Assembly (NCBI GenBank): GCA_049287005.1
Contig: JBAQEZ010000003.1
Location: 95,493-159,492, forward strand
Reading direction: 5' to 3'
DNA length: 64,000 nt
Source: Candidatus Moraniibacteriota bacterium
GTDB lineage: Bacteria > Patescibacteriota > Minisyncoccia > Moranbacterales > UBA1568
Shown here: positions 1 to 64,000 of the stretch, piece after piece
How positions within the stretch are numbered: position 1 is the first letter of the stretch
How the letters are laid out: every line of letters begins with the position of its first letter
Made by a program: the position numbers and the translations under genes
Notes under the pieces: generated by a model
The model's database searches: none
Told to the model about the DNA's origin: nothing
The model's input: the letters and a program-made list of their open reading frames with translations, nothing else

Positions 1-1078
1 CGTTCGATCGTTTTTGATCTTTTCGTTGTATTCCTTGAAGTGTCTTTTTAATTCCTCTAGCACTTTCGGATCATAAATTATGCTCATCAGAGGTAATGAA
101 ATTTGGTTTAATCGCGGCTCGATGTCGGGGTTGCTGAGTTCCGGTCGTAATTTGTGTTTACCCTTCTCTTTGAAACGGAACATGAGGAGTTTGTTCCTGA
201 GTAACAACGCCTCTCTTTTGAAATCATCGGAGATGTTGGTCGCAATATCCTCTCGCTTGGTTATCAGACTCATGTCCTCGGTTATCATTCGGCTTTCAAG
301 AGCAGGATCTTTGTAGAGTTCCCGTGTCGCAATCAACTTCGGACCGAATACATTGAATGATTTCGCATCATAGCTTTTTTTGTTGTTCGCCTCGCTCCTG
401 AGAACAGGAACATCCTTCATGAATCCCATATTGAGGATTTTCACGATGTCCGCTGTTGTCGTAGACATCTCGAAATCCGCCTCATCCAGCGTGAGCGTTC
501 CCCTGAAGTCTTCCAGTATCCTAAATATGGGTGATATTGTCGTTGCTCCAGCGGTAAAAATCGGCCGATAGCAGACCGAGCCTATAACCTGCAGAAACCG
601 TGATTTTCCTGTACCGTAATCACCGAGAGCACGCAGATACGGAAGCTCGTTGAAGTCGTCATGTATCCAGGTGAACATGGCGTAGTAGCTCGCCACATCC
701 TCGAAGAAAGGAGAAACAGCAAGATACTTCCGCATGAAAGCCTTTATCTGCTTGGCGAGGTCTTCGCGTGAAACATATTCGCCGACTGCCGATGGGAACA
801 ACACGACTCTGTTTCGAAGTAGGTTCTTATTCGGCGAATGAGGAATATATGTTATCCCGTTGTGCTCAAACATCTTCTCGATCTTTACTTCTCCGCTTGA
901 ACAGACTGCAAAGCTCGTCTCGGATTTTTCGGCATCGTAAAGCATTTCAACTAATGTCCCGTCGTTTAGAGCCAAAAAAGCAATCTCAGTCGGCTTCGGG
1001 GAGGTGCTTTTTTCTGGTGTGTCTTTTTTCTCCAATTCCTTTTTTAATGTTTCTAATTTGATGTGTTCTCTGGATTCC
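1..1078 (-). CDS. P-loop NTPase (Walker A GDYGTGKSRFLQ), putative replication ATPase/helicase of mobile element; partial, 3' end beyond window start
   Basis: Manual reverse-complement translation from ATG at 1078 gives an uninterrupted >350-aa frame down to position 1 (MESREHIKLETLKK...GDYGTGKSRFLQVIGSV...). It is absent from the ORF track because no stop lies inside the window. It starts 5 nt downstream of the zinc-finger gene stop. Confidence 0.6.
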
Positions 1079-1083
1079 ATAGG

Positions 1084-1698
1084 TTAAATGAGCATCTTTA
1101 CTGCCTCAGTGAACCTGACTCCGTAAAGATGCATGGTAAAAGTTATTACGTCGCCTCCCTCATGACATCCGAAGCAGTGAAATGTATTGCTATCGGTGAA
1201 GAAATAACATGAAGGAGTCTTTTCGTTGTGGAACGGGCAAAGGGCTACGAAGTTCTTTCCCGAAGCCTTCAGTTCAAGTTTGTCTCGAGCGAGATCGCAA
1301 ATCGGACGAACCCTGGCAGCCGCAATGAGTTCCTGCATGTCTATCCATCGTCGAGAATTACTTTCTTTTGGACTGCTTATAATTGCAAGCTGTCTTTTGA
1401 GACGAAAGAGATGATTTTCGGCGGTGATTAACTTCGGTATGCTTAGTTTTTCGATAAAGACCTCGTAGATGTCGTGATCTTTTTCGGGTATAGAGGCGAG
1501 TTGTTCCTGTATTTGCGCTTTCAGGCAGTCACACCTCTCTTGCTGCTCGTTGATCTTTTCCTGTAGCGTTTCCTTGTCTATTGGAAACACTTCGAGAAGC
1601 TCTCGATCGTTCAGTTTCGGCAATGATTTTCTCCACTCCCTCTCCCAATCAAGCGAAGCGAAAAAGAGTTCTTCATCATCCGAAAAGTCTTGTTTCAT
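1084..1698 (-). CDS. DnaG-type CHC2 zinc-finger domain protein (primase zinc finger located at the C-terminus)
   Basis: The C-terminal CPFHNEKTPSCYF...FHCFGCHEGGDVITF matches the canonical DnaG CHC2 zinc-finger consensus. The N-terminal 150 aa are charged/coiled-coil-like. Confidence 0.75.
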   Translation of the reverse strand: MKQDFSDDEELFFASLDWEREWRKSLPKLNDRELLEVFPIDKETLQEKINEQQERCDCLKAQIQEQLASIPEKDHDIYEVFIEKLSIPKLITAENHLFRLKRQLAIISSPKESNSRRWIDMQELIAAARVRPICDLARDKLELKASGKNFVALCPFHNEKTPSCYFFTDSNTFHCFGCHEGGDVITFTMHLYGVRFTEAVKMLI

Positions 1699-1828
1699 AT
1701 TTGAATGCGCATAATAGCTTACGCTTCATATAATGACTCTTCGATTAGTCGGATGAGTAAATAAAAAACCGCTTGTTAGAGCGGTTATTATCGTTCGACC
1801 AATATTTTATTCGATTAATATTCGAATG

Positions 1829-2716
1829 CTAGATAGTTTTATCGATATATAGTGATCGGTATTGTGATGGAATATTTTTTACCAACTCAACCTTTACAGG
1901 GATTTCGTTTTTTAATACGAGAATATTCTCCTGCTTCGATTTTTGTATCAAAGTAGGTTTTCTCAAGCCGTTGGTTTTCATGTATTCTTTTAGGCGACTT
2001 CTTTTGAATAATCCATTATTAATACAGTCCTGTAGATTTTTATCGAAATCAACTCTCGTTCCAGGTGCATTCACTATATAGGCGATAGAGTGGAGTTTTT
2101 TTATATAAGTATCCTCACCCTTGGCATTTTTGACTTCAAAGCGTATGGGTGATTCGTATCTTCCATCATACACAAGAAATATCACGTCGTTTGGTTGTAG
2201 CGTTTCAGCAACCAGACTTAAAGACTTCAATTCCTTCTCTTGGGTGCTTGTTTTGGTTTTAGGAATCATATCCATCCGAGCATCAACAAGGTGCTTTAAA
2301 AACAGAAAGTCAGCGGCTTCCGAATTGAATTTAATCGCGAGTTCGTAATCGCCGTAATATGTGACAGATTTCAGTATCCCAAAATATTCATGAAACATTC
2401 CAAGCGCATTCATAATATCTTCCCTACTGATACTCTCGGGGAAAGCATGAAATGGGAGGTTAAACCATAATCCATGCGGATACCGCCTAAGCTCATCTTG
2501 TCGCGACTTTGTATCGAGTGTGCTAATTTCTTTCCCGGCCCTGTCCGCAAGCACCTGCATGACCTTGAAAAGTTTTTCAATCTGACTATCTGGCAAACCT
2601 GAAAATAAATGCTGAATACTATCAGGTAATCGTGGATATTCCGGATTCTTCCATGAAGAAGATAGTGGCGCTATGGCTGGATCATTCTCTTTGGATTCGA
2701 CAGTGAGGGGTGTCAT
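1829..2716 (-). CDS. hypothetical protein (island 1)
   Basis: 295-aa ORF in an AT-rich island with no recognisable motifs; divergent from the 3000..3410 gene. Confidence 0.5.
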   Translation of the reverse strand: MTPLTVESKENDPAIAPLSSSWKNPEYPRLPDSIQHLFSGLPDSQIEKLFKVMQVLADRAGKEISTLDTKSRQDELRRYPHGLWFNLPFHAFPESISREDIMNALGMFHEYFGILKSVTYYGDYELAIKFNSEAADFLFLKHLVDARMDMIPKTKTSTQEKELKSLSLVAETLQPNDVIFLVYDGRYESPIRFEVKNAKGEDTYIKKLHSIAYIVNAPGTRVDFDKNLQDCINNGLFKRSRLKEYMKTNGLRKPTLIQKSKQENILVLKNEIPVKVELVKNIPSQYRSLYIDKTI

Positions 2717-2942
2717 TTGATTTTTTTAGTTGTTTATCTTGATATTCCCGCATATTGTACAGAAAAGCAAGTTGCCTTTTGCTTTATTTGAGTGTACTTT
2801 ATATATGAACCCACAATTGAAAAATACTGAGGTAAAGCCTTTGAGGTTTTGTCCTATCACGCTTTTTAGCGGGCGGCTCGGCGCACATGATAGGACACCT
2901 CGGTGCTTCTCGATTGTGGGTTCCGTCGGGTCGTCCACTCAA

Positions 2943-2965
2943 GTGAACATGTGAACGTAGTGAAC
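2943..2965. repeat. three tandem GTGAAC hexamers (iteron-like) in a divergent intergenic region
   Basis: caaGTGAACatGTGAACgtaGTGAACttc read directly; it lies next to a local GC-rich patch (2866-2940) inside the AT-rich island. Confidence 0.4.
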
Positions 2966-2999
2966 TTCTCGGCGACTTAAATTCATTTAGGTCGCTTTT

Positions 3000-3410
3000 A
3001 TGTTTGATAAAAAGGTAGACTACAATGCTTTAAACGCTCGACAGAAAGAGATTTACAACTTTCAAAAGGCTTCTGCTATTTTTGCTGAATTTGGATATAC
3101 GACCGTTAAGCTCTCTGATGATTGGATGGGGGCTGATTTTATCGCGATCAGTTTCGACGGATCGCAGTATCTCAGGGTTCAATTGAAGGGTCGTTTAACT
3201 TTCGATAAGAAATATCAAGGGAAGGGTATATACATTTGTTTCTATGATAAGAAAAGTGAGTGCTGGTACCTATATAATCATGATGAAATTTTGAAAAAAG
3301 TCATTAAATCAATTGAGAATAGTGATACATGGAATACAAACAAGCCGTATCACTATAAGTATCTCCAGTCAGAACACATGGAAATGTTAAGTTCGTGCAA
3401 AATTGGCTGA
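3000..3410 (+). CDS. hypothetical protein
   Basis: 136-aa ORF; a possible D...QxK nuclease-like motif (DFIAISFD...LRVQLKG) is weak. Confidence 0.45.
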   Translation: MFDKKVDYNALNARQKEIYNFQKASAIFAEFGYTTVKLSDDWMGADFIAISFDGSQYLRVQLKGRLTFDKKYQGKGIYICFYDKKSECWYLYNHDEILKKVIKSIENSDTWNTNKPYHYKYLQSEHMEMLSSCKIG

Positions 3411-3481
3411 AATTGTACTTTTTTGAGATTACGTCATATTTTGAGATTCGTTGGCATGTTCAAAATTTGTACACAGTAATT

Positions 3482-4066
3482 ATGAGAAAATATCTGAGGA
3501 GGTTGCAAAAGAAGATAAGGGGCATGGATACCGATGCTAAGTATGTCGCTGGGGCATACTTATTTGTTTTTATGTTCGTCGGTACAGCGGGTGTGCTCGC
3601 AGCATCTGGGTGGCATCCTGAGATAGCACCTTCGACACGAGTACGACCAGCGATGATGGAAAAAATTATACCTGCGGAAACAAAGTCGCTCTTCGATGAG
3701 AAGGAAGATGTTGTCGAGAAGCAATCCGTTTCAACTAAGAAGGCTATTCAGCCGATTGAACCGAGTAATGTTACGGATGTTACCTTGAAGACAGATCAGA
3801 AAAAAGCAGACCAAATAAAGACAGATGAATTGAAGAAGCAGCTTAAGATAGCCAAGGAAATTGAGAGGCAAGCGAAAGAGAGCTTCGATGAACTCAAGAA
3901 GACATTGAGCACACCGATTGCTCCTCCGCCAGCTATTAAGCCGTTCCCTGTTGCAAAAGCGCCAGAGCCAATAAAGGTGGATCTGCCGACAACCCATTAC
4001 ACGACAACTTGTTGGGATGATTTTCTTTTGGGCAAACAATGCAAGACAACGATGAGCGTTTATTGA
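3482..4066 (+). CDS. membrane-anchored charged/coiled-coil protein, hypothetical
   Basis: The ORF track frame 3395..4066 contains an N-terminal hydrophobic anchor (YVAGAYLFVFMFVGTAGVLAASG) followed by a K/E-rich region. The likely start is ATG 3482 or 3524 (the latter preceded by AAGGGG). Confidence 0.5.
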   Translation: MRKYLRRLQKKIRGMDTDAKYVAGAYLFVFMFVGTAGVLAASGWHPEIAPSTRVRPAMMEKIIPAETKSLFDEKEDVVEKQSVSTKKAIQPIEPSNVTDVTLKTDQKKADQIKTDELKKQLKIAKEIERQAKESFDELKKTLSTPIAPPPAIKPFPVAKAPEPIKVDLPTTHYTTTCWDDFLLGKQCKTTMSVY

Positions 4067-4120
4067 TGAAATGCTTTATTTAAAACAAAATTAGTGTTTA
4101 GACTCAATTTTCTTTACGCC

Positions 4121-4150
4121 AAACCCTCTCATCTAGAGGGTTTTTTGTTT
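4121..4150 (+). terminator. rho-independent terminator
   Basis: aaaCCCTCTcatcTAGAGGGttttttg: a GC hairpin plus T-run downstream of the 4066 stop. Confidence 0.6.
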
Positions 4151-4171
4151 CTACATAATAAAGTGCCTGCA

Positions 4172-4315
4172 ATAAAAGGCTTTATCTGAAACAAAGATAG
4201 GTGTTTGCTCATACTTTTTCAATTTAGATGTCTGCTTATTGTGTAGAGACAGATTTTCTAATCAATGTATCAAAAAAGGCTTTAAATAAAGCAAATCTAT
4301 GTGTTTGCTCAAATA
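4172..4315 (+). repeat. two short copies (A 4172-4215, B 4272-4315) of the island repeat family: hairpin aaaaGGCTTTAaaTAAAGC plus ATGTGTTTGCTCA
   Basis: Direct sequence comparison; copy B is followed by a sigma70-like promoter TTGCTC-16nt-TATAAT (4305-4332). Confidence 0.6.
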
Positions 4316-4409
4316 TTTTTAAAAAGTATAATTTCAAGTGATTGATCTTTTATGCTATTGCAAGAGCCTTTCTTTTATCCCTTGGACTCACAAAACACCC
4401 CCAGTCACA

Positions 4410-4557
4410 CAGAAAGATAAAAAACATAAAGATATATGGCCGGTATGTCGAAGTGTGCTCTAGGGATGAAATGGGCTTCGGAGCCATGTTAATAATAATG
4501 TATAAACAAAAAAAGGTTTTAAATAAAGCCAATTGATATGTTTGCTTAACTTTTTAG
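4410..4557 (+). repeat. long copy C (~150 bp) of the island repeat family
   Basis: About 75% identical to 5961-6105 (cagaaaNNaaaaNcataaagatatatNgccNgta...gggatgaaat...aaaGGTTTTAaaTAAAGCCaattgatatgtttgcttaa). Confidence 0.65.
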
Positions 4558-4590
4558 ATAAAAACAAGACCGCCTTTCAGCGGTCTTGTA
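4553..4590 (-). terminator. rho-independent terminator for the XRE-ImmA operon (minus strand)
   Basis: ACAAGACCGCctttcaGCGGTCTTGT is a 10-bp stem. On the minus strand it is followed by TTTTTATCT. Confidence 0.5.
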
Positions 4591-4899
4591 ATGGAAGTGT
4601 CTTGCTATTTTCGGAGCCGTTCACATTCCTTGCAGAGAGGTTTTCCGCCATTGCCCTGACGGAGATTCTCTCGCTCGATGTTGTTCCCGGTGTTACATTC
4701 CGTATTATCATGATGTACGGACTGTTTCACTGAGTGCCACGGTGATTTACGCATATGCGTGATGTGTGGGGTTGATTAGGTGGGCGTCAGCATGATACAT
4801 TTGATATGCAATATTTTTGTATTAGCTGGCTTTTAAGAGAACGACGCCGAGTTCTTTAAGAGAGAACTCCTCAAATTTAAACGCCCAAAGAAACCGCTA

Positions 4900-5448
4900 T
4901 TACTGGCGGCTTTTTTTGACCCTCAAATCTTTCTCTATACCAAGTTCGTTCAGACGATAGCCTAAAGCTTCTCCAGAAACTTTGAAAATGGAAGTCATTC
5001 GGACTTTCCGCAGATCAATGTCTAAATTGCTGAAAGCCTCCCACTTTTCTTTAAAGACTTCTCTGGGCATAAGGAATGCTGCTGCGAATCGGTTACAGAA
5101 CCGCTCCTCCTCGTTCATTGTGTATAGATTTCCATCGAAAAAGCCGAATGCAATCCCAGAGTTACGGATGACATGACCAACTTCATGACAGAGCGTGAAA
5201 TTCTGCCTTCGCGGATAGTCGGACTCTTTGATCCAAATTCTGTACTCGTCAGTAGCGGGATCGTAATATGTGAGACCAGAGATTTTCACAAAATGTTCTC
5301 CATCACCATGTCCAATCCAGATTTTTATCCCGAATTGATCTTCAACCCATTTGACCAATTCATGTATGGATGGCATAGGAGAGCCAATACTGTGAAAGAT
5401 GGCATTTGCTGTTCTTTCTGCCTCGATGTTTATTTTTGGGTAATTCAT
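4900..5448 (-). CDS. ImmA/IrrE-family zinc metallopeptidase
   Basis: HEVGHVI (HExxH) motif; 182 aa; immediately downstream of, and co-oriented with, the XRE repressor gene, the classic prophage/ICE immunity pair. Confidence 0.8.
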   Translation of the reverse strand: MNYPKINIEAERTANAIFHSIGSPMPSIHELVKWVEDQFGIKIWIGHGDGEHFVKISGLTYYDPATDEYRIWIKESDYPRRQNFTLCHEVGHVIRNSGIAFGFFDGNLYTMNEEERFCNRFAAAFLMPREVFKEKWEAFSNLDIDLRKVRMTSIFKVSGEALGYRLNELGIEKDLRVKKSRQ

Positions 5449-5452
5449 GATG

Positions 5453-5833
5453 TTACTTTTTGAGGTGATCGATGAGGTTCTCTATGATGCGGACAGCCTC
5501 CTTATTATCCATGCCATATTGCTGTCTGAGATAGACGCTTAAGGATGGAGTTGAGGGTTGGTCGCTTATAACCTTGAGAAGGCCTAAAATCTCTTTGACT
5601 TTGACGCTGAACCCGTCAGCTAGTTTGATAAGCGTATCAAGAGAGATATTTTTTTCATCAAACTCCCCATTTTCTATCTTTGAAATGAAACTCTTGGAGA
5701 GGGAGGCTCTCTCGGCTAATTCGTCCAGTGTGAAGCCCCTGTTTTTTCGGAGTTCTGATACGATTTCGCTCAATATCATATGTAGTTTATTTAAGTACAA
5801 TGAGAGTCTATCATAGGAAACTTTTTTGTGCAA
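5453..5833 (-). CDS. XRE-family helix-turn-helix transcriptional regulator
   Basis: HTH FTLDELAERASLSKSFISKIENGE; an alternative start at Met19 (5779) is more typical. Confidence 0.8.
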   Translation of the reverse strand: MHKKVSYDRLSLYLNKLHMILSEIVSELRKNRGFTLDELAERASLSKSFISKIENGEFDEKNISLDTLIKLADGFSVKVKEILGLLKVISDQPSTPSLSVYLRQQYGMDNKEAVRIIENLIDHLKK

Positions 5834-5960
5834 GGGGCGGTGAGCAAGGTACTCATTGAAGGAAAAAACTTCGGCTCTAACTGCACCCGCCCAAATATTT
5901 TTTTAGAGAGTGTTTTTGAATGATTTCATTCCTCGGATTCACAGAATACTCTCAGTTATA

Positions 5961-6105
5961 CAGAAATCCAAAAAGCATAAAGATATATAGCCAGTACGCC
6001 GAGGTGTCCTCTGGGGATGAAATATGGATTTGTAAGCTTGTCGTGTAATAACTCACAAACAAAAGGCTTCATTTGAAGCCAATTCATATGTTTGCTTAAT
6101 TATTT
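5961..6105 (+). repeat. long copy D of the island repeat family, in the divergent XRE / DUF4238-gene regulatory region
   Basis: See copy C. The hairpin here is GCTTCAttTGAAGC, versus GCTTTAaaTAAAGC in copies A and B: compensatory changes that preserve the palindrome. Confidence 0.65.
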
Positions 6106-6187
6106 TTCATTTGATTGCGGTCGGCGATTTTTTTGTGAATTGCGTATATACTGAAAGTGTTTCTTTTTCAGGCTTTCACCAAAAATT

Positions 6188-8659
6188 ATGTCCATAACAC
6201 ATCGTAATCATTATGTCCCTGAATGGTATCAAAAACGTTTTATATTACCAGGACAAAACAAACTACATTATTTGGATCTTTGCCCAGATAAAAAAATACT
6301 TGCTGATGGAAGAATTGTAACAATGAATTCTCATTTCTTCTGGGCGCCAAGTCAGTGCTTTTACAAAGAAGATTTGTATACGACATCCCTTTTTGGAAAT
6401 GAAAATGATGAAATCGAGAAATATCTTTTTGGGAGTATAGATATAACTGGAGCTAAGGCACTCCGTGCCATTGTAAGTAATGATATACAAAAACTCCACG
6501 ATTCGTTTAGTAGCTTTTTTGAATATTTAGATGCTCAGAAATTGAGAACTCCAAAGGGATTGGGTTGGATAAATGTTAATTATCCCAGGCTTACTCAGCT
6601 TCAATTGATGCTTGAGATGCAACAAATCAGACAACTGCACTGCACTATGTGGGTTGAGGCGGTGCGCGAAATAGTTTCTGCTGAAGATTCAGAGATTAAA
6701 TTTATAATTACTGATCATCCTGTTACTATTTATAATCCCGGATGCTCTCCAGGCACAAAATATTGCACATATCCAAATGAACCGTCTATAGCCCTAAAAG
6801 GAACACAGACCGTTTTCCCGCTGGATCTAAACCATTGTTTGATTTTAACCAATCTAGAATATGCGCAGGAGCCATTTTTAAAAGATTTACTTTCTAATAG
6901 GACAAATGCGCGGAATTTTGGACAAACAACTTCTCGTATTGATAATTGGATTAGAACCAGAAAGCTCAAGGATTTAGAGGTTAAAAAAATCAATTATATC
7001 TTAAAGTCACGAGCATCTAAGCATATCGCTGCTTCCAAGAAAGAGTGGCTTTATCCTGAAAAGGATATTAAAGAAACTTGGCAAAAAATAGGGCAAGTAC
7101 TTTTACCTCCAAAAAATGAGTTACACCATTTTGGAGGTGAGATGTACATGGGATACAAAGACGGAACAGTTCATTATCAGGATGCATTTGGGCGTACTAC
7201 TGGAGATACGTCGTATTTAAAAAAGCCAATCCCGAAAGGTAAAATTGGTAATAATGACCCGTGCGTTTGTGGAAGCGGAAGGAAATATAAAAAATGTTGT
7301 TTAGGAAAGAAGCCTGAAGATATGCCGGATACTACCGAGTACAGTATTCGAGAAAGAAATATTATATTCTCAAAAATTCTAGAAGACATACTGGGTCTAT
7401 CTAAAGGAAAAACCTGGGAAGATGTTCGAAAAGAATTAAGTGATGAGCAAGTAAAAAAAATCTACGAAGCTTTTCAGGGTTTATGGCCTAAAGATACAAA
7501 TATTATTAATTTATTGCCACACCCAGATGAAAGAATATCGAGAGCGCTGTATGCTGGTTTAATAGATCCTAGAACTGCAGCGAGAGATATAATCAGCTAT
7601 ACGCCCTATTTCGACGAAATTCTGGTCATAAATCCCTTTATGAATCCCGCCTATATAAGCCCGGAGTACAATCCGATAAATTTTCCGGGTCAATATAAAC
7701 AAGAGGTGTTAAAAAATGTTTTATTTTTCTTACAGCTGATGCCTTTTATAGAAATAGGCGCTGTGAATATAATTCCTGATCCCTGTTCTACTAATTATCG
7801 ATTACAAAGACAGATCTGGGATTTGGCGGAGTCACGTCATAAAAGATATAAATTAGAAGGATTTGACTTTGACCTCGAATCTGACGAGTCAATAAAAAAA
7901 ATATTTGAAGATGATTTTAAAAGGGGGATGACTGGTTTTTCTGACGAACATCTAATACAAAGCATAAAAAAAAGATTGCCAAAGCTACCTGATAGAGAAT
8001 TAGGAGAATTATTGGATTATATAAAAAAAGAGCGATTGAAAGACCCCTTGGCATTACTTCAGCCCATGGAAGACAATGAAAAAAGTGGACAGATGACTGC
8101 TACTCATGTAACCCCAAATCTTGAGCTTGGTTTCTTTATTGCGCAGCTTACGGGCTCGTTTATTTATACAGATAGTAAAGTGAGATGGCAAGAAATAACA
8201 AGATCAACTAAAGCCAGTGAGGATGAGAATAAAATGCCTTGGGAGTTTTTAGCAAAAACAATTAATGATATTGATTTCAATCTTGAAATTGACCCTTTAT
8301 TTAATTTTAAAATAAGAAAAACTGGGAAATTAGGATTAATAAGGGGTGCTGTAAGAAGATTGTGCACTACAATAAAAAATGAGCAAGATGCTCCTAAAAT
8401 TAAAATTTTAAACAAATCCTTATCTGACGAAATTATATTAGCGCACCAGAAGTCAGAAAAAGAGTTAGAAGCAATCAGGAAAGACAATGAGAAGCAGAAG
8501 GATGAAATTAGCTTTACATTTAAAAGTAAGATGACCTGTTTGATTTCTGTGGATGACTTTTTTTCATTAATACCAGTTCAAAGACTTGTTTTATCGTATG
8601 GGGCGAAACCTCAAAAAATAGTGCCAATAGCTGTATTCATTGAACATAATGATTGCTAG
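6188..8659 (+). CDS. large DUF4238-like protein with SEC-C metal-binding motif and ~450-aa C-terminal extension (candidate phage-defence/abortive-infection protein)
   Basis: N-terminus HRNHYVPEWYQKRFILPG resembles the DUF4238 start (HYVPxFYLxxF; family recall from memory). CVCGSGRKYKKCC matches the SEC-C motif exactly. 823 aa, inside an AT-rich island next to the ImmA/XRE pair. Confidence 0.55.
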   Translation: MSITHRNHYVPEWYQKRFILPGQNKLHYLDLCPDKKILADGRIVTMNSHFFWAPSQCFYKEDLYTTSLFGNENDEIEKYLFGSIDITGAKALRAIVSNDIQKLHDSFSSFFEYLDAQKLRTPKGLGWINVNYPRLTQLQLMLEMQQIRQLHCTMWVEAVREIVSAEDSEIKFIITDHPVTIYNPGCSPGTKYCTYPNEPSIALKGTQTVFPLDLNHCLILTNLEYAQEPFLKDLLSNRTNARNFGQTTSRIDNWIRTRKLKDLEVKKINYILKSRASKHIAASKKEWLYPEKDIKETWQKIGQVLLPPKNELHHFGGEMYMGYKDGTVHYQDAFGRTTGDTSYLKKPIPKGKIGNNDPCVCGSGRKYKKCCLGKKPEDMPDTTEYSIRERNIIFSKILEDILGLSKGKTWEDVRKELSDEQVKKIYEAFQGLWPKDTNIINLLPHPDERISRALYAGLIDPRTAARDIISYTPYFDEILVINPFMNPAYISPEYNPINFPGQYKQEVLKNVLFFLQLMPFIEIGAVNIIPDPCSTNYRLQRQIWDLAESRHKRYKLEGFDFDLESDESIKKIFEDDFKRGMTGFSDEHLIQSIKKRLPKLPDRELGELLDYIKKERLKDPLALLQPMEDNEKSGQMTATHVTPNLELGFFIAQLTGSFIYTDSKVRWQEITRSTKASEDENKMPWEFLAKTINDIDFNLEIDPLFNFKIRKTGKLGLIRGAVRRLCTTIKNEQDAPKIKILNKSLSDEIILAHQKSEKELEAIRKDNEKQKDEISFTFKSKMTCLISVDDFFSLIPVQRLVLSYGAKPQKIVPIAVFIEHNDC

Positions 8660-8749
8660 TTTGTAAAAATTCAGCTCTAACTGCATGATTATCCGTTCAA
8701 AAGAACTAATGGATTGTTAAAAAATATTAAACTGATATACACTTCATAA

Positions 8750-9463
8750 GTGAGATCCATAAAAGACGGGCTATACAATTACTTATCCCAACACAGCACG
8801 AGACGATTTAAAATACTCGTGGTATTTTTGTTTTTCTCCCTGGTTGGATTAATTACATTATTTGCTAATAAGGTATTTTCTGACCAAAATTTATACTATT
8901 ATACCTTTAGTACTATAGTCCAGGGGTTTCTAGCATTGGTTGCATTCCTTGGGGCAGTGGTCATTTATAAATTGCAGATTATTGAGTCTGATTTGGAAAA
9001 AATATCTAATAATCTATACTTCTTTATAAAAGTCTTCCCTCCATTCTCTGAATCAGTTGAAGGTGTTCATTCTTGGGCCGAAATTATGAATGAGGGGGGA
9101 AGAATCATAAATACACCCGAGAATAAAACAGGTATGTACTCTGATTCTATACAGAGAGCTGAGATTTATTGGAATAAACTGCGCAAATTGTCTAGTGATC
9201 GAGGAGATATTAGAACGAAAATGGTTGATTTTAGCTTATTCTCATTTCTGAATGTGGGGTTTTCTCTAATTTCAATGCCTATTACGAGACTATTTGTAGA
9301 GCAAAAGTTGTTTTATTTTGGAGAGGTTTTTATTATTATTGGTATTTTAATTAGCTGTTTTTCTCTTTTTCTAGCATTTGGGATTATCCGTGCCGTTTTG
9401 GGGTACTCTTTTTCAGCTAAGTTTGAGGCCGCCGCTTTTAAGCTAAACGCTAGAATCCATTAA
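8750..9463 (+). CDS. polytopic membrane protein, hypothetical (possible partner of DUF4238 protein)
   Basis: GTG start directly after an in-frame stop; at least 5 hydrophobic helices. Confidence 0.5.
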   Translation: MRSIKDGLYNYLSQHSTRRFKILVVFLFFSLVGLITLFANKVFSDQNLYYYTFSTIVQGFLALVAFLGAVVIYKLQIIESDLEKISNNLYFFIKVFPPFSESVEGVHSWAEIMNEGGRIINTPENKTGMYSDSIQRAEIYWNKLRKLSSDRGDIRTKMVDFSLFSFLNVGFSLISMPITRLFVEQKLFYFGEVFIIIGILISCFSLFLAFGIIRAVLGYSFSAKFEAAAFKLNARIH

Positions 9464-9679
9464 AGTTATTTATTTTCTAGTTGTTGCTCTTTTTATCTAA
9501 GTCACAACAGATAAGCACTTCAATAAGGAGTTGATTTAGTGATACTAGTCAGAAATTCAGTTCTAACCGTATTAACTACCCAGCTCAGATAAAAACAAGG
9601 CTCATCCGCCAGTCGGCAGAGAGCCTTATTTGTTATCCTCACAGTGGACGGTCAAACCGATGAATGTTATGGTAATGGT

Positions 9680-10291
9680 ATGAAAAATATCAAGGCGATC
9701 GTTTTTGATCTGAACGGGGTTTTTATCACGAGCCCCAAGTTGAGCCACAGATTTCATCAGGATTTCGGAGTTGATGAAGAGGCTTTTTTGCTCGCGCTGA
9801 AAGATGTCATGGCTCAAGTGCGGCAGCCTCATGCCGGCGGCGCCTATTCCTATTGGCAGCCTTATCTGGAACAGTGGGGCGTGCCATTCGATGAGGAATC
9901 ATTGCTTGATTATTGGTTTGCGGCGGAAAAGGAAAACCCTGCCATGATAAAGATCTCAGAAGCGTTGAAAGCGAAGGGCATTTCCCTATTCATTCTTTCC
10001 AATAATCTGAGAGAGCGATCCGGATATTACCAGGAGCGCTTTTCTTTTTTGGGCGCTCTCTTCCAGAAAATCTATTATTCATGGCAAACAGGATTCATCA
10101 AACCGGACAGACGGGCATACGAACTCATTTTGCGAGAAAATAATCTGCGGCCCGAAGAATGTATATACTTCGACGACTCGCAAACCAATATCGCCGTCGC
10201 TCAAGGCATCGGGATAGAGAGCTATCTCTTCCAGGGCAGCGACGATGTGCAAGAAAAACTGGCAGAACTTTTGACATGTCGGATCAGTTAA
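9680..10291 (+). CDS. HAD-superfamily hydrolase
   Basis: Motif I VFDLNGV (DxDx[TV]); ILSNN and FDDS motifs. The ORF frame opens at GTG 9644 and the first ATG is 9680. Confidence 0.7.
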   Translation: MKNIKAIVFDLNGVFITSPKLSHRFHQDFGVDEEAFLLALKDVMAQVRQPHAGGAYSYWQPYLEQWGVPFDEESLLDYWFAAEKENPAMIKISEALKAKGISLFILSNNLRERSGYYQERFSFLGALFQKIYYSWQTGFIKPDRRAYELILRENNLRPEECIYFDDSQTNIAVAQGIGIESYLFQGSDDVQEKLAELLTCRIS

Positions 10292-10397
10292 CCTCAGCAG
10301 CACCTCGTTTGGTATTAAAAAAAAGCCCACTGGATAGTGTTGCTACCAGTGGGATATCAGTTTATCCGTTCTTTCTGCCTTGCTTGTTAGCGATGAG

Positions 10398-10937
10398 TCA
10401 GCGGGAAGCGCTCGCCATCTGCCTGAGGTTCTCAGCGGCGCGCTCTGCTACCGTGAAGTCGGCATATTTCCGCGGCGTAATGATGCCATACATTCCGTCC
10501 CCGAGCATGACGTTAAGCGGAATGGCGAAAGCAGGAGGCCCATCGCCGCTTGGTTGCGCGGTGGCGTAGTGGGTCGCCGTGACGTACAGGATCCACTCTT
10601 CGGGGTTGCCGCGAGCGATGACCGCTTCTTGATTGGGCCAGTCCTTGGCCTGTCCGAGCGAGATCACCTGAAAGCGTTCCGGGTGATTCACCCAGATGTA
10701 AGCATCAGACGCAATCGGCACGAGGAAAAGAAACTGCGCCGCAGCGAATGTTTTCGCGACAATGCTCCCATATTCTTCTGTGAGGCCTGGCAAGCAAGCG
10801 GCCTCACCAAACCATTGCACGCAGATATAAGGCTTCTCGTTTTCCGTGAGCCGTTCCACACTGATGGTGGGAACCAGTACGGTGGGTTTTTTGGTTCTAC
10901 TCTCGGGCTGAAACGCCCGTGGGTCGATGCTTTGCAT
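10398..10937 (-). CDS. hypothetical protein
   Basis: 179-aa ORF convergent with the HAD gene. Preferred over the overlapping plus-strand ORF 10380..11207, whose translation is Arg-rich and low-complexity and which overlaps the VKOR gene. Confidence 0.5.
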   Translation of the reverse strand: MQSIDPRAFQPESRTKKPTVLVPTISVERLTENEKPYICVQWFGEAACLPGLTEEYGSIVAKTFAAAQFLFLVPIASDAYIWVNHPERFQVISLGQAKDWPNQEAVIARGNPEEWILYVTATHYATAQPSGDGPPAFAIPLNVMLGDGMYGIITPRKYADFTVAERAAENLRQMASASR

Positions 10938-11085
10938 GGGTACTCTCCTTTGTTAAGGTCACTGTCCAGGTGGCGAACGAAATGTTGCGGACTTATATTT
11001 ATAGCATTTTTATCTGAGCATGTCCATGACTGGCGCAAGGATCGCAAAAGAGATATTATAGGAGCATCATTAAAACAGTATCTTT

Positions 11086-11532
11086 ATGAAAAAATACTCC
11101 CTTATCATGTGGCTTGCGGCGGTTGCGATAGTCAATGCGACGTATTTGAGTTACAAAGCCTATGTGTATCATTTTGTGGACCCGAACAAATTATCGACCA
11201 TATGTGATTTTTCACGCTTTAGTTCCTGCACGGACGTGCTGCGCCACCCCCTGTCTCTCGTTTTCGGTATCCCCTTCCCCTGGATAGCCCTCGTGGTATA
11301 CCCGATTTTGCTGATAGTGGCCTGGTACGGTTATCGGAAGGCTTCTCTTCTGCCGGCGAAAATCATCGTGGTGCTTTCCGGTCTCGGTATGTGTTTCAAC
11401 GGCTTTATCATCTATCGGGAGATTCGCTACATTCATGCTTACTGCATCCTGTGTCTGCTTTGTACGGCAATCATCGTTTCCATCTTTGTCTTGTCCCTCC
11501 AGCTCGTGCGAGACGCCAAAAAAGAAGCCTGA
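11086..11532 (+). CDS. vitamin K epoxide reductase (VKOR)-family membrane protein
   Basis: Four to five TM helices with CxxC (CILC) in the last helix and a conserved loop Cys pair (ICDFSRFSSC). Confidence 0.7.
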   Translation: MKKYSLIMWLAAVAIVNATYLSYKAYVYHFVDPNKLSTICDFSRFSSCTDVLRHPLSLVFGIPFPWIALVVYPILLIVAWYGYRKASLLPAKIIVVLSGLGMCFNGFIIYREIRYIHAYCILCLLCTAIIVSIFVLSLQLVRDAKKEA

Positions 11533-11555
11533 CAGGCCATGCGGCTCGTAAAACC

Positions 11556-11588
11556 TTCCCACGTGGAACCGTTTTTTACTCGAAGGGC
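11556..11588 (+). terminator. terminator hairpin containing a near-copy of the TTCCACGTGGAA palindrome core
   Basis: aaaaCCTTCCCACGTGGAACCGtttttt: a near-palindrome plus T-run just after the VKOR stop. Confidence 0.5.
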
Positions 11589-11687
11589 GGTTTTTTGTTA
11601 TCTCTTTTGGTATTGGCTTAGATAAGGGATAAGATGAGAATTAATGCATAAAAATGCTTTATATAAGCCAAATATCTGTATCGTGCG

Positions 11688-11716
11688 ATTGACACCCTGT
11701 ACATTTTGTGCTATTA
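11688..11716 (+). promoter_or_regulatory. sigma70-like promoter for the 3D-domain gene
   Basis: TTGACA-17nt-TATTAT, followed by a ~65-nt leader containing a GGTTGGCCTG direct repeat. Confidence 0.55.
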
Positions 11717-11786
11717 TCATCGGTTGGCCTGAGAAGGTTGGCCTGTTCCCCTTACGAGGGTCGCAGCTCATCTGTAAGAGCAAACT

Positions 11787-12338
11787 ATGATATTTCGGAA
11801 AGACTTTCTTTTCGTAGCAGTAGCGATAGCGATCTTTGCCAATATGCATACCGCGCAGGCGATGGGGACTGAAATAGTGTTGCCGTCAGTGACTGCCTAT
11901 GACTTCAAAAGCGATCCTTTCTTGTTCAATTGGAACTTTATTGTCCAGAATAAGCAGATCGAAACAGCTGTTGTCGCCCCCTTGTCTTTCGAAGACAAGA
12001 CGCTCAACCGTTGGAAACAGAAGCAGGCGCATCTGTGGGCCGCCCTTCCCAAAGCGAAATTCACCATCAACGCTTCTGCTTATACGGCCGCGGCCGATGA
12101 ATGTGGTAAAAGCGATGGGATCACTGCCTCAGGACTGAAGGTCGCTGAGAAGCGTACCCTGGCCTGTCCTCCGGCTTTCCCGTTCGGTACCAAGATCAGT
12201 ATCGAAGGTGTCGGCGAACTGCGCTGCGAAGACCGCGGCGGAGCGATCAAGGGCAATCACTTCGATATCTATGTTCAAACAAAAACAGAAGCCTTCGCGT
12301 TCGGTCGCCGCAACTTGGTTGCGGAAGTGATAGAGTAA
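11787..12338 (+). CDS. secreted 3D-domain protein (MltA/YuiC-like cell-wall hydrolase domain)
   Basis: Signal peptide; the C-terminal ...GTKISIEGVGELRCEDRGGAIKGNHFDIYV matches the 3D-domain signature. Confidence 0.7.
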   Translation: MIFRKDFLFVAVAIAIFANMHTAQAMGTEIVLPSVTAYDFKSDPFLFNWNFIVQNKQIETAVVAPLSFEDKTLNRWKQKQAHLWAALPKAKFTINASAYTAAADECGKSDGITASGLKVAEKRTLACPPAFPFGTKISIEGVGELRCEDRGGAIKGNHFDIYVQTKTEAFAFGRRNLVAEVIE

Positions 12339-12346
12339 GGCAAATG

Positions 12347-12382
12347 AAAAACGCCCTTTGATAAGCTCAGGGCGTTTTTTGT
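12347..12382 (+). terminator. rho-independent terminator
   Basis: aaaaACGCCCTttgataagctcAGGGCGTtttttg. Confidence 0.6.
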
Positions 12383-12394
12383 TTGCAGAAGAAG

Positions 12395-12694
12395 CTATTT
12401 CGGGGAAAGGGCGAATAGAGCGACAGAAGAAATCCCCAGGACAATAGCGGCGATTTCAAGCACCGAGAGCGTGTCTCCGAAGTAGGCGTAACCCGCAATC
12501 GCTACGAAAATCATATTGAAAAGCAGGATGCTGTAAGAAGCGGAAGCGAAATCTGCGGAGCGGAGCGTATAGCCGTAGATGCTCATACCGACGACATACA
12601 TCGTGATAGCGAAGGCATACCAAACGAAGTTCTGTTGAAAGTAGGGATGATTTTCTGCCCAAGATTTCATGAAGAAATCTCCAGCCGCAAGCAT
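12395..12694 (-). CDS. small membrane protein (~100 aa), hypothetical
   Basis: C-terminal third of the track ORF 12395..13195, starting at internal Met168 (MLAAGDFFMKSW...); the rest of that ORF overlaps two tRNA genes. Confidence 0.45.
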   Translation of the reverse strand: MLAAGDFFMKSWAENHPYFQQNFVWYAFAITMYVVGMSIYGYTLRSADFASASYSILLFNMIFVAIAGYAYFGDTLSVLEIAAIVLGISSVALFALSPK

Positions 12695-12875
12695 GCCGCC
12701 GACGGAACACAATATGATGATCTGATAGAAAGACACAGTGTGAGTATATTTGTTCAATAAGCCTATTCTAACTGAAAATTCGAAATATATACAGAGAGAT
12801 GTTTTATTGACGCTATCCTTGAACTTCGGTAGACTGATGATGTTCTCTTTTGGAGCGAAAAGAGCGTGGAAAAAT

Positions 12876-12946
12876 GGTCCGATGGCCGAGTGGTTAGGCA
12901 AAGGTCTGCAAAACCTTTTACAGCGGTTCAATTCCGCTTCGGACCT
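12876..12946 (+). tRNA. tRNA-Cys (anticodon GCA)
   Basis: Cloverleaf: acceptor GGTCCGA/TCGGACC, anticodon arm AAGGT-CTGCAAA-ACCTT, T-arm AGCGG-TTCAATT-CCGCT. Confidence 0.8.
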
Positions 12947-12960
12947 CAAAGAGGTGTATT

Positions 12961-13043
12961 GCCGTGGTGGCGGAATGGTATACGCAGAGGACTTAAAATC
13001 CTCGGGTTGCAAAACCATGCGAGTTCGAGTCTCGCCCGCGGCA
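12961..13043 (+). tRNA. tRNA-Leu (anticodon TAA), long variable arm
   Basis: Acceptor GCCGTGG/CCGCGGC, anticodon arm GAGGA-CTTAAAA-TCCTC, variable arm GGGTTGCAAAACC, T-arm GCGAG-TTCGAGT-CTCGC. Confidence 0.8.
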
Positions 13044-13053
13044 CAAGAAAATA

Positions 13054-13083
13054 AAAAAGCCGAGTGATTACTCGGCTTTTTTG
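13054..13083. terminator. bidirectional rho-independent terminator
   Basis: aaaaaAGCCGAGTgattACTCGGCTtttttt with A- and T-runs on either side; it serves the tRNA pair and the convergent UDG gene. Confidence 0.6.
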
Positions 13084-13652
13084 ATTTTCTCCAACAATGC
13101 TGGAATTTTGCTGAAATCTTTTTTGAGCGTTTCGCGCATCCCGCCGTTGTAGAGCGCAGCGGCCGGATGATAGAGCGAGAAGAAAATTTGCTCACCGATA
13201 TCGTCGAATGTTCTGCGGAAAGCCTGACCGTGCACGTCTGAGATTTTCTTGCCGGGAATGAAGTGTTCCATGGCGTGGCGGCCGAGCGTCACGATGATCT
13301 TCGGTTGGATGATTTTTATCTGCTCATGGAGCCAGGGCATGCACGCGGCGATCTCTTCCGGGAGCGGATCACGATTGTTCGGCGGCCGATATTTCACGAC
13401 GTTCGTAATATAGATATCCGCGCGCTTGAGATGGATCGTGGTGAGCATCTCAGAGAGGAATTTTCCGGCAGCTCCCACGAACGGAATCCCCTGCAGATCT
13501 TCGTTCTTTCCCGGCGCTTCCCCGACGAACATGATCTCGGCGGACGCACTGCCGTCCCCGGGCACAGCTTGCGTGGCCGCCTGTTTCAATACGCAGGTAC
13601 ACGACTCTGCCATGAGGGTATTGAGCATCGTCAGGGTTTTTTCTTTGTCCAT
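13068..13652 (-). CDS. uracil-DNA glycosylase, family 4
   Basis: [23 protein letters not shown] family-4 motif. Start taken at internal Met76 (MDKEKTL...), because the upstream part of the track ORF is low-complexity and overlaps nrnA. Confidence 0.75.
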
Positions 13653-13683
13653 GATCTTTTGGTTTTCCACGGAAGATTTTTTC

Positions 13684-14643
13684 TTATTGTATGGTCCAGC
13701 CCTCTTTCGTTTCGAGCAGTTTGCCTTGTATCTCGAAGCCGCTGGCGAGCTTGTGTCCTCCCCCGCCGAATTCATGAGCGATAGCTGAGACATCGACGCC
13801 GTTATGTTCCATCGAGCGCAGGCTGGCGCGCACGATGTTGTCGCTTCTTTCCGATAGGACGAGGGCGAATTTCGCATCCGGTACCGCGCTCAGAATCGAG
13901 GACACCTGATAGATATCTTCCGCGGAAGCCTGACAGGCCTCGACATCCTGCTGGGTGATGGCGGTCACGAGCATCCCGTTTTTTTTATTGAAACGCGCTT
14001 TTTCAAACGCTTTCCCCCACAGTTTCAGCGCGCCGATATTTTTTTTGGTGAAAAGGATCTGGGTAATCTTTTCCAGCGGCGCCCCCTTCCTCACGAGGTC
14101 GGAGGCTATTTCCATGACGCGCGGAGAAACATTGGAGTGCTGCAATCCGCCGGTATCGAACAAAATTCCCGTGAGCAGCATCGTGGCCATCGTCTTGGTA
14201 ACCTTCGCTTTTGTCACAGAGAAAAAAAGATAGAGCAATTCGGATGACGAAGAGTATTCCGCATCGATCATGACGACATCGCCCGTGATGTGAATATCCG
14301 GATGATGATCGATGAGCACCACCACTTGTTTTTCTGCCAGGTTCCCGACGACTTTATCGAAACCGCGATCGACGCTGTCGCAGGCGATGACCGCGTCGTA
14401 GCTGGTGATATCCAGCTGATCCGGGTGGAGAAACGTATGATCGAGCAGCGGCTTCACATTATCAGGAAAAGCATCGAAACAAGCGATATCCACATGTTTT
14501 CCACAGTTTTTGACGTATTCCGCCAGAGCGAGATTGGCGCCGACGGTATCGGGATCCGGCCGACTATGCGCGAAAAGCAATACGCGGTTGGCTCTTTCGA
14601 TGATGTATTCGAGAGTATGAAATTCAGCGTCAAAATTTTGCAT
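13684..14643 (-). CDS. nrnA: DHH/DHHA1 phosphoesterase, NrnA-like (oligoribonuclease / pAp phosphatase)
   Basis: DHH motif (LIDHHPD) and C-terminal GGGH motif ([12 protein letters not shown]). Confidence 0.75.
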
Positions 14644-14654
14644 ACTCAGTAGTG

Positions 14655-14688
14655 AAATTTTGACAGTTTTTGAGAAAAACTGTCAAAA
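14655..14688. promoter_or_regulatory. perfect 14-bp inverted repeat TTTTGACAGTTTTT-gag-AAAAACTGTCAAAA between rbfA end and nrnA start
   Basis: Read directly; it contains TTGACA on both strands. Possible operator or weak bidirectional terminator. Confidence 0.4.
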
Positions 14689-14805
14689 ATTAGATTATTT
14701 CTTGATGGAGAATTCTTGTGTCCAGTGTCCCGCGGCCAAAATTCCAGTCGAAGTTCTGTTCCTGGGCATAACGTGTGGATAACCCTGAAAAATACCGCAA
14801 GCAAG

Positions 14806-15141
14806 CTAAAAAATTTCTTTGAGTAATTTCTCGACGACGTCTGCTTCTTGGGCGGTCGTGTCTATTTCAAAAGATATTTTTGGCATTGGCTTCATGTGTA
14901 GTTTTCCGTAGAGGTGTCTTTGGATTTTCGGCAATTCTTTTTTCAGCGTTTCTGATACGTAATGAGATTCTTTCTCCGGGAACACGCTGATAAACATCCG
15001 AGTATAGCGAAGATCTGGGGACGTGTCAATTTTGGCAATGGTAATAAACACCCCGATCTTGAGAGAAAGTTCCCGTTCCATAATTTCGGCCAGAAGCTTG
15101 CGGATCAGCTCGTTGACCCTGGTAATGCGCATTGACGGCAT
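14806..15141 (-). CDS. rbfA: ribosome-binding factor A
   Basis: 111 aa; RVNELIRKLLAEIM...KISFEID profile typical of RbfA. Confidence 0.8.
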   Translation of the reverse strand: MPSMRITRVNELIRKLLAEIMERELSLKIGVFITIAKIDTSPDLRYTRMFISVFPEKESHYVSETLKKELPKIQRHLYGKLHMKPMPKISFEIDTTAQEADVVEKLLKEIF

Positions 15142-15181
15142 AGAGGTGTATATATGAAATAGAACGAAGAGGATATCCTCA

Positions 15182-15253
15182 GTGCCCCTAGAGGGAATCG
15201 AACCCCCATCTCTCCCTTAGGACGGGATAGCTCTATCCATTGAGCTATAGAGG
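15182..15253 (-). tRNA. tRNA-Arg (anticodon CCT; assignment tentative)
   Basis: Reverse complement GCCTCTATAGCTCAATGGATAGAGC...TCCC-GTCCTAA-GGGA...GGGTTCGATTCCC...TAGGGGCA folds as a cloverleaf. Confidence 0.65.
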
Positions 15254-15405
15254 CAAACTTGCTGCTTTTCACTTGTGTATATTGCCATTCTCTCTGGCGG
15301 ACATCCGGCTCTGCTTATCCGGAACAGAGAGAACCTTTCACTCTCATGGATAGTAACAAGGAATATAGAACGCCGATATCCTTCTGTACCGCAAGTATTT
15401 GAGTG

Positions 15406-15478
15406 TGGACCGTGCCGGATTCGAACCGGCGACCTCCTCCATGCCATGGAGGCGCGCTACCAACTGTGCCAACGGCCC
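15406..15478 (-). tRNA. tRNA-Ala (anticodon GGC)
   Basis: Reverse complement GGGCCGTTGGCACAGTTGGTAGCGCG-CCTCC-ATGGCAT-GGAGG...GGTTCGAATCC...ACGGTCCA; the G3:U70 Ala identity pair is present. Confidence 0.75.
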
Positions 15479-15620
15479 ATGTAAATCACGATGCCTCTTA
15501 GAGGAGCTGCCATTCGTGCGCATCGCTTATGCTATACTTTCCTATCATACTGGTTTTTCTTGATTCGTCAATGCGTTGCCTCTTCACAAACACCCTATTT
15601 CCGCTATAATGAAGTGATTT

Positions 15621-17507
15621 ATGTTATTCTCTCCTATGATACGAAAGAGCGAACATCTCCCTGCCGGTCTCTCTTGGCATCGCATCTTTTTTGTTTTTTT
15701 TCTTTTCTCCCTTCCTTTTTCCATTCGCAAGGTTCTCGTTGTATTTTCTGCCGATGGCACTTTCAATGAGTATTTAGACGTATCCTTGTATCTTTCGGAT
15801 ATTTTGCTCCTCTGTACGGTATTTTCATACATATTATGCAATAAAGTATCAATATTGTCAATAGTATACTGGAGAAAGATGTTCCACGTGGAACATTTAT
15901 TCCTCCCTTTTTTTATTCCAGCCCTCTTGATCGTATGGTCCGGGCTCTCTATTTTTTGGTCGGCAAGTCCGCTACTCGCTGTGTATTCTTTCTCTCATCT
16001 CTTCGCAGGGTATCTTTTATACGTCTATATTTTTCTTTCTTGTGTTCCACGTGGAACAATCGCACGACATGAACCGTGTTCCACGTGGAACAAGTCTCAA
16101 ATTGGTACGGTGGAAATGTTCCACGTGGAACAATCGCACGACATGAACCGTGTTCCACGTGGAACATTCTGGTCTTGGATAGCCCAGTCCACAAAGAAAT
16201 GTTCCACGTGGAACACATATCAAGTGATTATGCTGGTATTTATAATCTCAGGTTTTTTTCAGTCCCTCATTGCTATTCTGCAATTCATAGAGCAAAAATC
16301 CCTTGGATTAAGCATTTTAGAGGAAAGTATCCTTTCACCGGCAAGTCCTGGGGTAGCCAAAGTAGTGATTGGTAGTGAGATATTCATAAGATCATACGGG
16401 CTGTTTCCTCACCCGAACATTCTTGGAGGTTTTTTGGCCGTATCTTTGCTGATGACCATAGTCTATCCATTGCTATTTACTTCCCAATTGTTCCACGTGG
16501 AACAATCAAACAGCATGAAGAATGTTCCACGTGGAACATTCTTGTCTTTTATTTCTCGTTGTATGGGTAAATGTTCCACGTGGAACACCTCACGGTCTCA
16601 TCTTGCAAAAATGTTCCACGTGGAACAATCGAGGTCTCTCTTTCTGTATAGAATGATTATTTTCTTTCAATCAGCCGCTCTTTTGTTCTCATTTTCCAAG
16701 ACGGCGATTGCTGGATTTATTATTGGGCTTGTTTTAGCCATTTTTGGTATGAAAAAAATGTTCCACGTGGAACAATCAAACAGCATGAAGAATGTTCCAC
16801 GTGGAACATTAATCGACTTAGAACCAGATACTGTGCAGAAATGTTCCACGTGGAACAAATTAAGTGCTCGTTTCAATAAAATGGGTATATTGTTCCACGT
16901 GGAACATTGGATCATTATGTTTGGCATTGTACTCACCGTTCTTGTGTTTGCCTCAGTGAATTTAAAACTTTTTATTGTTCAGCCCATTACGGAACGGCTC
17001 TTCTATATGCGGTCACTTCGGGTGTTGTGGCAAGAATATGCTTTTGAGGGCTTGGGAATAGGGCAATTTGTGTATAGGATACAGGATCTTTTCAGTGAAC
17101 CGCTCTTGAGCTGGCAGTTTCAGCCGATCCACAACGTATTTTTGCTTGTTTTCAGTGAAATCGGAGTCATTGGCCTTGGGCTGTTTCTCTGGTTTTACAT
17201 ATATGTTTTTCTAAAAAATAACCAAAATGTTCCACGTGGAACAAATCAACAAAAGGGCAGCCAATGTTCCACGTGGAACATTGGGAATAAAATTAGAGGA
17301 ATGTTCCACGTGGAACAATTTTCCGGCGTTCAGTTTCGGGGAGAATCAAAAGGCGGTAGGAAAGTTATCGCTGCCTATCTGCTCAGGTCTCTCTTGGTAG
17401 TAGTAGTCATTGCTATGCTCTTTGATCATTATTTCTGGGATATACAGCAGGGAGAACTCGTACTATGGATCATACTGGCTCTAGCCGTTTCTGAAAGCGG
17501 TTATTGA
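15621..17507 (+). CDS. O-antigen ligase (WaaL/Wzy_C)-like polytopic membrane protein carrying 17 in-frame palindromic-repeat insertions
   Basis: The 628-aa frame stays open. It has multiple TM helices and a conserved Wzy_C-like motif near the C-terminus (QPIHNVFLLVFSEIGVIGLGLF). The inserted peptides MFHVEQ / VPRGT / CSTWN are the three reading frames of the palindrome. Confidence 0.55.
   Translation: MLFSPMIRKSEHLPAGLSWHRIFFVFFLFSLPFSIRKVLVVFSADGTFNEYLDVSLYLSDILLLCTVFSYILCNKVSILSIVYWRKMFHVEHLFLPFFIPALLIVWSGLSIFWSASPLLAVYSFSHLFAGYLLYVYIFLSCVPRGTIARHEPCSTWNKSQIGTVEMFHVEQSHDMNRVPRGTFWSWIAQSTKKCSTWNTYQVIMLVFIISGFFQSLIAILQFIEQKSLGLSILEESILSPASPGVAKVVIGSEIFIRSYGLFPHPNILGGFLAVSLLMTIVYPLLFTSQLFHVEQSNSMKNVPRGTFLSFISRCMGKCSTWNTSRSHLAKMFHVEQSRSLFLYRMIIFFQSAALLFSFSKTAIAGFIIGLVLAIFGMKKMFHVEQSNSMKNVPRGTLIDLEPDTVQKCSTWNKLSARFNKMGILFHVEHWIIMFGIVLTVLVFASVNLKLFIVQPITERLFYMRSLRVLWQEYAFEGLGIGQFVYRIQDLFSEPLLSWQFQPIHNVFLLVFSEIGVIGLGLFLWFYIYVFLKNNQNVPRGTNQQKGSQCSTWNIGNKIRGMFHVEQFSGVQFRGESKGGRKVIAAYLLRSLLVVVVIAMLFDHYFWDIQQGELVLWIILALAVSESGY
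15880..17317. repeat. array of 17 perfect copies of the 16-bp palindrome TGTTCCACGTGGAACA (CACGTG core)
   Basis: Copies start at 15880, 16043, 16077, 16117, 16151, 16200, 16489, 16523, 16572, 16612, 16759, 16793, 16842, 16891, 17228, 17265, 17302. Four of them form composite units palindrome-18nt-palindrome, with related spacers ATCGCACGACATGAACCG (x2) and ATCAAACAGCATGAAGAA (x2). Confidence 0.95.
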
Positions 17508-17758
17508 CAAATAGTTAAAATATGATATAATATTCATCATCCTTTTTCAGTGTACACACACCTTCGCCGGAATGTCGTCTTGCTCTGTTGTCTGGCTGAG
17601 GGGCAATGTTCTGTTTCCTTGCGCATCGCTTCTGTTATTATCATCAGAACGGATGGAGCCAGAGCGCCCATGCGTTAGTGGAGGTATTTTTTTACGCAGG
17701 TAGTGCAGGAAAAAAGAATTGTGTTATAATTGAGCTATCTAAAAAACAAACACCGGAT

Positions 17759-18748
17759 ATGTTCAAAATTTCCCTCCCGAGTTTTGGAGAGTTGGGGACG
17801 AAGTTGACACTGTTTCTTTTTTTCGGGTTGATTATTCTCAGTTCAGCCTTTTTTGTTTTGGCTCAAGACACCACCAGCACAAAGAATATTTTTCAGGATT
17901 CCGATCAGGATGGCTTGAGCAATGATGAAGAAAAGTTGTATGGTACGGATCCGATGAAGAAGGATACGGACGGCGATGGTTATAGCGATGGAATAGAAGT
18001 CGAGAGCGGGTATGATCCGCTCAGACATGCGCCGGGGGATAAGATTATCAAGGAAGGGAAGAAGACTGGAACGGCGCCGGCAGCCTCCCAGGAGGGAGCA
18101 GTCAACCTCACGGAACAAGTTTCTGGAGAGATTGCTACTCTGCTCAAAAGTACGGATCAAAACGGGCAGACCATTTCTTTGGATGATATCAATAATTCTG
18201 TAGATAAGGTCATGAGCGGTAATGTCGAAACGGTTATTCTGCCGGATATTGACATGAAGGAGATAAAAATAAAAAGCTTGCCGAAGAATTTGAATAAGAA
18301 AAAACAGGCAGAGCAAGAAAAGAAAGATGCTATCGAGTATCTGACCGTCCTGGCGTATTTGGTTGCGAATAATTCTCCGAAAATGTTTCAGACAGAAAGT
18401 GATTTAGGCGGGCTGTTGAATAATCTTTCAACGGAATCCATATCGGCCTTGGCATCAGGGAATACGCAGCCTCTCGATGATCTGTCGAAGAAGGGAGAAA
18501 AAATTCTGGGGGAGCTGAAGGATATAGAGGTGCCGGAGAAAATGGTGGATGTGCACGTGAAGGCTTTGCAGATGGCCAAATATGCCATGCAATTGAAAGG
18601 GGAGTTGAGGCCATCGGATACCGATCCGTTGGGGCAGATAGCGGTGCTTTCCAAAGCGCAGGGATTTTTTGGAAGCATTACCGGACTTGCTGATGAAGTA
18701 CAGAAGAAACTCGCTGATTATGGTATCGAGGAAATCCCGCTTAATTAG
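17759..18748 (+). CDS. secreted protein with Asp-rich calcium-binding-like repeats, hypothetical
   Basis: Signal/TM segment LTLFLFFGLIILSSAFFVLA followed by DSDQDGLSNDEE...DTDGDGYSDGIE. A TATAAT -10 box sits at 17725-17730. Start taken at the first ATG with a hydrophobic N-terminus. Confidence 0.6.
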   Translation: MFKISLPSFGELGTKLTLFLFFGLIILSSAFFVLAQDTTSTKNIFQDSDQDGLSNDEEKLYGTDPMKKDTDGDGYSDGIEVESGYDPLRHAPGDKIIKEGKKTGTAPAASQEGAVNLTEQVSGEIATLLKSTDQNGQTISLDDINNSVDKVMSGNVETVILPDIDMKEIKIKSLPKNLNKKKQAEQEKKDAIEYLTVLAYLVANNSPKMFQTESDLGGLLNNLSTESISALASGNTQPLDDLSKKGEKILGELKDIEVPEKMVDVHVKALQMAKYAMQLKGELRPSDTDPLGQIAVLSKAQGFFGSITGLADEVQKKLADYGIEEIPLN

Positions 18749-18751
18749 TTC

Positions 18752-19810
18752 TTGGTGATGGAGCGTATGAAGGAAAAAATGGCAAAGATGATGACCAGGC
18801 GCATGGTAGTTTCTCTTTTGATGTTCTTGAGTGTGACGTTCGGTTTGTTTCCGCAACCAGCGCATGCTCAAGCGTGGGGAGCTGTAAATATTTTTTCTGA
18901 CCTGATGATGAATGTCGTTGAGACTATCAAGCGTCAGATGGAAGGGATGTTGCTTGGAACATTGAAAATGGCGGCCATCCAGACGCTGAATAACCAGGTG
19001 AGTCAGCTGGTCGGCGGGTCAGCTGGAGGGAGACCGCTCTTTATTACCGATTACAATGAATTTCTGTATCAGGGGCCGCGCCAGCGGACGGATCTGTATA
19101 TGAATGATTTCTTCTCGACGACCACGCGCGGGAAAGGATCTTCAGCGAATTATATCGGCGTGGGGGATATGGGTGGCCTCGGCGGCAACTACGCCGCTTA
19201 CCTGAGAAGTGTCGCGGAGAGCACCACCACGAGAAGGGGCGCAGCTAATGTGTACGATTTGGAAGAGTACGTCGCGAGTCCGGATCAGTTGTTCGCACGT
19301 GGCGACTTTCGCGGGTTGAATGCGTTTTTTTCCAATCCGGCCAATAATACTTTCGGATACACGTTGCAAGCTGAAGAAGCGTATCAAAACCAATTGGATC
19401 AGGAAGAGCAGATGGCGATGGCCAAGGCGATTGCGGCGGGTGGTTTCTTGCCGAATGAAAAGAATGGAGTGGTGACGGCACCAGCGGCGACGATCGAAGC
19501 GGCCATGACCAATGTGCAGAACATCCCCAACCAAATGATTGCTGCCGCATCCAATCCGGGAGAACTTTTGAGTGGCGTCGTATCGGCGATGGCGAACAAG
19601 CTGGTGAGTAATCTGGTTCAAAAGGGAGTAGGTGAGGTGCAGTCAAAAATCACCAAGGAAATCAGCAGCGTCAATAACAAGATGTATGGTGAGATAAATA
19701 ATGCGACAAAAACATTGGGACCGGCAGTCCGCTATATGGGAGATATCAATAAGAACCTGAATGTCAATATCAGAACTAGCACGCCTCCGCCGCCTTCGCC
19801 GGTTCGTTGA
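18752..19810 (+). CDS. secreted hypothetical protein
   Basis: Signal peptide ending AHAQA; 352 aa; 4 nt after the preceding gene, so probably one operon. Confidence 0.6.
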   Translation: MVMERMKEKMAKMMTRRMVVSLLMFLSVTFGLFPQPAHAQAWGAVNIFSDLMMNVVETIKRQMEGMLLGTLKMAAIQTLNNQVSQLVGGSAGGRPLFITDYNEFLYQGPRQRTDLYMNDFFSTTTRGKGSSANYIGVGDMGGLGGNYAAYLRSVAESTTTRRGAANVYDLEEYVASPDQLFARGDFRGLNAFFSNPANNTFGYTLQAEEAYQNQLDQEEQMAMAKAIAAGGFLPNEKNGVVTAPAATIEAAMTNVQNIPNQMIAAASNPGELLSGVVSAMANKLVSNLVQKGVGEVQSKITKEISSVNNKMYGEINNATKTLGPAVRYMGDINKNLNVNIRTSTPPPPSPVR

Positions 19811-19832
19811 CGAATACGTGTGAAAAATTTAC

Positions 19833-19866
19833 CCCGCCTTTCGTGAGAAGCGGGGTAATTTTTTTG
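19833..19866 (+). terminator. rho-independent terminator
   Basis: CCCCGCctttcgtgagaaGCGGGGtaattttttt. Confidence 0.65.
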
Positions 19867-19946
19867 TGGGTTTGAAAAATGATTGGCTTATCCGGGTTCC
19901 CTACCCGACGGCAGGCGGGGAACTGGAAACCTCTACAATGTGCGGG

Positions 19947-20020
19947 TGGGTCTGTCCAGATTCGAACTGGAGACCTCTACAATGTCAATGTAGCGCTCTA
20001 ACCAACTGAGCTACAGACCC
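19947..20020 (-). tRNA. tRNA-Val (anticodon GAC)
   Basis: Reverse complement GGGTCTGTAGCTCAGTTGGTTAGAGCG-CTACA-TTGACAT-TGTAG-AGGTCTCCAGTTCGAATCTGGACAGACCCA. Confidence 0.8.
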
Positions 20021-20201
20021 GTTTTTAAATGAGGAACCGCGGCACTCTAACTTCACCCCGTCACCTATTCTAGCAAAACCGTATCTTAGTTGTCAGCGAA
20101 AGCCGCTAGGCGACTACGTCTTATGATGTGCGATAACTGAAGTTTTTTCCTGAATAGGTGACAGGGCAAGCCTGAGCTAATTGTCCAAGATCATAACGAG
20201 T

Positions 20202-21107
20202 TTACTGTGTCGGAGGAATTTCAGGGAGAACCCCGTTCTCCAGGACGCCCTCTGTTTCTGCCGCCACTTTGCTTTTTTCCTGTGGACTTGCGATCGCTTT
20301 GAAAAAAGCGAGCCAGAGAGCTTGTTCGAAAATGGCAAACCAGGTGAGGAAAAGAGCGGAAAGGGCAAAAGAAGGAAGAACCATCCCTCCAGCGGAGAGC
20401 CCAAACTTTTCCCAAAGAACAGTAATACCCAGGATAACGAGGTTCACGAAAAAAGTAAAGAGCAACGTCAGAATGAAAGAAAACAAGGCAAAAAAGAAGG
20501 AGAGGGACATAAAGCGAGAAAAAAGAAAACTGCCTGTTTCGATGGATCCGCGGAGGGAGAGCGAAGAAAAGAGGAGATAAAAAAGAGTAAATTGCTTGAT
20601 GAGAAAAACAATCAGGGCAATGAGCAGAAACGTGAGAAAACCAAAACTGATGAGAGTGGGCAGCGCTCCGGGGTTGGTGCGAGAAGCGATGAGCAGGGGA
20701 ACGCAGAGGATACCTATGACGGCAAGAAGAAACAAGAGGGTGAGAGACTCAATGGAAAAGGCGCGGAGGAAATTGTTTCTTACGGCTCGAGGGGTGCCGG
20801 GATGATTGGGGAGCTGATGCTTATGGACGATGAAGGAAAGAGCCACGATGAGATTGCTTTTTCCGATAACGCTGACGACAAAGAGTCCCAACAGAAGCAG
20901 CGAGAAAAAGAATACTTCTTGTGGCGTCTTTTGCACGATGGCACGGAAAAGCTCTTCCAGAGAGGATATCTTCGCCAAATCCGCATTCATGAAGGTGCCT
21001 ATGAGGCCGGACAGCGCCACGAGCGATCCGAAAATCCACGGCAGTCTTCTCGCACGAGAAGCGACCCAGGCTTCCAGGACAAGCTTATGAAAGTATACCT
21101 TTTCCAT
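20202..21107 (-). CDS. polytopic membrane protein, hypothetical
   Basis: 301 aa with at least 7 hydrophobic helices; preferred over the overlapping plus-strand K/E/R-rich ORF 20181..21311. Confidence 0.6.
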   Translation of the reverse strand: MEKVYFHKLVLEAWVASRARRLPWIFGSLVALSGLIGTFMNADLAKISSLEELFRAIVQKTPQEVFFFSLLLLGLFVVSVIGKSNLIVALSFIVHKHQLPNHPGTPRAVRNNFLRAFSIESLTLLFLLAVIGILCVPLLIASRTNPGALPTLISFGFLTFLLIALIVFLIKQFTLFYLLFSSLSLRGSIETGSFLFSRFMSLSFFFALFSFILTLLFTFFVNLVILGITVLWEKFGLSAGGMVLPSFALSALFLTWFAIFEQALWLAFFKAIASPQEKSKVAAETEGVLENGVLPEIPPTQ

Positions 21108-21188
21108 ATTTTACGAACCAGTTATTGCCCCAAGCCCTACCTGTTTCTGGCAGGTGCGCGAGTATCACGAGCTGCAGACAAACGGTAT

Positions 21189-23027
21189 TTATGCAGCCTC
21201 CGCGGTGGGAGATATTTTCCCCACGATAGCATCGAATTCATCTTTTTCGAGAGTCTCTTTTTCCAGCAGTGTGTGTGCCAATACATCGAGCACCGTACGT
21301 CTTTCGTTTAGGATCTGTGTCGCGCGGTCGAAAGCGGTATTGATCAGGTGTGACACCTCTCCGTCAATATCTTGGGCGGTTTTTTCCGAATAGTCTCGAT
21401 CTTCATGCATGTCGCGGCCAAGGAAGACCAGCTCATCTTTCTTGCCGAATGTCCGTGCTCCTAACCGGCTCATACCGTAGCGGGTCACCATGTTGCGAGC
21501 CATCTGGGTGGCGCGTTCCAGGTCGCTGGAGGGGCCGGTAGTGGTGTCGCCGAAGATCATTTTTTCGCTGGCGTACCCGCCGAGCAGCATCGCCAACTCA
21601 TCGAGGAAATAGTTGTGGGAATGCAGACTTTTGTCTTCCGATGGGACGGCCAACGTGTATCCGCCCGCGTGTCCGCGCGAAATGATGGAGACCTTTTGTA
21701 CGGGATCGGCGTAGAGGAGACTGGCACCGACGAGCGCGTGTCCGCCTTCATGATAGGCGATGATTTCTTTTTCCTTCTTGTTGATCACGCGGCTCCGGCG
21801 TTCCGGGCCGAGAATCACTTTCTCGATGGACTCAGTCAATTCCGGCATGCCGATTGTTTTTTTGTTACGGCGCGTGGCGAGAATAGCGGCCTCATTCACC
21901 AGATTGGCGAGATCGGCACCGGAGAATCCGGGGGTGCGTTCGGCGATCGTGCGGAGAGAGACCTCTTTCTCGATGGGCTTGTTTTTCGTATGAATCACGA
22001 GGATCTGATCCCGCTCGTTGATATCCGGCAGATCCATCGTGACGCGACGGTCAAAACGGCCGGGACGGAGGAGAGCTGGATCAAGTACGTCGGGGCGGTT
22101 GGTAGCGGCGATGACAATAACGCTGGTGTCAGTTTCAAATCCATCCATTTCTACTAAAATTTGGTTCAAGGTCTGTTCGCGTTCGTCGTGTCCGCCGCCG
22201 AGGCCTGCGCCGCGATGGCGTCCCACAGCGTCGATTTCATCGATGAAGACGATTGAGGGGGCATTCTTTTTCGCTTGTTTGAAAAGATCGCGGACACGAC
22301 TGGCGCCGACACCGACAAACATCTCAACGAATTCTGAGCCACTGATATTGAAAAATGGTACGCCGGCCTCACCGGCTACCGCTTTGGCCATAAGCGTTTT
22401 GCCTGTTCCTGGGGGACCAAGGAGCAGCACCCCCTTGGGGATTTTCGCTCCCATACTGAGGAATTTCTTCGGATATTTCAAAAAGTCGACGATTTCCTCG
22501 AGTTCGGCCTTGGTTTCCTCCGCGCCCGCGACATCCGCGAACATGGTGCGCTTCTTCTTATCTTTCGGATCGAGCATCCGGGCACGACTCATGCCGAAAG
22601 ACAGCGCCTGAGCGTTGCCTCGCTGCGCTTGACGCAACATGAACCAAATAAAGGCGCCGATCAGCAGGAAGGGGAGCAAAAACGGCAGAAGCGTAGCGAG
22701 CCACAACGACCACCCGGAAACTTCCGTGACCGAGATGGAAACAGTGCTCAATTTTTCTTTGTCGATGCCGTAATTGGTAAACGTTTCGGTCAGCGAGCTC
22801 TCTCCTTCTTTGCTGGCTTTTTGCTTGTTCCCATCCTGCAGTTCGATGTCGAGATTGTTACTTTGGACGGTGATGGTCTTTACCTGGCCTTGATTGATTT
22901 CGGAGACCAATTCGCTCAAAGAGACAGGAGCCGGTTTCTTCTCCGGTGTCTGGTAGAGAATGATGATGCCGGAGACCAACAGAAAGAATAGAATGATGGT
23001 GAAAAGGTTCTTGAATATTTTTTCCAT
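21189..23027 (-). CDS. ftsH: ATP-dependent zinc metalloprotease FtsH
   Basis: N-terminal TM; AAA Walker [27 protein letters not shown]; HEGGHAL zinc-binding motif. Confidence 0.9.
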
Positions 23028-23047
23028 AGTATGTGTGAAGATAAAAA

Positions 23048-24082
23048 CTAAAAATTGAGTAGTCTCACTATATCACCTTTTCGGACGAACTTCAATCCCC
23101 TGAAGGTCAATGTTTGAGTCTTGCCTTTGGTGCTTTTGAGGGCCTTGATAAGCTCATTAACCAGGTTTTTGTCCGGGTTTTTTCCGGACAGAAACGGCGT
23201 CAGTACGAAACGTAGCTCCTGACGGATGAGTGCTAGCGGCAATGCCACGATGGCGGCACAGGAGAACTCTACGGCGAGCGGGCTTTGCTTGATAGCCAGC
23301 GTGGCGGGGATACTGGTCAGCGTGGCGTAATCTTCGCCGAGCAAGAGGGCGGTTTCCGCCAGCAATTTTCTCGTCTGAGGTTGGAAATTTTTTTCCAGGT
23401 AGGGGATGAGCGCGTGGCGGATTTGATTCCGAAAGTACCGAGGGTCAGTGTTGCTCTTGTCTTCTCGGGAGGTGATGTGACGCTCCTTCAGATACTGCGT
23501 GATATCCGACCGGCTCATTTCGATGAGCGGACGAATCACATGATCGTTCTTGGGACGCATCGCGGATAATCCAGATAATCCGGCACCGCGCAGGAGTCGC
23601 ATGAGCAGCGTTTCTGCCTGATCGTCTTGATTATGAGCAACGACAATGGAATGCGCGTTTATTTTTTGGCGGGTTGCTTCGAAAAAAGCGTAACGAATAT
23701 CGCGGAGCGTTTCTTCTGAGGCGTTTTTCAATTTTTTCTCTTGGGAGAGGCAAGAGAAGGTCAGTCCGTAACGGAGTGCCGCCCCTCTCACCAACCGCTC
23801 ATCTTGAGTGGAGTCTCTGCCGCGCAGATGGTAATTCACATGAACGACGTGGAGCGCGAAGGCCTGTTTTTTTTGCAAGAGCACGAGCATATCCAGGAGG
23901 CAGAGACTGTCCGACCCTCCGGAAACACAGACAATGAAAGCGTCTCCTCTGTGCCAGAGGTCGAATTTGTGTGCCGTGTTCTGCGCGCGCTTGATACAGC
24001 GGCGGACAAACGTCGAAAGAGGCGCTTCACGCGGCGGAAGCACTTTTTTCGATAATGGCACGGACTTTTTCGATGGCTTCAT
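23048..24082 (-). CDS. tilS: tRNA(Ile)-lysidine synthetase TilS (start uncertain)
   Basis: PP-loop FIVCVSGGSDSLCLLDML; sits upstream of ftsH in the conserved arrangement. The track ORF extends to 24172 but overlaps gmk, so Met31 (24082) or a later non-ATG start is more likely. Confidence 0.7.
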   Translation of the reverse strand: MKPSKKSVPLSKKVLPPREAPLSTFVRRCIKRAQNTAHKFDLWHRGDAFIVCVSGGSDSLCLLDMLVLLQKKQAFALHVVHVNYHLRGRDSTQDERLVRGAALRYGLTFSCLSQEKKLKNASEETLRDIRYAFFEATRQKINAHSIVVAHNQDDQAETLLMRLLRGAGLSGLSAMRPKNDHVIRPLIEMSRSDITQYLKERHITSREDKSNTDPRYFRNQIRHALIPYLEKNFQPQTRKLLAETALLLGEDYATLTSIPATLAIKQSPLAVEFSCAAIVALPLALIRQELRFVLTPFLSGKNPDKNLVNELIKALKSTKGKTQTLTFRGLKFVRKGDIVRLLNF

Positions 24083-24590
24083 CGAGCTTGCCCTGCTTGT
24101 TTTCGACGGTGTAGTCATAAAGATCTGTATGTTTGAGCCATTCTCTCGTATACTCCATGCGTTCCTGTACATATTCTTCTGTCAGATTGTCTCGCCTGCG
24201 GATGCGCTGTTCCAATACTTCCAAGGGAGCGATGATGAATATCGCGATGATGTTCGGAAAGAGACGCTTGGCGGTGGCTACGCCCTGATAGTCAATTTTC
24301 CATATGCCGATTTTTTCTGAAGCGGCGATGCGCTCCAATTCTTTCTTGGTTACGCCGTAGTAGTTTCCGTTGTAGTGTTGGGCGTATTCCACCATGTCGC
24401 CGCGTTCGATGTTCTCCTCGAACGCTGCTCGGGAAATGAAATAATACGGATGACCGTCGCTCTCCCCGATCCGTTTGGGACGCGTGACGGTAGTAATGAT
24501 GGTTTCTGTCGGCAGCCGTTTCGAGAGGCCATCAATGATGGAATCTTCTCCGGCGCCGGAGGGTCCGGAAATAATAAAAATATTCTTCAT
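24027..24590 (-). CDS. gmk: guanylate kinase-like protein with non-canonical P-loop (GPSGAGEDS: Walker-A Lys replaced by Glu)
   Basis: MKNIFIISGPSGAGEDS...TTVTRPKRIGESDGHPYYFIS matches the GMK fold motifs. Codon GAA sits at the usual Lys position, verified on the DNA. Confidence 0.65.
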   Translation of the reverse strand: MKNIFIISGPSGAGEDSIIDGLSKRLPTETIITTVTRPKRIGESDGHPYYFISRAAFEENIERGDMVEYAQHYNGNYYGVTKKELERIAASEKIGIWKIDYQGVATAKRLFPNIIAIFIIAPLEVLEQRIRRRDNLTEEYVQERMEYTREWLKHTDLYDYTVENKQGKLDEAIEKVRAIIEKSASAA

Positions 24591-24652
24591 ATTTTTGATG
24601 CTTGATTGGAAGGACGAAAACGTCCTGGATGAGCAGGACATTTTCGTGAGAC

Positions 24653-25858
24653 TTACGCTTTTTCTTCCTCGGTTTCTTTTCCTTTCTCCGCTTTTGTCGT
24701 CTTGCTTTCTTTGGCGGCTCCTTCTTTCACCGGGAGGAGACCCATGCGGTGACTTTTCGGTTCAATGGAGAGGATGCTCCAGGTGTAGGTCTCGCCTTCC
24801 TTGAAAACTTCCTCAATCTTTTTACCGGGGTATACCTCAGAGAATTCGCTGACATGAGCCAGGCCATGGATATCCTTATTCAGATAGACGAAGGCACCGA
24901 AGTGATTGATCTTGTCCACTTTGCCGGGAACGATATCGCCAACTTTGTATTTTTCCAGCACGGCGTTCCAAGGATCTTCTTTCAGAGCCTTCATAGAAAG
25001 CGAAATGCGCGTATCTTCGATGCCGATGATCTTGGCTTCGACGTGGTCGCCCGTCTTGATCACTTCGCGCGGATCATCGATGAGCTGCCAAGCGAGTTCG
25101 GAGATATGCACCAGACCCTCCAGTTTTTCCGTGGATTTTTTCTCACCTTCTTTGGTGGCGGGAGTGAATTTGATGAAGGCACCGAAATCGACAACCCCGC
25201 TCACTTCGCCGCTGACGACTTCGCCTACGCGGAGGAGATTGATGAGCTCACGTTCTTTTTCGCTCTGCGCAGCCTTTTCGCTGACAATCAGCTTTTCGTT
25301 TTCCCGATCCGCATCGAGGATGCGGACATGGACTTCTTGCCCGATCAGTTTTTTGAGTAAATCAAGAATCTTGTTCTTGTCACCGTCTTCAACGCGCGGA
25401 TAGTGCTCGCTCGACAACTGAGACACCGGAAGAAAGCCCGCGATGCCGTTCACTTCGATCATCAAACCACCTTTGTTGGCTTCGACGACCTTCGTCGTGA
25501 CCACTTCGCGGTTCGTGAGCTTGTGTTCAATATCATCCCAAGACTTCTCATAGGAAGCTTCGCGGATGGACAGCTCGATATACCCGTCCTCGTTCTCGTA
25601 GTCCATCAGTGTCGCGACGATAGTGGTGCCGACTTTCAGTTTTCCTTCGGGACCGAGGCCATCGCGCATTTCTTTGCCCAGCACGATTCCGGTTCCGATA
25701 GAGCCCAGATCGATCAAGGCGTAACTGGAAGACACGTGGATTACCGTGCCCTGGACCACCTCGCCCACTTCGGGAATTTCTACCACGTGTTTGGTAAAAA
25801 GCTCATCCATAGCTGACGGATTGAGATTGACTTCTTTAACTTGTGTGGTTTTGGTCAT
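24653..25858 (-). CDS. rpsA: 30S ribosomal protein S1 (four S1 domains)
   Basis: Repeated S1 motifs: GEVVQGTVIHV, GEVVSGEVSGVVDFGAFIKF, GDIVPGKVDKINHFGAFVYL. Confidence 0.85.
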   Translation of the reverse strand: MTKTTQVKEVNLNPSAMDELFTKHVVEIPEVGEVVQGTVIHVSSSYALIDLGSIGTGIVLGKEMRDGLGPEGKLKVGTTIVATLMDYENEDGYIELSIREASYEKSWDDIEHKLTNREVVTTKVVEANKGGLMIEVNGIAGFLPVSQLSSEHYPRVEDGDKNKILDLLKKLIGQEVHVRILDADRENEKLIVSEKAAQSEKERELINLLRVGEVVSGEVSGVVDFGAFIKFTPATKEGEKKSTEKLEGLVHISELAWQLIDDPREVIKTGDHVEAKIIGIEDTRISLSMKALKEDPWNAVLEKYKVGDIVPGKVDKINHFGAFVYLNKDIHGLAHVSEFSEVYPGKKIEEVFKEGETYTWSILSIEPKSHRMGLLPVKEGAAKESKTTKAEKGKETEEEKA

Positions 25859-26211
25859 AAATGTGTTATGTCTTGCAGGCTTGCTCCGGCTTGCGATAAA
25901 GAATTAATCGAGCAAAGGCTTCATTAAAAGCAAAAAACACCGTTCAATGTGGGTGTCTTAGAAAAACGACTGTAACGTTGAAGATTGCAACATCTTCGTA
26001 TTCAGTTGTGTTAGTCTAATTACCCTGAGCTTTCTTCAGCACTCAGTAGTATAATAGAGGAAGTTGCCTTTTTTGGCAAGGAGCGAAAGTGCCTCTTATA
26101 AAAAGTGTTACAAAGTAAAGCAATCTTAGGTGGACAGGGAGAGGGAGAACATGATACACTGGGTGCAGTCCGATGGAATTCGGAAGGTTTGGATGTTTAC
26201 TTTCTTGAAAT

Positions 26212-26871
26212 ATGAATATACAGTATTACGGTGATTATTGCTTTAAAATAAGCACAAAACCAGCGGGACGAGCGACGGAAGATGTAGTCATTTGGACGGA
26301 CCCTTTGCAAAAAGGAGCGGGACTCCGTTCCCCGCAAGGACAAGTCGACATCGTGTTTTTGTCTCATGGGAAAAAAGAAGAAACGAAAGATACGCTCAAA
26401 GAGGAGACGATTGTTCTCGACGCTCCGGGAGAATACGCTGCCAAGGGTATTTCCTCCCTCGGCTTTTCGGCTTATGCAGATATGAGTGAAGGCACGGAAA
26501 GGGGCCAGAACACGATTTTTATTTTTGAAAGCGAAGATATCCATATCTGTTACTTGGGGGCTTTGGGGCATGATTTGTCGCCGGAGTTGCTCGATAAATT
26601 GAATGGCGTGGATATCTTATTCCTTCCGGTCGGGGGAGCCGATGCTCTGGACGCCAAATTGGCGGCCGAGCTGGTGCACAAGATCGAACCGAATATCATC
26701 ATCCCGATGCATTACCAGATTCCGGGGCTGACGTTGCCTCTCGATACCGAAAAAGCCTTTTGCAATGCGATGGGGAATTGTCCATCGCAGACACTCCCCA
26801 AACTCAATATCAAAAAGAAAGATCTGGAAGGCAAGGTGATGGAAGTAGTGTTACTCGAACGAGGCGTGTAA
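26212..26871 (+). CDS. MBL-fold metal-dependent hydrolase
   Basis: 219 aa; HxHxDH-like region (FLSHGK...) and UPF0173-like layout; moderate. Confidence 0.6.
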   Translation: MNIQYYGDYCFKISTKPAGRATEDVVIWTDPLQKGAGLRSPQGQVDIVFLSHGKKEETKDTLKEETIVLDAPGEYAAKGISSLGFSAYADMSEGTERGQNTIFIFESEDIHICYLGALGHDLSPELLDKLNGVDILFLPVGGADALDAKLAAELVHKIEPNIIIPMHYQIPGLTLPLDTEKAFCNAMGNCPSQTLPKLNIKKKDLEGKVMEVVLLERGV

Positions 26872-26874
26872 ATT

Positions 26875-27234
26875 ATGGCACAAGGCTTGTGGGAAAAAAT
26901 AGAGGCGATCCGTGCGCAGCCGGAACATATCCGTATGCGCTATGTGGTGGGATGCTTGTTCGTTTCTATGTTGTTTATCGTCGGTATCTGGCTTTTGACC
27001 GTAGGGGAAAGTTTTCACAGTATCAGCAAGGAGGTCCCGGCCGCCGCCCTCAAAGGCAAGGAATTACTGCCAAAAAACCAAGTGCCGTCATTCAGCAGCT
27101 TATTGGAACGGACAACGCCTCTGCAGGTTGATAACCAAGGCATGCAGGAGAATGGGGATTATTTTGATAAGCAATTTCAGAAAGGCGCGCAAAATACGAC
27201 CGAGAATGCCCAGACAGCGCCGCAGGCTCTGTAA
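26875..27234 (+). CDS. small membrane-anchored hypothetical protein
   Basis: One TM helix (YVVGCLFVSMLFIVGIWLLTV); 4 nt after the previous gene. Confidence 0.45.
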   Translation: MAQGLWEKIEAIRAQPEHIRMRYVVGCLFVSMLFIVGIWLLTVGESFHSISKEVPAAALKGKELLPKNQVPSFSSLLERTTPLQVDNQGMQENGDYFDKQFQKGAQNTTENAQTAPQAL

Positions 27235-27309
27235 CAGTGTCAGTCTGGTGTCGTATACTTTTGAAAGCGGATCCAAGAGAAATATATTTAACTGAAGAGA
27301 GCGTACCAT

Positions 27310-29757
27310 ATGCAAGAAAAAGCTTTTCACGAGGGGAAAATCGAATTACGTTCCATAACGGATGAAGTCAGGCAATCCTATCTTGATTATGCGATGAGCG
27401 TGATCGTGGCGCGTGCTTTGCCTGATGTGCGCGATGGCCTGAAGCCGGTGCATCGCCGCATCCTCTATTCGATGTGGTCGAGCGGACTGCGTTCCACGGC
27501 CAAATTTCGCAAATCAGCGACGGTGGTCGGAGAGGTGCTGGGGAAATATCATCCGCATGGTGATACGGCGGTGTATGACACGATGGTGCGTTTGGCGCAG
27601 GATTTCTCCCTCCGCTATCCATTGGTGTGGGGACAGGGAAACTTCGGATCGATGGACGGCGACAGCGCTGCTGCCTATCGGTATACCGAAGCCAAGCTCA
27701 AGGCCATTGCGGAAGAGATGCTCCTCGATATCGACAAAGACACGGTGGATTTCATCCCGAACTTCGATGGGATGCACGAGGAGCCGCTGGTGCTCCCTGC
27801 CAAACTCCCGCAACTCCTCTTGAATGGGACGGTGGGTATTGCTGTCGGCATGGCGACCAACATTCCGCCGCACAATCTGAATGAATTAGTGGACGGCATC
27901 TGTCATCTGATCGAATTTCCGGAAGCGACGGTGGATGATCTGATGCAATTCATCAAGGGTCCCGACTTCCCGACGGGCGGAACCATCTATAATACGAAGG
28001 ATATCCGTGAGGCCTACGCTACCGGCAAAGGGCCGATTTTGGCGCGCGCCAAGGCGGAAATAGTGGAAAACAAAAGCGGTCAGTTCCAGATCATCGTGAC
28101 GGAAATGACGTACGCTACCAACAAGTCATCGCTGATCATGAAGATTGCCGAACTGGTCAAGGAGGACAAGCTCCAGGGCATCAAAGATCTGCGCGATGAA
28201 TCCGATCGGAATGGCGTGCGTATCGTCGTCGATCTGAAAAAAGACGCTTTTCCTCAGAAAGTGCTCAACAAGCTCTACCAGATGACGGATCTGCAGAAAA
28301 ATTTCAATGTCAATATGCTGGCGCTGGTGGATGGCGTCGATCCGCAGATTCTTACGCTGAAAGCCATTCTTGAACACTACATCAAGCATCGCGAAATCGT
28401 GGTGGTACGTCGCACGGAACATGATTTGAAGAAAAACAAGGAGCGCGCCCATATTTTGGAAGGATTGAAAAGGGCCTTGGATCACATCGACGCCATTATC
28501 GAGACCATCAAGAAATCGCCGACCAAAGAGGAAGCGCATGCGAACCTGATGAAGAAATTCAAGCTCTCCGATTTGCAAACCACGGCTATTCTTGAGATGC
28601 GGCTGCAGACGTTGGCTGGATTGGAACGGAAGAAAATCGAGGACGAATTGGCAGAAAAAATGAAACTCATCGCATATTTCGAGGATTTGCTCAAGTATCG
28701 CAAGAAGATTCTGGCGCTGGTCAAGAGTGAACTCCTCGAGATCCGAGACAGATTTGGTGATGAGCGCCGGACGAAAGTCATTAGAACCGGTGTGACGGAA
28801 TTCAAGCAGGAGGATCTGATCCCGAACGACGAGGCCATCATCACGCTGACGGAAGACGGGTACATCAAGCGCATGAATCCGAGCGTGTACCGTGTGCAGA
28901 AACGCGGCGGCAAGGGCGTCATCGGCGCGACGACCAAAGAAGAAGACCGGATCGCACAGGTGTTGTCCATCGAAATGCATGACAATTTGATGTTCTTTAC
29001 CAACACGGGCAAAGTCTTTCAGACCAAAGCCTACGAAATTCCAGAATCTACGCGCACTTCGAAAGGACAGGCCATCGTGAATTTCCTCCAAGTGGCTCAG
29101 GAAGAAAAGATCACGGCCGTGATCGCTTTCAACAACAACGATGCCTTCAAGTACCTCTTTATGGCGACGGAGCAGGGGACGATCAAGAAAACCAAGCTGG
29201 AAGATTTTGAAAACGTACGACGGAGCGGATTGATCGCTATCGGATTAGATAAAGGCGACACGCTCGGCTGGGTGGGCCCGACGACGGGTGCCGATGATGT
29301 GGTGTTGACGACCAATGATGGTCAGGCGATCCGTTTCAAGGAGACGGATGTCCGGCCGATGGGACGCAATGCTTCCGGAGTGCGAGGTATGAAGCTGAAA
29401 AACATAGACAAGATTGTCGGGATGGATGTCTTGCCGAAAGATGCCAAGGGATTGGAGCTTTTGATTCTTTCACAGAACGGTTTCGGCAAGAGAAGCGAAC
29501 TGAAATCATATAAGGTGCAGAAACGCGGTGGTTCCGGTATCAAGACGATGAAGGTGACGTCCAAGACGGGTAAGCTCGTGGGAGCAACTGTGACCAGCGT
29601 GGCGGACATTGAAAGCGATTTGATTCTTACTTCGGAGAAAGGAACGATCATCCGGGTGCCGTTCAAAAGCGTACCGCTCCTCGGGCGTGTGACACAGGGT
29701 GTGCGCGTGATGAAACCGCAGGCCGGTGACGGTGTGGCTGCCTTTACGGTGTTGTAA
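27310..29757 (+). CDS. gyrA: DNA gyrase subunit A
   Basis: [13 protein letters not shown], active-site Tyr region and the C-terminal beta-pinwheel repeats; 815 aa. Confidence 0.9.
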
Positions 29758-29788
29758 TCAGGAGAGCCTTGTATCGATTGAATTTTTT

Positions 29789-30973
29789 ATGGATTCTTTT
29801 TCAGCACTGAAACCAAGAAGAAAAACGCGTGTGGTGAACGTCGGTGGAGTGGGGATAGGCGGGGACAATCCTATCCGAGTCCAGACGATGACAAACACGG
29901 ATACGCTTGATATTGGTTCCACTGTGGCTCAAATCAAAGCTTGCGTGAAAGCTGGCGTGGAACTCATTCGTTTGACAACGCCTACCCCGAAACATGCCCA
30001 GGCGCTCGGATCGATTCGAGAAGCGCTGCTTCAGGACGGCATAGATGTGCCGCTGATTGCAGATATCCATTTTTTACCGGCAGCGGCGTTTGAGGCGCTG
30101 AAATGGGCAGACAAGATCCGGCTCAATCCCGGGAACTTTCTGGATGGCAAGATGTTTCGAGAGTTCGCGTTCAGTGACGTCAGCTATGCCAAGGAAATAG
30201 AGCGGATAGAAGAAAGCTTGCTGCCTTTTATCGTAGCCGTGAAAGATTCCGGCAAGGCGCTGCGCATCGGATGTAACCACGGCTCGCTTTCCGACCGCGT
30301 ACTCTCTCGTTTTGGCGACACGTCGCATGGGATGGTGGAGTCGACGATGGAATACTTGCGGATTTTCCACAAGCATCAGTTTCACAACATGGTGGTCGCC
30401 CTGAAGGCGTCAGACCCCCTCATCATGATCGAATCCAATCGGTTGCTGGTCGCGACGATGGACAAGGAGGGGATGGACTACCCGATTCATCTCGGCGTGA
30501 CGGAGGCCGGCAACGGTGAAGAAGGACGTGCCAAATCGACGCTCGGCATTGGGACGCTTTTGATGGAGGGTATCGGGGATACGGTACGCGTTTCTTTGAC
30601 GGAAGACCCGGTGAAAGAAATCCCCACTTGTTATGGGATTCTTCAGGCGACACACCGGCGTATTACGCGAACAGAATTCATCTCTTGTCCTTCGTGCGGG
30701 CGCACGCTGTTCGATATTGAACCGGTGACGAATATTATCAAAGAACGCATGGGGCATCTCAAGGGTCTGCGTGTTGCTATCATGGGGTGTATCGTAAACG
30801 GTTTGGGAGAAATGGCGGATGCGGATTATGGCTATGTCGGCGGGGCGCACGGCCAGGTGAGCCTGTATCGGAAAAAAGAGCTGGTGAAGCGGAACGTGTC
30901 GGAAAAGGAAGCCGTGGACGAACTCATTCGCCTGATCAAATCAGACGGTCAATGGGTCGAGCCGACTGTTTGA
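29789..30973 (+). CDS. ispG: 4-hydroxy-3-methylbut-2-enyl diphosphate synthase IspG (GcpE)
   Basis: RRKTRVVNVGGVGIGGDNPIRVQTMTNTDT and the C-terminal CPSCGRT Fe-S cysteines. Start at ATG 29789 within track ORF 29726..30973. Confidence 0.85.
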   Translation: MDSFSALKPRRKTRVVNVGGVGIGGDNPIRVQTMTNTDTLDIGSTVAQIKACVKAGVELIRLTTPTPKHAQALGSIREALLQDGIDVPLIADIHFLPAAAFEALKWADKIRLNPGNFLDGKMFREFAFSDVSYAKEIERIEESLLPFIVAVKDSGKALRIGCNHGSLSDRVLSRFGDTSHGMVESTMEYLRIFHKHQFHNMVVALKASDPLIMIESNRLLVATMDKEGMDYPIHLGVTEAGNGEEGRAKSTLGIGTLLMEGIGDTVRVSLTEDPVKEIPTCYGILQATHRRITRTEFISCPSCGRTLFDIEPVTNIIKERMGHLKGLRVAIMGCIVNGLGEMADADYGYVGGAHGQVSLYRKKELVKRNVSEKEAVDELIRLIKSDGQWVEPTV

Positions 30974-31000
30974 AAAAAAGAGAGCATGTTTCTCAAAAAC

Positions 31001-31029
31001 TTGACAATGGGCAAGTTTTTTTGTATGAA
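31001..31029 (+). promoter_or_regulatory. sigma70-like promoter (TTGACA-17-TATGAA)
   Basis: Read directly downstream of the ispG stop. Confidence 0.45.
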
Positions 31030-31056
31030 AAGGATACTACAACCAAAGGAGATACC

Positions 31057-31257
31057 ATGAGCGAAGACGTCGGTTCATCGGGAGTGACGGTTATGCCCTG
31101 TTTTGCGGCGCTGCTGGAAAGATGGGGAAAGACCGTCCCCGGAGAGGAAAGTCCTGTTGTTCGGTCGTTGCGAGTATGCCAGGAAAGAGACGCGCGACCC
31201 GCGTGTCATCCCGTCTCCGGAGAAGAGGCAGGCCGTGAGAAGCGAGATGCAGTGTGA
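31057..31257 (+). CDS. possible 66-aa small protein with strong SD (AAAGGAGatacc-ATG); alternatively part of a structured non-coding RNA
   Basis: SD 6 nt upstream of the ATG. GC-rich, hairpin-dense sequence containing GAGGAAAGTCC, bounded by a promoter and a terminator. No homology evidence for the protein. Confidence 0.3.
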   Translation: MSEDVGSSGVTVMPCFAALLERWGKTVPGEESPVVRSLRVCQERDARPACHPVSGEEAGREKRDAV

Positions 31258-31280
31258 GAGACGGAACCCCGTCGCCTGGA

Positions 31281-31305
31281 GGCATGCAGCGCATGCCTTT
31301 TTTTC
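31281..31305 (+). terminator. rho-independent terminator
   Basis: GGCATGCagcGCATGCCtttttttc. Confidence 0.65.
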
Positions 31306-31404
31306 TTGAATATATTGAGCACAAATTGAAAACGGCGCGAGTCGCTGCTCGGGCCGTTTCTTGTTGCTGTCGGAATGGACTGCCAAGCGAGCTTGTCAGC
31401 GCAT

Positions 31405-31764
31405 TTAGCAAACCGTCGCGACGTACATGATGTTGCCGATGCCGATGCCGATGGCGTGTTTGCCGCTCATCCTCGGAATAACGATTTCCTTTCCGGGACG
31501 AACGATGTGGCCGCCTCTGGTGATCTTGAAATTGGCTTCCAGAACGGCGACCTCTTCCCAGAAGCTCACCATGATGCGTTCCCCGTTGGGAAGGTGTTTC
31601 TCCAGGAGACCCTCGGGAGCCGACCCCAAGAGTTTGCTCTTGTCGATCACGGGATCGGAGGTACTGATAGTGATGCCTTTCCACTGGGGCTTGCGAGGCG
31701 GATGCTGCAGCTGCAGCCGCAGAGTACTCGCCGGAATGATAGTGTGCGGAGACTTCGTGGTCAT
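31405..31764 (-). CDS. hypothetical protein
   Basis: 119-aa ORF; preferred over the Arg/His-rich overlapping frames, but the family is not recognised. Confidence 0.4.
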   Translation of the reverse strand: MTTKSPHTIIPASTLRLQLQHPPRKPQWKGITISTSDPVIDKSKLLGSAPEGLLEKHLPNGERIMVSFWEEVAVLEANFKITRGGHIVRPGKEIVIPRMSGKHAIGIGIGNIMYVATVC

Positions 31765-31945
31765 CGCGACTCCTTCTGGTTTGCGTCCTCGGGTTGGGAC
31801 AATTCAATAAAACATTCCCGAGAGAAAAAGTCAAATATTTGCTAAAATGAGGGGAGTATGGTATTTTTTGTAAGTAATAAATTTTTGATGTAGCGTACGC
31901 TGGTGGAGAGGGATGACTCCTACGAACGTATCGCCGAATACAGCT

Positions 31946-32212
31946 ATGGCACTGACGCACAAGCAGAAAGAGAAAGTAACAGGGGAAGTGAAACGTCACG
32001 ACAAGGATACGGGTTCGCCGGAATACCAGATCGCGCTTTTTACGGAACAGATCAAGAAGCTGACGACGCACTTGAAAAAGAACAAGAAGGATTTTCATTC
32101 CCGTCGCGGATTGCTCAAGATGGTTTCCAAGAGAAAGAAGCTGATGGGGTATCTCGAAAAGACCAATGAGAAATCGTACAAAGGAGTGATCAAAACTTTG
32201 GGGCTTAAGTAA
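31946..32212 (+). CDS. rpsO: 30S ribosomal protein S15
   Basis: MALTHKQKEKV...DTGSPEYQIALFTEQIKKLTTHLKKNKKDFHSRRGLLKMVSKRKKLMGYL. Confidence 0.85.
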   Translation: MALTHKQKEKVTGEVKRHDKDTGSPEYQIALFTEQIKKLTTHLKKNKKDFHSRRGLLKMVSKRKKLMGYLEKTNEKSYKGVIKTLGLK

Positions 32213-32423
32213 GCCTCTTTGTTTTTTATAAAGGGTATGGTTTGTTGACTATCCCGCTTCAATTCCGATTTTTTCTCGTGAAAGAATGGGAGAAGAGAAT
32301 CGGGAACGCCTAGCGGCTCTCGCGTGAGCCAGTATAATTTTTTTAATAATGAATTGAAGCGGGGCGCTCCCTCCCAAGGCGGGCAGGCATAAAAGGAGCT
32401 TCTCGTTTCACCCGAAGACATTT

Positions 32424-32921
32424 ATGGCGAAGTTTGCAGAACAAAGAGTGGGTGTCTTGGTGGACATCCAGAACCTGTATTACAGCGCGCGGGTGCTGTA
32501 CAGCAAGAAAGTGAATTTCAAAAACGTGCTTTTGGCAGCGACGGATGAGCGTAAGCTGATCAGGGCGATCGCCTATGGCATCAAGACCGTCGAGGCCACG
32601 GAAGAAAAATTTTTCGAAGCGCTGGAAAAAAGCGGTTTCGAAGTGAAAACCAAGGATTTGCAGATTTTCCCGGATGGCTCCAAGAAAGGCGACTGGGACG
32701 TCGGCATCGCAGTCGACGCGATCAAGATGGCGGCCAAGCTCGATGTCGTGGTGATCGTGTCTGGTGATGGGGACTATGTTTCTTTGGTAGAATATATCCA
32801 GAGTACCTACGGTTGCCGCGTCGAGGCCATTGCGTTCGCGGAGTCCGCCAGCCAGAAGTTGGTAGAAAAAGTCGATGACTTCATCAATCTTTCGGACAAC
32901 AAGAAGCGTTTTCTGATCTGA
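32424..32921 (+). CDS. NYN-domain (LabA-like) protein
   Basis: VLVDIQNLYYS...VIVSGDGDYVSLV, the characteristic NYN/LabA acidic residues. Confidence 0.75.
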   Translation: MAKFAEQRVGVLVDIQNLYYSARVLYSKKVNFKNVLLAATDERKLIRAIAYGIKTVEATEEKFFEALEKSGFEVKTKDLQIFPDGSKKGDWDVGIAVDAIKMAAKLDVVVIVSGDGDYVSLVEYIQSTYGCRVEAIAFAESASQKLVEKVDDFINLSDNKKRFLI

Positions 32922-32998
32922 GTGTGAAATCTTTTGGAAATAAAGACAGCTATTGCGACTTGCGCGATAGCTGTTTTCAGTAGTGCCGATAGCGTCTG

Positions 32999-34318
32999 TC
33001 AATGCAGCGCTTGGAGATCGAACGAGTGACCCTGCCCGCGATGCGTTATGAGAGCGGTCAGGCCTCTGTCGCCGAAAGTTTCTTTGAGCGCCTTCCTGAT
33101 AATAGTCAGGTGGGAAGGGAGTGCGGATGCGGTCCCGTTGCCTAACTGCTCGTCAGTGCAGAGATCTCCGGATTTTTCGATCATGATGCGCATGATCCGA
33201 GCCGCTTCTCCAGGCAGAATGATTTTTTTCCCGGCAATCGCGATTTCTTCTGATCCCTTCCGGATTTTTGTGCCAGGTTTTTCTGCGAGTGACGCCTTTG
33301 GTGACCTTTTCTTGGCCGGCTTACTGTGAGTACCCTTCGTATTCCGACGGATATTTTCAAGGAGTGCGCCGGTTGCCTTGTGGATATCTTCCGCTGTATC
33401 TTTGGCGGCATCGATCGCTGCGCGGTGGTGATTGACAGCTGCGGTCAGCTGTTCGATGGCGTCAGTCAGGGCGGCGTGAATGTCGCTGATGTCATGGGTT
33501 ACGCTGGTTGTCATGCTATGGTTCCTTTCCTTCGGCTGAGTTTTGGAGAGGGGTGGTAGGTCAGTCATGGAAGTGGTAATCTGTTTCGGTTGTGTCGGAG
33601 CGAGAAGTAAGGGTATAGAAGACATGAAATCGGCCGCCGCGCCCTTTTTTGTAGCAGAAGCTGAGGCCGATGGAATTTGGGCGGGGTGGCGTATTTTCGC
33701 AGGTACGGTAGCCTTTTTCTCGGTGAGGTCGGTGGTCAATGGACGTCCTCTGCATATAATGCCGAAATCAAGAGTCTCTCCTTCCTGGTATCCATCCAAA
33801 GTAAACTCTTCGCTTATGCCGCGCGGTACGCGGGCAATACTGCCACCGGAGCAAGGGAAACTGTCACTCTTTTTGATGGGCGTGGTTATTCTGAGAATTT
33901 TCCGTGCTGCCAGAGCTACGCTTTCGATATGGTCGAGTCGCTGTTCGTAGTACCCCGCGATTCGGAGCGCAACAAAATCAACGGGTTTCACGGAAGTGTT
34001 TTTTCGTAAGGGGGCGATACCGATGACGATGCGGCCGGATATCTTGATGGTGTTCAAATACTCGCCTGGATTATGAAGGCCACGCAGACTCAATACCACT
34101 ATTTTGACGCTCGGATATTTTTTCAGCATGGCTTCAAAACGAATACAAAATTCGTTGAGAGTGGCAAAGCTGATCGCTACTCCTGGCAGACCATAGTCCG
34201 GGAGCCGGCTTTTGATTCCGCCGAGAAAGCTGATGATGTCGCTCTCTCCTGAAATCATGCCCATAATCAAAATGAGCGGTTGAAGCGTGATTGCTCGGGC
34301 TATTGTTTTGCGGACCAT
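32999..34318 (-). CDS. putative transcriptional regulator with C-terminal OmpR/PhoB-type winged-helix domain and unrecognised N-terminal and linker regions
   Basis: C-terminus ...LPSHLTIIRKALKETFGDRGLTALITHRGQGHSFD resembles trans_reg_C. The long low-complexity linker is Ala/Thr/Lys-rich. Confidence 0.55.
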   Translation of the reverse strand: MVRKTIARAITLQPLILIMGMISGESDIISFLGGIKSRLPDYGLPGVAISFATLNEFCIRFEAMLKKYPSVKIVVLSLRGLHNPGEYLNTIKISGRIVIGIAPLRKNTSVKPVDFVALRIAGYYEQRLDHIESVALAARKILRITTPIKKSDSFPCSGGSIARVPRGISEEFTLDGYQEGETLDFGIICRGRPLTTDLTEKKATVPAKIRHPAQIPSASASATKKGAAADFMSSIPLLLAPTQPKQITTSMTDLPPLSKTQPKERNHSMTTSVTHDISDIHAALTDAIEQLTAAVNHHRAAIDAAKDTAEDIHKATGALLENIRRNTKGTHSKPAKKRSPKASLAEKPGTKIRKGSEEIAIAGKKIILPGEAARIMRIMIEKSGDLCTDEQLGNGTASALPSHLTIIRKALKETFGDRGLTALITHRGQGHSFDLQALH

Positions 34319-34614
34319 GAGAGTCTCCCTGGGTTATTTTCGGTTGTTAATGGGCATTGCATGGAAGCTAGCATGACGAGTGGATCTTTGGCAAGAAAGT
34401 AAAAGACCCCGGAACACCGAATCTGTTGACAAAAAGCGATTTTTTCGGTACAGTGCGAAGGCAAATATATTCATTAACAACCTGCTTTTTGCCAAGGAAG
34501 GTGCTAGAGAAGTTCAAATCTCAAAGATCAAAGAGTAAAAAGTTTTTTGCTTTCTGACTTTTGTGCTTTGAATTTTTCTTCTTGCTTTCCCTTGTTTGAA
34601 AGCGGGCACACCAT

Positions 34615-36735
34615 ATGCAAGAAAAGAAATGGTCTCTCCAGCTGGGAGGGAGGGAGCTTGTTATTGAGACGGGCACGCTGGCCAAACAGGCGAGCGGATC
34701 GGTGACGGTGCGGTACGGCGACACAGTCGTATTGGCCGCGGCCGTGATGAGCAAAGAAATGTCCAAGATCACGGGTTATTTTCCGCTCATGGTGGATTAT
34801 GAAGAGCGGTATTATGCCGCCGGAAAGATCAAAGGATCTCGTTTCATCAAGCGCGAAGGGCGTCCTTCAGATGACGCCGTTTTGTCTGGGCGCGCGGTGG
34901 ATCGCACAATCCGCCCGCTGTTTGACAGCCGCATGCGCAACGAAGTGCAGGTGGTCGTGACAACCCTCTCCTATGATGGCGAGAATAACCCGGATCTTGT
35001 CGCGATGATTGCAGCTTCGGCAGCGCTTTCACTTTCCGATATTCCCTGGAACGGTCCCATCGGTGCCGTACGCGTCGGTTTGCAGGATGGCAATTTCGTT
35101 TTGAATCCAGCCAGTGAAGAGCGTAAGCATAGCGCTTTGGATTTGCTCCTGTCCGGCACCGGAGAAAAGATCAATATGATCGAAGCGAGCGCCCAAGAAA
35201 TCACGGAAGAGAAAATGGCGGAAGCGTTCGAATTCGGATTCGAAGCCATCAAAAAAATCACTCACTTTATTGAGGAGGTGCGCGTGGAAGCAGGGAAGGA
35301 AAAACGGGCAGCGGCGCTGCTCCACGGTTCCAATGAATTTGAAGCGGATATCCGCAGGGTCTGCGCCGAATTCGGTATGGCGGAAGCCTTGTATATCCGG
35401 CCGAAGCAGGCGACCGAAGCGAAAGTGGCTGAAATCAATGAAAAAATCGCAGTCTATGCGGCCGAGAAATATCCCGATCAAAAAAACCTTTCCGAAGTGC
35501 TCGCGATTATCATTGATGAGGTATCAGATGAGGCGGTGCATATGAATATTCTCGAGAAAGAGGCTCGTCCGGATGGACGGGGCATCACGGAAATCCGCCC
35601 GATCACCTGTGCTGTCGGCATCTTGCCACGCACGCACGGTACAGGACTCTTCACTCGTGGTGAAACACAGGCGCTGACCGTTACGACTCTCGGCGCTCCC
35701 GGTGATGAGATGGTTATCGACACCATGGAAACAGATGAGAAGAAGCGTTATATGCATTTTTACAATTTCCCCCCGTATTCTGTCGGTGAGGTCAAGCCGA
35801 TGCGCGGACCGGGCCGTCGTGAAGTTGGCCACGGCATGCTAGCGGAAAAAGCGCTGGTACCGGTTCTCCCGAGCAAGGAAGATTTCCCGTACACGATCAT
35901 CCTGGTTTCCGAAGTATTGGAGTCCAACGGTTCGTCTTCGATGGCTTCGACATGCGGTTCAACGCTTTCTCTCATGGATGCGGGAGTGCCGATCAAGAAA
36001 CCGGTCGCCGGTATCGCGATGGGTGTCATCACTGGCAAGAATGGCACGTACAAAGTACTCTCCGATATCCAGGGGCTGGAGGATCATTATGGTGATATGG
36101 ATTTCAAAGTAGCCGGAACGAAAGATGGGATTACCGCGATGCAGATGGATGTGAAGATCGATGGTCTGACCCCAGAAGTCCTCAAAACAGCCATCATACA
36201 AGCCAAAGAAGGACGGATGTTCATCATGGGAAAAATGCTTGAGGCTATTCCTGAAGTGCGTATGACGATGTCGCCGTATGCCCCGCGTATCATCACGCTT
36301 CATATCAACCCTGAAAAGATTCGCGATGTCATCGGTCCTGGAGGCAAGATGATCAATCAGATCATCGATGAGACCGGCGTTTCTATCGATATCGAAGACG
36401 ATGGATCGGTATTCATCACATCGACCGATGAAACGAGCGCCAAGAAGGCCGTTGAATGGATCAATAACATCACGCGCGAAGTGAAGGCGGGTGAACTGTT
36501 CCAGGCACGCATCACGCGTATCATGAATTTCGGCGCCTTTGCTGAAGTGTTGCCCAATCAGGAAGGACTGATTCACATTTCGGAACTGGCTGATAAGCGC
36601 GTGGAAAACGTGGAGGATGTCGTGCATGTCGGCGATATCATACCGGTCATCGTGAAAGAAATCGATAGTCAGGGTCGAATCAACCTCTCGCACAAGGCAG
36701 CTCTGCATCACGTGAGCGAAGAGAAAAGTGCGTGA
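34615..36735 (+). CDS. pnp: polynucleotide phosphorylase
   Basis: Two RNase PH domains followed by KH and S1 domains (…[20 protein letters not shown]…); 706 aa. Confidence 0.9.
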
Positions 36736-36817
36736 CAGGATGCAAAAGAAATAATTTGGTGTATAATAGGAGAGAAGAAATTCTCTCCTATTATTTTTTG
36801 CATTACTGAAAAAACGT

Positions 36818-37966
36818 ATGACATTCTCTCCTTTTGCAAGCCAGCAATCTTCTCCCCAGACAGGTATGGGAAACAAGATAGCGTCTCTCGCGACTATCCG
36901 TACGATGCGAGGGGATATGGAGGCAATCAAGCAGGGAGGGAAGGGCATGGTTTTTGTGCAAAGCCAGCGGGAAGAAAATTCTGTGCGCCGCATGCCATCA
37001 GAGCCGTCCGCGGACCCGCTGGGCAGAGATGAGGAGAAACTATTTCAGAGACAGGAGGAAGGCGTAGCGAAAAAAGTCGATAATCCTTTCGGAGTCGCTT
37101 CTCAAACCAACGCCAGCATCCCCGGACAGTTTTCTCAGCCACAGGGTATGAAAAACGGACTGACTCCGACAACGTTGGTGGGGGAACTCCTCACGGATAC
37201 ATCACGGGGGGGAGGAAGCGCGTTGTTCATAAATATTCTCATAGCGGCAGCTATCCTTCTTTTGATTGCAGGTGGAGCGTATTATTACTTTCTGGTGACT
37301 GGCAAAAAAGCCGCGGAGCGCGCGGGGTCGGCCGACACTGTTCAAAATATACCAGAGACAGCCATGCCCAGTGCTGAGGAAAACCTTGTTTACGCTTTGG
37401 ACAAGCCAAACTATCTTTCTATCAACACGGAAACGGTGTCACTTCTGGATATTCAAAAGACCCTCTCGGGAGTCGCTGCCCGTATCAAAGATTCTCCTAT
37501 TACGCGGCCAGTCGAATTCTTGGTAGTAGACCAGAACAATAATCCGCTCGCATTCAGCCGTTTCGCCTTTCTTGCGCAGTTTGATCTGGCGCCCGATGTG
37601 TTGGCTCTTCTCGATGAGACTTTTTCCCTGTACGCGTACAATGATGATGGCGGTATGCGTTTTGGACTCGGGCTTACCTTCAAAGATCAGGCGGCGGCTC
37701 TTCTGGCCATCGCGAAAATAGAGCATACGTTGCCTCGTGCGTTTCAGGCGCTTATCCTGGATCCGGATGTTAGTATTCCACAGGCGCTGGCTTTTGAGTC
37801 CAGTATGTATGTTCCTCAATCAGGCGGGCAGGGAATCTCGCTCCGTTACGCGAATATCGATATCCTGCGGAACCTGTCGATCGACTACGCGGTGGCAAGC
37901 AATCGCTGGTATATAGGAACGAGTAAAAACACGCTGCGCGCCATTGTGGATGCGGCCACGAAGTAA
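36818..37966 (+). CDS. membrane-anchored hypothetical protein
   Basis: 382 aa with a single TM (LFINILIAAAILLLIAGGAYYYFLV) about 140 aa in; no recognised domain. Confidence 0.5.
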   Translation: MTFSPFASQQSSPQTGMGNKIASLATIRTMRGDMEAIKQGGKGMVFVQSQREENSVRRMPSEPSADPLGRDEEKLFQRQEEGVAKKVDNPFGVASQTNASIPGQFSQPQGMKNGLTPTTLVGELLTDTSRGGGSALFINILIAAAILLLIAGGAYYYFLVTGKKAAERAGSADTVQNIPETAMPSAEENLVYALDKPNYLSINTETVSLLDIQKTLSGVAARIKDSPITRPVEFLVVDQNNNPLAFSRFAFLAQFDLAPDVLALLDETFSLYAYNDDGGMRFGLGLTFKDQAAALLAIAKIEHTLPRAFQALILDPDVSIPQALAFESSMYVPQSGGQGISLRYANIDILRNLSIDYAVASNRWYIGTSKNTLRAIVDAATK

Positions 37967-38180
37967 TGGCTTTTCAGAAGCAAAAATAGTGATAAACAGA
38001 AAGTAAATTATTTTATTTTTGAGCGGAGAAGCAGAAAAACTTATTTTTTATTATCCAGAGAAGAAAAAACGACTGGAATGAAGCATAATATGGCCGCCAC
38101 GATTGACCAAGAGCATTTTTCCTGTTATAATGAATCTGTAAGTAACTGAACTTTGACAATTTCTCTTCTCAAACCGTTCC

Positions 38181-38245
38181 GAACGGTGAAAGAGTTCCCA
38201 ATCACAATTTTCCCCTAATTGTGAAGGGGAACTCTTTCACTGTTC
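38181..38245. repeat. ~65-nt near-perfect inverted repeat (about 30-bp stem, loop TTCCCCT) inside a 750-nt ORF-free intergenic region
   Basis: GAACGGTGAAAGAGTTCCCaaTCACAATT-ttcccct-AATTGTGAaGGGGAACTCTTTCACtGTTC. Confidence 0.6.
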
Positions 38246-38723
38246 AAGAGTTTCGACAAAGTTCGAGACCGCCTCGCCCTAACACGAGGACCAAAACAAA
38301 AACAAAGTTTGCTCCTGAAAAATAAAAAACCCAGGAGAAAAACCAAAAGAAACAAAAAAATGTTCTTTCAAAAAAAACAAAGGCCAAGTGCCAGAGAACG
38401 GTGAAGGGAGAAGTATTTGCCAGTTAGGACAAATGCGATGGTGCATGAGCACAAACTACAGGAATGTAAATTGGATTACCGATGCTTTCTCACCCGAAGC
38501 TACGTAACCGACATACCTGTTGGCACATGCAAGTTCGGGCGTTACAGCCAAGTATTTAATTATTGGGCGTCGTAACGCCCGACACCAACATTCTCGTGGT
38601 GATCGGGAGGAAGGAAGACATGATGGCTTTAAGGGCCGTTTTTTTGTTGTTTATCTGCGCGGTTTAGCACAGCTTACAAACAACAACCCTGTAAGAAACC
38701 TTTTCATATGATAGTATATCTCC

Positions 38724-39113
38724 ATGGGAACTTTCAGAGTACAATCCCCGGCCGGATCTTTGGGCGAGGAGTTGGGCTGCCGCTATTTACGGGAGAAAGG
38801 CTATACGATTCTCGCTACCAACTACTGCAACACGAGCGGGCGGCGGTTAGGAGAGATCGATATCGTGGCTCAAAAACAGAAAGAAATAGTCTTTGTGGAA
38901 GTCAAAACACGCTTGAGTGGAACCAAGAGCGATATCGTGCCGGAAGCCAGTATTACTCGGGAGAAATTACACAAATTGGAGCGCATCGCGGCGCATTATT
39001 TGAGAGAAAGAAAGTGTCGGTCGGCTGCTTATCACTTTGATGCATTGGCTATTCTGTACGATGCGGGCGCCAAGAAGGCTTTGATCCGGCATTTGGAACA
39101 CATTTTTCTTTGA
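38724..39113 (+). CDS. YraN-family (UPF0102) endonuclease-like protein
   Basis: LGEELGCRYLREKGYTILATNY...GEIDIVA...IVFVEVKTR matches the YraN/UPF0102 profile. Confidence 0.65.
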   Translation: MGTFRVQSPAGSLGEELGCRYLREKGYTILATNYCNTSGRRLGEIDIVAQKQKEIVFVEVKTRLSGTKSDIVPEASITREKLHKLERIAAHYLRERKCRSAAYHFDALAILYDAGAKKALIRHLEHIFL

Positions 39114-39185
39114 TGGGCTTGGACGAGGACTGTCTTTTCTGCTATACTTGCGTGACGAAGAGATAATCCTTTTGAGAATAATCGT

Positions 39186-39530
39186 ATGTCGCTTGATGAA
39201 AATACCTTGATAGCGTTGAAAGAGAAGCTTCTGCAAGAGAAAACTCATTTGGAGGCTGAGCTTTCGGTTTTCGCCAAGCCGACGGGCATTCCTGGCGGTT
39301 ATGAAACGCAGATGGAAGAGATCGGCACCGACCTGGAGGACAATGCTACTGAAGTAGAAGGCTATGTCGACAATCTCGGACTGGAAACAAACCTGGAAGC
39401 GCAGCTGAAGGATGTCAATGATGCTTTGGATAAAATGGGCAAAGGGACATACGGGATCTGTGAGAATACTGGGCAGGAGATAAGCGTGGATCGTTTGAAA
39501 GCCTATCCGGCCGCCCGTACCGCCATTTAA
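39186..39530 (+). CDS. DksA/TraR-family protein (degenerate C4 zinc finger)
   Basis: C-terminal GTYGICENTGQEISVDRLKAYPAARTAI; two of the four Cys positions are substituted. Confidence 0.6.
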   Translation: MSLDENTLIALKEKLLQEKTHLEAELSVFAKPTGIPGGYETQMEEIGTDLEDNATEVEGYVDNLGLETNLEAQLKDVNDALDKMGKGTYGICENTGQEISVDRLKAYPAARTAI

Positions 39531-39542
39531 ACTTCGGATACT

Positions 39543-39977
39543 ATGAGGCTGCGGAAAGTGTTCCTATCGATGCTTTTTGTAGCCTTTTTTCTTTGGCTGC
39601 ATTTTTGGCTACGCGCCTGGATGGTGGCGACACACGATGATACAACACTGTGCAACCCCGGTGGACCATTTGGGGTGATTTTCCCAGTGTGGCTGCTGAT
39701 CGCCTTCAGTTGCGGGATAGTGCTTCTTTTGTTGGGAGCGTGGCTGAAAGAAAAAGGCGTTGTCTTTGGTTGGCTATGGCTTCTCATCCTTTCCGGTGGC
39801 TTGGGAAACCTGTTGGAACGTATCCTTTTTGGTTGTATTATAGACTATGTAGCCCTGCCGTTTTTTCCGGTGTTCAATCTGGCAGATGTGTTACTGACCA
39901 TCGGGACGATAGGGATTTTGTGGGGCGCGCGTTCCAAGAAACAAGAGAAAGATTCACTGAATATTAGAAATGAGTAA
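39543..39977 (+). CDS. lspA: lipoprotein signal peptidase II
   Basis: The LspA motifs are all present: N.GG.FG (CNPGGPFG), GGLGNLLERI, IIDYV, FPVFNLADV. Confidence 0.8.
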   Translation: MRLRKVFLSMLFVAFFLWLHFWLRAWMVATHDDTTLCNPGGPFGVIFPVWLLIAFSCGIVLLLLGAWLKEKGVVFGWLWLLILSGGLGNLLERILFGCIIDYVALPFFPVFNLADVLLTIGTIGILWGARSKKQEKDSLNIRNE

Positions 39978-40671
39978 TGAGCTGTTTCTTCATAATACTA
40001 TGTCAGCGAAAATTTTTTCTGCGACAACCTTGGGGTTGGAAAGCGTTTCTGTAGAAGTGGAGGTGGATGTTCTGTCCGCAGGACTTCACGCTTTTACGCT
40101 GGTTGGATTGCCGGATACGGCTATCAAGGAATCGCGCGACCGTGTCAGCGCCGCGCTCAAAAATAGCGGTTTCAGGCCGCCGCATCAATGCGGTCGCGTG
40201 ACCGTCAATCTCGCTCCGGCCGATCTGCCGAAAAATACTCCCATCTATGATTTACCGATGGCGTTGGGATTTCTCTTGGCGACAGAACAACTCTCTTTCG
40301 ATCATCGAAAAAAACTATTCATCGGAGAACTGGCTTTGGATGGTAGCGTGCGCCGCGTGCAAGGCGTCTTGCCTATCGCTTTGTATGCGAAAGAAAAAGG
40401 GTTCCAAGAAATTTATGTTCCGGAGGATAACGCGTATGAAGCGGCGCTGGTCGAAGATATCGACGTGATTCCCGTGAAGCATCTTTTTGCTGTCGCGAAA
40501 CATCTGTGCGGGGAAAAATTGATAGAGCCGTACCGGCGAGAAGCGGTAGTCTTCTCTACGGAGGAATATGATGGACTGGATATGGCCTACGTACTGGGCC
40601 AAGAACACGCCAAGCGGGCGCTCGAAATCGCGGCGGCGGGAGGGCACAATACGCTAATATACGGTCTATAA
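39970..40671 (+). pseudogene. comM: comM/yifB (Mg-chelatase-like AAA+ competence protein) N-terminal fragment, truncated by island insertion
   Basis: Ends ...AKRALEIAAAGGHNTLIYGL*, exactly where ComM normally continues into the Walker A (GGHNxxxxGPPGSGKT). The continuation is found at 51467. Confidence 0.8.
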
Positions 40672-40727
40672 AGTTGACAAATAGGAAATAAGGTATATAG
40701 TGGCTATACATAAGTTAAAGCCATTAT

Positions 40728-42515
40728 ATGGAGAACGCCGTAGGCTACATAAGGGTATCTTCCGAAAAACAAGACTACGAGCGTCAAAGGGACGAGATTA
40801 TTCAGTATGCCGCTAAAAACAACTTTACAGTAGTTAAATTCTTTGAGGACAAGCACTCTGGAAGTGACTATGATGAGAGGAGAGGCTTTCAGGAGCTTCT
40901 TATTTTTTTAGACGAGAATTCTCATATCAAGATAGTTATCTTTGATGAGATCAGCCGTATGGGGCGGGATACTGCTATGCAGGTAACGACCTATAAGGCA
41001 CTCTCAAAGAAAGGCATTAGGATTTTCACAAGAGGCAAGGGTGAATTTGGGAGTAATAAAGAGGACAACCTCTTATTTACAGTTCTTTCAGCAATCGCTG
41101 ACTATGAGAAGCAGACAATCATAGATAGAACCTCGTCAGGACGTAGAAAAGTCGTCAGGGACGGGTTTACGCAGATAAGCAGGCGTCCTTATGGATATAA
41201 CCTCGTTTTGACCGTAAAACAGAATAGGCAAGTCATAAAAAGGCAATCAATTGAGGTAAACAAAGAGGAAGCAGAAGTCGTTAAAAGAATGTTTGAAATC
41301 GTGGCAAAAAATGGGACTTCCTTTGACGCATTAAAGTATTTGAGCAACAGCAAGGTAAAACCACCCAAAGGGAAGAAATGGGGTAAATCTACTGTCTTGC
41401 GGATTCTCCATAACACTACTTATTATGGCGAGTGGAGATTTGGGAAGTACGTGAAAAATCATAAAACAAGGTATTCATTAGCAAAAAGAAAAGAGGAAGA
41501 TTTAACCATTGTTAATGTCCCGGCTATTATTTCCAAAACTCTTTTTGATGTTGTTCAGGAGAAATTGTCTAAAAATAAAACTAGCTTTAATCCTAGAAAC
41601 AGTAAAAGCACCTTTCTTTTGCAGGGAATGCTTCGTTGTGCGTGCGGCAAGTTAATGCAGTGTTACACGGAAGCAAGGACAAAAGAGAGGATTTACCGCT
41701 GTCCTCAAAGGAATATAGCAGGGGTAAGTGAAAAAACCTGTCAGATCCATTCGTTTAAAGCTGATTTTATTGAACGAATCTTTTTGCAGGAGGTGAAAGA
41801 AAGGATTGGAGATAAAGAGTTTTTAAAGGAAGAAAAGCTGAAAAAGCTTACTACGTTAAAAGAGCCATTGAACCGTCTTGAAAAGGAGCTTGATTCTACG
41901 AAAGAATCGTATGAATCGGATATCATCAACCTGAAACAATACTATGAGAAGTCTGTTATTCTCCAATCTAGTGATCCTGATAAAGCGAGGATATTTGAGG
42001 GGCTGGCAGATAATCTTTTAGAAAAGACAAAAGGACACAAAGAAACAATAGGAAAGTTAGTAGAGGAAATAAAGAAACTCAAAGAAAAAAGCATTGATTA
42101 TTCTTCATTCAAAGACCTCAAAAAGGCACTTGCGTATATTACTCAAAAGGACATTGAAGAATATGACGAATCTGCGCTTGATAAGAAAATTAAGTTAGCG
42201 AGAACTTACTTGAAAGAGGTGGTAGTAAGATTTCTTAATGAAGAAACAGAAAAACTACGGAGGGGGGTATTGGAATTGAGAAGCAGGGGAGTTTATAAAA
42301 AGGGAAATGAGGGTTACCGGAAGTTATATTTTAGTGTTGTTAATAAGGAACATATGCTTCGCAGGAATGCGGCAATTGTTGTAGGATTTGAGGTAAGTTT
42401 TGTGAATAACTTCCAATTGTTTGTTAAGTTTCCTTATTTACACGATCAACCGGAGCTTTTACAAAACTATGCAAAAGAGGGACGGGGAGTATCTTTAATC
42501 CCCTCTCACTTCTAA
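40728..42515 (+). CDS. large serine recombinase (resolvase/invertase N-domain + recombinase domain + zinc ribbon + coiled coil)
   Basis: VGYIRVSSEKQDYERQRDEI (catalytic Ser); CACGKLMQCYTEARTKERIYRCPQ zinc ribbon; 595 aa. Confidence 0.85.
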   Translation: MENAVGYIRVSSEKQDYERQRDEIIQYAAKNNFTVVKFFEDKHSGSDYDERRGFQELLIFLDENSHIKIVIFDEISRMGRDTAMQVTTYKALSKKGIRIFTRGKGEFGSNKEDNLLFTVLSAIADYEKQTIIDRTSSGRRKVVRDGFTQISRRPYGYNLVLTVKQNRQVIKRQSIEVNKEEAEVVKRMFEIVAKNGTSFDALKYLSNSKVKPPKGKKWGKSTVLRILHNTTYYGEWRFGKYVKNHKTRYSLAKRKEEDLTIVNVPAIISKTLFDVVQEKLSKNKTSFNPRNSKSTFLLQGMLRCACGKLMQCYTEARTKERIYRCPQRNIAGVSEKTCQIHSFKADFIERIFLQEVKERIGDKEFLKEEKLKKLTTLKEPLNRLEKELDSTKESYESDIINLKQYYEKSVILQSSDPDKARIFEGLADNLLEKTKGHKETIGKLVEEIKKLKEKSIDYSSFKDLKKALAYITQKDIEEYDESALDKKIKLARTYLKEVVVRFLNEETEKLRRGVLELRSRGVYKKGNEGYRKLYFSVVNKEHMLRRNAAIVVGFEVSFVNNFQLFVKFPYLHDQPELLQNYAKEGRGVSLIPSHF

Positions 42516-42680
42516 TCATTCTTCTAACTTTTGGCTATGGAATCAGGTAATTTATAAGTATTATTGGGTGGTCAAAAAATGCAGATTGAGGCTTGATTAA
42601 AGGTAATTTATGTGGTAAAATAATTGTGTTGGAAATACCGCAGAATACCGCAGTCTTAAAAAGAGTAAGCACAAAATAAT

Positions 42681-43835
42681 ATGGCAAAAATAATCAAAGC
42701 AAAGATTGAAAATCTAAAATACCGAGCGGGTAACTCAATGAGGGAAAACGGGTTGACTGAATATAAACTTGGTAACTTTGATGTGAACGAAGCATCGGCA
42801 AGTGGTATAGTAGAGATTAATGGCAAAAACAAAATTGCATATTCAAAATGGGTTACGCCAAAACGAACAAGGTCATATCCATTTGCAAGGATTTATGACA
42901 CATATAGTTTTGGTGGTAAGAGAATAACCATAATACCAATTATTAAAGATGAAGGCGTTGGTGCTTCAAAAAATAAATCAAATAATGACAGAATAAACTT
43001 CATTACGTTGTCTTGGATGAACCTTACCAATATATTTGTAATACTCGCTTGGTATTCAGAAGCAGAAAGGAAAAGTGAATACCGCATTACTAACCAAAGG
43101 TTTGACAATGACTATATAAAAACGAAAATAAAGGAAATCAGTGAATACCAGTTTGATGCTCATCACTGGAACAATAATCATTTTATAAAAGATTTTCGTG
43201 CTGTGTATGAAAAAGCAGTTTCTTCATATGAGCATATAGCAAAAAAACTGTCCGTGAAGTTGCACCCATCATCAAGACACAAAGCTTTCTTGGAAAAAAT
43301 AATTGATAAGTCAAACCCCAAGATAATTAGTCTGAACGGTTTTGCCTTGGAAACTCTAGCTAAATCAAGGTTGGCGGCGGCGAGGGAAGTTATTGTAAAA
43401 CACAAAAACGAATACCTGTCTCTTGATAGCGAAAAACTCCTATTTGAAATAATAAACAACCTTGGTGGCAGTTATTTTTTGACTGCTGACGAAATCATTA
43501 TTGATGGAGATAAGAAAAACCTGACCATACAGGAAGCCAAAAACGCAACAACAGGGAAGTTACCAAAATCGGCAGATATAAAAGACGGTTTATTCAAAAT
43601 ACTTTTGTTTTCCCAAATAAAAACAATTCATTTGGATGGCATCAAATATGACTATACAGTTACTTTGAAGCTAACTGGTAACCTTTCTTCAACTTTGCTA
43701 CTTCCAAACAATAAAAAGAATATATCTGCCTTTATCAAAAAAGAAAAACTGTCCGGTCCTGATATGGGAGCTATTTTTATGCTGAACGAGGAAGCTACAG
43801 AAAATAACTATGAGGTTAAAATCACCAGTAATTAA
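42681..43835 (+). CDS. hypothetical protein; candidate PD-(D/E)xK restriction endonuclease partner of the Dam-class MTase
   Basis: Possible catalytic IIIDGD ... LTIQEAK (D...ExK) near the C-terminus; sits in the same orientation 2 genes upstream of the MTase. Weak. Confidence 0.35.
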   Translation: MAKIIKAKIENLKYRAGNSMRENGLTEYKLGNFDVNEASASGIVEINGKNKIAYSKWVTPKRTRSYPFARIYDTYSFGGKRITIIPIIKDEGVGASKNKSNNDRINFITLSWMNLTNIFVILAWYSEAERKSEYRITNQRFDNDYIKTKIKEISEYQFDAHHWNNNHFIKDFRAVYEKAVSSYEHIAKKLSVKLHPSSRHKAFLEKIIDKSNPKIISLNGFALETLAKSRLAAAREVIVKHKNEYLSLDSEKLLFEIINNLGGSYFLTADEIIIDGDKKNLTIQEAKNATTGKLPKSADIKDGLFKILLFSQIKTIHLDGIKYDYTVTLKLTGNLSSTLLLPNNKKNISAFIKKEKLSGPDMGAIFMLNEEATENNYEVKITSN

Positions 43836-43843
43836 AATCCCCT

Positions 43844-44395
43844 ATGAGATATTATTCTTCAAAAGAAACTATATCGCTGGATGATGAAATTATAAAAAAA
43901 GCAAAAGAGTTCGCAGACAAAGTAGTTGGGACTATTAATTACGGAGATAGCAATCAGTTTGATCTAATCAAAATTGCAAACGACCATTTTATTAGTAAAA
44001 TTGGCGAGGAGGCTGCTAAAAAAGTATTTGAAAGTTTGGGAAAAAACGTTCAGGGTCCCAATTACACTATTTATGAAAAAAAAGAAAAAAGTTGGGATGC
44101 TGACCTCCTGATAGATAGTAGCGTAGAGGTCGCCGTAAAAACACAAAAAAAATCAGCCGCTGATAGATTTGGCTTATCTTGGACTTTTCAGGCATCACCA
44201 GAGCGCAGGGATATAATTTTGGATAATAAGGACGCGTGGGTGGTTTTTGTTGAGTGTAATGATAAAGATGGTTCTTTTGATTGCACTGTTTATCCGCCCT
44301 ATCAAATAAAAGAATTAACATTCGGAGAACCAAAACTTGATTATTTGAAAGGAAAAAAGAAAGTTGTTTACGCAACCAATTTACCCATAATTTGA
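43844..44395 (+). CDS. hypothetical protein, translationally coupled to the MTase (ATGA overlap)
   Basis: 183 aa; stop overlaps the MTase start codon; possible D...EVAVK motif. Confidence 0.45.
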   Translation: MRYYSSKETISLDDEIIKKAKEFADKVVGTINYGDSNQFDLIKIANDHFISKIGEEAAKKVFESLGKNVQGPNYTIYEKKEKSWDADLLIDSSVEVAVKTQKKSAADRFGLSWTFQASPERRDIILDNKDAWVVFVECNDKDGSFDCTVYPPYQIKELTFGEPKLDYLKGKKKVVYATNLPII

Positions 44396-45261
44396 GAGAT
44401 ATGATAACAACACCTTTAAGATATCCGGGCGGAAAAGCTAAAGCAATAAAAAAAATACTGCCTCTTGTCCCAACATTTTCCGAGTTTAGAGAGCCATTTC
44501 TTGGCGGCGCTTCTGTTTTCCTGGCTTTGAAGCAGAAGTATCCAGATAAGAAATACTGGGTGAATGATTTAAACAATGACCTATATCATTTTTGGATAAA
44601 TCTAAAGAATAATTGTGAAAAACTTGTAAGAGGGGTTCAGAGGAAAAAGGATATAGAAAAAGATGGTAGGGTGTTACATAAAAATCTTGTTGAAAATAAT
44701 CCAAAATCAAGTATTGGGAAGGCAATTAGATTTTTTGTGCTGAACAGAATAACATTTTCTGGGACTATTGAAGCGGGTGGTTATTCCCAAGGTGCGTTTG
44801 AGGCTCGTTTTACACAATCCTCTATTCGTAGACTGAAGCCTGTTAGTTCAGTATTAAATGATACTGAAATTACAAACCTTGACTATGAGAAACTGATTAA
44901 CAAAAAAGGTAAGGACGTATTCATTTTTTTAGATCCCCCATATTTGTCTGCAACAAAGTCTCGTCTATATGGGAAGAAAGGTAATTTGCATACAAGCTTT
45001 GACCACAAAAGATTTGCGAGAGTTATGAAAAAAACGAAGCATAAATGGATGATTACTTATGATGATTGTCCAGAGGTTAGGGATTTGTTTGCATTTGCCA
45101 ACATTTTAAGTTGGGAGTTTCAGTATGGTATGAACAACTACAAGCAGGAAACTGCGGCGAAAGGGAAAGAGCTTATCATTACAAATTACACGCTCCCGGA
45201 GCCTGAAACGCTATTTTCAATGAATGAGGTTTCACTAAAAATTACAAAAGTTACAGCGTAA
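44392..45261 (+). CDS. Dam-class (D12, alpha-group) N6-adenine DNA methyltransferase
   Basis: Motif I region RYPGGKAKAI / FLGGASVF and motif IV DPPY (IFLDPPYLSATKS). Confidence 0.8.
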   Translation: MRDMITTPLRYPGGKAKAIKKILPLVPTFSEFREPFLGGASVFLALKQKYPDKKYWVNDLNNDLYHFWINLKNNCEKLVRGVQRKKDIEKDGRVLHKNLVENNPKSSIGKAIRFFVLNRITFSGTIEAGGYSQGAFEARFTQSSIRRLKPVSSVLNDTEITNLDYEKLINKKGKDVFIFLDPPYLSATKSRLYGKKGNLHTSFDHKRFARVMKKTKHKWMITYDDCPEVRDLFAFANILSWEFQYGMNNYKQETAAKGKELIITNYTLPEPETLFSMNEVSLKITKVTA

Positions 45262-45426
45262 TAATTTATGAAGGTAGTCAATGTCTTATGTGTATCAACT
45301 GAAGAATAAAAGGGGGCAGGCAATTCTTTGCCCGCCCAGATTGAGTGTGTAAAAAAACTGTTGTAAGAAAAAGTCTTTTATGCAAAGTCCCCGATAGCCT
45401 AGATAATGAATCTATTCAAAAAATAA

Positions 45427-45828
45427 ATGAATAATTCCAATCGGTCACAACTTTATGAAGAAGAGTTTGATTTTATCTTTAACAAAAAAGGATCTGGTGT
45501 AAGGCGCGCGACAGTAATTTCTGCATTTATAGAGTGGCAGATAATTTCACTGGCAAGCAATTTTTTAGAGGAAAGGAACGTCGTACACAAGCCAGAACCA
45601 TATCAAGAGTATAGCCAGTCTTTCTATGTTTTAAAGGTGAATAGTGTTCTTACCACGGAAGAATTAGAAAGGGTAAAAAAATTTCGTAAGGAAAGAAATA
45701 AATCTATTCACGGGATATTCAAAGGTATGACACGTCCTGAATGGGATAGACAGAATAAACTTGTGATAAATCTCGGTAAGCCAATCGTAAAGGAACTAGA
45801 TAAAAAGCTTTATTCTTCTAATATATAA
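45427..45828 (+). CDS. hypothetical protein
   Basis: 133-aa ORF in the island; no motifs recognised. Confidence 0.45.
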   Translation: MNNSNRSQLYEEEFDFIFNKKGSGVRRATVISAFIEWQIISLASNFLEERNVVHKPEPYQEYSQSFYVLKVNSVLTTEELERVKKFRKERNKSIHGIFKGMTRPEWDRQNKLVINLGKPIVKELDKKLYSSNI

Positions 45829-45837
45829 TCGTTAATT

Positions 45838-46098
45838 ATGACCGTCCACATAGGCTACCGCTTCTACCCATTGAAAGAGCTATTACAAGCACTCAAAAAA
45901 GATAGGCAAACTTTAATTTGTGATTTGCCTTTTGAGTTAAGAATTCGCCAATTTTTTGAAAGCGAATTTAGTATAACGGGGAAAGAAGAACGTCCTTTGT
46001 CTGATGAAGAAGTGGAAAAGTTGGTAGAGCATTACAAATCTTTCCAAAAAATCTTTGAAGAAAAAGGGTTATTGCCTGTCAAAAAGTTAAACTTGTAG
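45838..46098 (+). CDS. hypothetical protein
   Basis: 86-aa ORF 10 nt after the previous gene. Confidence 0.4.
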   Translation: MTVHIGYRFYPLKELLQALKKDRQTLICDLPFELRIRQFFESEFSITGKEERPLSDEEVEKLVEHYKSFQKIFEEKGLLPVKKLNL

Positions 46099-46205
46099 AT
46101 TCCCCCATTATGTATTTAAAAGTATTTTTCTATCTTGCTGAAAAGAATCTTTATGCAAAGGTCTGGAAGTAAGGTAGTCTAGATAATAAATCTGGATATG
46201 TTTTA

Positions 46206-47369
46206 ATGATGAAAACCATTTTTACTAGGGATAGGATCAGAAAGGCGATTACTAGGACAAAACCGTGGGCAACGCCGATTTTTGCTCAATTGTGTATTGG
46301 AAACCACGAAAGCCTAGTTGTATTACGAAGTCAAATAGAAAAATGGTTGAAAAATGTTCCCAAAGAGAAAAGAAAAGACCTTGCGAGCAGGTTGACGCAG
46401 TGGGACGATATGAATCACCTCTCTGCATTTTTTGAATTGATGTGGCATCAATTTTTTCTTGAAGAGAAATTTCGCGTCTGTAATGAACCAGTTCTAGACA
46501 ATGGGAAAAAGCCAGAGTTTCTTTTATATACAAAATATGGTGATTTTTTATTTGAAGTGATAACCTCATTTGATGAGAAAACTTTGTATAAGAAGAAAAA
46601 GATTACGGAGGAAATTTTAGGGAAAACGAGTGAAATCAGTCATCATTTTAGGATAAGCCTTTCGTTAGATAAGTGGTTTGGTCACGATTTCAAATCTTCA
46701 TTGTTTCTAAAATTTGTAGTGAACCAGTTAGATTTATTGTTGTTGGCTAGAAATCAAAATCAAGAAAAGTTTGAGCCGATAACATATCGTCAGAAAGACT
46801 ATGTAATTGAAATTGATATTTCTTCTTTCCAAGAGAAACGTGGGAAAATTTTGGCAGGCGTTTCATATCCCGGTTATTCAGGGACTCTTGGGTCAAAACA
46901 AATCAAATCTAGATTGCAGAAAAAAATTACAAATTATAAAAACGTGGTTGATCTCAAAAAACCATTAGTTGTCGCGGTCTGTAATGATAATAGCAATTCG
47001 TTTATTGGGAATTCTGTGGAATATGATTTATTCGGGAGACCAACTGTTCATTTTAGCATTGACGGCTCTGGAAAGTCTTATTGGGGAAGAGATAATAGCG
47101 GAATTTTTATGCAAAGAAATGCTGATAGATCACCAAGAAATACTAGATTGAGTGCGGTAATTCAGTGTGCAAGGAAGTGGGGGAAAACAAAAAAATATAA
47201 GAATGGGTCGTATATTTATGATATGGCTGTTTATCATAATCCATTTGCGGCATTTCCAATCAGTAAAAATGTCTTTTCCAAATTTGCTCAATATATCCCA
47301 CATCAAACGAAAACTGGTGGCGTAATGAAATGGCGAAATAAGAAAGAGAATAGATACATTGTGTTTTAG
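46206..47369 (+). CDS. hypothetical protein
   Basis: 387-aa ORF; no motifs recognised. Confidence 0.5.
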   Translation: MMKTIFTRDRIRKAITRTKPWATPIFAQLCIGNHESLVVLRSQIEKWLKNVPKEKRKDLASRLTQWDDMNHLSAFFELMWHQFFLEEKFRVCNEPVLDNGKKPEFLLYTKYGDFLFEVITSFDEKTLYKKKKITEEILGKTSEISHHFRISLSLDKWFGHDFKSSLFLKFVVNQLDLLLLARNQNQEKFEPITYRQKDYVIEIDISSFQEKRGKILAGVSYPGYSGTLGSKQIKSRLQKKITNYKNVVDLKKPLVVAVCNDNSNSFIGNSVEYDLFGRPTVHFSIDGSGKSYWGRDNSGIFMQRNADRSPRNTRLSAVIQCARKWGKTKKYKNGSYIYDMAVYHNPFAAFPISKNVFSKFAQYIPHQTKTGGVMKWRNKKENRYIVF

Positions 47370-47410
47370 TGGTTTCTATCTAGCTGAAAGTAGCTTTTTC
47401 ACTCTTTTTG

Positions 47411-47578
47411 TTAAGCCATTTGATCTATCTGCCCCAAATCCATTTCCAGATTGAGTAAGCACTGTTGCTCGGTCATATCCGGATACTTCGCTTGAAGCTT
47501 CTCCACCGCGTCCCAAATCATTTTTGGAGGGTAGGTGGCTAGTGTTGGGTATTCTTTTTTGTCTAGTTCTTTATTCAT
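47411..47578 (-). CDS. 55-aa hypothetical protein (below the ORF-track size cutoff)
   Basis: Manual translation MNKELDKKEYPTLATYPPKMIWDAVEKLQAKYPDMTEQQCLLNLEMDLGQIDQMA; last gene of a minus-strand operon. Confidence 0.3.
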   Translation of the reverse strand: MNKELDKKEYPTLATYPPKMIWDAVEKLQAKYPDMTEQQCLLNLEMDLGQIDQMA

Positions 47579-47597
47579 AGATATTATTGTGCTGTAT

Positions 47598-48017
47598 CTA
47601 GTGACGAAATCGGGGGGTTATGCACATAGTTTGGATTTCATAAAAGAGCTTTCCATTCGGAAAATAGTACAGATATTTTTCTTCAAAAGGATCCCGAAAG
47701 ATTTCCTTTTTTACTCCATCAACAAGTATCCCGTCAGATTTGGAACAGATAGCTACCCGACCGGTATCCACCAATTCCAAAAGACCATAAGTGTCCTGTG
47801 TATCTTCCGGGTAATTGCTTGGCTTTGTTCGTAAATCTGTTTTGTTATAAAACACGGTAGCTTCTGATAGGCTATCTTGGCTATCGTATTTCTCTTTGGG
47901 CGAAAGCCTGATGATAGTAGTGCTTGTGCTTTCGTTGGGAATTGGATCTCTATGTTTGTAGGATTCAATCCTCTTTATTTGCTCTTGAAGCAGAGATTCT
48001 TTTTTATTGTCTAACAT
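47598..48017 (-). CDS. hypothetical protein
   Basis: 139-aa ORF within a co-oriented four-gene cluster. Confidence 0.45.
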   Translation of the reverse strand: MLDNKKESLLQEQIKRIESYKHRDPIPNESTSTTIIRLSPKEKYDSQDSLSEATVFYNKTDLRTKPSNYPEDTQDTYGLLELVDTGRVAICSKSDGILVDGVKKEIFRDPFEEKYLYYFPNGKLFYEIQTMCITPRFRH

Positions 48018-48036
48018 AAAACGTTCAATCTAAAAC

Positions 48037-48582
48037 CTACTTTAATTTTTTCAATTGGTTATTCCTTTCATTTACACATTCAGTAATGTTGCTATTATAT
48101 TCTTCTGTATAGGCGGGCTTATAATCATTAGCAAGCTGTTCTTGAAATCTTTCTTTGCTTTTTGAAAGACAATCGTTATATTTATCTATGGCTTTTTCAG
48201 CTATAACGTTTTTCTGTTTTATTAAATCACACTCGCTCTCGCTGACTTTGAGGGTAGTGCCGTCAAAAGCCAGACAGGATACTATTTTTTCTTCTACTTT
48301 TATTGGAGCAACTTCTACGCTTTTTATGGCTGTCTGGGTTTGTTGGGTAGTGGCTTCCGATACTGGAATGTCTTTTTCTGCTTCTTTATTTGCTTCTTGA
48401 TTGGTTTCATTTTTTGCTTGCAATTCCTCTACTGATTTTTGTAAGGCTTCAACTTGTTGTTTAGTTTTTTCTTTTTCATTTTTGATTACAAAATAGCCAG
48501 ACGCAACCGTTGTTGTTACTGCTGACGTTATAACTACTGTGAGCAATAATGCCCGGTGTTGTTGAAGAAAATCTTTAATCAT
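48037..48582 (-). CDS. membrane-anchored coiled-coil protein, hypothetical
   Basis: N-terminal TM (ALLLTVVITSAVTTTVASGYFVI) followed by a K/E/Q-rich coiled coil; overlaps the upstream gene by 8 nt. Confidence 0.45.
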   Translation of the reverse strand: MIKDFLQQHRALLLTVVITSAVTTTVASGYFVIKNEKEKTKQQVEALQKSVEELQAKNETNQEANKEAEKDIPVSEATTQQTQTAIKSVEVAPIKVEEKIVSCLAFDGTTLKVSESECDLIKQKNVIAEKAIDKYNDCLSKSKERFQEQLANDYKPAYTEEYNSNITECVNERNNQLKKLK

Positions 48583-49069
48583 ATTTATTGTCAGACCAGC
48601 CGTTTTCTTTTTTTAACTGATGTAATTTTAATAACCAATTGAGTTTTGTGTAGAATGTAAGTAATGCCATTGCTAATCCACAAAAGAGAGCCAATCCTAC
48701 CAACCCAAGTATCAATTCACCCAGTAGCCCTATCCCTTTTGGTGTTAGATCGTAAAGTTGTGAAAAACCAAATAAAAAAATAATCACTAACGTAGTGGCT
48801 AGTATATTTGATACTATTTTCACGCCACCGGTCAGCTCGGTATTTTTTATATAGTGCATTGTACGTATAAAACATTTTATATCACGCAACTTTGAACTTA
48901 TTAATTTTCGTTGTTCTTTGGTGAGATCAGAAACTTTCTCAATTAATAGATTTCGTTGTAAAGCAAAATAATATTTCTCGGAACAATCACCACAAAGGGG
49001 TTCATTATCTTCTGTCCACTTATCAGGACAATCCATTATTTTTTTACACCAAACACAGCTTTCTTCCAT
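48575..49069 (-). CDS. zinc-ribbon (CxxC...CxxC) protein with two C-terminal TM helices, hypothetical
   Basis: CVWCKKIMDC...CGDCSEKYY, then two hydrophobic helices. Confidence 0.5.
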   Translation of the reverse strand: MEESCVWCKKIMDCPDKWTEDNEPLCGDCSEKYYFALQRNLLIEKVSDLTKEQRKLISSKLRDIKCFIRTMHYIKNTELTGGVKIVSNILATTLVIIFLFGFSQLYDLTPKGIGLLGELILGLVGLALFCGLAMALLTFYTKLNWLLKLHQLKKENGWSDNKYD

Positions 49070-49723
49070 AGATACTATAAATAAAAAAAGGCAACCCTAC
49101 TGGTTGCAACACCCAACTAGACGATTATGCCCAGCTGTTTGAAGTAGGATTGCCCTTTTCAGGCACAATCCCACCTGCATAAAGCAAGGGTTTTTAGTTG
49201 AGTGTTGCATACTTAAATTACCACGAAAAACGTCCAGAATCAAACGTAAAAATTTGACTTTTTTCCAATTTGCGTGTATACTGTATGCAGTTGTTTATCA
49301 ATTATTGTAAAGAGTTTGGAAATCTGTTTAGTGAAATGTTGATTTTTCCACTGCGCGGAGAGAACCTCCCCAGTAACTTGTTGGTTGATTGAAGCTAAAT
49401 AAGATCCCAGACGATTCCTTTTGAGGAACATTATTTTTATCATAGGTTATTGCATACACACAGAGGGCGGAAAAGAGGGTTGATATCCTCTCTGACGAAA
49501 ACTCATTCTCCATAAAAAGAGATATGTCAGTCCGATCATTGTAACTGTTGTAGGGCGTTCAGAATAAACGTTAAGTAAGGCTCAAAGAAATCATTATCAA
49601 ATTAGGCAGGTTAGTTTCTGCTCTCTTTGGTGGTTATTTCTTTGAGTTTTTTTGTTATAAGAAAGAGGGTAGGCGTAATTTGCCTGCCCTCTTTTATTTG
49701 TCTAATCCATTAAACACACAAGT

Positions 49724-49924
49724 ATGCGGTCAATAGAAGCAAGGTTCAAAAAAGTGCAGGTCAGGAATTTTATCAAGAGTTCTTATGATTGTTTTGCAGA
49801 GGCAATATCGGGGCAGAAGTTTAGCAGGGAAGTGATCCATCGCTGGTTTATGAAACTGGTCAATAAAGACGATTATGCTAAAAGAGAGAAAAAAGAGTTA
49901 TTGCTATATCTGGAAAGTTTATGA
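49724..49924 (+). CDS. small hypothetical protein
   Basis: 66 aa, downstream of a 650-bp divergent regulatory region. Confidence 0.3.
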   Translation: MRSIEARFKKVQVRNFIKSSYDCFAEAISGQKFSREVIHRWFMKLVNKDDYAKREKKELLLYLESL

Positions 49925-50567
49925 AACGTCCGAGGACGACAGAAAATGCGGGGGTAAAGGCGGTTTGGGAGAGGGGCAAAGGGTAAATGATACATATTTA
50001 CCAAGTACCACGAGAAACAATGCTTAAAACGAGTTTTGTAAAAATAAGAATCAAATATGAAAAAGAAATGGTTAAGGAATAGAAACTATTATAAGTATTC
50101 CTTTTCTAACAAACCTGTCCATTGAAAATGAGGGTCAAATAGCTCTTGCCGGTGGCGAATAATAAGCCCAAGGTAATAAGCTAACGCCGGTTTGTTCGTT
50201 CCGGTAAATTCAAAACGATAGTCCGTGCGTTATACAGGAACTGGGGCGCAAGGAATACACATTATGGAGAGTGAAATCTCCTACCCAATGCTTCTTGTTA
50301 ACAGTAGCAAGATAACCGTTCCGAAAAAGGAAGCTGGGCTGCGGTACGCTCTAAATTACCGCCCTTGTGTCGCTATCCATATGAACAATCGTGTGGATAG
50401 CGATGTAAGGATAATAGTTTCAAAATCGTTAGCGACCCCCTCATTTTCAGGTTCCGGATACATAGCCGATCAAATAACCCACTCAAAAAGACGGGAAACT
50501 ACAACCATATATCGCAATCTCTTATAACCATATTAAATAGCTAATAAGAATAATTATTTATAAGTAT

Positions 50568-51104
50568 ATGGACAAAAAAAAGAAAAAAAAGAGAGGTGTT
50601 TATCTAAAAAATATGAAACAGAAAGAGAAACTAGAAGAATATGACCCCAATAATGGCAAGGGACTGAAATTACAATGGCTCAATTTCATAAAAGAATATA
50701 TCAAAAACGGGGGAAACGCTACGGAAGCCTATATAACAGCATACCCAGAAGTTAATAGGGAATCGGCGAGGCGCAATGGGTCGCGCCTGTTGACACACGC
50801 AGACATTATAGGAGAAATCGGAAACCGTTATGACGTTCAGACGGCGACGGACGCTTGGGTTATTGCTACGGCTATGAAATACGCCAAAGCAGGGTTAGAG
50901 AACCCCAAAGTGGCACTAGCCGGAGTGAAAGCACTAGAAATGATCGCTAGGAGCAAGGGTATGCTAACGGACGTTCAAAAAGTGGAATTTACAGCAGAGA
51001 ATCCGGCAGTTTTCTTTGCTCCATATAGCAAGGAAGAAGCAGAAGAAATGGATAAAATGTTCCAGCCGAAAGACGGGAAACCCCCAATTCGGATAATTGA
51101 ATAG
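50568..51104 (+). CDS. phage terminase small subunit-like protein (P27/Terminase_2 family)
   Basis: GGNATEAYITAYPEVNRESARRNGSRLLTHADI is the characteristic TerS HTH; 178 aa. No terL, portal or capsid genes are nearby. Confidence 0.65.
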   Translation: MDKKKKKKRGVYLKNMKQKEKLEEYDPNNGKGLKLQWLNFIKEYIKNGGNATEAYITAYPEVNRESARRNGSRLLTHADIIGEIGNRYDVQTATDAWVIATAMKYAKAGLENPKVALAGVKALEMIARSKGMLTDVQKVEFTAENPAVFFAPYSKEEAEEMDKMFQPKDGKPPIRIIE

Positions 51105-51466
51105 ATTACTAGAAAAAAGCCTTTTTGGTGAAAACGTTATGGAAAGAACCCGGGAAAATCAGGATAGAGTTTCTACTCCACGGGTAGCTGGTTCTTCCTT
51201 TGGCTCTATTCCTTTAAGGAGTTTTGGGAGTATAATAGAGTATGACAGTCGGATAGGCTTAAAACAATTGAGCAGGGAGATCCCTAGTAACGCATTTATA
51301 TTCAATGTAGGGAGTACTTATGTTGTTGTCGTTTTATAGTGGCTTATGATATATCTCATTTATGGAACAGGGGGCTATTCAATTAACTTTCCTTAATCCA
51401 CTATCCTTTCTAATAAGGGGTTGGAGTTGGTTTATTAGAGAATTCCCAGAAAAGCGTGTTTCTGAC

Positions 51467-52345
51467 CACAATATGATTTTCATCGGACCGCCGGGATCGG
51501 GGAAAACGCTTTTGGCGAAAACATTGCCCACCATCCTGCCGAAGTTGGATTTGGCCGAGAGTCTGGAAATTACCAAAATATTTTCGATCGCCGGATGTTT
51601 ACCAAAAGATAAATCGTTGATCATGACACGACCGTTCCGTTCCCCTCACCATACAGCCAGTGCGGTCTCTCTCGTGGGTGGCGGTTCTTTTCCGAAACCG
51701 GGAGAAATCAGTCTGGCACACCGAGGAGTATTGTTTCTGGATGAGTTCGCGGAATTCTCGCGGACGGTTTTGGAGAATTTGCGTCAGCCGCTCGAAGACG
51801 GGGAAATCACCGTCTCCCGAGCTAGAGGGTCTTTGCATTTTCCGGCGCGTTTCATGTTGGTGGCGGCGATGAATCCGTGTCCGTGCGGGCACGCAGGAGA
51901 CCCGCAGCGTGCCTGTGCTTGCGCGCCGTATCAGGTGGTGCGTTATCGACAGAAAATTTCCGGACCGATCCTGGATCGTATCGATCTGCATATTGATGTG
52001 CCGCGAGTGAAATTCGAGAAGCTGGCAGAAAAAGAAACCGGTGCAGAAAAAAGCAACGTTATCCGGGCGCGAGTCGAAAGTGCACGGGCCATACAGAAAG
52101 AGCGCTTCGCGGAGAAAACGTGTCGAACCAACGCGGAAATGACGAGCCATATGGTGAAAGAATTCTGTGTGTTGAACGATGAGACGCGGGATATTTTGCG
52201 TAGTGCTGTATCGCAATTGAAGCTTTCTGCGCGCGCCTATATGCGGATTTTGAAAGTGGCTCGGACAATCGCGGATTTGGCACAGGTGCCGTCTATCGGG
52301 GTCTCGCATCTGGCCGAAGCGCTCCAGTATCGATTCAAAGAGTAA
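51467..52345 (+). pseudogene. comM: comM/yifB C-terminal fragment (AAA+ and Mg-chelatase C-terminal domains)
   Basis: HNMIFIGPPGSGKTLLAKTL... continues the interrupted N-fragment. Track ORF 51362..52345 starts inside island DNA. Confidence 0.8.
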
Positions 52346-52437
52346 AGAATTTTTTGGTGGTTATTTTCTTTGTCCAAGCTCAAAAAAACTTCAAGCTTCC
52401 TAGAAAGATTCTTGCGATGAAAGACCACTTTTATTGA

Positions 52438-53445
52438 GTGACTATGAGTGAACGAGAAATTATGGATTACGGACTTCGAACGAAAAAAGCGCAGAGGAAA
52501 AGGGGAATGAAAATCATTTCTTTTTTCATCATCCTTCTCTTTCTTGGCGTGGGAGCATATATTGTTTTGGGGAAGACAGGATCAGAAGCGTGGAACTGCA
52601 ATGCTCAAAAAACAATCACGGTGGTCGATAACGGGCTCGAATTTCCGTTTGCTGATGTGGCTGAAAAAACCGTCGGAGAACTCCTCCTTTCGAAAAAGAT
52701 CATCCTGACTTTGGGTGACAGCATTTTTCCTGACGTAGAGGCACCGCTTTTCTCCGGTACGCGTATCCTGATCGCGCGCTCTCATCCGCTCTCGGTCGTG
52801 GTTGATGGTGGCGAGCAGGTACTCCATACGCAGGCGCTCTCAGTGGGGCAAGCTCTCGAGGAGAGTACCATCGCGATAGACGAAGACGATATCGTGAAGC
52901 CGAGCCGTGATATGTTTGCAGTGAACGGTATCAGAGTCGTGATCACGCGGGTGCAGATTGAAGAGCAATCAGTCGAAAAACCGATCGCCTTTGATAAAAA
53001 GGTGAATGAAGATGGTAATCTCTCCTGGAGAAAAAATGTCGTGACGCAAAAAGGAGAGAATGGCATACAGAAGCTTATCTATAGAGTAAGCAAATACGAC
53101 GGTAGGGAAGTAAATCGCAAACTTTTGAATACGGAAGTTATCAGGGACCCGGTTGCGCAGATAGTGACGCAAGGAACGCATGTACAGTTGGGGAAAAGCC
53201 ATAGTGGCGGAGCTTCGTGGTATGCTTTCACTGGAACGATGGCAGCGGCCAATCCGTGGCTGCCGATGGGGAGCTATGTGAAAGTAACCAATGTGGGCAA
53301 TGGTAAGAGCGTGATCGTGAAGATCAACGATCGTGGGCCGTTCGTTCCTGGGCGTATTATTGATCTTGATAAAGCAGCCTTTACTCGTATTGCCTCAATT
53401 GGCGCCGGCGTCATCAATGTGAAAATGGAGGAAATCATCAATTGA
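52438..53445 (+). CDS. membrane-anchored G5-domain + RlpA-like double-psi beta-barrel protein (cell-wall associated)
   Basis: N-terminal TM; G5-like region (NLSWRKNVVTQKGENGIQKLIYRV...); C-terminal GGASWYAF...VKVTNVGNGKSVIVKINDRGPFVPGRIIDLDKAAF RlpA/DPBB signature. Confidence 0.7.
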   Translation: MTMSEREIMDYGLRTKKAQRKRGMKIISFFIILLFLGVGAYIVLGKTGSEAWNCNAQKTITVVDNGLEFPFADVAEKTVGELLLSKKIILTLGDSIFPDVEAPLFSGTRILIARSHPLSVVVDGGEQVLHTQALSVGQALEESTIAIDEDDIVKPSRDMFAVNGIRVVITRVQIEEQSVEKPIAFDKKVNEDGNLSWRKNVVTQKGENGIQKLIYRVSKYDGREVNRKLLNTEVIRDPVAQIVTQGTHVQLGKSHSGGASWYAFTGTMAAANPWLPMGSYVKVTNVGNGKSVIVKINDRGPFVPGRIIDLDKAAFTRIASIGAGVINVKMEEIIN

Positions 53446-53452
53446 TGTCCGT

Positions 53453-53529
53453 CAGCTGAGCGAGAATGTGGTGCAGATGAGCCCGGTAACTTCAAGGACA
53501 TTTTCAGCTGGGCAAAATTGTAGATGAGG
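53453..53529 (+). repeat. 78-bp degenerate copy of the giant-gene 3' end, positioned just upstream of the giant gene (direct repeat with 60218..60295)
   Basis: cagctgagcgagaatgtggtgcagatga...aaggacattttcag[c/t]tgggc[a/g]aaattgtagatgagg; about 90% identity with a 1-nt indel. Confidence 0.85.
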
Positions 53530-53644
53530 AAAAGAGCGCGCATGGACATGGGCAAAGACTGCAAGCAGCCTACCGCAGAAGAATCTCATACCTCTGTATG
53601 AGATTTTTCTTTGCCTTCTGAGAGTATCTTTTTCTCCTCTTTTT

Positions 53645-56600
53645 GTGGTATTATTTCAATGGATGGTTGTTGTTCAAACAGCTATTTTGAGTGTAGAAAA
53701 AAGAAACAGCAGTATGCAAAACGTCTTGTCGGCGCATCAAAGAAGAAAACGGTATCAGATGAAAAATCGCAGACGGCTGGGGTGTTTTGACGGCGGCGCG
53801 TATCAATCGCGGGTCAGTATTTTGTGGCGACGCTTACGACAGCAGTATCGGCGATGGCAAGCGGAGGTATCCGCGCCTATGGCGGCGCACATACTTGATT
53901 TTTTCGTGCGAACCAAGAGGCCGAAATCATTCGATAGTGTCAAGGCGAAAAGAAGTATTTCCCGGAACAAGAGAGGGCGATCTCCTTTCGGTCTTGCTTC
54001 CATGTGGTACCGGCGGTATATAGCATTCAATCCGGTGGCCAAGGTTTCGGCCCTCCTTATCGTCATGCTGCTTAGTGGCGTGTACCTCTTTCCTTTTGGA
54101 ACACAGGGTGCGACTTTCACGTTCGTCCAAACTTCCTGGCTCGGCGGAGCCACCGCGAATCCCGCCACTCACGCGAGCAACCAGACCGGTTGGACGGAAT
54201 ATGCCAGCAAGGACACGAATGTCTCAGCGGTGAATGGAGGTGCGGACGTGACTCTGACGTCGACCAACTACGCTTTCACCGATGATGGGACAACGGATGT
54301 CTCGCCAACCGGAGGAGTCGCTACATCCGGGGGCGGGTTTGGGAACGGGACGAATGCCAGCACGACCGTAACCGGCAGCGGGACAGGGGCGAGCGTGGGG
54401 CTCGCGGGTTCGGTTACCGCATTCGATACCCGAGATGATTATACAGTAGGCACCAACCCCCAGTTTGCCGCCTTCGACTCCTCTACGAATTCCGTCTGGG
54501 TGTCGAATTACGCCTCCGGCAACGTCACAAAACTCAACCCCGCCACCGGCGCGGTTATCGGTACCTATACGGTCGGCACCAATCCGGTCGGTGTCCTCTT
54601 CGATCCTTCCACCAACTCTATCTGGGTTGCGAACAACGGTTCAGACACCATTACGAAACTCAATGCCTCCACCGGTGCCCCGACCGGCACCTATAACACG
54701 GGAACCCACCCGAGAACGCTCGCCTTCGACTCTTCCACCAACTCTATCTGGGTATCGCAAGAAGGTGCGTATGTTTCAGGTTCCGTCGCTAAATTCAATG
54801 CCTCCACCGGTGCCCTCCTCGGTACGTATCCCACGTCTGCCTATCCGGGTAATATCGCCTATGATGATTTTACCAACTCTATCTGGCAGGCGAGCGGCGG
54901 CGACAGCAAGCTTTACAAGCTCAACGCTGCTACGGGCGCCCTGACTGCTAGCTCCACCTCGGGTATGGGGTCCTCACTGACTTACGATTCTTATACTCAC
55001 TCCATATGGCTGGGGAGATTCGGTTACTCTGACCCCGAAATTAAAAAATTCGACGTTACCACCGGGGCAAACACGGCTACGGTATATATTGCATCCGTTA
55101 ATGATACTGGGTATGTCAACTTTGACCCTGCGACCAACACTATCTTAGTGACAGGGACTAGCAACAATACCGTTACGAGATTCGATGTCTCCACCGGCGC
55201 GACTCTTGGTGTGTATAGCACCGGCACTACCCCGCAAAGCGCCATCGCCGACCCCTCTACCAACTCCATCTGGGTGACGAACTACGGCACGAACACCGTC
55301 TCCAAGATCAGTGGCCTCACCGGGTCCACTTCGGCGAACTATACTGTCGGCACTACTCCGCAAAATGCCGTCTTTGACCCCTCCACTAATTCCGTCTGGG
55401 TAGCGAACTACGGCTCCAACAATGTTAAAAAACTTAATGCTTCCACCGGAGCGGTCACCGGCACCTATACCGTGGGTACCAGTCCTTATGCCATTGCTTT
55501 CGACTCGTCCACCAACTCCGTCTGGGTGACCAATAGCGGATCCAGCAATGTCAAAAAACTCTCTGCCGCCGACGGCACGGTCACGGGTACCTATACAGCA
55601 AGCACCAGTCCCAGGGGCATTGCTTTCGACTCGTCCACCAACTCTATCTGGGTATCAAACTTCACCTCCAATAACGTCACCAAACTCTCTGCCGCCGATG
55701 GCTCGTACATCGGTACCTATCCTGTAGCCACAGGAGGGAACCCTCTTGGTGTTGCTTTCGACTCCTCCACTAATTCCATTTGGATAGCTAATAGCGCTAC
55801 TGCCAACGTCACCAAACTCACTGCCGCCACCGGTGCGCTTGTCGGCACGTATGCCGCAGGCACCACCCCGACACGTTTGGCCTTCGATTCTTCAACCAAC
55901 TCTATTTGGGTGACCAATAGCGGATCCAATAACGTCAAAAAACTCAGTGCCGCCGACGGTTCGGTTACCGGTACGTATACCGTAACTAGTGCCAGTGGGA
56001 TTGCCATCGATCCCACCACGAGCTCTGTTTGGGTGTCGAGTGGGGGTGCTAGTAACACGCTTGTCACTAAACTCAATCTTGCTACTGGCGCGACAATAAA
56101 GACCTATACGGTGGGGACTCAACCATCGGGAGTGACTTTCGACTCCTTCACCAATTCCATCTGGGTTGCGAACTACAGCACTAATAACATCACTAAAATA
56201 GTCACCGGCACCACCACGTATTCCACCCCCGGCACCTTCACCTCCGCAGTCATTGATCTGGGGACCGGCGTTGGCTTTGGCACGATGTCGTGGACGGCCA
56301 CGCTCAACAGCCAGACGCTCACCATGAAGGCTCGTTCCTCCGCCACGGTAGACTTTTCCGGCGCCACCGCGTGGGCGAGCTGTACCGACATCACGAGCGG
56401 CGCCGCGCTCTCTACCGGCGGCTGCATCACCGATGGTCACCGATACATTCAGTATCAAGCCGCCTTCTCCACTGCCGATACCGCCATCACCCCCGCTCTC
56501 AATAGCGTCTCTATCGCCTATGGCCAATACGGTAGCGGCACGCTTACCTCATCTATTTACAACTCTTCCTCCGCGGCCAATCTTCTTTCCAGACTGACAT

Positions 56601-59600
56601 GGACGGCGACCGGTACAAGTGGGATGGAAACAGTCCAATTCCAAGTCCGTTCCGCCGCTACCTCGGAAGGCGTGGCGGGCGCGACCTGGTGCGGGTATGA
56701 AAATTGCTCGGGCACGAGCTACTTCGACGCGGCCGAAAGCGGCGTGACACTTTCTCCCTCCCATCCTCTTATGATCGGTACAGATGATCAGTATTTTCAG
56801 TACAAAGTGATCCTTTCGGGCGGTGCCGTCACCCCCGTGTTAAACAGCGTGACGGTTCAATATGTCGTCAACGCCGCACCGAATCTCGATACATCCTTCG
56901 GCACGAATGGCATCACGGTGGCGCAGATTTCCGATTTTTCCGATCCTGACTGGGGAAAAGTCCGCATCACGTATCAAGTGCGCGATGTCGATACCGGAGA
57001 TGGAACAAACACTCCTGGCTCGGTCACTCCCTCCTTTGCCTACGACACCGGCTCAGGATTCACGACGATCACAGCTCCGAGTATCGCGGCCGGCTCTCTC
57101 ACGAGCAAAGCGGTTGATGCTTCGAGCTATACTCAGTATGAGGCGATCTGGGACGCTCAAACCGATATCCCGGACACTTTCGCGGCAGCACTCCAGGTGC
57201 GGGTTACGGTAAACGACAATGAAGCGGCCAACAACACGGCGACCGCCACCGATACGCTCGCGTTCGATTCCAAGGATCCTGTTTTGGGTGGGGCTCCGAT
57301 CATCGTCGACGCTTCGACAGTACCGGCGGCAGCCACTTTTTCCGTCACGGACGACTCCTCACTCCAGATGAAAGTCTCCCTCAACGCCGATTTGGCAGGA
57401 GCTTCATGGGAAACCTACAGCGTGAGCAAGACTATGGCTCTCGTTACCAATCCCGATACCGTCTACGCGCAGTTCCGCGATACCTATGGCGACGAAACGG
57501 CAATCGTCTCGGTGGCGTCTACTGAAACGCCGACGCTCATGATCGTGCAGGATATTTCTAATCCAGCGACTTCCGAATGGCGTCTCTTCTCTTCTTGGCG
57601 CGCTGTCGCTGAGCCGTCTGCCGGCTTCGCGAGCTACAAGCTCTATCGCTCCACGGACAATGTTACATTTTCGCTTATTACCACGATCTTTTCGAGAGTC
57701 ATGAATTACTACATTGACGATACTGCCGCTTTCGATACTCTCTACTACTATAAAATCAAGATGACAGACAGTGTCGGAAACGTTTCCTGGTTTTCCAGCG
57801 TTCTGCAGGGGAAAGCCAACGGCACCCAGGACGCGGGGGAAGGGGGCGGGGGAACGGAAACGACCGCCCCGACGATTTCTACGGTGGCCAGTTCCGGCGT
57901 CTCTACCACCGAAGCCACCATCACCTGGGAAACGGACGAGCTTTCCACTTCGACCGTCGGCTTCTCGACCACGCAGGGAATCTTTACGGATGAAATCGGC
58001 GTGGCGACGTATACCGACAACGCCGCCGGTTCCGGCATCCATCAAGTTGTTCTCTCCGGTCTGACACCCGATACCACCTATTATTATCAGGCGAAATCTG
58101 CCGACCCTTCGACCAACGAGGGCATCGCCAACAACGGCGGCACTGGGTATGTATTTACCACACTCCCCGGTCCGGCTATCTCCGGCGTAGCCATATCATC
58201 GGCTGCCAATACGCAGGCCACCATCACCTGGAATACGGACATCGCTTCCACCTCCACAGTCGTGTATTCCGCGTCTGTCTCGGGAGGGGCGCTGGTCACT
58301 CCGACCGAAGTCGGCAGCTCGACGCCGGTGACTGTCCATAGTGTGCTCCTCTCTGCGCTCACGCAGGGCACGACGTATTACTTCTCCGTCAAATCACAAC
58401 ACGGTAGCGATATCGCCCAAGATACCAATGCCGGCAGCTTCTACCAATTCACGACTACGTCGGATGCGACCAGCCCCATCATCTCCTCGCTCGCGGCCTC
58501 CGTCATCACCTACGATCGAGCTGCCCTCACTTGGAAGACGGATGAACAGGGTTCTGGCCAGATCCGCTACGCCACCGTCTCCGGTGGCCCCTACACTCAG
58601 ACCACCGAAACCGCCACCTACGGACAGGATCATTTCGTCATCCTGCCTTCCCTCATCACCGACACCCTCTACTACTTCAAGGCCTACTCCCGGGATCTCT
58701 CCGGCAACGCGACACTGTCTCCGGAGAACTCTTTCACCACGCTTCAGGATCCGAGCTACCAGCATGATCCCCTCAGCAGTATCACGAGCGTTTCTGCCTC
58801 TCTTGTCACGGATACCAACGCGGTCATCTCCCTGACAACCGACCAACCGGCACTGTGTACTATCGAATACGGCACGGCCCCAGGCAGCTACACCGCTACG
58901 CCCGTGACGGAAACATTGGAAAACAAGCGTCATGCGATCACGCTTCCTTCGCTTCTGTTCAGCACGACATATTATTACCAGGCGACGTGCATCGACAACC
59001 TGGATACGTCCGTGGAATCCGATGAGGAGAGCTTCGCTACCACAGTCGAACAGGTGGACACGGGCAGCGAGGGCGGAGATATCGTCGCCCCGGCCATTTC
59101 CAGCGTCAGTGTCGGGACCGTTACCGGCGAGAACGCGACGATTACCTGGACGACGGATGAGGATGCGAATGGTTACGTCCGTTACGGCATCACCACGGAC
59201 TACGGCAGTATGGCCGGCGATGATTTGGTGAACGCTGCCATCTCCACGTACGCGACCGAGCACACCGTCATTTTGCGAGACCTGATTCCGTCGACGAAAT
59301 ACTACTATACCGTCCTGTCTTCCGATGCTGCCGGCAATCTGACGACTTCCTCAGACTCCTCCTTCACCACTGCCTCTCCTTCCACCATCTCCTCCATCAA
59401 TATCCTCTCGACCAAGATCGGCGAAGCCACCCTGACCTGGAAAACCAGTTCCGCCATGACCTCCATCGTGGAATATGGTCTCACCGAAACCTACGGCGAC
59501 AAACAAGAAAGTGGCACCTCGACGGAAACGCACAGCCTGACGGTCGCGAAGCTTCAGAGCAATCAGCTCTACCACTTCCGCGTCAAAGGCAAAGACAAGG

Positions 59601-60289
59601 ACGGCAACCTCTATTCCTCTTCCGACTACACTTTCGAACCGAAATCTCCTCCGCAGATCCAGAACGTCGCGAGCAAGGTGCTGTCCGACAACGAGGTACA
59701 GGTGGATTTCACGACCAGCGCTCCGACGGATGCCCTGGTAGTCTTCACCAACACGAAGGACGAAAAAGATACCGGGAGCCAAGGCAAGCCGGATCTCAGC
59801 ACCTCTCACAGCCTCATTCTCAAAGGACTGCAGGCGGGAGCCACGTACTCCGGCAAGGTGGTGGCGCACGATGAGGCGGGCAACGAAGTGACGGAAATCG
59901 TCAAGAACTTCACCCTGAGCCAAGACGATACCTCTCCGACAATCGATCAGTTGAAAACCGACATGGCTCTGGCTCAAGATGGGAAGGTTCAGGCCATCAT
60001 CTCCTGGTATACCGATGAGCCGACCACCACCGTCGTGACCTACAAAGAAGGCTCGGGAGGGGACGAAAGGATGCTCAACGTCAAGGATGACTATTCCGCG
60101 GCGCACATCGCCATCATCACCACATTCAAGGTCGGTTCCGTGTATTTCCTCAAAGCCCACTCCGTTGACAAAGCAGGTAACGAAACCGTCTCGAGAGAAC
60201 GGATGATCCTCACTCCTCAGCTGAGCGAGAATGTGGTGCAGATGATCATCGGCAATTTCAAGGACATTTTCAGTTGGGCGAAATTGTAG
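53645..60289 (+). CDS. giant (2214 aa) cell-surface protein: N-terminal signal-anchor, ~25 YVTN-type beta-propeller blades, beta-sandwich region, eight Fn3-like domains
   Basis: Blade repeat GTYTVGT.P.G.AFDSSTNSIWV.N.GSNNV.KL.A..G; Fn3-like repeats P.IS.V....T...ATITW.TDE.S.S.V.YG...YYY.A.S.D. The start codon is uncertain (GTG 53645 or a downstream ATG). Confidence 0.8.
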   Translation: MVLFQWMVVVQTAILSVEKRNSSMQNVLSAHQRRKRYQMKNRRRLGCFDGGAYQSRVSILWRRLRQQYRRWQAEVSAPMAAHILDFFVRTKRPKSFDSVKAKRSISRNKRGRSPFGLASMWYRRYIAFNPVAKVSALLIVMLLSGVYLFPFGTQGATFTFVQTSWLGGATANPATHASNQTGWTEYASKDTNVSAVNGGADVTLTSTNYAFTDDGTTDVSPTGGVATSGGGFGNGTNASTTVTGSGTGASVGLAGSVTAFDTRDDYTVGTNPQFAAFDSSTNSVWVSNYASGNVTKLNPATGAVIGTYTVGTNPVGVLFDPSTNSIWVANNGSDTITKLNASTGAPTGTYNTGTHPRTLAFDSSTNSIWVSQEGAYVSGSVAKFNASTGALLGTYPTSAYPGNIAYDDFTNSIWQASGGDSKLYKLNAATGALTASSTSGMGSSLTYDSYTHSIWLGRFGYSDPEIKKFDVTTGANTATVYIASVNDTGYVNFDPATNTILVTGTSNNTVTRFDVSTGATLGVYSTGTTPQSAIADPSTNSIWVTNYGTNTVSKISGLTGSTSANYTVGTTPQNAVFDPSTNSVWVANYGSNNVKKLNASTGAVTGTYTVGTSPYAIAFDSSTNSVWVTNSGSSNVKKLSAADGTVTGTYTASTSPRGIAFDSSTNSIWVSNFTSNNVTKLSAADGSYIGTYPVATGGNPLGVAFDSSTNSIWIANSATANVTKLTAATGALVGTYAAGTTPTRLAFDSSTNSIWVTNSGSNNVKKLSAADGSVTGTYTVTSASGIAIDPTTSSVWVSSGGASNTLVTKLNLATGATIKTYTVGTQPSGVTFDSFTNSIWVANYSTNNITKIVTGTTTYSTPGTFTSAVIDLGTGVGFGTMSWTATLNSQTLTMKARSSATVDFSGATAWASCTDITSGAALSTGGCITDGHRYIQYQAAFSTADTAITPALNSVSIAYGQYGSGTLTSSIYNSSSAANLLSRLTWTATGTSGMETVQFQVRSAATSEGVAGATWCGYENCSGTSYFDAAESGVTLSPSHPLMIGTDDQYFQYKVILSGGAVTPVLNSVTVQYVVNAAPNLDTSFGTNGITVAQISDFSDPDWGKVRITYQVRDVDTGDGTNTPGSVTPSFAYDTGSGFTTITAPSIAAGSLTSKAVDASSYTQYEAIWDAQTDIPDTFAAALQVRVTVNDNEAANNTATATDTLAFDSKDPVLGGAPIIVDASTVPAAATFSVTDDSSLQMKVSLNADLAGASWETYSVSKTMALVTNPDTVYAQFRDTYGDETAIVSVASTETPTLMIVQDISNPATSEWRLFSSWRAVAEPSAGFASYKLYRSTDNVTFSLITTIFSRVMNYYIDDTAAFDTLYYYKIKMTDSVGNVSWFSSVLQGKANGTQDAGEGGGGTETTAPTISTVASSGVSTTEATITWETDELSTSTVGFSTTQGIFTDEIGVATYTDNAAGSGIHQVVLSGLTPDTTYYYQAKSADPSTNEGIANNGGTGYVFTTLPGPAISGVAISSAANTQATITWNTDIASTSTVVYSASVSGGALVTPTEVGSSTPVTVHSVLLSALTQGTTYYFSVKSQHGSDIAQDTNAGSFYQFTTTSDATSPIISSLAASVITYDRAALTWKTDEQGSGQIRYATVSGGPYTQTTETATYGQDHFVILPSLITDTLYYFKAYSRDLSGNATLSPENSFTTLQDPSYQHDPLSSITSVSASLVTDTNAVISLTTDQPALCTIEYGTAPGSYTATPVTETLENKRHAITLPSLLFSTTYYYQATCIDNLDTSVESDEESFATTVEQVDTGSEGGDIVAPAISSVSVGTVTGENATITWTTDEDANGYVRYGITTDYGSMAGDDLVNAAISTYATEHTVILRDLIPSTKYYYTVLSSDAAGNLTTSSDSSFTTASPSTISSINILSTKIGEATLTWKTSSAMTSIVEYGLTETYGDKQESGTSTETHSLTVAKLQSNQLYHFRVKGKDKDGNLYSSSDYTFEPKSPPQIQNVASKVLSDNEVQVDFTTSAPTDALVVFTNTKDEKDTGSQGKPDLSTSHSLILKGLQAGATYSGKVVAHDEAGNEVTEIVKNFTLSQDDTSPTIDQLKTDMALAQDGKVQAIISWYTDEPTTTVVTYKEGSGGDERMLNVKDDYSAAHIAIITTFKVGSVYFLKAHSVDKAGNETVSRERMILTPQLSENVVQMIIGNFKDIFSWAKL
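54430..56210 (+). repeat. intragenic tandem ~120-bp repeats encoding beta-propeller blades
   Basis: Recurrent ttcgactc(c/g)tccaccaactc(c/t)atctgggt at the DNA level. Confidence 0.7.
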
Positions 60290-60295
60290 ATGAGG
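60218..60295 (+). repeat. 3'-terminal 78 bp of the giant gene (copy B of the flanking direct repeat)
   Basis: See 53453..53529. Confidence 0.85.
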
Positions 60296-60347
60296 GGTAT
60301 ACTACAATACGAAATGCAGATCAGTAATTCTTCAGCATGCTAACGCA

Positions 60348-61652
60348 ATGAATGGTCCATTGTTGCACGTCGAAAATTTGAACGTTACCTATAACGAGGG
60401 AAAGCAGAATGAGATGCGTTCGTTGCAGGACATCAGTTTGGACATCTATCCGGAAGAATATGTGATCGTCTTCGGACCGTCGGGATGTGGAAAATCGACG
60501 CTGCTGTATTCGCTGGCTGCACTGCAAGCGCCGACTTCCGGCGAAATCTTCTTCAATGGGCAGGCCTTTTCCCAGATGAGCAAGAAAGACAAGCTGCTCT
60601 ATCATCAATTGGGTATGGGCATCATCTTTCAGGCATTCTTTCTCATCCCTTCTCTGACTATCATCGACAATATCTGCCTCCCGAAACTTTTCAGGAACGA
60701 AGATAAGCAAGCGCGCCGCGAAGAAGGGATGCAGCTTTTGAAACGCTTCGGTATTTTGGAACAGGCCTTCAAATTCCCGAGCGAACTGTCCGGCGGGCAG
60801 AAACAAAGAGCCTCCATTGCCCGCTCGATGATCAATAAGCCGGATATTATCTTTGCTGATGAGCCGGTAGGAAACCTCGACAGCGCATCCGCTACCAACG
60901 TGTTGGAAATTTTGAAAGAGCTGAATGAGGTTGACAAGAAAACGATTATTCTGGTGACTCATGAACAGAATCATCTGCAATACGGCGACCGCAATCTCTT
61001 TATGAAAGACGGACGGCTGGTAAAGGAAGAGGTGCGCAAAGAGAAACGGGCCTTCGGAGGATCTCTATCGAAGCCGGCAGAGGAAGCCGCAGAGCGTTTG
61101 CCCGAACTGGAGATGTTGCTCCGTTCATTCCGTGGTATGCCGGAGGAGCAAGCGTCAGTGTTGCTCCTGCCGTATAAGATCAAGCAGCTGATGTTCCATA
61201 TTTTTTCGGAAATCACCGAAGAGCAAGTCAGGATTACGGAGGGATTTCTCCGGGATTATTTTTTCAATACCTTGGACAAGGAGCAGCTGGCAGGGGTATT
61301 GGATGCTGGTTTCGCTCAGGGGGGGGCGAACTGGAACACTCGCCGGGCTCTCTCTTTTTCCAATCGTGTGAATGAGCTTGTTGTTCAGGCAAAAAAGATC
61401 AAAGAGTCGCCTCAAACAGCGTCGAGTACGCTCAGCGCCTATCTTGTCCAGGCTTTCTCTTTGCGTCTGAACGAGGAACAATCCGCGCGTTTCGAAGCTC
61501 TTTTGAAAGAGCGTCTCGATAACGCAACGGATTGCGCCGGGCTGGGTCATTTGCTGGACATCCCATGGGAACAGGAGGGATTGGGGCTCCATAAATTCAC
61601 CGCCGAAAGAATCGCTCGGGAAGTAGAACTGATTCTCTTGCTTAAATACTAA
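60348..61652 (+). CDS. ABC transporter ATP-binding protein (MacB/LolD/FtsE-like) with ~200-aa C-terminal extension
   Basis: Walker A GPSGCGKST, signature LSGGQKQR, Walker B IIFADEP, H-loop; the extra C-terminal domain is unrecognised. Confidence 0.85.
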   Translation: MNGPLLHVENLNVTYNEGKQNEMRSLQDISLDIYPEEYVIVFGPSGCGKSTLLYSLAALQAPTSGEIFFNGQAFSQMSKKDKLLYHQLGMGIIFQAFFLIPSLTIIDNICLPKLFRNEDKQARREEGMQLLKRFGILEQAFKFPSELSGGQKQRASIARSMINKPDIIFADEPVGNLDSASATNVLEILKELNEVDKKTIILVTHEQNHLQYGDRNLFMKDGRLVKEEVRKEKRAFGGSLSKPAEEAAERLPELEMLLRSFRGMPEEQASVLLLPYKIKQLMFHIFSEITEEQVRITEGFLRDYFFNTLDKEQLAGVLDAGFAQGGANWNTRRALSFSNRVNELVVQAKKIKESPQTASSTLSAYLVQAFSLRLNEEQSARFEALLKERLDNATDCAGLGHLLDIPWEQEGLGLHKFTAERIAREVELILLLKY

Positions 61653-61667
61653 GGCGACAATAGATCT

Positions 61668-62867
61668 ATGAAGCTTTCCGATGCATTCAGCCTTTCCACG
61701 CGCATGTTCAAGGCTCGCAAGATGAGAACCGCTCTCACTATTTTGGGTATGAGCGTGGGTATCGGCGCGGTTCTTTTCCTGGTCTCTTTGGGCTATGGTC
61801 TCCAGAAAGCATTGCTCGATCGCATCACGACAGCTGATTCTCTTGTCACGCTCGATGTCACGGAAGCCAACGCTGCCCTGGTGCCGATCAATCGGGATAT
61901 GGTAGGAAGAATCCGCTCTTTGGAAGGAGTGACTGAGGTGAGCCCCGCTTCTCGATTGACTGCTCAGGGGATGCTTGGTGATATATCGCTGGATTTGGCC
62001 GTTGTCGCGACGAATCCAAATTTTATGAAATTGAGTGGCTTCCGTCTTGACAGAGGATCAATGATGAACGATGCCGACCCTTACGGCATCCTGATTTCTT
62101 CCGCGCTGGCCAAAGTACTCGAAAAGGATGGAGAGACTATTTTGGAAAAGTCGATCGAGCTTACTTTTTTTGTGCCGCGCGTGGACAAAGAAAGCACCCA
62201 AGAAAAATTGGACAAAATAGGCTCAGAGCAAGGATACAAGGTTATCGGCATCCTTCCGAGTGAGGAGAATATCATTTTCGTCCATGCCACTTCTCTGCCC
62301 GCCGACGCCATCGATCATTATTCCCAACTGAAAGTGAAATGCCAGTCGAGCGCGACTATGCAGGCAGTACGCGATAAGATCATGGAGGAGGGACTCTTGG
62401 TATCATCGCTTTCGGATACAGTGGATCAGGCGAACAAGATTTTTTCCATCGTGCAGATCGTACTCATGAGCTTCGGTGTTGTCGCTCTGGTCGTTTCCGC
62501 TATCGGTATGTTCAATACCATGACCATCACGCTGATGGAGCGCACCGAGGAGATCGGCATCATGAAATCGATCGGAGCTTCCGACGGAAGCATCTCCACA
62601 CTGTTCTTGTGGGAATCGGTCATCATGGGGCTCCTCGGCGGTTTGGGTGGGGTAGCCCTCGGGCTCATCGGCGGGCACGGGCTGAATATAGCCATCAATT
62701 TTTTGGCGGTGCGGCTCGGTGGAACATCGGTCAATCTTTTCTATACGCCGAACTGGTTCATTCTTCTGATCGTCGTCTTCGCTGCTTTTGTCGGTTTTTT
62801 GACGGCAATCGTCCCGGCCAGACGGGCGAGTCAGATAGATCCGTTGGATGCCTTGCGTTACAAGTAG
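61668..62867 (+). CDS. ABC transporter permease, FtsX/MacB-like
   Basis: N-terminal TM, large extracytoplasmic domain, and a C-terminal FtsX domain with three TM (…GIMKSIGASDGSI…). Confidence 0.8.
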   Translation: MKLSDAFSLSTRMFKARKMRTALTILGMSVGIGAVLFLVSLGYGLQKALLDRITTADSLVTLDVTEANAALVPINRDMVGRIRSLEGVTEVSPASRLTAQGMLGDISLDLAVVATNPNFMKLSGFRLDRGSMMNDADPYGILISSALAKVLEKDGETILEKSIELTFFVPRVDKESTQEKLDKIGSEQGYKVIGILPSEENIIFVHATSLPADAIDHYSQLKVKCQSSATMQAVRDKIMEEGLLVSSLSDTVDQANKIFSIVQIVLMSFGVVALVVSAIGMFNTMTITLMERTEEIGIMKSIGASDGSISTLFLWESVIMGLLGGLGGVALGLIGGHGLNIAINFLAVRLGGTSVNLFYTPNWFILLIVVFAAFVGFLTAIVPARRASQIDPLDALRYK

Positions 62868-62950
62868 GCCGGACTTACGGACAACACTTTTTGGTTGCTT
62901 TTATCTCCCAACCTTGGTAGCATGGTTTTTCCCTGCCGCTTATCTGAAAT

Positions 62951-63751
62951 ATGAGAAACATGCTCGTAAAACCGAAAAAATCATTGGGGCAGAATTTTCT
63001 TCAGGATGCGGAAGTCATCGAGGGTATTTTCGAGGCGGCGGCAGTAGAGAAGACGGACTGGGTGTTTGAAATCGGCCCAGGAACAGGGCTCCTGACCGTA
63101 CGGCTGGCGGAGCAGGTGGAAAAAGTGCTGGCCATCGAACTAGATCATGAACTCGTAACGCGTTTGCAGAAACAGTTTGTCGATTCGAGGAGCGTCTCGA
63201 TTCTGGAAGGGAATATTCTGGATGTAGATTTGAAAGAACTGCTCGATGCATCAGGATTCGCTGCCCATTCCTATAAAATTATTGCCAACATTCCGTATTA
63301 CATCACTGCGCCCATCATCAAAACGCTCCTCTCGCTCAAACATCAGCCAGAGACGATGACACTCATGGTGCAGGATGAAGTGGCGGATCGTTTGGCGGCG
63401 CGACCGGGGAGTATGTCTCTTCTTTCTCTCATGGCGCAATACTATGCGACTGTCGAGAAGAAATTCTTCGTTCCGAAAGAAGCGTTTGAACCTGTGCCGA
63501 AAGTGAACAGCGCGGTGATTCAGATTATTCCGAGGAGAGCCTATGATCCCGAAGAGGATCGGAAAGTATTCCGTCTGGCGCGAGCCGGATTCGCTGCGCG
63601 GAGAAAAACATTGGCCAATAATCTTTCCTCCAGTCTATCTCTCTCGAAAGAGGATGTGGAAGAAAAATTGAAATCACTTGGTCTGCGTCCGGATATCCGG
63701 GCACAGGCACTTTCTATCGAAGATTGGGAACGTCTAGGGGAGATCTTTTAG
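62951..63751 (+). CDS. ksgA: 16S rRNA (adenine1518/1519-N6)-dimethyltransferase
   Basis: LGQNFLQD and EIGPGTGLLT SAM-binding motifs; NIPY motif. Confidence 0.85.
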   Translation: MRNMLVKPKKSLGQNFLQDAEVIEGIFEAAAVEKTDWVFEIGPGTGLLTVRLAEQVEKVLAIELDHELVTRLQKQFVDSRSVSILEGNILDVDLKELLDASGFAAHSYKIIANIPYYITAPIIKTLLSLKHQPETMTLMVQDEVADRLAARPGSMSLLSLMAQYYATVEKKFFVPKEAFEPVPKVNSAVIQIIPRRAYDPEEDRKVFRLARAGFAARRKTLANNLSSSLSLSKEDVEEKLKSLGLRPDIRAQALSIEDWERLGEIF

Positions 63752-64000
63752 AAGAGAAGAAGAGCGATCACGCCTCCATAGGCGGCAGTGATAGCGAGAA
63801 TAATACGAGGGAGTTTGCGGAAAGCGAAGAAGGACCTCTCATTGTCGTTTCCTTCTTGCATGCTCCAGAATGTCAGACTACCGAAAAAGAGTGCGGGCAA
63901 AAAAAGAAAGCGAGCGTTCAGAACGAGCGGACTGATTACATAGAGGAGAAGGAGAAGACTGCCGATGAGAAGCTTGGCTTTATCTCTGCCAAGGAGAACT
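63748..64000 (-). CDS. hypothetical membrane protein, C-terminal part only (gene continues beyond window end)
   Basis: Manual translation gives an open frame over the last 253 nt ending ...FRKLPRIILAITAAYGGVIALLLF*; its stop overlaps the ksgA stop by 4 nt. Confidence 0.4.
   Translation of the reverse strand, partial: VLLGRDKAKLLIGSLLLLLYVISPLVLNARFLFLPALFFGSLTFWSMQEGNDNERSFFAFRKLPRIILAITAAYGGVIALLLF

What the first reader, a model, noticed from the sequence alone, without database searches (positions are those of the whole stretch)
4150..6115. A ~150-bp repeat family with a covarying palindromic hairpin surrounds the ImmA/XRE immunity module
Long copies at 4410-4557 and 5961-6105 (~75% identity) flank the XRE-ImmA operon. 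Shorter copies at 4172-4215 and 4272-4315 retain the 3' module: a hairpin followed by ATGTGTTTGCT(C/T)AA.

The hairpin is GCTTTAaaTAAAGC in two copies, GGTTTTAaaTAAAGCC (one G.U-compatible change) in a third, and GCTTCAttTGAAGC in the fourth. These compensatory double substitutions preserve the palindrome, so there is selection on structure or on a dimeric binding site.

Copy B is followed by a clean TTGCTC-16-TATAAT promoter. Copy D sits in the divergent XRE / DUF4238 promoter region.

The likeliest interpretation is that these are operator/promoter units of the XRE repressor, or small structured RNAs, controlling the island lysis-lysogeny-like switch.
Basis: seen in the sequence. Interest (0 to 1): 0.55.

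Follow-up and report, generated by a model that had tools for sequence, protein, structure and literature searches.

The report
Cargo-junction DNA repeats in CPR island
The repeats are real, but they are not operators of the neighbouring XRE repressor and not a covarying RNA hairpin: they are a conserved non-coding element, of unknown exact role, that marks where the conserved backbone of a family of small integrative defence islands of candidate-phyla-radiation (CPR) bacteria meets their variable cargo genes.

Summary
The repeat family exists and is larger than described. There are five ~45-60 bp modules: A-tract, GCTTTA-nn-TAAAGC palindrome, GTTTGCTYAA box, T-tract. There are two ~180 bp long units (4373-4552, 5924-6102; 79% identical).

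The host is a Candidatus Moraniibacteriota (CPR) MAG. The same element recurs at the same position in at least six related islands with a serine recombinase. It lies after the terminator of the rightward backbone operon and before variable, mostly defence-like cargo. Most of these islands have no XRE/ImmA nearby.

Across 17 modules the palindrome pairs no better than shuffled controls. Ten 5' blocks give no consensus structure. The same tests find strong covariation in a neighbouring leader RNA. There is no Rfam match and no match in the phage, plasmid or E. coli collections. Only copy B has a sigma-70-like promoter.

Best reading (about 0.4): a DNA-level array of protein-binding sites that forms the regulatory and exchange platform of the cargo hotspot. 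The closest analogue is the PeSL promoter/stem-loop cassette of T4-type phages.

The XRE-ImmA pair is CapH/CapP-like cargo, not an island immunity switch.

Unplanned find: a strongly covarying, unclassified leader RNA at 2808-2995.

The parts
4057..4121 (+). Module A0 (degenerate): palindrome GCTTTATTTAAAAC at 4073-4086, box GTGTTTAGACTCAA at 4094-4107. It overlaps the stop codon of the 223-aa gene.
   Evidence: nhmmer hits; sequence; coordinates.
4121..4143 (+). Intrinsic terminator of the rightward backbone operon (136-aa and 223-aa genes).
   Evidence: Terminator scan.
4162..4224 (+). Module A: palindrome GCTTTATCTGAAAC at 4179-4192, box GTGTTTGCTCAT, then a T-tract.
4263..4332 (+). Module B: palindrome 4279-4292 and box GTTTGCTCAA at 4303-4312. 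It is the only module with a good sigma-70-like promoter: TTGCTC 4305-4310, 16 nt, TATAAT 4327-4332.
4373..4552 (+). Long unit C. The 5' block (4373-4472) has conserved boxes TTTTATCCCTTGG, CATAAAGATATAT and AGGGATGAAAT. Module C has palindrome 4515-4530 and box 4540-4549.
4564..4589 (-). Strong intrinsic terminator ending the leftward ORF49-ImmA-XRE cargo operon.
4605..5779 (-). Cargo cassette enclosed by units C and D: 49-aa Cys-rich ORF (4605-4754), ImmA/CapP-like M78 peptidase (4900-5448), XRE/CapH-like HTH (5453-5779).
   Evidence: Pfam; PADLOC; gene calls of L001.
5889..5925 (+). Eroded tail of a B-type module upstream of unit D. It aligns with 4307-4343 at 70% identity.
   Evidence: family D3.
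5924..6102 (+). Long unit D. The 5' block is 5924-6023. Module D has palindrome GGCTTCATTTGAAGCC at 6065-6080 and box 6090-6099. It ends 85 nt upstream of the DUF4238/SEC-C gene.
6188..8659 (+). First co-directional cargo gene after unit D (DUF4238 plus SEC-C motif, 823 aa).

Best explanation
The repeats are a conserved cis-acting DNA element of a family of about 10-12 kb integrative islands of CPR bacteria. The backbone is a large serine recombinase, in some islands a primase and helicase, a 295-aa family protein, a structured leader RNA and a short rightward operon.

The element sits exactly where the conserved backbone ends and the variable, mostly defence-type cargo begins. It has two parts:
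- a ~100-bp block that starts right after the terminator of the backbone operon;
- one to five modules, each an A-tract, a 14-16 bp palindrome (GCTTTA-nn-TAAAGC), an 8-9 bp spacer, the box GTTTGCTYAA and a T-tract.

Inferred mechanism (not shown): a conserved sequence-specific protein, encoded by the island or the host, binds as a dimer to each palindrome, with the adjacent box giving polarity. The resulting array forms the upstream regulatory platform for whatever cargo lies downstream. Some modules also supply a promoter, as B does here.

Because it is the only conserved sequence next to the cargo, it also serves as the homology patch through which cargo cassettes are duplicated and exchanged. 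That would explain why units C and D now bracket the XRE-ImmA cassette.

Shown: the anatomy, the position, conservation across islands, the absence of RNA-structure signal, and independence from XRE.
Inferred: protein binding, regulatory effect, role in exchange.
For: Position.
- In L003, L048, L051, L063 (two units), L065 and L066 the 5' block begins directly after an intrinsic terminator and is followed by variable genes.
- Seven of ten units are followed by a co-directional cargo gene. The cargo includes Ppl-like, PHP/AAA_21, DUF5655, DUF4238 and RE_NgoBV genes.

Conservation.
- The unit stays alignable at DNA level (mean column identity 61-73%) between islands whose 295-aa proteins are only 36-48% identical.
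- The half-sites and the box are nearly invariant, while the centre of the palindrome is free.
- Module subtypes are shared between islands: wB with L3_2 at 81%, L42_1 with L3_4 at 78%. So the array is old and maintained.

DNA level rather than RNA level.
- There is no covariation above shuffles and no consensus fold.
- Folding z-scores are near 0.
- Wobble pairs show no strand preference (4 against 9).
- The same tests give 0/500 shuffles for the neighbouring leader RNA, which acts as a positive control.

Not a generic repeat.
- There are five copies in the 64 kb window, all within 4057-6112.
- One genome out of 185,579 species matched the strict motif.

Exchange role.
- The duplicated segment runs from the box of B to the box of C (4307-4552, matching 5889-6102).
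- L063 likewise has two units bracketing a single 103-aa gene.

Precedent: PeSL cassettes (PMC2839356, PMC4122927).
Against: - No binding protein is identified. The 295-aa family protein co-occurs with modules in six of six module-bearing islands and is absent from the two module-less islands L065 and L066. However, other islands that encode it lack modules, and its model was too poor to interpret (pLDDT 52).
- Only module B has a sigma-70-like -35/-10 pair. In other islands the best promoter-like sites lie downstream of the modules, near the gene start.
- Two of ten units face convergent operons, and one lies near the island end.
- Module spacing is irregular (46-237 bp).
- An A-tract always on one side of the palindrome is more typical of a terminator than of an operator.
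- A role as unstructured RNA cannot be excluded from sequence alone.
Confidence: 0.4

Rival explanations
1. The modules are site-specific recombination sites of a cassette system, analogous to integron attI/attC. A recombinase, for example the island's serine recombinase, crosses over in or beside the palindrome or box. Genes bracketed by modules would then be excisable and insertable cassettes.
For: - Units and modules bracket single cassettes in the window (XRE-ImmA-ORF49) and in L063 (103-aa gene).
- The duplication end points coincide with the box.
- The palindrome has a variable central dinucleotide, as serine-recombinase crossover sites do.
- Conservation stops within about 10 nt after the box.
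Against: - No cassette circles or empty sites have been observed.
- The palindrome is short (6-2-6).
- The central dinucleotides of C (AA) and D (TT) differ.
- The module subtypes occur in the same order (box tails CTCAAATAAATT, then CTTAATT, then CTCATGTTTTTT) in L003 and L051 (sequences; order read by eye). This suggests a stable array rather than a shuffled one.
- No dedicated recombinase lies next to the array.
Confidence: 0.15
2. The element is a cis site for DNA replication, packaging or transfer of the excised island. The AT-rich 5' block flanked by inverted repeats would be the unwinding or nicking region. The modules would be iterons or terminase/translocase binding sites, comparable to P4 ori/crr or lambda cosN/cosB.
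For: - Some islands carry a primase (Zn-ribbon DnaG) and an AAA_25 helicase.
- The 5' block has an ~11-bp inverted repeat (TYATYCC ... GGGATGA) around an A/T-rich ATATAT core.
- The modules are direct repeats with A-tracts.
- High conservation between islands would fit a shared host or helper-phage factor.
- From my own knowledge: P4 crr is a pair of 120-bp direct repeats carrying iterons.
Against: - The element is kept unchanged in islands without the primase/helicase module (L003, L048).
- Module spacing is irregular and not helically phased.
- Two full units in direct repeat (window, L063) are awkward for an origin or cos site.
- Block 1 is not a DnaA box in most islands.
- No terminase, relaxase or Rep gene was recognised.
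Confidence: 0.13
3. The modules are minus-strand intrinsic terminators. They act as insulators that shield the backbone operon from leftward transcription coming out of the cargo.
For: - On the minus strand each of the 17 palindromes is followed by a run of T residues, usually 4-7, within a base or two. The exception is A0, where the run is broken: ATTTCATC.
- D was flagged as terminator-like on the minus strand.
- Mismatches are slightly more wobble-compatible on the minus strand (9 against 4).
- In the window and in L051 the array does face a convergent cargo operon.
Against: - The stems are 5-6 bp and AU-rich. On the minus strand the hairpin is absent from the minimum-free-energy fold of A, B and C.
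- Seven of ten units have no leftward gene to terminate.
- The conserved primary sequence of the stem and of the GTTTGCTYAA box 8-9 nt away is not explained by terminator function.
- The strand bias is not significant.
Confidence: 0.12
4. The modules or long units act as plus-strand RNA. They would be a structured small RNA or 5' leader (hairpin plus a single-stranded box, like nut or boxB-boxA sites) controlling cargo expression.
For: - Between C and D alone, RNAalifold finds a long stem with 3-4 compensatory pairs and G-U pairs that favour the plus strand.
- The hairpin-then-box order resembles the boxB-boxA order of rrn leaders (my own knowledge).
- Promoter B would transcribe unit C.
Against: - The C/D stem does not hold with 6-10 homologues: 74% paired against 72% in shuffles, and 0 predicted pairs.
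- Hairpin covariation equals the shuffles.
- An alternative hairpin is not supported.
- z-scores are near 0.
- No Rfam family matches.
- Most units start directly after a terminator with no promoter upstream.
Confidence: 0.08
5. One reading: the palindromes are operators of the adjacent XRE repressor, cleaved by ImmA, and they control an island immunity switch.
For: - Copy D lies in the 408-bp region between the divergent XRE and DUF4238 genes.
- A 6-2-6 palindrome is a typical HTH-dimer site.
- CapH-type repressors bind such intergenic regions (my own knowledge of the CapH/CapP literature).
Against: - The same element occurs in L003, L042-45, L048 and L063, where the DNA held shows no XRE/ImmA pair.
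- In L051 the HTH/M78 pair has no module at its promoter.
- Copies A0, A, B and C are not at any XRE-controlled promoter.
- The XRE promoter region (5780-5888) has no GCTTTA palindrome.
- XRE-ImmA is variable cargo, whereas the element belongs to the backbone junction.
Confidence: 0.05

Closest known systems
PeSL (promoter-early / stem-loop) cassettes in the hyperplastic regions of T4-type phages (Arbiol et al. 2010, PMC2839356; Comeau et al. 2014, PMC4122927)
   Same: - Both are short composite non-coding motifs repeated in direct orientation between variable, non-essential genes of a mobile genome.
- The order of parts is the same: stem-loop, A/T-rich stretch, -35-like box.
- Both flank single-gene cassettes.
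- Both are conserved enough to act as homology patches for gain, loss and exchange of genes.
   Different: - PeSLs carry consensus sigma-70 promoters and G/C-rich stem-loops shown to terminate transcription. Here only 1 of 17 modules has a good promoter.
- The stems here are weak and A/T-rich, with a conserved sequence.
- An extra ~100-bp block is present here.
- The host element is an integrative island of CPR bacteria, not a lytic phage.
- No recombination products have been observed.
Integron attI/attC cassette boundaries
   Same: - Both are conserved imperfect palindromes at the junction between a conserved platform and variable cassettes.
- In both, the repeats bracket the cassettes.
   Different: - There is no IntI-type tyrosine recombinase here.
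- There are no R''/L''/L'/R' boxes or GTTRRRY core.
- Cargo genes occur in both orientations and have their own regulators.
- Module order is conserved between islands.
Operator arrays of HTH repressors (lambda OR/OL, ICEBs1 ImmR sites, CapH sites upstream of CBASS)
   Same: - Both show a 6-2-6 dyad with conserved half-sites and a free centre.
- Both have several copies per locus, in intergenic DNA.
   Different: - The copies here are 46-237 bp apart rather than adjacent.
- They are all in one orientation, with an asymmetric box and A/T-tracts.
- They do not co-occur with the XRE/ImmA pair.
Iteron origins and P4 ori/crr
   Same: - Both have direct repeats plus an A/T-rich block in an element that, in some members, encodes a primase and helicase.
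- Two long direct repeats recall P4 crr.
   Different: - Spacing is irregular here.
- The element is retained in islands that lack the replication genes.
- No Rep protein was identified.
MITE/REP-type dispersed repeats
   Same: Both are short non-coding repeats with a palindrome. The 5' block has ~11-bp inverted ends.
   Different: - The repeats here are not dispersed. All five copies in 64 kb lie at one locus.
- The position is syntenic in related islands.
- One genome in 185,579 species matched the motif.

Membership tests
XRE/ImmR-type operator of the adjacent repressor | The site co-occurs with the repressor gene in related loci. | tested here: not met
   The element is present in L003, L042-45, L048 and L063, where the DNA held shows no XRE/M78 pair.
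XRE/ImmR-type operator of the adjacent repressor | The site overlaps the promoter(s) the repressor controls, including its own. | tested here: not met
   The predicted XRE promoter at 5833-5805 (minus strand) has no GCTTTA dyad. A0, A, B and C are far from it. In L051 the HTH/M78 promoter region has no module.
XRE/ImmR-type operator of the adjacent repressor | The repressor binds the site specifically. | not testable with these tools
   This needs an EMSA or footprint.
Structured RNA (small RNA or cis-regulatory hairpin) | Base pairs are supported by covariation above background. | tested here: not met
   - Hairpin: 81.7% paired against 81.6% in shuffles.
- 5' stem: 74.4% against 71.6%, reached by 54/500 shuffles.
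- RNAalifold predicts 0 pairs for 10 units.
- Positive control, leader RNA: 0/500 shuffles.
Structured RNA (small RNA or cis-regulatory hairpin) | The RNA folds more stably than shuffled sequence. | tested here: not met
   z is between -0.9 and +0.7 for all copies except D, where z = -2.7.
Structured RNA (small RNA or cis-regulatory hairpin) | The sequence matches a curated RNA family. | tested here: not met
   Rfam 15 gave only tRNAs at gathering score. In the region itself nothing reached its gathering score.
PeSL-like promoter/terminator cassette | Each copy contains a sigma-70 consensus promoter. | tested here: not met
   Only module B qualifies (TTGCTC-16-TATAAT). The other modules lack a -10 at 16-18 nt. 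Host promoters in the window are canonical TTGACR-17-TAnAnT.
PeSL-like promoter/terminator cassette | Each copy has a stem-loop able to terminate upstream transcription. | tested here: inconclusive
   The palindrome has no U-tract on the plus strand. Separate, non-conserved terminators precede most units. On the minus strand there is a hairpin plus T-tract, but the stems are weak.
PeSL-like promoter/terminator cassette | Copies are repeated between variable genes and flank cassettes. | tested here: met
   Window: C and D flank XRE-ImmA-ORF49. L063: two units flank a 103-aa gene. Cargo differs in every island.
PeSL-like promoter/terminator cassette | Recombination between copies has been demonstrated (mini-circles, chimeric copies). 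| not testable with these tools
   This needs inverse PCR or long reads.
Intrinsic terminator (minus strand) | A G/C-rich stem of at least 5 bp is followed at once by a U-tract. | tested here: inconclusive
   A T-tract follows the palindrome on the minus strand in the modules; it is broken in A0. Only D passes the terminator scan. On the minus strand the hairpin is absent from the minimum-free-energy fold of A, B and C.
MITE / dispersed repeat | There are many copies scattered over the genome at unrelated sites. | tested here: not met
   There are five copies in 64 kb, all within 4057-6112. One match was found in 185,579 species genomes. The position is syntenic in related islands.
Iteron-type origin | Repeats are regularly spaced and co-occur with a cognate initiator. 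| tested here: not met
   Spacing is 46-237 bp. The element is retained in islands without a primase/helicase.

The most novel reading that the evidence does not exclude
The long unit and its modules are the docking and crossover site of a previously undescribed cassette-exchange system. In this reading, small serine-recombinase islands of CPR bacteria acquire, duplicate and swap defence genes at a dedicated non-coding platform. The platform would be functionally analogous to an integron attI/attC array or to PeSLs, but with unrelated sequence and enzymes, and it would couple the captured genes to island-controlled expression.
Probability: 0.15. Interest if true: 0.75.

Novelty: new variant of a known kind. 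Interest (0 to 1): 0.45.

Why it matters
CPR (Patescibacteria) bacteria have tiny genomes, and their mobile elements and gene regulation are almost unexplored. This work defines a family of small integrative islands that carry changing sets of defence-type genes (Ppl-like, restriction-modification, TIR, SAVED, E1/E2, and a DUF4238 gene regulated by a CapH/CapP-like pair) behind one conserved non-coding platform.

If the platform is what regulates or captures the cargo, it would give three things:
- a handle for finding new defence genes in uncultured bacteria, by looking downstream of the motif;
- a candidate portable expression or landing site;
- a second, independent example of regulatory cassettes as engines of modular exchange.

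The result also removes a tempting but wrong annotation, an XRE operator or covarying RNA hairpin.

Tried and rejected
- Rfam, at gathering and E-value thresholds: nothing in the region.
- BLAST against E. coli genomes, plasmids and phages: no match.
- Pattern scans of viral contigs:
  - The 5'-block pattern gave one match, which lies inside an ORF.
  - The module pattern gave none.
  - The leader-RNA motif gave 13 short matches that do not extend to the RNA and are compatible with chance.
- Protein-anchored scan of viral contigs: none.
- The 38 metagenome loci with 295-aa homologues contain no modules and no obvious analogous repeats.
- Coding potential of the long units: read by eye, the open frames differ between C, D and L003, so the units are not coding.
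- Alternative hairpin AAGCAA/TTGCTT plus T-run (attenuator idea): 68% paired, no covariation.
- The C/D long stem looked promising but failed with more homologues.
- Sigma-54 and DnaA-box readings of the conserved boxes were checked by eye and do not fit.
- AlphaFold model of the 295-aa protein: pLDDT 52, unusable, so no fold search was run. A PDB profile search gave nothing. PHROGs gave nothing for the backbone proteins.
- One contig look-up went on a chromosomal homologue of the 136-aa protein in unrelated bacteria, and one on a protein not on record.
Full report

Yes, with corrections. The repeat finder reports a four-copy, 67-nt direct-repeat family at 4159-4225, 4259-4325, 4496-4562 and 6046-6112. 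It also reports a second pair, 4373-4472 with 5924-6023, at 79% identity.

A pairwise alignment shows that the long copies run from 4373 to 4552 and from 5924 to 6102. A weaker upstream stretch aligns 4307-4343 with 5889-5925. Profile searches add a fifth, degenerate module (A0, about 4057-4121) that overlaps the stop codon of the upstream gene.

Each module reads: A-tract, palindrome GCTTTA-nn-TAAAGC (often with an extra G/C pair), 8-9 nt, box GTTTGCTYAA, T-tract. The promoter after B is there: TTGCTC 4305-4310, 16 nt, TATAAT 4327-4332.

One detail is wrong. Copy A is GCTTTATCTGAAAC, not a second GCTTTAaaTAAAGC. No other copy exists in the 64 kb window.

**2. Where are we?**

The 295-aa protein at 1829-2716 is identical to a protein of a Candidatus Moraniibacteriota MAG, so the host is a CPR bacterium. 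Bases 1 to about 10,000 have 36-43% G+C, against about 50% for the rest of the window.

Related loci were fetched through two backbone proteins. They define a family of small integrative islands:
- a large serine recombinase;
- in some islands a Zn-ribbon primase and an AAA_25 helicase;
- a 295-aa family protein, all of these reading leftward;
- a conserved intergenic element;
- a rightward operon starting with a 136-aa protein;
- then variable cargo.

The cargo differs in every island and is mostly defence-like. It includes a Ppl-like PHP/ATPase, restriction-modification genes, LexA-like regulators, HNH-SAVED, a ThsB-like TIR protein, a ThiF/E2 set and DUF5655. In the window it is an XRE/ImmA pair beside a DUF4238/SEC-C gene.

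**3. The element belongs to the backbone/cargo junction, not to XRE.**

A strict motif scan of one genome for each of 185,579 species gave a single hit, L003. L003 turned out to be a related island. It has one long unit and three further tandem modules just upstream of a Ppl-like gene.

Profiles then found the element in:
- L042-45: two modules, then a long unit whose own module is degenerate, then DUF5655;
- L048/49: a module, a terminator, the 5' block, then a PHP/AAA_21 gene;
- L051/52: a terminator, a long unit, two modules, then a convergent ThiF/E2 operon;
- L063/64: two long units bracketing a 103-aa gene;
- L065 and L066: a reduced form.

In seven cases the 5' block starts directly after an intrinsic terminator. 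Seven of ten units are followed by a co-directional cargo gene, two by a convergent operon and one by the island end.

No XRE/ImmA pair is seen in the DNA held for L003, L042-45, L048 or L063. In L051 an HTH/M78 pair lies 2.6 kb away with no module at its promoter.

In the window, XRE and ImmA score as CapH and CapP. They sit in the cargo, divergent from the DUF4238 gene. So they look like regulators of a defence gene rather than an island immunity switch.

The XRE gene's own likely promoter is TTGCAC-17-TAGACT on the minus strand at 5833-5805. It lies outside copy D and carries a different small palindrome (read by eye). Host tRNA promoters show that this organism uses canonical TTGACR-17-TAnAnT promoters.

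**4. Is it an RNA?**

The evidence says no.
- Rfam has nothing.
- With C and D alone, RNAalifold draws a long stem with compensatory pairs. With six homologues the stem is 74% paired against 72% in shuffles. With ten, RNAalifold predicts no pair at all.
- For the palindrome, 17 distinct modules give 81.7% paired against 81.6% in shuffles (the 9-copy version is).
- Compensated changes occur in D and L63_1. They are balanced by uncompensated ones in L3_3, A, A0 and L48_1.
- Wobble-compatible changes show no significant strand preference: 4 on the plus strand against 9 on the minus strand.
- Folding energies equal those of shuffled sequence, except for D. In A and B the hairpin is not the minimum-free-energy structure; in C it appears only weakly, in the plus-strand centroid.
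- An alternative hairpin (AAGCAA/TTGCTT plus T-run) is also unsupported.

The method is not blind. The conserved intergenic element of the same islands (window 2808-2995) gives 91% paired against 78%, 16 pairs with double changes, and 0/500 shuffles.

**5. What it most likely is.**

The half-sites and the box are conserved as sequence, with a free central dinucleotide. This holds in islands whose proteins have diverged to 36-48% identity. Module subtypes are shared across islands, so the array is old and maintained.

This points to sequence-specific recognition of double-stranded DNA by a conserved factor. Because the element follows a terminator and precedes the cargo, the simplest role is an upstream regulatory platform for the cargo. 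Occasional modules act as promoters, as B does.

However, a sigma-70-like -35/-10 pair is absent from the other modules. The best promoter-like sites elsewhere lie downstream, close to the gene.

The element is also the only conserved DNA next to the cargo. The C/D duplication runs from box to box. It therefore very probably serves as the homology patch for cargo duplication and exchange.

The closest described analogue is the PeSL promoter/stem-loop cassette of T4-type phages (PMC2839356, PMC4122927). It is not a member of that class: the consensus promoter is missing and termination is unproven.

**6. Rivals.**

These are weighed in the structured fields:
- a true site-specific cassette system (0.15);
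- a replication, packaging or transfer site (0.13);
- minus-strand terminators acting as insulators (0.12);
- a plus-strand RNA (0.08);
- XRE operators (0.05).

The binding factor is unknown. The 295-aa family protein co-occurs with modules in all six module-bearing islands and is missing from the two module-less ones. But it also occurs in islands without modules, and its AlphaFold model was too poor to use.

**7. Verdict.**

The repeat is real and conserved. The covarying-hairpin claim and the XRE-operator claim are not supported. The function is still inferred, not shown.

It is a new variant of a known kind: a conserved regulatory and exchange cassette at the edge of a variable region, here in an unexplored setting (CPR defence islands). 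Interest is moderate (0.45). The neighbouring leader RNA may be the more clear-cut discovery.

Noticed in passing
window 2772-2998 (+ strand); also L003 3226-3520, L042 1733-1479 (-), L047, L048, L008, L021/22, L051, L063, L065, L066: - A conserved, strongly covarying structured leader RNA lies between the 295-aa and 136-aa genes.
- Its parts are: promoter TTGCCT (2772-2777), 17 nt, TACTTT (2795-2800); long-range helix 2808-2819 with 2911-2922; inner helix 2851-2859 with 2888-2896; conserved loops AGCGGGCGRC and CCGUCGGGUCGUCCACUCAAG, which may form a pseudoknot; and an intrinsic terminator at 2971-2995 whose U-run overlaps the ATG at 3000.
- Across 12 sequences it is 91% paired against 78% in shuffles, with 16 pairs changed on both sides and 0/500 shuffles.
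- There is no Rfam match even at E<=5.
- It looks like an unclassified riboswitch-like or attenuator leader.
   Followed up: partly
window 4900-8659: The XRE (5453-5779) and M78 peptidase (4900-5448) score as CapH/CapP (E = 1e-12 and 4e-18). They are divergent from an 823-aa DUF4238 plus SEC-C protein (6188-8659). That protein matches no known defence family except through its SEC-C motif. It is a candidate DNA-damage-controlled defence gene.
   Followed up: partly
window 1-~10000 and loci L042-L066: This is a family of ~10-12 kb integrative islands in CPR bacteria (Moranbacteria/Parcubacteria). The backbone is a large serine recombinase, in some islands a primase/helicase, a 295-aa protein with no known fold, and a 136-aa protein. 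Behind it sits a cargo hotspot holding restriction-modification, TIR, SAVED, Ppl-like and E1/E2 genes. Protein-anchored and module-pattern scans found no relative in IMG/VR.
   Followed up: partly
window 4605-4754 (-): A 49-aa Cys-rich ORF (MRKSPWHSVKQSVHHDNTECNTGNNIERENLRQGNGGKPLCKECERLRK) ends the XRE-ImmA operon and is followed by a strong terminator at 4589-4564. It has no Pfam, PHROG or PADLOC hit.
   Followed up: no
window 4305-4600: If the promoter of module B is active, it would read through unit C and then run antisense into the convergent ORF49-ImmA-XRE operon. The hairpin at 4564-4589 has a T-run only on the minus strand.
   Followed up: no
window 3000-3410; loci L053-L062: The 136-aa backbone protein belongs to a large family (306 hits). 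The family also has chromosomal members in unrelated bacteria, in a fixed housekeeping context (UbiA, the 135-aa gene, an MBL-fold hydrolase), and there without the leader RNA.
   Followed up: no
L050 7210-7285 (-): An island of the family without modules has, at the equivalent place, an ordinary bidirectional terminator AAAAAGGCTTTAACAGCCTTTTTTGTTTGAAA. Its stem and following bases resemble a collapsed module. This hints that the modules may have arisen from a terminator.
   Followed up: no
window 6111-6187: Between unit D and the DUF4238 start there are a direct repeat ATTGCG (6113-6118 and 6139-6144) and a small dyad CTGAAAG...TTTTCAG (about 6153-6172). These are better-placed candidates for the CapH-like repressor's operator than the module palindrome (read by eye).
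   Followed up: no

What the first reader, a model, noticed from the sequence alone, without database searches (positions are those of the whole stretch)
5840..9580. 16-bp direct repeat TTCRGYTCTAACYGYA delimits the DUF4238 and membrane-protein cassettes; the last copy sits at the island/backbone GC boundary
The three copies all have an A-rich lead-in:
- 5866-5886: aaaaacTTCGGCTCTAACTGCA
- 8665-8685: aaaaatTTCAGCTCTAACTGCA
- 9548-9568: agaaatTTCAGTTCTAACCGTA

They bracket two consecutive gene cassettes: repeat-D plus the DUF4238 gene, then the membrane-protein gene. The third copy coincides with the switch from ~35% GC island to ~55% GC backbone.

This is the geometry expected for recombination sites or cassette junctions, or for the end of the island itself.
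Basis: seen in the sequence. Interest (0 to 1): 0.55.

Follow-up and report, generated by a model that had tools for sequence, protein, structure and literature searches.

The report
Integration scars of a tRNA-Gly island
The three 16-bp repeats are most likely leftover attachment-site scars of a serine-recombinase mobile element inserted next to a tRNA-Gly gene in a Moranbacteria (CPR) genome: they mark the island's end and the seams between separately acquired cargo genes, which is a familiar kind of island architecture found here in a little-studied phylum.

Summary
The repeat is real. TTCRGYTCTAACYGYA occurs three times in 64 kb (5870-5885, 8670-8685, 9556-9571) against 0 expected.

- The island continues about 2.1 kb left of the window. 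It ends at a large serine recombinase (LSR) gene whose stop codon overlaps the 3' end of tRNA-Gly(GCC).
- Four related Moranbacteria loci carry the same motif at the junction with host DNA. In three of them the far end of a homologous LSR island is in view; the fourth, L016, has no LSR. The flank beyond the motif is conserved and a terminator follows.
- In all three window copies, a decayed copy of the tRNA-Gly 3' end (TACCCGCTCCAA) follows the motif.
- In L016 a DUF4238 homologue sits alone beside tRNA-Gly. Its single site has the left flank of copy 2 and the right flank of copy 3, so the membrane-protein module is present or absent exactly between copies 2 and 3.

Best reading: each copy is an attR-type scar, made of the element-side arm plus a displaced tRNA end, left by serial integration at tRNA-Gly. 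Older elements have been reduced to cargo genes.

The exact crossover point is not proven, because no empty site or circular form was found.

This is a new member of a known kind (tRNA-targeting islands, tycheposon-like or SCC-like accretion). Interest is moderate.

The parts
5864..5894 (+). Copy 1: A-rich lead-in, the 16-mer TTCGGCTCTAACTGCA (5870-5885), then an overlapping tRNA-Gly 3'-end-like remnant CACCCGCCCAA (5884-5894). It is the seam between the XRE/ImmA module and the repeat-D + DUF4238 module.
   Evidence: The remnant lies within edit distance 2 of TACCCGCTCCAA, empirical P=0.0017. The spacer between motif and remnant is about 7 nt shorter than in the other copies.
8660..8700 (+). 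Copy 2: lead-in tttgtaaaaa, the 16-mer TTCAGCTCTAACTGCA (8670-8685), a spacer, then the remnant TATCCGTTCAA (8690-8700). It is the seam between the DUF4238 module and the membrane-protein module.
   Evidence: The left flank is homologous to the real island/host junction of L016, 92% over 26 nt. It ranks second in the window with a PWM built from foreign attR sites. The remnant has edit distance 3, P=0.022.
9550..9589 (+). Copy 3, the island/host junction (attR): lead-in cagaaa, the 16-mer TTCAGTTCTAACCGTA (9556-9571), the spacer TTAAC, then the displaced tRNA-Gly 3'-end remnant TACCCAGCTCAGA (9577-9589).
   Evidence: It ranks first with the PWM, at 51.7 bits. Its right flank resembles the attR flanks of L003, L007, L013 and L016 at p=0.0005 each. 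The remnant has P=0.019. The GC step falls here.
9597..9637 (.). Hairpin AAGGCTC...GAGCCTT with T-runs on both strands, directly after copy 3. It is probably the original terminator of the tRNA operon, displaced by the island.
   Evidence: Read from the sequence. An equivalent hairpin plus T-run follows the site in L003, L003_int, L007, L013 and L016. The simple terminator scan did not list it.
6188..8659 (+). Cargo gene of the module between copies 1 and 2: an 823-aa DUF4238 + SEC-C protein.
   Evidence: Pfam DUF4238 at 3.3e-13 and SEC-C at 7.6e-08. Homologues occur across many phyla. An 83%-identical homologue sits alone between tRNA-Gly and an attR site in L016.
8750..9463 (+). Cargo gene of the module between copies 2 and 3: a 237-aa predicted membrane protein. 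An alternative start at 8828 gives 211 aa.
   Evidence: ORF list. No Pfam, PADLOC or PHROG hit. A homologue (82.6% nt identity over window 8712-9474) occurs in L020 without DUF4238. It is absent from L016.
4900..5833 (-). ImmA-type metallopeptidase (4900-5448) and XRE repressor (5453-5779/5833). This is the last gene pair before copy 1.
   Evidence: Pfam Peptidase_M78 and HTH_3. Best PADLOC hits are capP at 4e-18 and capH at 5e-13.
5889..6112 (+). Repeat-D copy 2 plus unit D1d. This non-coding stretch starts right after copy 1 and is duplicated at 4307-4555 (75-79% identity). In the duplicate, a D1 unit occupies the position that copy 1 holds here.
   Evidence: The D1d end (from 6068) is homologous to the stretch that directly follows the tRNA-Gly terminator in L016.
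4257..4275 (+). Possible fourth, degenerate scar: TTCTAATCAATGTATCAA. Compare L016 TTCTAATC-GTATCAA. It sits at the left edge of D1b/repeat-D copy 1. Low confidence.
   Evidence: Seen in the TCTAAY listing. TCTAAY hexamers alone are common, about 7 expected per strand. No tRNA-like remnant is directly adjacent.
1..4066 (.). Conserved backbone of the element inside the window: the 3' part of a 467-aa gene (1-1080, -), a CHC2 primase zinc-finger protein (1084-1698, -), a 295-aa protein (1829-2716, -), and 136-aa and 223-aa ORFs. The LSR gene and tRNA-Gly(GCC) lie left of the window, at window-equivalent -2161..-554 and -2224..-2150.
   Evidence: L001 is identical to the window over 11,698 nt. 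The same gene order occurs in L003, L005 and L014 and, partly, in L007, L013 and L015.

Best explanation
The window covers the right-hand 9.6 kb of an integrated element of about 11.7 kb, in a Candidatus Moraniibacteriota genome. The element's large serine recombinase (LSR) gene abuts tRNA-Gly(GCC), 2.15 kb left of the window start.

The 16-mer with its A-rich lead-in is the element-side arm (P arm) of the recombinase's attachment site. After integration at the 3' end of tRNA-Gly, this arm stays at the far end of the element (attR). It is followed there by the displaced original 3' end of the tRNA and the tRNA operon's terminator.

- Copy 3 is the outermost attR, at the island/host junction.
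- Copies 2 and 1 are attR scars of elements that arrived later. Each arrival inserted into the tRNA-Gly gene that the previous element had regenerated, and pushed the earlier arrivals outwards.
- The earlier arrivals have since lost their recombinase and replication genes. They survive as cargo-only modules: the membrane protein is the oldest, then DUF4238, then probably the XRE/ImmA pair.

**Shown:**
- the repeat itself;
- its presence at the junction with host DNA in four related loci, three of them the far ends of homologous LSR islands;
- the tRNA-like remnant beside every copy;
- presence or absence of the membrane module, with breakpoints at copies 2 and 3.

**Inferred:**
- that the LSR is the enzyme;
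- that the crossover lies in the tRNA acceptor end;
- the order of arrival.
For: 1. **The island's other end.** L001 is identical to the window and extends it. It shows LSR (Resolvase + Recombinase domains), then tRNA-Gly(GCC), then four more tRNAs, then rplS. The LSR matches phage integrase family phrog_95 at 7e-63.

2. **A conserved LSR/tRNA arrangement.** Seven loci carrying LSR homologues of 62-80% identity were fetched, and in all seven the LSR gene abuts tRNA-Gly(GCC). In the four LSR genes aligned (L001, L003, L005, L007), the LSR stop codon is the reverse complement of the tRNA's ...TTACCCGCTC end, and protein length is fixed at 534-535 aa. This fits a tRNA end carried by the element.

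3. **The same site at the junction with host DNA.** Where that junction is in view (L003, L007, L013 and the LSR-less L016), it carries AGTTCTAA(C/T)CG(T/C)AT plus about 9 nt, a tRNA-like end and a hairpin terminator. Unrelated host genes follow. The arm is better conserved than what follows it.

4. **Independent PWM.** A matrix built from those foreign sites ranks copy 3 first (51.7 bits) and copy 2 second (8.0 bits) in the window. The background mean is -67.6 with sd 14.8.

5. **tRNA remnants.** The 30 nt after copies 1, 2 and 3 each contain a near-copy of the genome's own tRNA-Gly 3' 12-mer (edit distance 2, 3 and 3; P=0.0017, 0.022 and 0.019). The same holds for L003_int, L007 and L016. 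It does not hold for the two motif copies inside the LSR gene, where P is about 0.55.

6. **A separable module.** L016 reads tRNA-Met, tRNA-Gly, terminator, DUF4238 homologue, one site, host gene. That site combines copy 2's left flank with a right flank like copy 3's.

7. **A second example.** The internal copy in L003 is followed by TACCCAGCTCCA and a terminator, and it brackets an HTH_17 + Fic module.

8. **Precedent.** Serial integration at tRNAs that pushes older elements outwards and leaves partial tRNAs and degenerate elements has been described for tycheposons (10.1101/2020.12.28.424599).
Against: - No empty tRNA-Gly site and no circular attP junction was found, so the crossover position is inferred. 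Searches returned nothing or only LSR-filled sites. Searches found nothing in viral contigs.
- The tRNA-like remnants are short (11-13 nt) and need one or two indels. The attR sites of different loci are homologous, so they are not independent observations.
- Over 32 nt, the right flanks of copies 1 and 2 do not align significantly with the flanks of true attR sites. Copy 1 is not among the top 12 PWM hits.
- The 12-13-mer (G)TCAGTTCTAACC also occurs twice inside the LSR gene, about 70 and 274 nt from the tRNA end. It is conserved at the DNA level in four LSR genes. The model does not explain this, and the finding fits the rival crossover position.
- No LSR pseudogene fragments lie beside copies 1 or 2. 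Decay of the older elements must therefore have been complete.
- No dyad symmetry above shuffled controls was found, although only centres around TTCTAAC were tested.
Confidence: 0.6

Rival explanations
1. The enzyme and the island are the same, but the crossover lies inside the shared core GTTCTAAC. attB would then be an intergenic site about 55 nt downstream of tRNA-Gly and its terminator. attL would be the copy inside the last LSR codons (RLELT), so the final 22 codons of the integrated LSR gene would be host DNA. The internal copies 1 and 2 would be core-to-core junctions, where further modules were inserted or where the element captured neighbouring DNA by aberrant excision.
For: 8-12 nt of exact identity link the LSR-proximal copy to the distal copy in each island: TCAGTTCTAACC in L001, AGTTCTAACC in L003, CAGTTCTAACC in L007 and GTTCTAAC in L013. 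The segment between this copy and the tRNA is strongly conserved at the DNA level, and its terminator hairpin differs in sequence between the loci. In the predicted circular form the LSR frame would still close quickly, as ...RLELNF* (reading).
Against: - It does not explain why a tRNA-Gly 3'-end-like sequence follows every distal and internal copy.
- It does not explain why LSR length is fixed at 534-535 aa across loci, including L005, where the genes beyond tRNA-Gly differ.
- Under this model the element-side arm would be only the poorly conserved A-rich lead-in, while the 'host' arm CGTATTAAC... would be conserved across hosts. That is the opposite of what is expected.
- Pattern scans for core plus tRNA-side flank returned only LSR-filled sites.
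- L016's left junction is not at this core.
Confidence: 0.2
2. The copies are live cassette sites. Recombinase-less modules such as DUF4238, the membrane protein and Fic would each keep one functional site. The resident LSR would excise them as circles and re-insert them in trans, like an integron array built on a serine recombinase.
For: - The modules are single genes or small gene sets bounded by directly repeated sites.
- Copies 1 and 2 are 15/16 identical and share a variant core (GCTCTAACTGCA) that differs from copy 3.
- L016 carries the DUF4238 module without a recombinase.
- The DUF4238 and membrane genes occur separately elsewhere.
Against: - There is no direct evidence of circles or of the same module in two different arrays.
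- In L020 the membrane gene has no recognisable motif at its flanks, and homology stops 26 nt and 81 nt inside the copy 2 to copy 3 interval.
- L016 can equally be explained by deletion or by an independent old integration.
- To my knowledge, LSRs without a directionality factor do not normally recombine attR-type sites with each other.
Confidence: 0.12
3. The motif is a transcriptional signal, for example an operator of the CapH-like XRE repressor, a promoter element or a terminator element, and it is repeated in front of or behind the island's genes.
For: Copy 1 lies in the divergent XRE/DUF4238 intergenic region, where a repressor operator would be expected. XRE/ImmA resemble CapH/CapP regulators.
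Against: - The same site marks island/host junctions in islands with unrelated cargo and no XRE gene nearby.
- It is not palindromic.
- It shows no hairpin or attC-like folding; z-scores range from -0.64 to +1.1.
- Promoter-like hits in the region are at chance level.
Confidence: 0.03

Closest known systems
Genomic islands integrated at tRNA genes, flanked by a regenerated tRNA and a displaced tRNA 3' fragment. Tycheposons of Prochlorococcus are the closest described example (10.1101/2020.12.28.424599).
   Same: - Site-specific integration at a tRNA.
- Small integration and replication modules (recombinase, primase) plus variable cargo.
- Repeated integration at the same tRNA, which pushes older elements outwards.
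- Degenerate elements and partial tRNAs left inside the island.
- A minority of tycheposon-like elements also use a large serine recombinase.
   Different: - The host is a CPR bacterium (Moraniibacteriota).
- The recombinase is an LSR in every locus examined, whereas 910 of the 937 Prochlorococcus elements carry a tyrosine recombinase.
- The identifiable cargo is mostly defence-like: restriction-modification, Fic, SAVED-HNH, SMODS/SLATT, XRE/ImmA and DUF4238.
- The tRNA remnant is only about 12 nt.
SCC / SCCmec composite islands of staphylococci (Ccr large serine recombinases, integration site sequence (ISS) direct repeats).
   Same: An LSR-driven island sits at one fixed chromosomal site and is flanked by direct repeats that contain the recombinase target. 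From my own knowledge, composite islands made of several SCC and pseudo-SCC units are separated by repeated ISS copies, and some of those units lack ccr genes.
   Different: - The target is the end of a tRNA gene, not rlmH (orfX).
- There is a single LSR gene with no sequence relationship to ccr beyond the family level; the nearest phage LSRs are at most 28% identical.
- Whether the internal copies are still substrates is unknown.
Integron cassette arrays (attI/attC, IntI tyrosine recombinase).
   Same: One-gene modules in the same orientation, each followed by a short repeated site.
   Different: - No IntI-type tyrosine recombinase is present.
- The sites are not imperfect palindromes and do not fold.
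- No R''/L''-L'/R' organisation is present.
- The sites carry a tRNA-end remnant instead.

Membership tests
tRNA-integrated genomic island with attL/attR | A site-specific recombinase gene at one end, next to the target tRNA | tested here: met
   A 535-aa LSR (Pfam Resolvase + Recombinase; phrog_95 at 7e-63) has its stop codon overlapping tRNA-Gly(GCC) in L001, which is identical to the window.
tRNA-integrated genomic island with attL/attR | A displaced partial copy of the tRNA 3' end at the far end of the island, in direct orientation | tested here: met
   TACCCAGCTCAGA lies 5 nt after copy 3. Analogous remnants occur at L003_int, L007 and L016 (P 0.001-0.024), with weaker ones at L003_attR and L013. 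The remnants are short and carry indels.
tRNA-integrated genomic island with attL/attR | An empty-site allele or circular junction that fixes the boundaries | tested here: inconclusive
   Scans of genome, metagenome and viral contigs gave no empty site and no attP. Those collections have few close relatives.
tRNA-integrated genomic island with attL/attR | Compositional and gene-content break at the boundary | tested here: met
   G+C rises from 0.32-0.37 to 0.45-0.56 at about 9500-10500. Cargo differs between islands, while host genes follow the site.
Tandem (accreted) island array, tycheposon-like or SCC-like | Internal copies of the att repeat that separate units | tested here: met
   Copies 1 and 2 in the window. 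L003 has an internal copy with a full flank and terminator.
Tandem (accreted) island array, tycheposon-like or SCC-like | Units between repeats vary independently among genomes | tested here: met
   L016 has DUF4238 but lacks the membrane module, with the junction at the site. L020 has the membrane gene alone. This rests on only two comparator loci.
Tandem (accreted) island array, tycheposon-like or SCC-like | Remnants of recombinase genes in the older units | tested here: not met
   tblastn and blastn of LSR genes against window 1-9700 found nothing better than E of about 0.8.
Large serine recombinase att site | Imperfect dyad symmetry of half-sites around a central dinucleotide | tested here: inconclusive
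   For centres around TTCTAAC in reconstructed attB and attP, no symmetry exceeded shuffled controls. Centres at the tRNA end were inspected only by eye.
Large serine recombinase att site | Recombination catalysed by the LSR at this site | not testable with these tools
   This needs an in vitro or in vivo attP x attB assay.
Integron attC site | IntI tyrosine recombinase, and a foldable imperfect palindrome (R''-L''...L'-R') of 57-141 nt | tested here: not met
   No tyrosine recombinase is present in the island. ssDNA folding z-scores on both strands run from -0.64 to +1.12.

The most novel reading that the evidence does not exclude
The internal copies are not dead scars but working sites. A resident large serine recombinase would then mobilise recombinase-less, single-gene defence modules in trans. 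Each module would carry the ~20-nt arm plus a tRNA-end mimic. The result would be an integron-like, exchangeable cassette array anchored on a tRNA gene in CPR bacteria. The two additional DNA-conserved copies of the arm sequence inside the recombinase gene would act as extra binding or regulatory sites.
Probability: 0.15. Interest if true: 0.7.

Novelty: new member of a known kind. Interest (0 to 1): 0.42.

Why it matters
Mobile elements of CPR/Patescibacteria are poorly charted, and two full-text literature searches returned no description of this family.

- **A recurrent element family.** The finding points to LSR + primase elements that always sit at tRNA-Gly(GCC) in Moranbacteria and ferry variable, mostly defence-like cargo. 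A short sequence signature (arm + tRNA-end remnant) lets island ends and internal seams be called from sequence alone.
- **A practical handle.** The signature can be used to delimit defence cargo, such as the uncharacterised 823-aa DUF4238-SEC-C protein, in genomes that cannot be cultured.
- **A candidate tool.** This is a possibly tRNA-specific LSR/att pair for genome engineering.
- **No conceptual change.** It extends the known accretion logic of tRNA islands to a new phylum and recombinase class, without overturning anything.

Tried and rejected
- **Integron attC reading.** Rejected. There is no IntI, and ssDNA folding is no better than shuffles.
- **tRNA gene or 5' half at copy 3.** Read on the minus strand, the flank parses loosely as acceptor, U8, then a D-arm with GG. 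ARAGORN on a reconstructed attB found only tRNA-Gly. Rfam at E<=10 gave no tRNA hit in 3900-9700. The acceptor-like part is better explained as the tRNA-Gly 3' strand.
- **LSR pseudogene remnants next to copies 1 and 2.** None found.
- **Longer tRNA-Gly fragments at the distal ends, by blastn-short.** Only 9-mers were found, which are not significant on their own. The edit-distance test was needed.
- **Dyad symmetry around TTCTAAC.** Not above shuffles.
- **Empty site or attP searches:**
  - TCAGTTCTAACCGTATTAAC in metagenome contigs gave 0 hits.
  - Core plus tRNA-side flank in genome and metagenome contigs gave only LSR-filled sites.
  - An LSR protein scan and an attP pattern scan of viral contigs both gave nothing.
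- **Exact look-up of the HAD protein, to find strain variants.** Not on record.
- **Significance of the right flanks of copies 1 and 2 against true attR flanks over 32 nt.** Not significant.
- **Operator or promoter reading.** Rejected because of the motif's position at junctions in unrelated islands.
- **Origin of the D1/repeat-D family.** It could be a relic of the element's tRNA-proximal end or a more decayed scar. I could not resolve this.

Full report
**Observation**

The degenerate 16-mer TTCRGYTCTAACYGYA matches exactly three times in the 64-kb window, all on the + strand: 5870-5885, 8670-8685 and 9556-9571. Dinucleotide shuffles give 0.00 expected matches. Allowing three mismatches adds no further site.
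- The lead-ins written for copies 2 and 3 contain one 't' too many.
- The placement is as described. Copy 1 lies between the divergent XRE gene and the DUF4238 gene. Copy 2 lies 10 nt after the DUF4238 stop. Copy 3 lies after the membrane-protein ORF and before a HAD hydrolase gene.
- G+C is 0.32-0.37 across 6-9.5 kb and 0.45-0.56 beyond.

**Where the island really ends**

An exact-protein look-up of the primase-like gene returned contig JBAQNY010000035.1 (L001). It is identical to the window over 11,698 nt and extends it 8.9 kb to the left.
- The island continues through a 467-aa gene to a 535-aa large serine recombinase (LSR). The LSR has Resolvase + Recombinase domains, matches phrog_95 at 7e-63, and is at most 28% identical to phage LSRs.
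- The LSR stop codon overlaps the 3' end of tRNA-Gly(GCC). That tRNA is the last gene of a Leu-Val-Phe-Met-Gly tRNA cluster next to rplS.
- The host is annotated Candidatus Moraniibacteriota.

**Related islands**

LSR homologues of 62-88% identity are common in Patescibacteria metagenomes, and almost all are 534-535 aa long. I fetched seven loci.
- In all seven the LSR gene abuts tRNA-Gly(GCC). An alignment of four LSR gene ends (L001, L003, L005, L007) shows the same stop-codon/tRNA overlap in each.
- A conserved LSR-adjacent gene order (a 448-523-aa gene and a CHC2 primase zinc-finger gene) is seen in L003, L005, L014 and L015; L007 and L013 lack the primase module. In every island it is followed by variable cargo: EcoRV-type restriction-modification plus XRE/ImmA plus Fic, SAVED-HNH plus a LexA-like gene plus a methylase, SMODS/SLATT, an AAA_21 protein, and methylases.
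- No capsid or terminase genes are present. These are integrative, probably replicative, cargo elements and not prophages.

**The motif at island ends elsewhere**

The junction with host DNA is in view in L003, L007, L013 and L016. Each carries the same site, written here in window orientation:
- (C/T)AGTTCTAA(C/T)CG(T/C)AT
- then about 5 nt
- then a sequence resembling TACCCGCTC
- then a hairpin with T-runs, followed by unrelated host genes

.

A weight matrix built only from the five foreign sites ranks window copy 3 first (51.7 bits) and copy 2 second (8.0 bits) among 127,908 positions. The background mean is -67.6 with sd 14.8. Copy 1 is not in the top twelve. Copy 3's right flank aligns with each foreign flank at p=0.0005.

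**What the site is**

Every attR-type copy is followed by a decayed copy of the genome's own tRNA-Gly 3' terminus, TACCCGCTCCAA.

| Site | Remnant | Position | Edit distance | Empirical P |
|---|---|---|---|---|
| Copy 1 | CACCCGCCCAA | 5884-5894 | 2 | 0.0017 |
| Copy 2 | TATCCGTTCAA | 8690-8700 | 3 | 0.022 |
| Copy 3 | TACCCAGCTCAGA | 9577-9589 | 3 | 0.019 |
| L003_int, L007, L016 | analogous | - | 2-3 | 0.001-0.024 |
| L003 terminal site, L013 | analogous | - | 4 | 0.11-0.16 |
| The two motif copies inside the LSR gene | none | - | 5 | about 0.55 |

A displaced tRNA 3' fragment at the far end, with the regenerated tRNA next to the recombinase, is the classic signature of integration into a tRNA gene. 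On this reading:
- The LSR's last codons (...W/L-S-G-stop) are the reverse complement of the tRNA end and belong to the element. This explains the fixed protein length.
- That arm is better conserved among islands than the remnant that follows it. This is expected if the arm is bound by the recombinase and the remnant is free to decay.
- The hairpin after each site would be the original, displaced terminator of the tRNA operon. For internal copies it would be the terminator supplied by the older element.

**The internal copies as seams**

*Copy 2.* It is orthologous to a real island/host junction.
- In L016 (a 4.4-kb contig) the order is tRNA-Met, tRNA-Gly, terminator, an 83%-identical DUF4238 gene, then tagTTTGTAAAAATTTAGTTCTAATCGTATCAATTACCCGC, a terminator and a host gene.
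- The 26 nt up to and into the site match copy 2's left flank at 92%. The right flank matches copy 3's.
- The membrane-protein module (8686-9555) is thus present in the window and absent in L016, with breakpoints at copies 2 and 3.
- The membrane gene also occurs elsewhere (L020) without DUF4238.

*L003.* It provides a second example. An internal copy, followed by TACCCAGCTCCA and a terminator, brackets an HTH_17 + Fic module together with the terminal copy.

*Copies 1 and 2.* They are 15/16 identical and share the variant GCTCTAACTGCA.
- The non-coding repeat-D that begins right after copy 1 is duplicated at 4307-4555. There, a D1 unit takes the place of copy 1.
- This suggests that the XRE/ImmA segment is a further unit of the same type.
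- A weak fourth site lies at 4257-4275.

**Mechanism proposed**

Successive LSR elements integrated into tRNA-Gly. Each regenerated the tRNA and displaced the previous 3' end. Older elements were pushed outwards and lost their recombinase and replication genes, and their cargo remained.

This is the accretion logic described for tycheposons. It is analogous to SCC composite islands delimited by ISS direct repeats (and my own knowledge).

*Shown:*
- the repeats;
- their junction position in related loci;
- the remnants;
- one presence/absence polymorphism.

*Inferred:*
- the enzyme;
- the crossover at the tRNA acceptor end;
- the order of arrival.

**Rivals and open points**

The main rival places the crossover inside GTTCTAAC.
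- In its favour, (G)TCAGTTCTAACC also lies in the last LSR codons (RLELT), about 70 nt from the tRNA, and shares 8-12 nt with each island's distal copy.
- A second copy lies 204 nt further into the gene (WLELT). Both are invariant at synonymous positions in four LSR genes.
- I rate this rival lower for four reasons. It does not explain the tRNA remnants. It does not explain the constant LSR length. It predicts the reverse pattern of arm conservation. And scans for core plus tRNA-side flank found only LSR-filled sites.
- The intragenic copies remain unexplained.

Other open points:
- No empty site or attP was found.
- No dyad symmetry was detected.
- No LSR remnants flank copies 1 and 2.
- The integron attC reading is rejected.
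- The tRNA-gene reading is rejected.
- The operator or promoter reading is rejected on the motif's position at junctions in L003, L007, L013 and L016.

**Verdict**

The architecture is a known kind (tRNA-island accretion) in a new setting: CPR bacteria, a serine recombinase, and defence-like cargo. Interest is moderate.

The most novel reading still open is that the internal sites are live, which would make this a serine-recombinase cassette array. I put that at about 15%.

Noticed in passing
L001 13574-13589 and 13778-13793 (inside the LSR gene; window-equivalent -1890..-1875 and -2094..-2079). The same positions occur in L003, L005, L007 and L014.: The 13-mer GTCAGTTCTAACC, which matches the attR arm core, occurs twice in the 3' part of the LSR gene, 204 nt apart. 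It encodes WLELT and RLELT. It is invariant at synonymous sites in the four LSR genes aligned, whose proteins are 70-80% identical to the window's (GAATGGTTAGAACTGAC is fully conserved). These could be extra recombinase-binding or regulatory sites.
   Followed up: partly
window 4159-4562 and 5889-6112: A non-coding repeat family. Four D1 units of 67 nt (at 4159, 4259, 4496 and 6046) each consist of a hairpin plus ...ATGTTTGCTYAA. Repeat-D, of about 170-250 nt, is present twice at 75-79% identity. In L016 the D1d-like sequence directly follows the tRNA-Gly terminator, so D1 may be a relic of the tRNA-proximal end of decayed elements. Rfam gives only a spurious histone stem-loop hit.
   Followed up: partly
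window 4900-5833 and 6188-8659: The XRE/ImmA pair scores best against the PADLOC CapH/CapP models (5e-13 and 4e-18). These model the regulators of CBASS and other defence operons. The pair is divergent from the 823-aa DUF4238 + SEC-C gene, whose family is spread across many phyla at 45-60% identity. It is a plausible but untested single-gene defence system.
   Followed up: partly
L003, L005/L006, L007, L013, L014 (islands upstream of the LSR gene): Cargo of the related islands is dominated by defence-type genes. These include EcoRV-like endonuclease plus C5 methylase, Fic with HTH_17, SAVED-HNH, SMODS + AGS_C + SLATT_4 (CBASS-like), LexA-like S24 repressors, N6/N4 methylases and a 900-aa AAA_21 protein. 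The tRNA-Gly locus looks like a defence-island hotspot in Moranbacteria.
   Followed up: no
L020 about 480-900: Upstream of the membrane-protein homologue lies an array of at least five units of about 40 nt. Each unit holds a duplicated 8-9-mer followed by TTTTT, for example aacctaacataacctaaccttttt and cctcactaaacctcacttttt. The array is iteron-like and of unknown meaning.
   Followed up: no
L003 2250-2415: Two tRNA T-arm-like fragments in opposite orientations lie between the Fic gene and the internal att copy. One reads ...CCGCCCGTTCGACTACCGTTCACACCA. They suggest further old tRNA-associated recombination events.
   Followed up: no
window 15500-18000: A second low-GC stretch (0.39-0.43) lies next to tRNA-Arg(CCT) and tRNA-Ala(GGC) at 15182-15478. 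It may be another tRNA-associated insertion.
   Followed up: no
L005 11787-12047, L014 10-267, L015 11888-12154: Small GIY-YIG nuclease genes recur close to the tRNA-Gly/island borders in three loci.
   Followed up: no

What the first reader, a model, noticed from the sequence alone, without database searches (positions are those of the whole stretch)
6188..9560. An 823-aa DUF4238-like/SEC-C protein plus membrane protein, next to the ImmA/XRE pair: candidate anti-phage module
The protein starts with the DUF4238-type HYVPEWYQKRF N-terminus and carries a perfect SEC-C motif (CVCGSGRKYKKCC). Its ~450-aa C-terminal extension is unrecognised.

A 5-TM protein is encoded immediately downstream. Both genes sit in an AT-rich island between an XRE/ImmA immunity pair and the island boundary.

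Single-gene DUF4238 proteins have been reported as anti-phage factors in satellite hotspots (recall from the literature). This long SEC-C-containing version with a membrane partner is not a described architecture as far as I know.
Basis: partly seen in the sequence, partly recalled or inferred. Interest (0 to 1): 0.7.

Follow-up and report, generated by a model that had tools for sequence, protein, structure and literature searches.

The report
Long DUF4238 defence-type gene, no partner
The 823-residue protein is a real and widespread but uncharacterised long form of the DUF4238 candidate anti-phage family; it works as a stand-alone cargo gene on an integrated mobile element, and the neighbouring membrane protein and XRE/ImmA pair are not its conserved partners.

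Summary
ORF 6188-8659 encodes an 823-aa protein with a Pfam DUF4238 hit (E 3e-13) and a SEC-C zinc motif (E 8e-8). A 237-aa membrane protein follows it, and an XRE/ImmA pair lies upstream on the other strand.

- **Not a rare architecture.** More than 2,400 homologues were found. Full-length ~820-aa relatives, 45-83% identical, occur in many phyla and on plasmids.
- **A fusion of two modules.** One is a DUF4238 domain, which also exists alone at ~375 aa. The other is a SEC-C motif plus a ~450-aa domain, which also exists alone at ~480 aa or behind other N-domains such as PNP_UDP_1.
- **No conserved partners.** None of 13 homologue loci checked by blastp, and neither of two annotated plasmid loci, carries the membrane protein or an XRE/ImmA relative. 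At DNA level the two genes are separate cassettes, each found alone elsewhere at about 82% identity. In this window each is bracketed by a 19-nt direct repeat.
- **Context fits defence or mobile cargo.** Neighbours include type I R-M, SIR2, PNP-TPR, integrases, an IS insertion and conjugative plasmids.

This is a new variant of a known kind, of moderate interest.

The parts
6188..8659 (+). Gene for the 823-aa long-form DUF4238 protein (DUF4238 domain + SEC-C motif + conserved C-terminal domain)
   Evidence: The ORF is listed. Pfam gives DUF4238 and SEC-C. It is 100% identical to an NCBI Moraniibacteriota protein and has more than 2,400 homologues. The AlphaFold model has pLDDT 84.9 and pTM 0.83.
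6188..7222 (+). N-terminal DUF4238 domain (aa 1-345)
   Evidence: Pfam E 2e-14 for this segment alone. Stand-alone ~375-aa forms are 46-49% identical over residues 1-336. Residues shared with the validated Rst_DUF4238 protein include H8, Y14, K16, F18, R120-T121, D176-x-P178-V179 and N269.
7253..7303 (+). SEC-C zinc-binding motif (aa 356-372, CVCGSGRKYKKCC)
   Evidence: PF02810, E 7.6e-8. The PDB sequence search matches only the SecA and YchJ metal-binding motifs. C359, C361, C370 and C371 are invariant in 43 homologues.
7313..8656 (+). C-terminal ~450-aa domain (aa 376-823): an alpha/beta (Rossmann-like) core plus helical insertions, with no Pfam family
8750..9463 (+). Separate cargo cassette: a 237-aa (NCBI 214-aa, start 8819) multi-pass membrane protein of unknown function
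   Evidence: No family in four libraries. Only 31 homologues. Those inspected lie elsewhere without a DUF4238 gene. Window 8712-9474 is 82.6% identical to L011, and the match covers this gene only.
5867..5885 (+). Copy 1 of a 19-nt direct repeat (AACTTCGGCTCTAACTGCA), between the XRE gene and the DUF4238 cassette
   Evidence: Three copies in 64 kb, all on the + strand, against 0.02 expected.
8667..8685 (+). Copy 2 of the 19-nt repeat, 8 nt after the DUF4238 stop codon and before the membrane-protein cassette
9553..9571 (+). Copy 3 of the 19-nt repeat, after the membrane-protein gene, at the point where GC rises (the right end of the island)
   Evidence: Repeat positions. GC step.
5453..5833 (-). 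XRE-family HTH repressor. The true start is probably internal, because the HTH begins at about residue 27. It is most likely the regulatory switch of the integrated element.
   Evidence: HTH_3, E 2e-13. PADLOC capH, E 5e-13. No relative lies beside any DUF4238 homologue.
4900..5448 (-). ImmA/IrrE-type M78 metallopeptidase (182 aa), the partner of the XRE protein
   Evidence: Peptidase_M78, E 1e-18. The match to the capP profile covers only positions 32-154 of 242, so the GAF part is absent (CapP domain structure from PMC13228613).
1..1698 (-). Replication-type genes of the same element: a CHC2 primase zinc-finger protein (1084-1698) and a P-loop (GTGKS) protein that runs off the window start (1-1083)
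   Evidence: Zn_ribbon_DnaG, E 2e-24. PHROG primase families. Translation of 1-1083. The P-loop protein is 29% identical to a protein of Virus Rctr41k, and the annotated features under that match include an xerD integrase-like protein.
5924..6112 (+). Non-coding ~190-nt unit upstream of the DUF4238 gene. It is duplicated at 4373-4562 (76-79% identical) and ends in a GGCTTC-N4-GAAGCC hairpin.
   Evidence: Similarity of the DUF4238 cassette to L014 starts at 6068, inside the hairpin.

Best explanation
Gene 6188-8659 is a self-contained, single-gene accessory module, most likely an anti-phage (abortive-infection type) protein of the DUF4238 family in a long form.

**What is shown.**
- It is a fusion of two modules that also exist separately. 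One is the DUF4238 domain (aa 1-345). The other is a SEC-C zinc knuckle plus a ~450-aa alpha/beta-and-helical domain (aa 346-823).
- It travels by horizontal transfer as a unit of one gene.
- In this window it is one of two independent cargo cassettes, each bracketed by a 19-nt direct repeat. They sit at the right end of an integrated mobile element in a Moraniibacteriota genome. That element carries its own XRE/ImmA switch and primase-type replication genes.

**What is inferred.**
- The SEC-C plus C-terminal module acts as the sensing or regulatory part. It is the part that is kept while the N-terminal domain is exchanged, for example for a PNP_UDP_1 nucleosidase-type domain.
- The DUF4238 domain is the enzymatic effector that stops phage growth or host metabolism when triggered. 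It has many invariant polar residues: H8, D74, E77, K118, R120, E143, Q145, E157, E161, K171 and D176, with H151 and H177 nearly invariant.
- Neither the substrate nor the trigger is known.
For: **Family.**
- Pfam DUF4238 and SEC-C both score above their gathering cut-offs.
- A single DUF4238 protein from a P2 hotspot protects E. coli against T7 (PMC9122126). Its sequence shares colinear motifs with this N-domain.

**Modularity.**
- Short ~375-aa forms contain the DUF4238 domain only.
- Stand-alone ~480-aa proteins have SEC-C at residues ~5-29 followed by the C-terminal domain.
- P0270 joins PNP_UDP_1 to the same C-terminal domain. Five further proteins carry unrecognised N-domains.

**Single-gene unit.**
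- Window 6068-8680 is 82% identical to L014, and the flanks differ.
- Neighbours differ in every locus examined.

**Defence or mobile context.**
- Type I HsdR plus PDC-M48B-like genes in L001.
- A PN-superfamily effector fused to TPR in L002.
- A PDC-S25 SIR2 gene beside the short form in L008.
- A DAC-sensor protein in L004 and VirB4 in L005.
- A phage integrase in L007.
- An IS4 transposase inserted into the gene in L006.
- An IS3 element and a DUF3258 protein in Klebsiella.
- The conjugative plasmid pAsa4b.

**Foreign origin.** GC is about 0.35 against 0.45-0.55 for the flanking genome. Identity is 57% to an Omnitrophota protein and 53% to a Nitrospirae protein.

**Enzyme-like conservation along the whole length**.

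**A possible precedent for the second module.** Rugutis, a validated lactococcal single-protein system, is an N-terminal SEC-C motif followed by a fold with no PDB match (PMC11381338; PMC13064643).
Against: - No experiment exists for any long-form member.
- Identity to the validated Rst_DUF4238 protein is only 21%. hhalign gives 25% probability over 43 columns.
- PADLOC gives no defence-model hit beyond the SEC-C tail. However, PADLOC appears to hold no DUF4238 model at all, because the short form also scores nothing.
- There is no tblastn match in 50,697 phage records.
- Some homologue loci have partly housekeeping-looking neighbours, for example L009 and L015.
- The assignment of effector and sensor roles rests only on domain-swap logic. 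E. coli systems that combine TIR with DUF4238, where TIR is the required NADase, could argue for the opposite roles (PMC11350192).
- Fold searches give no functional clue.
Confidence: 0.55

Rival explanations
1. One reading: the 823-aa protein and the downstream membrane protein form a two-gene defence module, for example a cytoplasmic sensor plus a membrane effector.
For: The two genes are on the same strand and 90 nt apart. No terminator-like site was found between them. Both lie in the AT-rich segment.
Against: - None of 13 homologue loci has a relative of the membrane protein. That includes the 83%, 74% and 72% identical relatives L014, L017 and L015. The two annotated plasmid loci show none either.
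- None of the 3 membrane-protein loci has a DUF4238 gene, including the 86% identical one.
- DNA similarity to L014 ends at 8680, and similarity to L011 begins at 8712.
- A 19-nt repeat separates the two genes.
- The promoter-like stretch 8712-8749 travels with the membrane gene in L011.
Confidence: 0.05
2. The XRE/ImmA pair is a CapH/CapP-type regulator of the DUF4238 gene. The repressor would sit on the divergent promoter, and the peptidase would cleave it after DNA damage or infection, so that the defence gene is induced.
For: - The best PADLOC hits are capP (4e-18) and capH (5e-13).
- The pair is transcribed divergently from the DUF4238 gene across a 354-nt intergenic region.
- CapH/CapP pairs are reported next to diverse immune operons (PMC13228613).
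Against: - ImmA is 182 aa and matches only positions 32-154 of the 242-position capP profile. It therefore lacks the GAF domain that helps form CapP's ssDNA-binding groove.
- No homologue locus has an HTH or M78 neighbour.
- The transferable cassette shared with L014 starts only 120 nt upstream of the ATG.
- A repeat junction at 5867 lies between the pair and the gene.
- The pair sits next to primase-type replication genes, as ImmR/ImmA-type switches of integrative elements and prophages do (element biology from general knowledge).
Confidence: 0.15
3. The gene is not an immune gene. It would be another kind of mobile-element cargo: a toxin or addiction function, an anti-defence or inter-element competition factor, or a metabolic or regulatory enzyme whose SEC-C motif docks it on ribosomes or the Sec machinery.
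For: - No function has been shown for the long form.
- The SEC-C motifs solved so far belong to SecA and YchJ-type proteins.
- The C-terminal core weakly resembles nucleotide-binding HUP/USP-type folds.
- Several loci are plasmids or conjugative elements rather than classical defence islands.
Against: - The only experimental datum for the family is phage resistance.
- Several loci place the gene directly beside R-M, SIR2 or PNP-TPR genes.
- The distribution is patchy across phyla, and one copy is inactivated by an IS element. Both are typical of defence genes. They are also compatible with this rival.
Confidence: 0.25

Closest known systems
Rst_DUF4238 (single-protein anti-T7 system from the E. 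coli P2-prophage hotspot; Rousset et al. 2022, PMC9122126)
   Same: - It belongs to the same Pfam family, PF14022.
- It has colinear conserved motifs: an N-terminal R-x-H-[HY]-[FV] followed by Y-x-K-x-F, then R-T-P, E-M-Q, [ST]-D-x-P-V and N269.
- It is a single-gene unit carried as cargo at the edge of an integrated element.
   Different: - Rst_DUF4238 is 309 aa and consists of the DUF4238 domain only. This protein is 823 aa and adds a SEC-C zinc motif and a ~450-aa conserved domain.
- Identity is 21%.
- There is no tblastn match to any phage record.
- The host is a CPR bacterium, not an enterobacterium.
- No phenotype has been tested.
Rugutis (lactococcal plasmid-encoded single-protein Abi-like system, 359 aa; PMC11381338, PMC13064643)
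   Same: The stand-alone relatives of this protein's second half have the architecture reported for Rugutis. That is an N-terminal SEC-C motif followed by a confidently predicted fold with no significant PDB match.
   Different: - Homology is untested, because I could not obtain the Rugutis sequence.
- Rugutis is ~120 aa shorter than the ~480-aa stand-alone proteins.
- In this protein the module is fused behind a DUF4238 domain.
CapH/CapP and ImmR/ImmA (HTH repressor plus M78 peptidase switches)
   Same: The upstream pair has an XRE HTH and an M78 peptidase. The genes are adjacent and co-oriented, and they face the cargo gene divergently.
   Different: The peptidase has no GAF domain. There is no conserved association with DUF4238 genes. 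The pair fits better as the switch of the integrated element than as a dedicated regulator of the defence gene.
Cargo or defence hotspots at the ends of prophages, satellites and islands, with cassettes flanked by repeats of the attachment site (tandem accretion)
   Same: Two unrelated single-gene cassettes sit between the element's regulatory module and the island end. Each is bracketed by the same 19-nt direct repeat, and the last copy is at the GC boundary.
   Different: No integrase is visible, because the element runs off the window start. The repeat was not found flanking cassettes elsewhere: the metagenome scan gave 110 single matches, which I estimate to be about chance level. Recombination at the repeat is therefore inferred, not shown.

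Membership tests
DUF4238 (Pfam PF14022) | Score above the Pfam gathering threshold | tested here: met
   50.1 bits against a cut-off of 27, E 3.3e-13. The N-terminal 341 aa alone score 54.1 bits.
DUF4238 (Pfam PF14022) | Conserved sequence motifs shared with the experimentally validated member (E. coli TA007 protein) | tested here: met
   H8, Y14, K16, F18, D62, E77, R120, T121, M144, C152, F172, D176, P178, V179, P196, P199, K204, P211, N215, E224 and N269 are invariant across long forms, short forms and Rst_DUF4238. The pairwise signal is weak: hhalign E 7.6e-4 at 25% probability, and two colinear HMM blocks.
Rst_DUF4238 defence system (DefenseFinder definition) | Hit to the DefenseFinder Rst_DUF4238 profile | not testable with these tools
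   That profile is not in any available library. PADLOC 2.0 gave no DUF4238-type hit even for the short form in L008, so a PADLOC negative carries no information.
Rst_DUF4238 defence system (DefenseFinder definition) | Single-domain protein of about 300 aa | tested here: not met
   This protein is 823 aa and has two extra conserved modules.
Rst_DUF4238 defence system (DefenseFinder definition) | Protects against phage | not testable with these tools
   This needs an experiment.
SEC-C motif (Pfam PF02810) | C-x-C ... C-C zinc-binding pattern, scoring above the gathering threshold | tested here: met
   32.5 bits against a cut-off of 20.4. C359, C361, C370 and C371 are invariant. The motif matches the SecA and YchJ motifs in the PDB.
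   The genes co-occur in none of the 13 DUF4238 loci and none of the 3 membrane-protein loci compared by blastp. The two annotated plasmid loci show no such neighbour either.
CapH/CapP regulator pair | HTH repressor plus M78 zinc peptidase encoded together | tested here: met
CapH/CapP regulator pair | CapP has a C-terminal GAF domain that, together with the peptidase domain, forms the ssDNA-binding groove | tested here: not met
   The protein is 182 aa and its match stops at position 154 of the 242-position capP profile. Domain description from PMC13228613.
CapH/CapP regulator pair | Recurrent association with the regulated immune gene | tested here: not met
   No HTH or M78 neighbour at any homologue locus.
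Rugutis | N-terminal SEC-C motif followed by a domain with no PDB relative | tested here: met
Rugutis | Sequence or fold homology to the Rugutis protein | not tested
   The sequence is not held in the paper's text, and no supplement is available.

The most novel reading that the evidence does not exclude
The long form would be a widespread, uncharacterised single-polypeptide immune protein that joins two modules, each able to act as a stand-alone anti-phage protein. One is Rst_DUF4238-type. The other is a Rugutis-like SEC-C protein. Both have folds with no solved relative and therefore possibly new biochemistry. In this CPR genome the gene, together with an unrelated membrane-protein gene, would have been captured by site-specific recombination at a 19-nt repeat. 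That would reveal a cassette-accreting cargo hotspot on a Patescibacteria mobile element.
Probability: 0.25. Interest if true: 0.65.

Novelty: new variant of a known kind. Interest (0 to 1): 0.45.

Why it matters
- DUF4238 is a listed anti-phage system whose mechanism is still unknown. A 2024 survey could not place it in any known domain family.
- The long form gives a concrete handle on that problem. The DUF4238 domain and the SEC-C plus C-terminal module are separable, and the C-terminal module is recombined with other N-terminal domains such as PNP_UDP_1. This predicts which half senses and which half acts.
- The analysis supplies a short list of invariant residues to mutate.
- It raises a testable link to Rugutis, a SEC-C defence protein reported to be triggered by phage terminase.
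- It is also one of few candidate defence genes seen on a mobile element of a CPR (Moraniibacteriota) bacterium.
- The negative result matters for annotation. The membrane protein and the XRE/ImmA pair should not be bundled with this gene into one "system".

Tried and rejected
- **PADLOC on the 823-aa protein.** Only the SEC-C tail matched E2-type models. The library appears to lack a DUF4238 model, since the short form also scores nothing.
- **tblastn of the N-domain against 50,697 phage records.** No match.
- **PDB sequence search with the 43-sequence profile.** Only SEC-C motifs matched.
- **Foldseek of the full model against the PDB.** Best E was 1.1.
- **Look-up of the window's own contig, to see the left end of the element.** The protein is not on record.
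- **Metagenome scan for the 19-nt repeat.** 110 contigs had one match each, which I estimate to be about the chance expectation, and none had flanking pairs.
- **Rfam over 1-12000.** Nothing reached a gathering score. A "Histone3" stem-loop hit at 6060-6106 is just the hairpin.
- **RNA folding of the duplicated ~100-nt unit, both strands and both copies.** z-scores were 0.1 to -1.0, so there is no sign of a structured RNA.
- **Obtaining the Rugutis sequence.** It is not in the text and no supplement is held. tblastn of a stand-alone relative against plasmids showed no Lactococcus hit among the listed rows.
- **A split DUF4238 gene next to stand-alone SEC-C plus C-domain genes.** Not seen in L019 or L131-L133.


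Full report
**1. Observation**

Pfam puts the 823-aa protein in DUF4238 (PF14022, E 3.3e-13, 50 bits against a cut-off of 27). It also finds a SEC-C motif at residues 356-372 (E 7.6e-8). The upstream pair is HTH_3 and Peptidase_M78. The 237-aa protein has no family in Pfam, PADLOC, NCBIfam or PHROGs.

The segment 6000-9500 has GC 0.32-0.37, and the DNA to its right has 0.45-0.56. The 823-aa protein is identical to an NCBI protein of a Candidatus Moraniibacteriota MAG on a 766,823-bp contig.

The membrane protein has 4-5 predicted TM helices rather than a firm five. A Kyte-Doolittle scan gave three strong segments, and I read a weaker fourth by eye. NCBI starts the gene at the GTG at 8819.

**2. 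The long architecture is common**

The homologue search returned more than 2,400 hits. The best 120 are nearly all 800-840 aa, cover 99-100% of the query and are 45-83% identical. Where the source names them, they come from Smithellaceae, Omnitrophota, Desulfaltia, Gammaproteobacteria, Acidobacteria and SAR86.

One genome per species gave eight loci in Omnitrophota, Nitrospirae and proteobacteria. Eleven plasmids carry 40-45% identical copies covering at least 80% of the query, in Klebsiella, Aeromonas, Vibrio, Sinorhizobium and others. The gene under the match is annotated as a "DUF4238 domain-containing protein" in nearly all of them.

In an alignment of 43 full-length members, conservation runs along the whole protein. 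The four SEC-C cysteines and many polar residues in both halves are invariant. The architecture is therefore not rare. It is merely unstudied: I found no paper on it, and a 2024 survey still lists Rst_DUF4238 as unclassifiable.

**3. It is a fusion of two independent modules**

Microbulbifer (L007) and Marinobacter (L008) encode ~375-aa proteins that match residues 1-336 at 46-49% identity and are DUF4238 only.

A profile of residues 376-823, searched against 1.84 billion representative proteins, found 934 relatives. They fall into three kinds:
- the ~800-830-aa fusion with DUF4238;
- ~470-495-aa proteins that begin with a SEC-C motif at residues ~5-29 and continue with the C-terminal domain;
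- proteins with other N-terminal domains, including P0270 (PNP_UDP_1, a phosphorylase-superfamily domain) and five with N-domains unknown to Pfam.

**4. Relation to the validated defence protein**

Rousset et al. showed that a single DUF4238 protein from a P2 hotspot gives strong resistance to T7 (PMC9122126). I took its 309-aa sequence from their Table S2.

It aligns with the N-domain here at 21% identity. The motifs are colinear: the N-terminal R-x-H-[HY]-[FV]...Y-x-K-x-F, then R-T-P, E-M-Q, [ST]-D-x-P-V, and others. The pairwise statistics are weak (hhalign 25% probability). Membership therefore rests on the Pfam model and the shared motifs.

**5. The membrane protein and the XRE/ImmA pair are not partners**

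I compared 13 loci with a homologue of the 823-aa protein against the window's proteins, including relatives 83%, 74% and 72% identical. None encodes a relative of the membrane protein, the XRE protein or ImmA. Two annotated plasmid loci show no such neighbour either.

The membrane protein has only 31 homologues. Three of their loci were examined:
- the 86% identical one (L011) has no DUF4238 gene in the sequence available;
- L012 follows a Peptidase_S24 gene and a T5orf172 gene;
- L013 lies at the end of an island with a serine recombinase, RadC and a MutH-like/Dcm/Vsr set, directly before housekeeping genes.

At DNA level, window 6068-8680 matches L014 at 82% and window 8712-9474 matches L011 at 82.6%. 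In each case the match covers one gene and the flanks are unrelated.

A 19-nt motif (AAWTTCRGYTCTAACYGYA) occurs three times in the 64-kb window, always on the + strand, at 5867, 8667 and 9553. That is before the DUF4238 cassette, between the two cassettes, and at the GC step that ends the island. The expected number is 0.02. I read this as two separately acquired cassettes. Recombination at the repeat is an inference: a metagenome scan gave what I estimate to be chance-level single matches only.

**6. What the XRE/ImmA pair is**

Its best PADLOC matches are capH and capP. However, the peptidase is 182 aa and covers only positions 32-154 of the 242-position capP profile. CapP is described as a peptidase domain plus a GAF domain that together form the ssDNA-binding groove (PMC13228613).

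To the left, on the same strand, lie a CHC2 primase zinc-finger protein (1084-1698) and a P-loop protein that runs off the window (1-1083). The P-loop protein is 29% identical to a protein of Virus Rctr41k, and the annotated features under that match include an xerD integrase-like gene.

The simplest reading is an integrated element with its own ImmR/ImmA-type switch and replication genes, carrying cargo at its right end. Regulation of the cargo by that switch is possible but unsupported.

**7. Context of homologues**
- L001: directly after a type I HsdR (E 1e-230) and PDC-M48B-like genes, and before an NrS-1-type primase-polymerase.
- L002: next to a PNP_UDP_1-TPR protein that matches a PADLOC PN-superfamily effector model.
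- L004: next to a DAC protein with DACNG/DACNH sensor domains.
- L005: near VirB4.
- L006: the gene is split by an IS4 transposase.
- L007 (short form): near a phage integrase.
- L008 (short form): next to a PDC-S25 SIR2 gene (E 6e-194).
- L010: overlapped by an HNH_5 gene.
- Klebsiella plasmid: between a DUF3258 protein and an IS3 element.
- Aeromonas pAsa4b: a conjugative plasmid.
- A stand-alone SEC-C plus C-domain gene sits in a small island with a Dam methylase, an AbiEii-like gene and an MqsA-like gene.

A few loci look partly housekeeping (L009, L015).

**8. Structure**

The full-length AlphaFold model is confident (pLDDT 84.9, pTM 0.83), as is the model of residues 346-823 (pLDDT 84.8, pTM 0.87).

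The recurring alpha/beta hits align about 100-150 residues at 3.5-4.5 A. They are universal stress proteins, PPAT, NAD synthetase, PanC, TyrRS, cyclodipeptide synthases, PIN-like domains and pre-ATP-grasp domains.

The predicted beta-alpha-beta order in residues 452-700, read with the alignment, puts R452, G457, E477, D531 and E646 (invariant) and D460, R462, D476 and T661 (nearly invariant) within or next to the predicted strands, with N644 just before helix 645-655. Together this suggests a Rossmann-like core with helical insertions. That is as far as the evidence goes.

The N-domain has no recognisable relative. It carries many invariant polar residues (H8, D74, E77, K118, R120, E143, Q145, E157, E161, K171, D176, R238, D252, R258) plus the nearly invariant H151 and H177. 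This pattern looks enzymatic.

**9. Mechanism proposed**

*Shown:* a single-gene, horizontally mobile unit built from two separable modules.

*Inferred:* the SEC-C plus C-terminal module is the constant sensing or regulatory part, because it is kept while N-terminal domains are exchanged. One of those is a nucleosidase-type PNP_UDP_1 domain, a kind that scores as an effector in PADLOC. The DUF4238 domain would be the effector.

A caveat points the other way. In E. coli, DUF4238 domains accompany TIR domains whose NADase site is required for defence (PMC11350192).

A further lead is Rugutis, a validated lactococcal Abi-like protein. It is an N-terminal SEC-C motif plus a fold with no PDB match, and it is reported to be triggered by the phage terminase large subunit. 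The stand-alone relatives of the C-terminal module have that same layout. I could not obtain the Rugutis sequence, so homology is untested.

**10. Verdict**

The finding is a new variant of a known kind: a long, fused form of the DUF4238 candidate defence family, with no conserved partners. Interest is moderate (0.45).

The family is large, conserved and structurally unplaced, and the domain-swap pattern makes its mechanism testable. The specific claim of a new two-gene module does not hold, and no function has been demonstrated.

Noticed in passing
window 15881-17316 (inside ORF 15621-17507, +): There are 17 perfect copies of the 14-nt palindrome GTTCCACGTGGAAC, against 0.02 expected, and all lie inside one 628-aa membrane-protein ORF. 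They are read in frame as the recurring peptides MFHVEQ, CSTWN and VPRGT. Copies cluster with spacings of about 34-49 nt. This looks like a palindromic repeat element that has invaded a coding sequence without breaking the frame.
   Followed up: partly
window 5867-5885, 8667-8685, 9553-9571: A 19-nt direct repeat (AAWTTCRGYTCTAACYGYA) brackets both cargo cassettes and marks the island's right end. It may be an attachment or recombination site. No integrase is visible because the element runs off the window start. No informative matches were found in metagenomes.
   Followed up: partly
window 4373-4562 and 5924-6112; hairpin units also at 4159-4225 and 4259-4325: A ~190-nt non-coding unit is duplicated at 76-79% identity. 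It consists of a ~100-nt part closed by a 10-bp inverted repeat (ATTTCATYCC...GGGATGAAAT), followed by a GGCTTY-N4-RAAGCC hairpin and then ATGTTTGCT. The hairpin unit occurs four times. RNA folding gives no significant stability (z -0.5 to -1.0) and Rfam finds nothing. The function is unknown; it could be a regulatory site, a MITE-like remnant or a cassette junction.
   Followed up: partly
window 8750-9463; loci L011, L012, L013: The 237-aa membrane protein belongs to a small family of 31 hits. The three members inspected sit in variable or mobile contexts: after Peptidase_S24 and T5orf172 genes in L012, and at the very end of an R-M and recombinase island in L013. It may be an independent phage-exclusion or accessory gene.
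   Followed up: partly
window 5-20 and 9696-9711: An exact 16-nt direct repeat (CGATCGTTTTTGATCT) occurs 9,691 nt apart. One copy is inside the P-loop ORF near the window start. The other is in the 5' end of the HAD-hydrolase gene just outside the island. It is probably chance, because the left ORF continues beyond the copy, but I did not examine it further.
   Followed up: no
window 3000-3410 (+) and 3395-4066 (+): Two further small genes lie in the low-GC zone between the replication genes and ImmA. One is a 136-aa protein with a weak DUF4365 match (E 0.014). The other is a 223-aa protein with no confident family match. They may be more cargo of the same element.
   Followed up: no
locus L006 10982-12151: In a deltaproteobacterial MAG the long-form DUF4238 gene is interrupted by an IS4-family transposase (DDE_Tnp_1 plus DUF4372). 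This shows the gene is dispensable.
   Followed up: yes
locus L010 2788-3558: In one metagenome contig an HNH_5-domain gene overlaps the stop of the long-form DUF4238 gene by 8 nt, so it could be an operon partner in that lineage only. It was not seen in any other locus.
   Followed up: no
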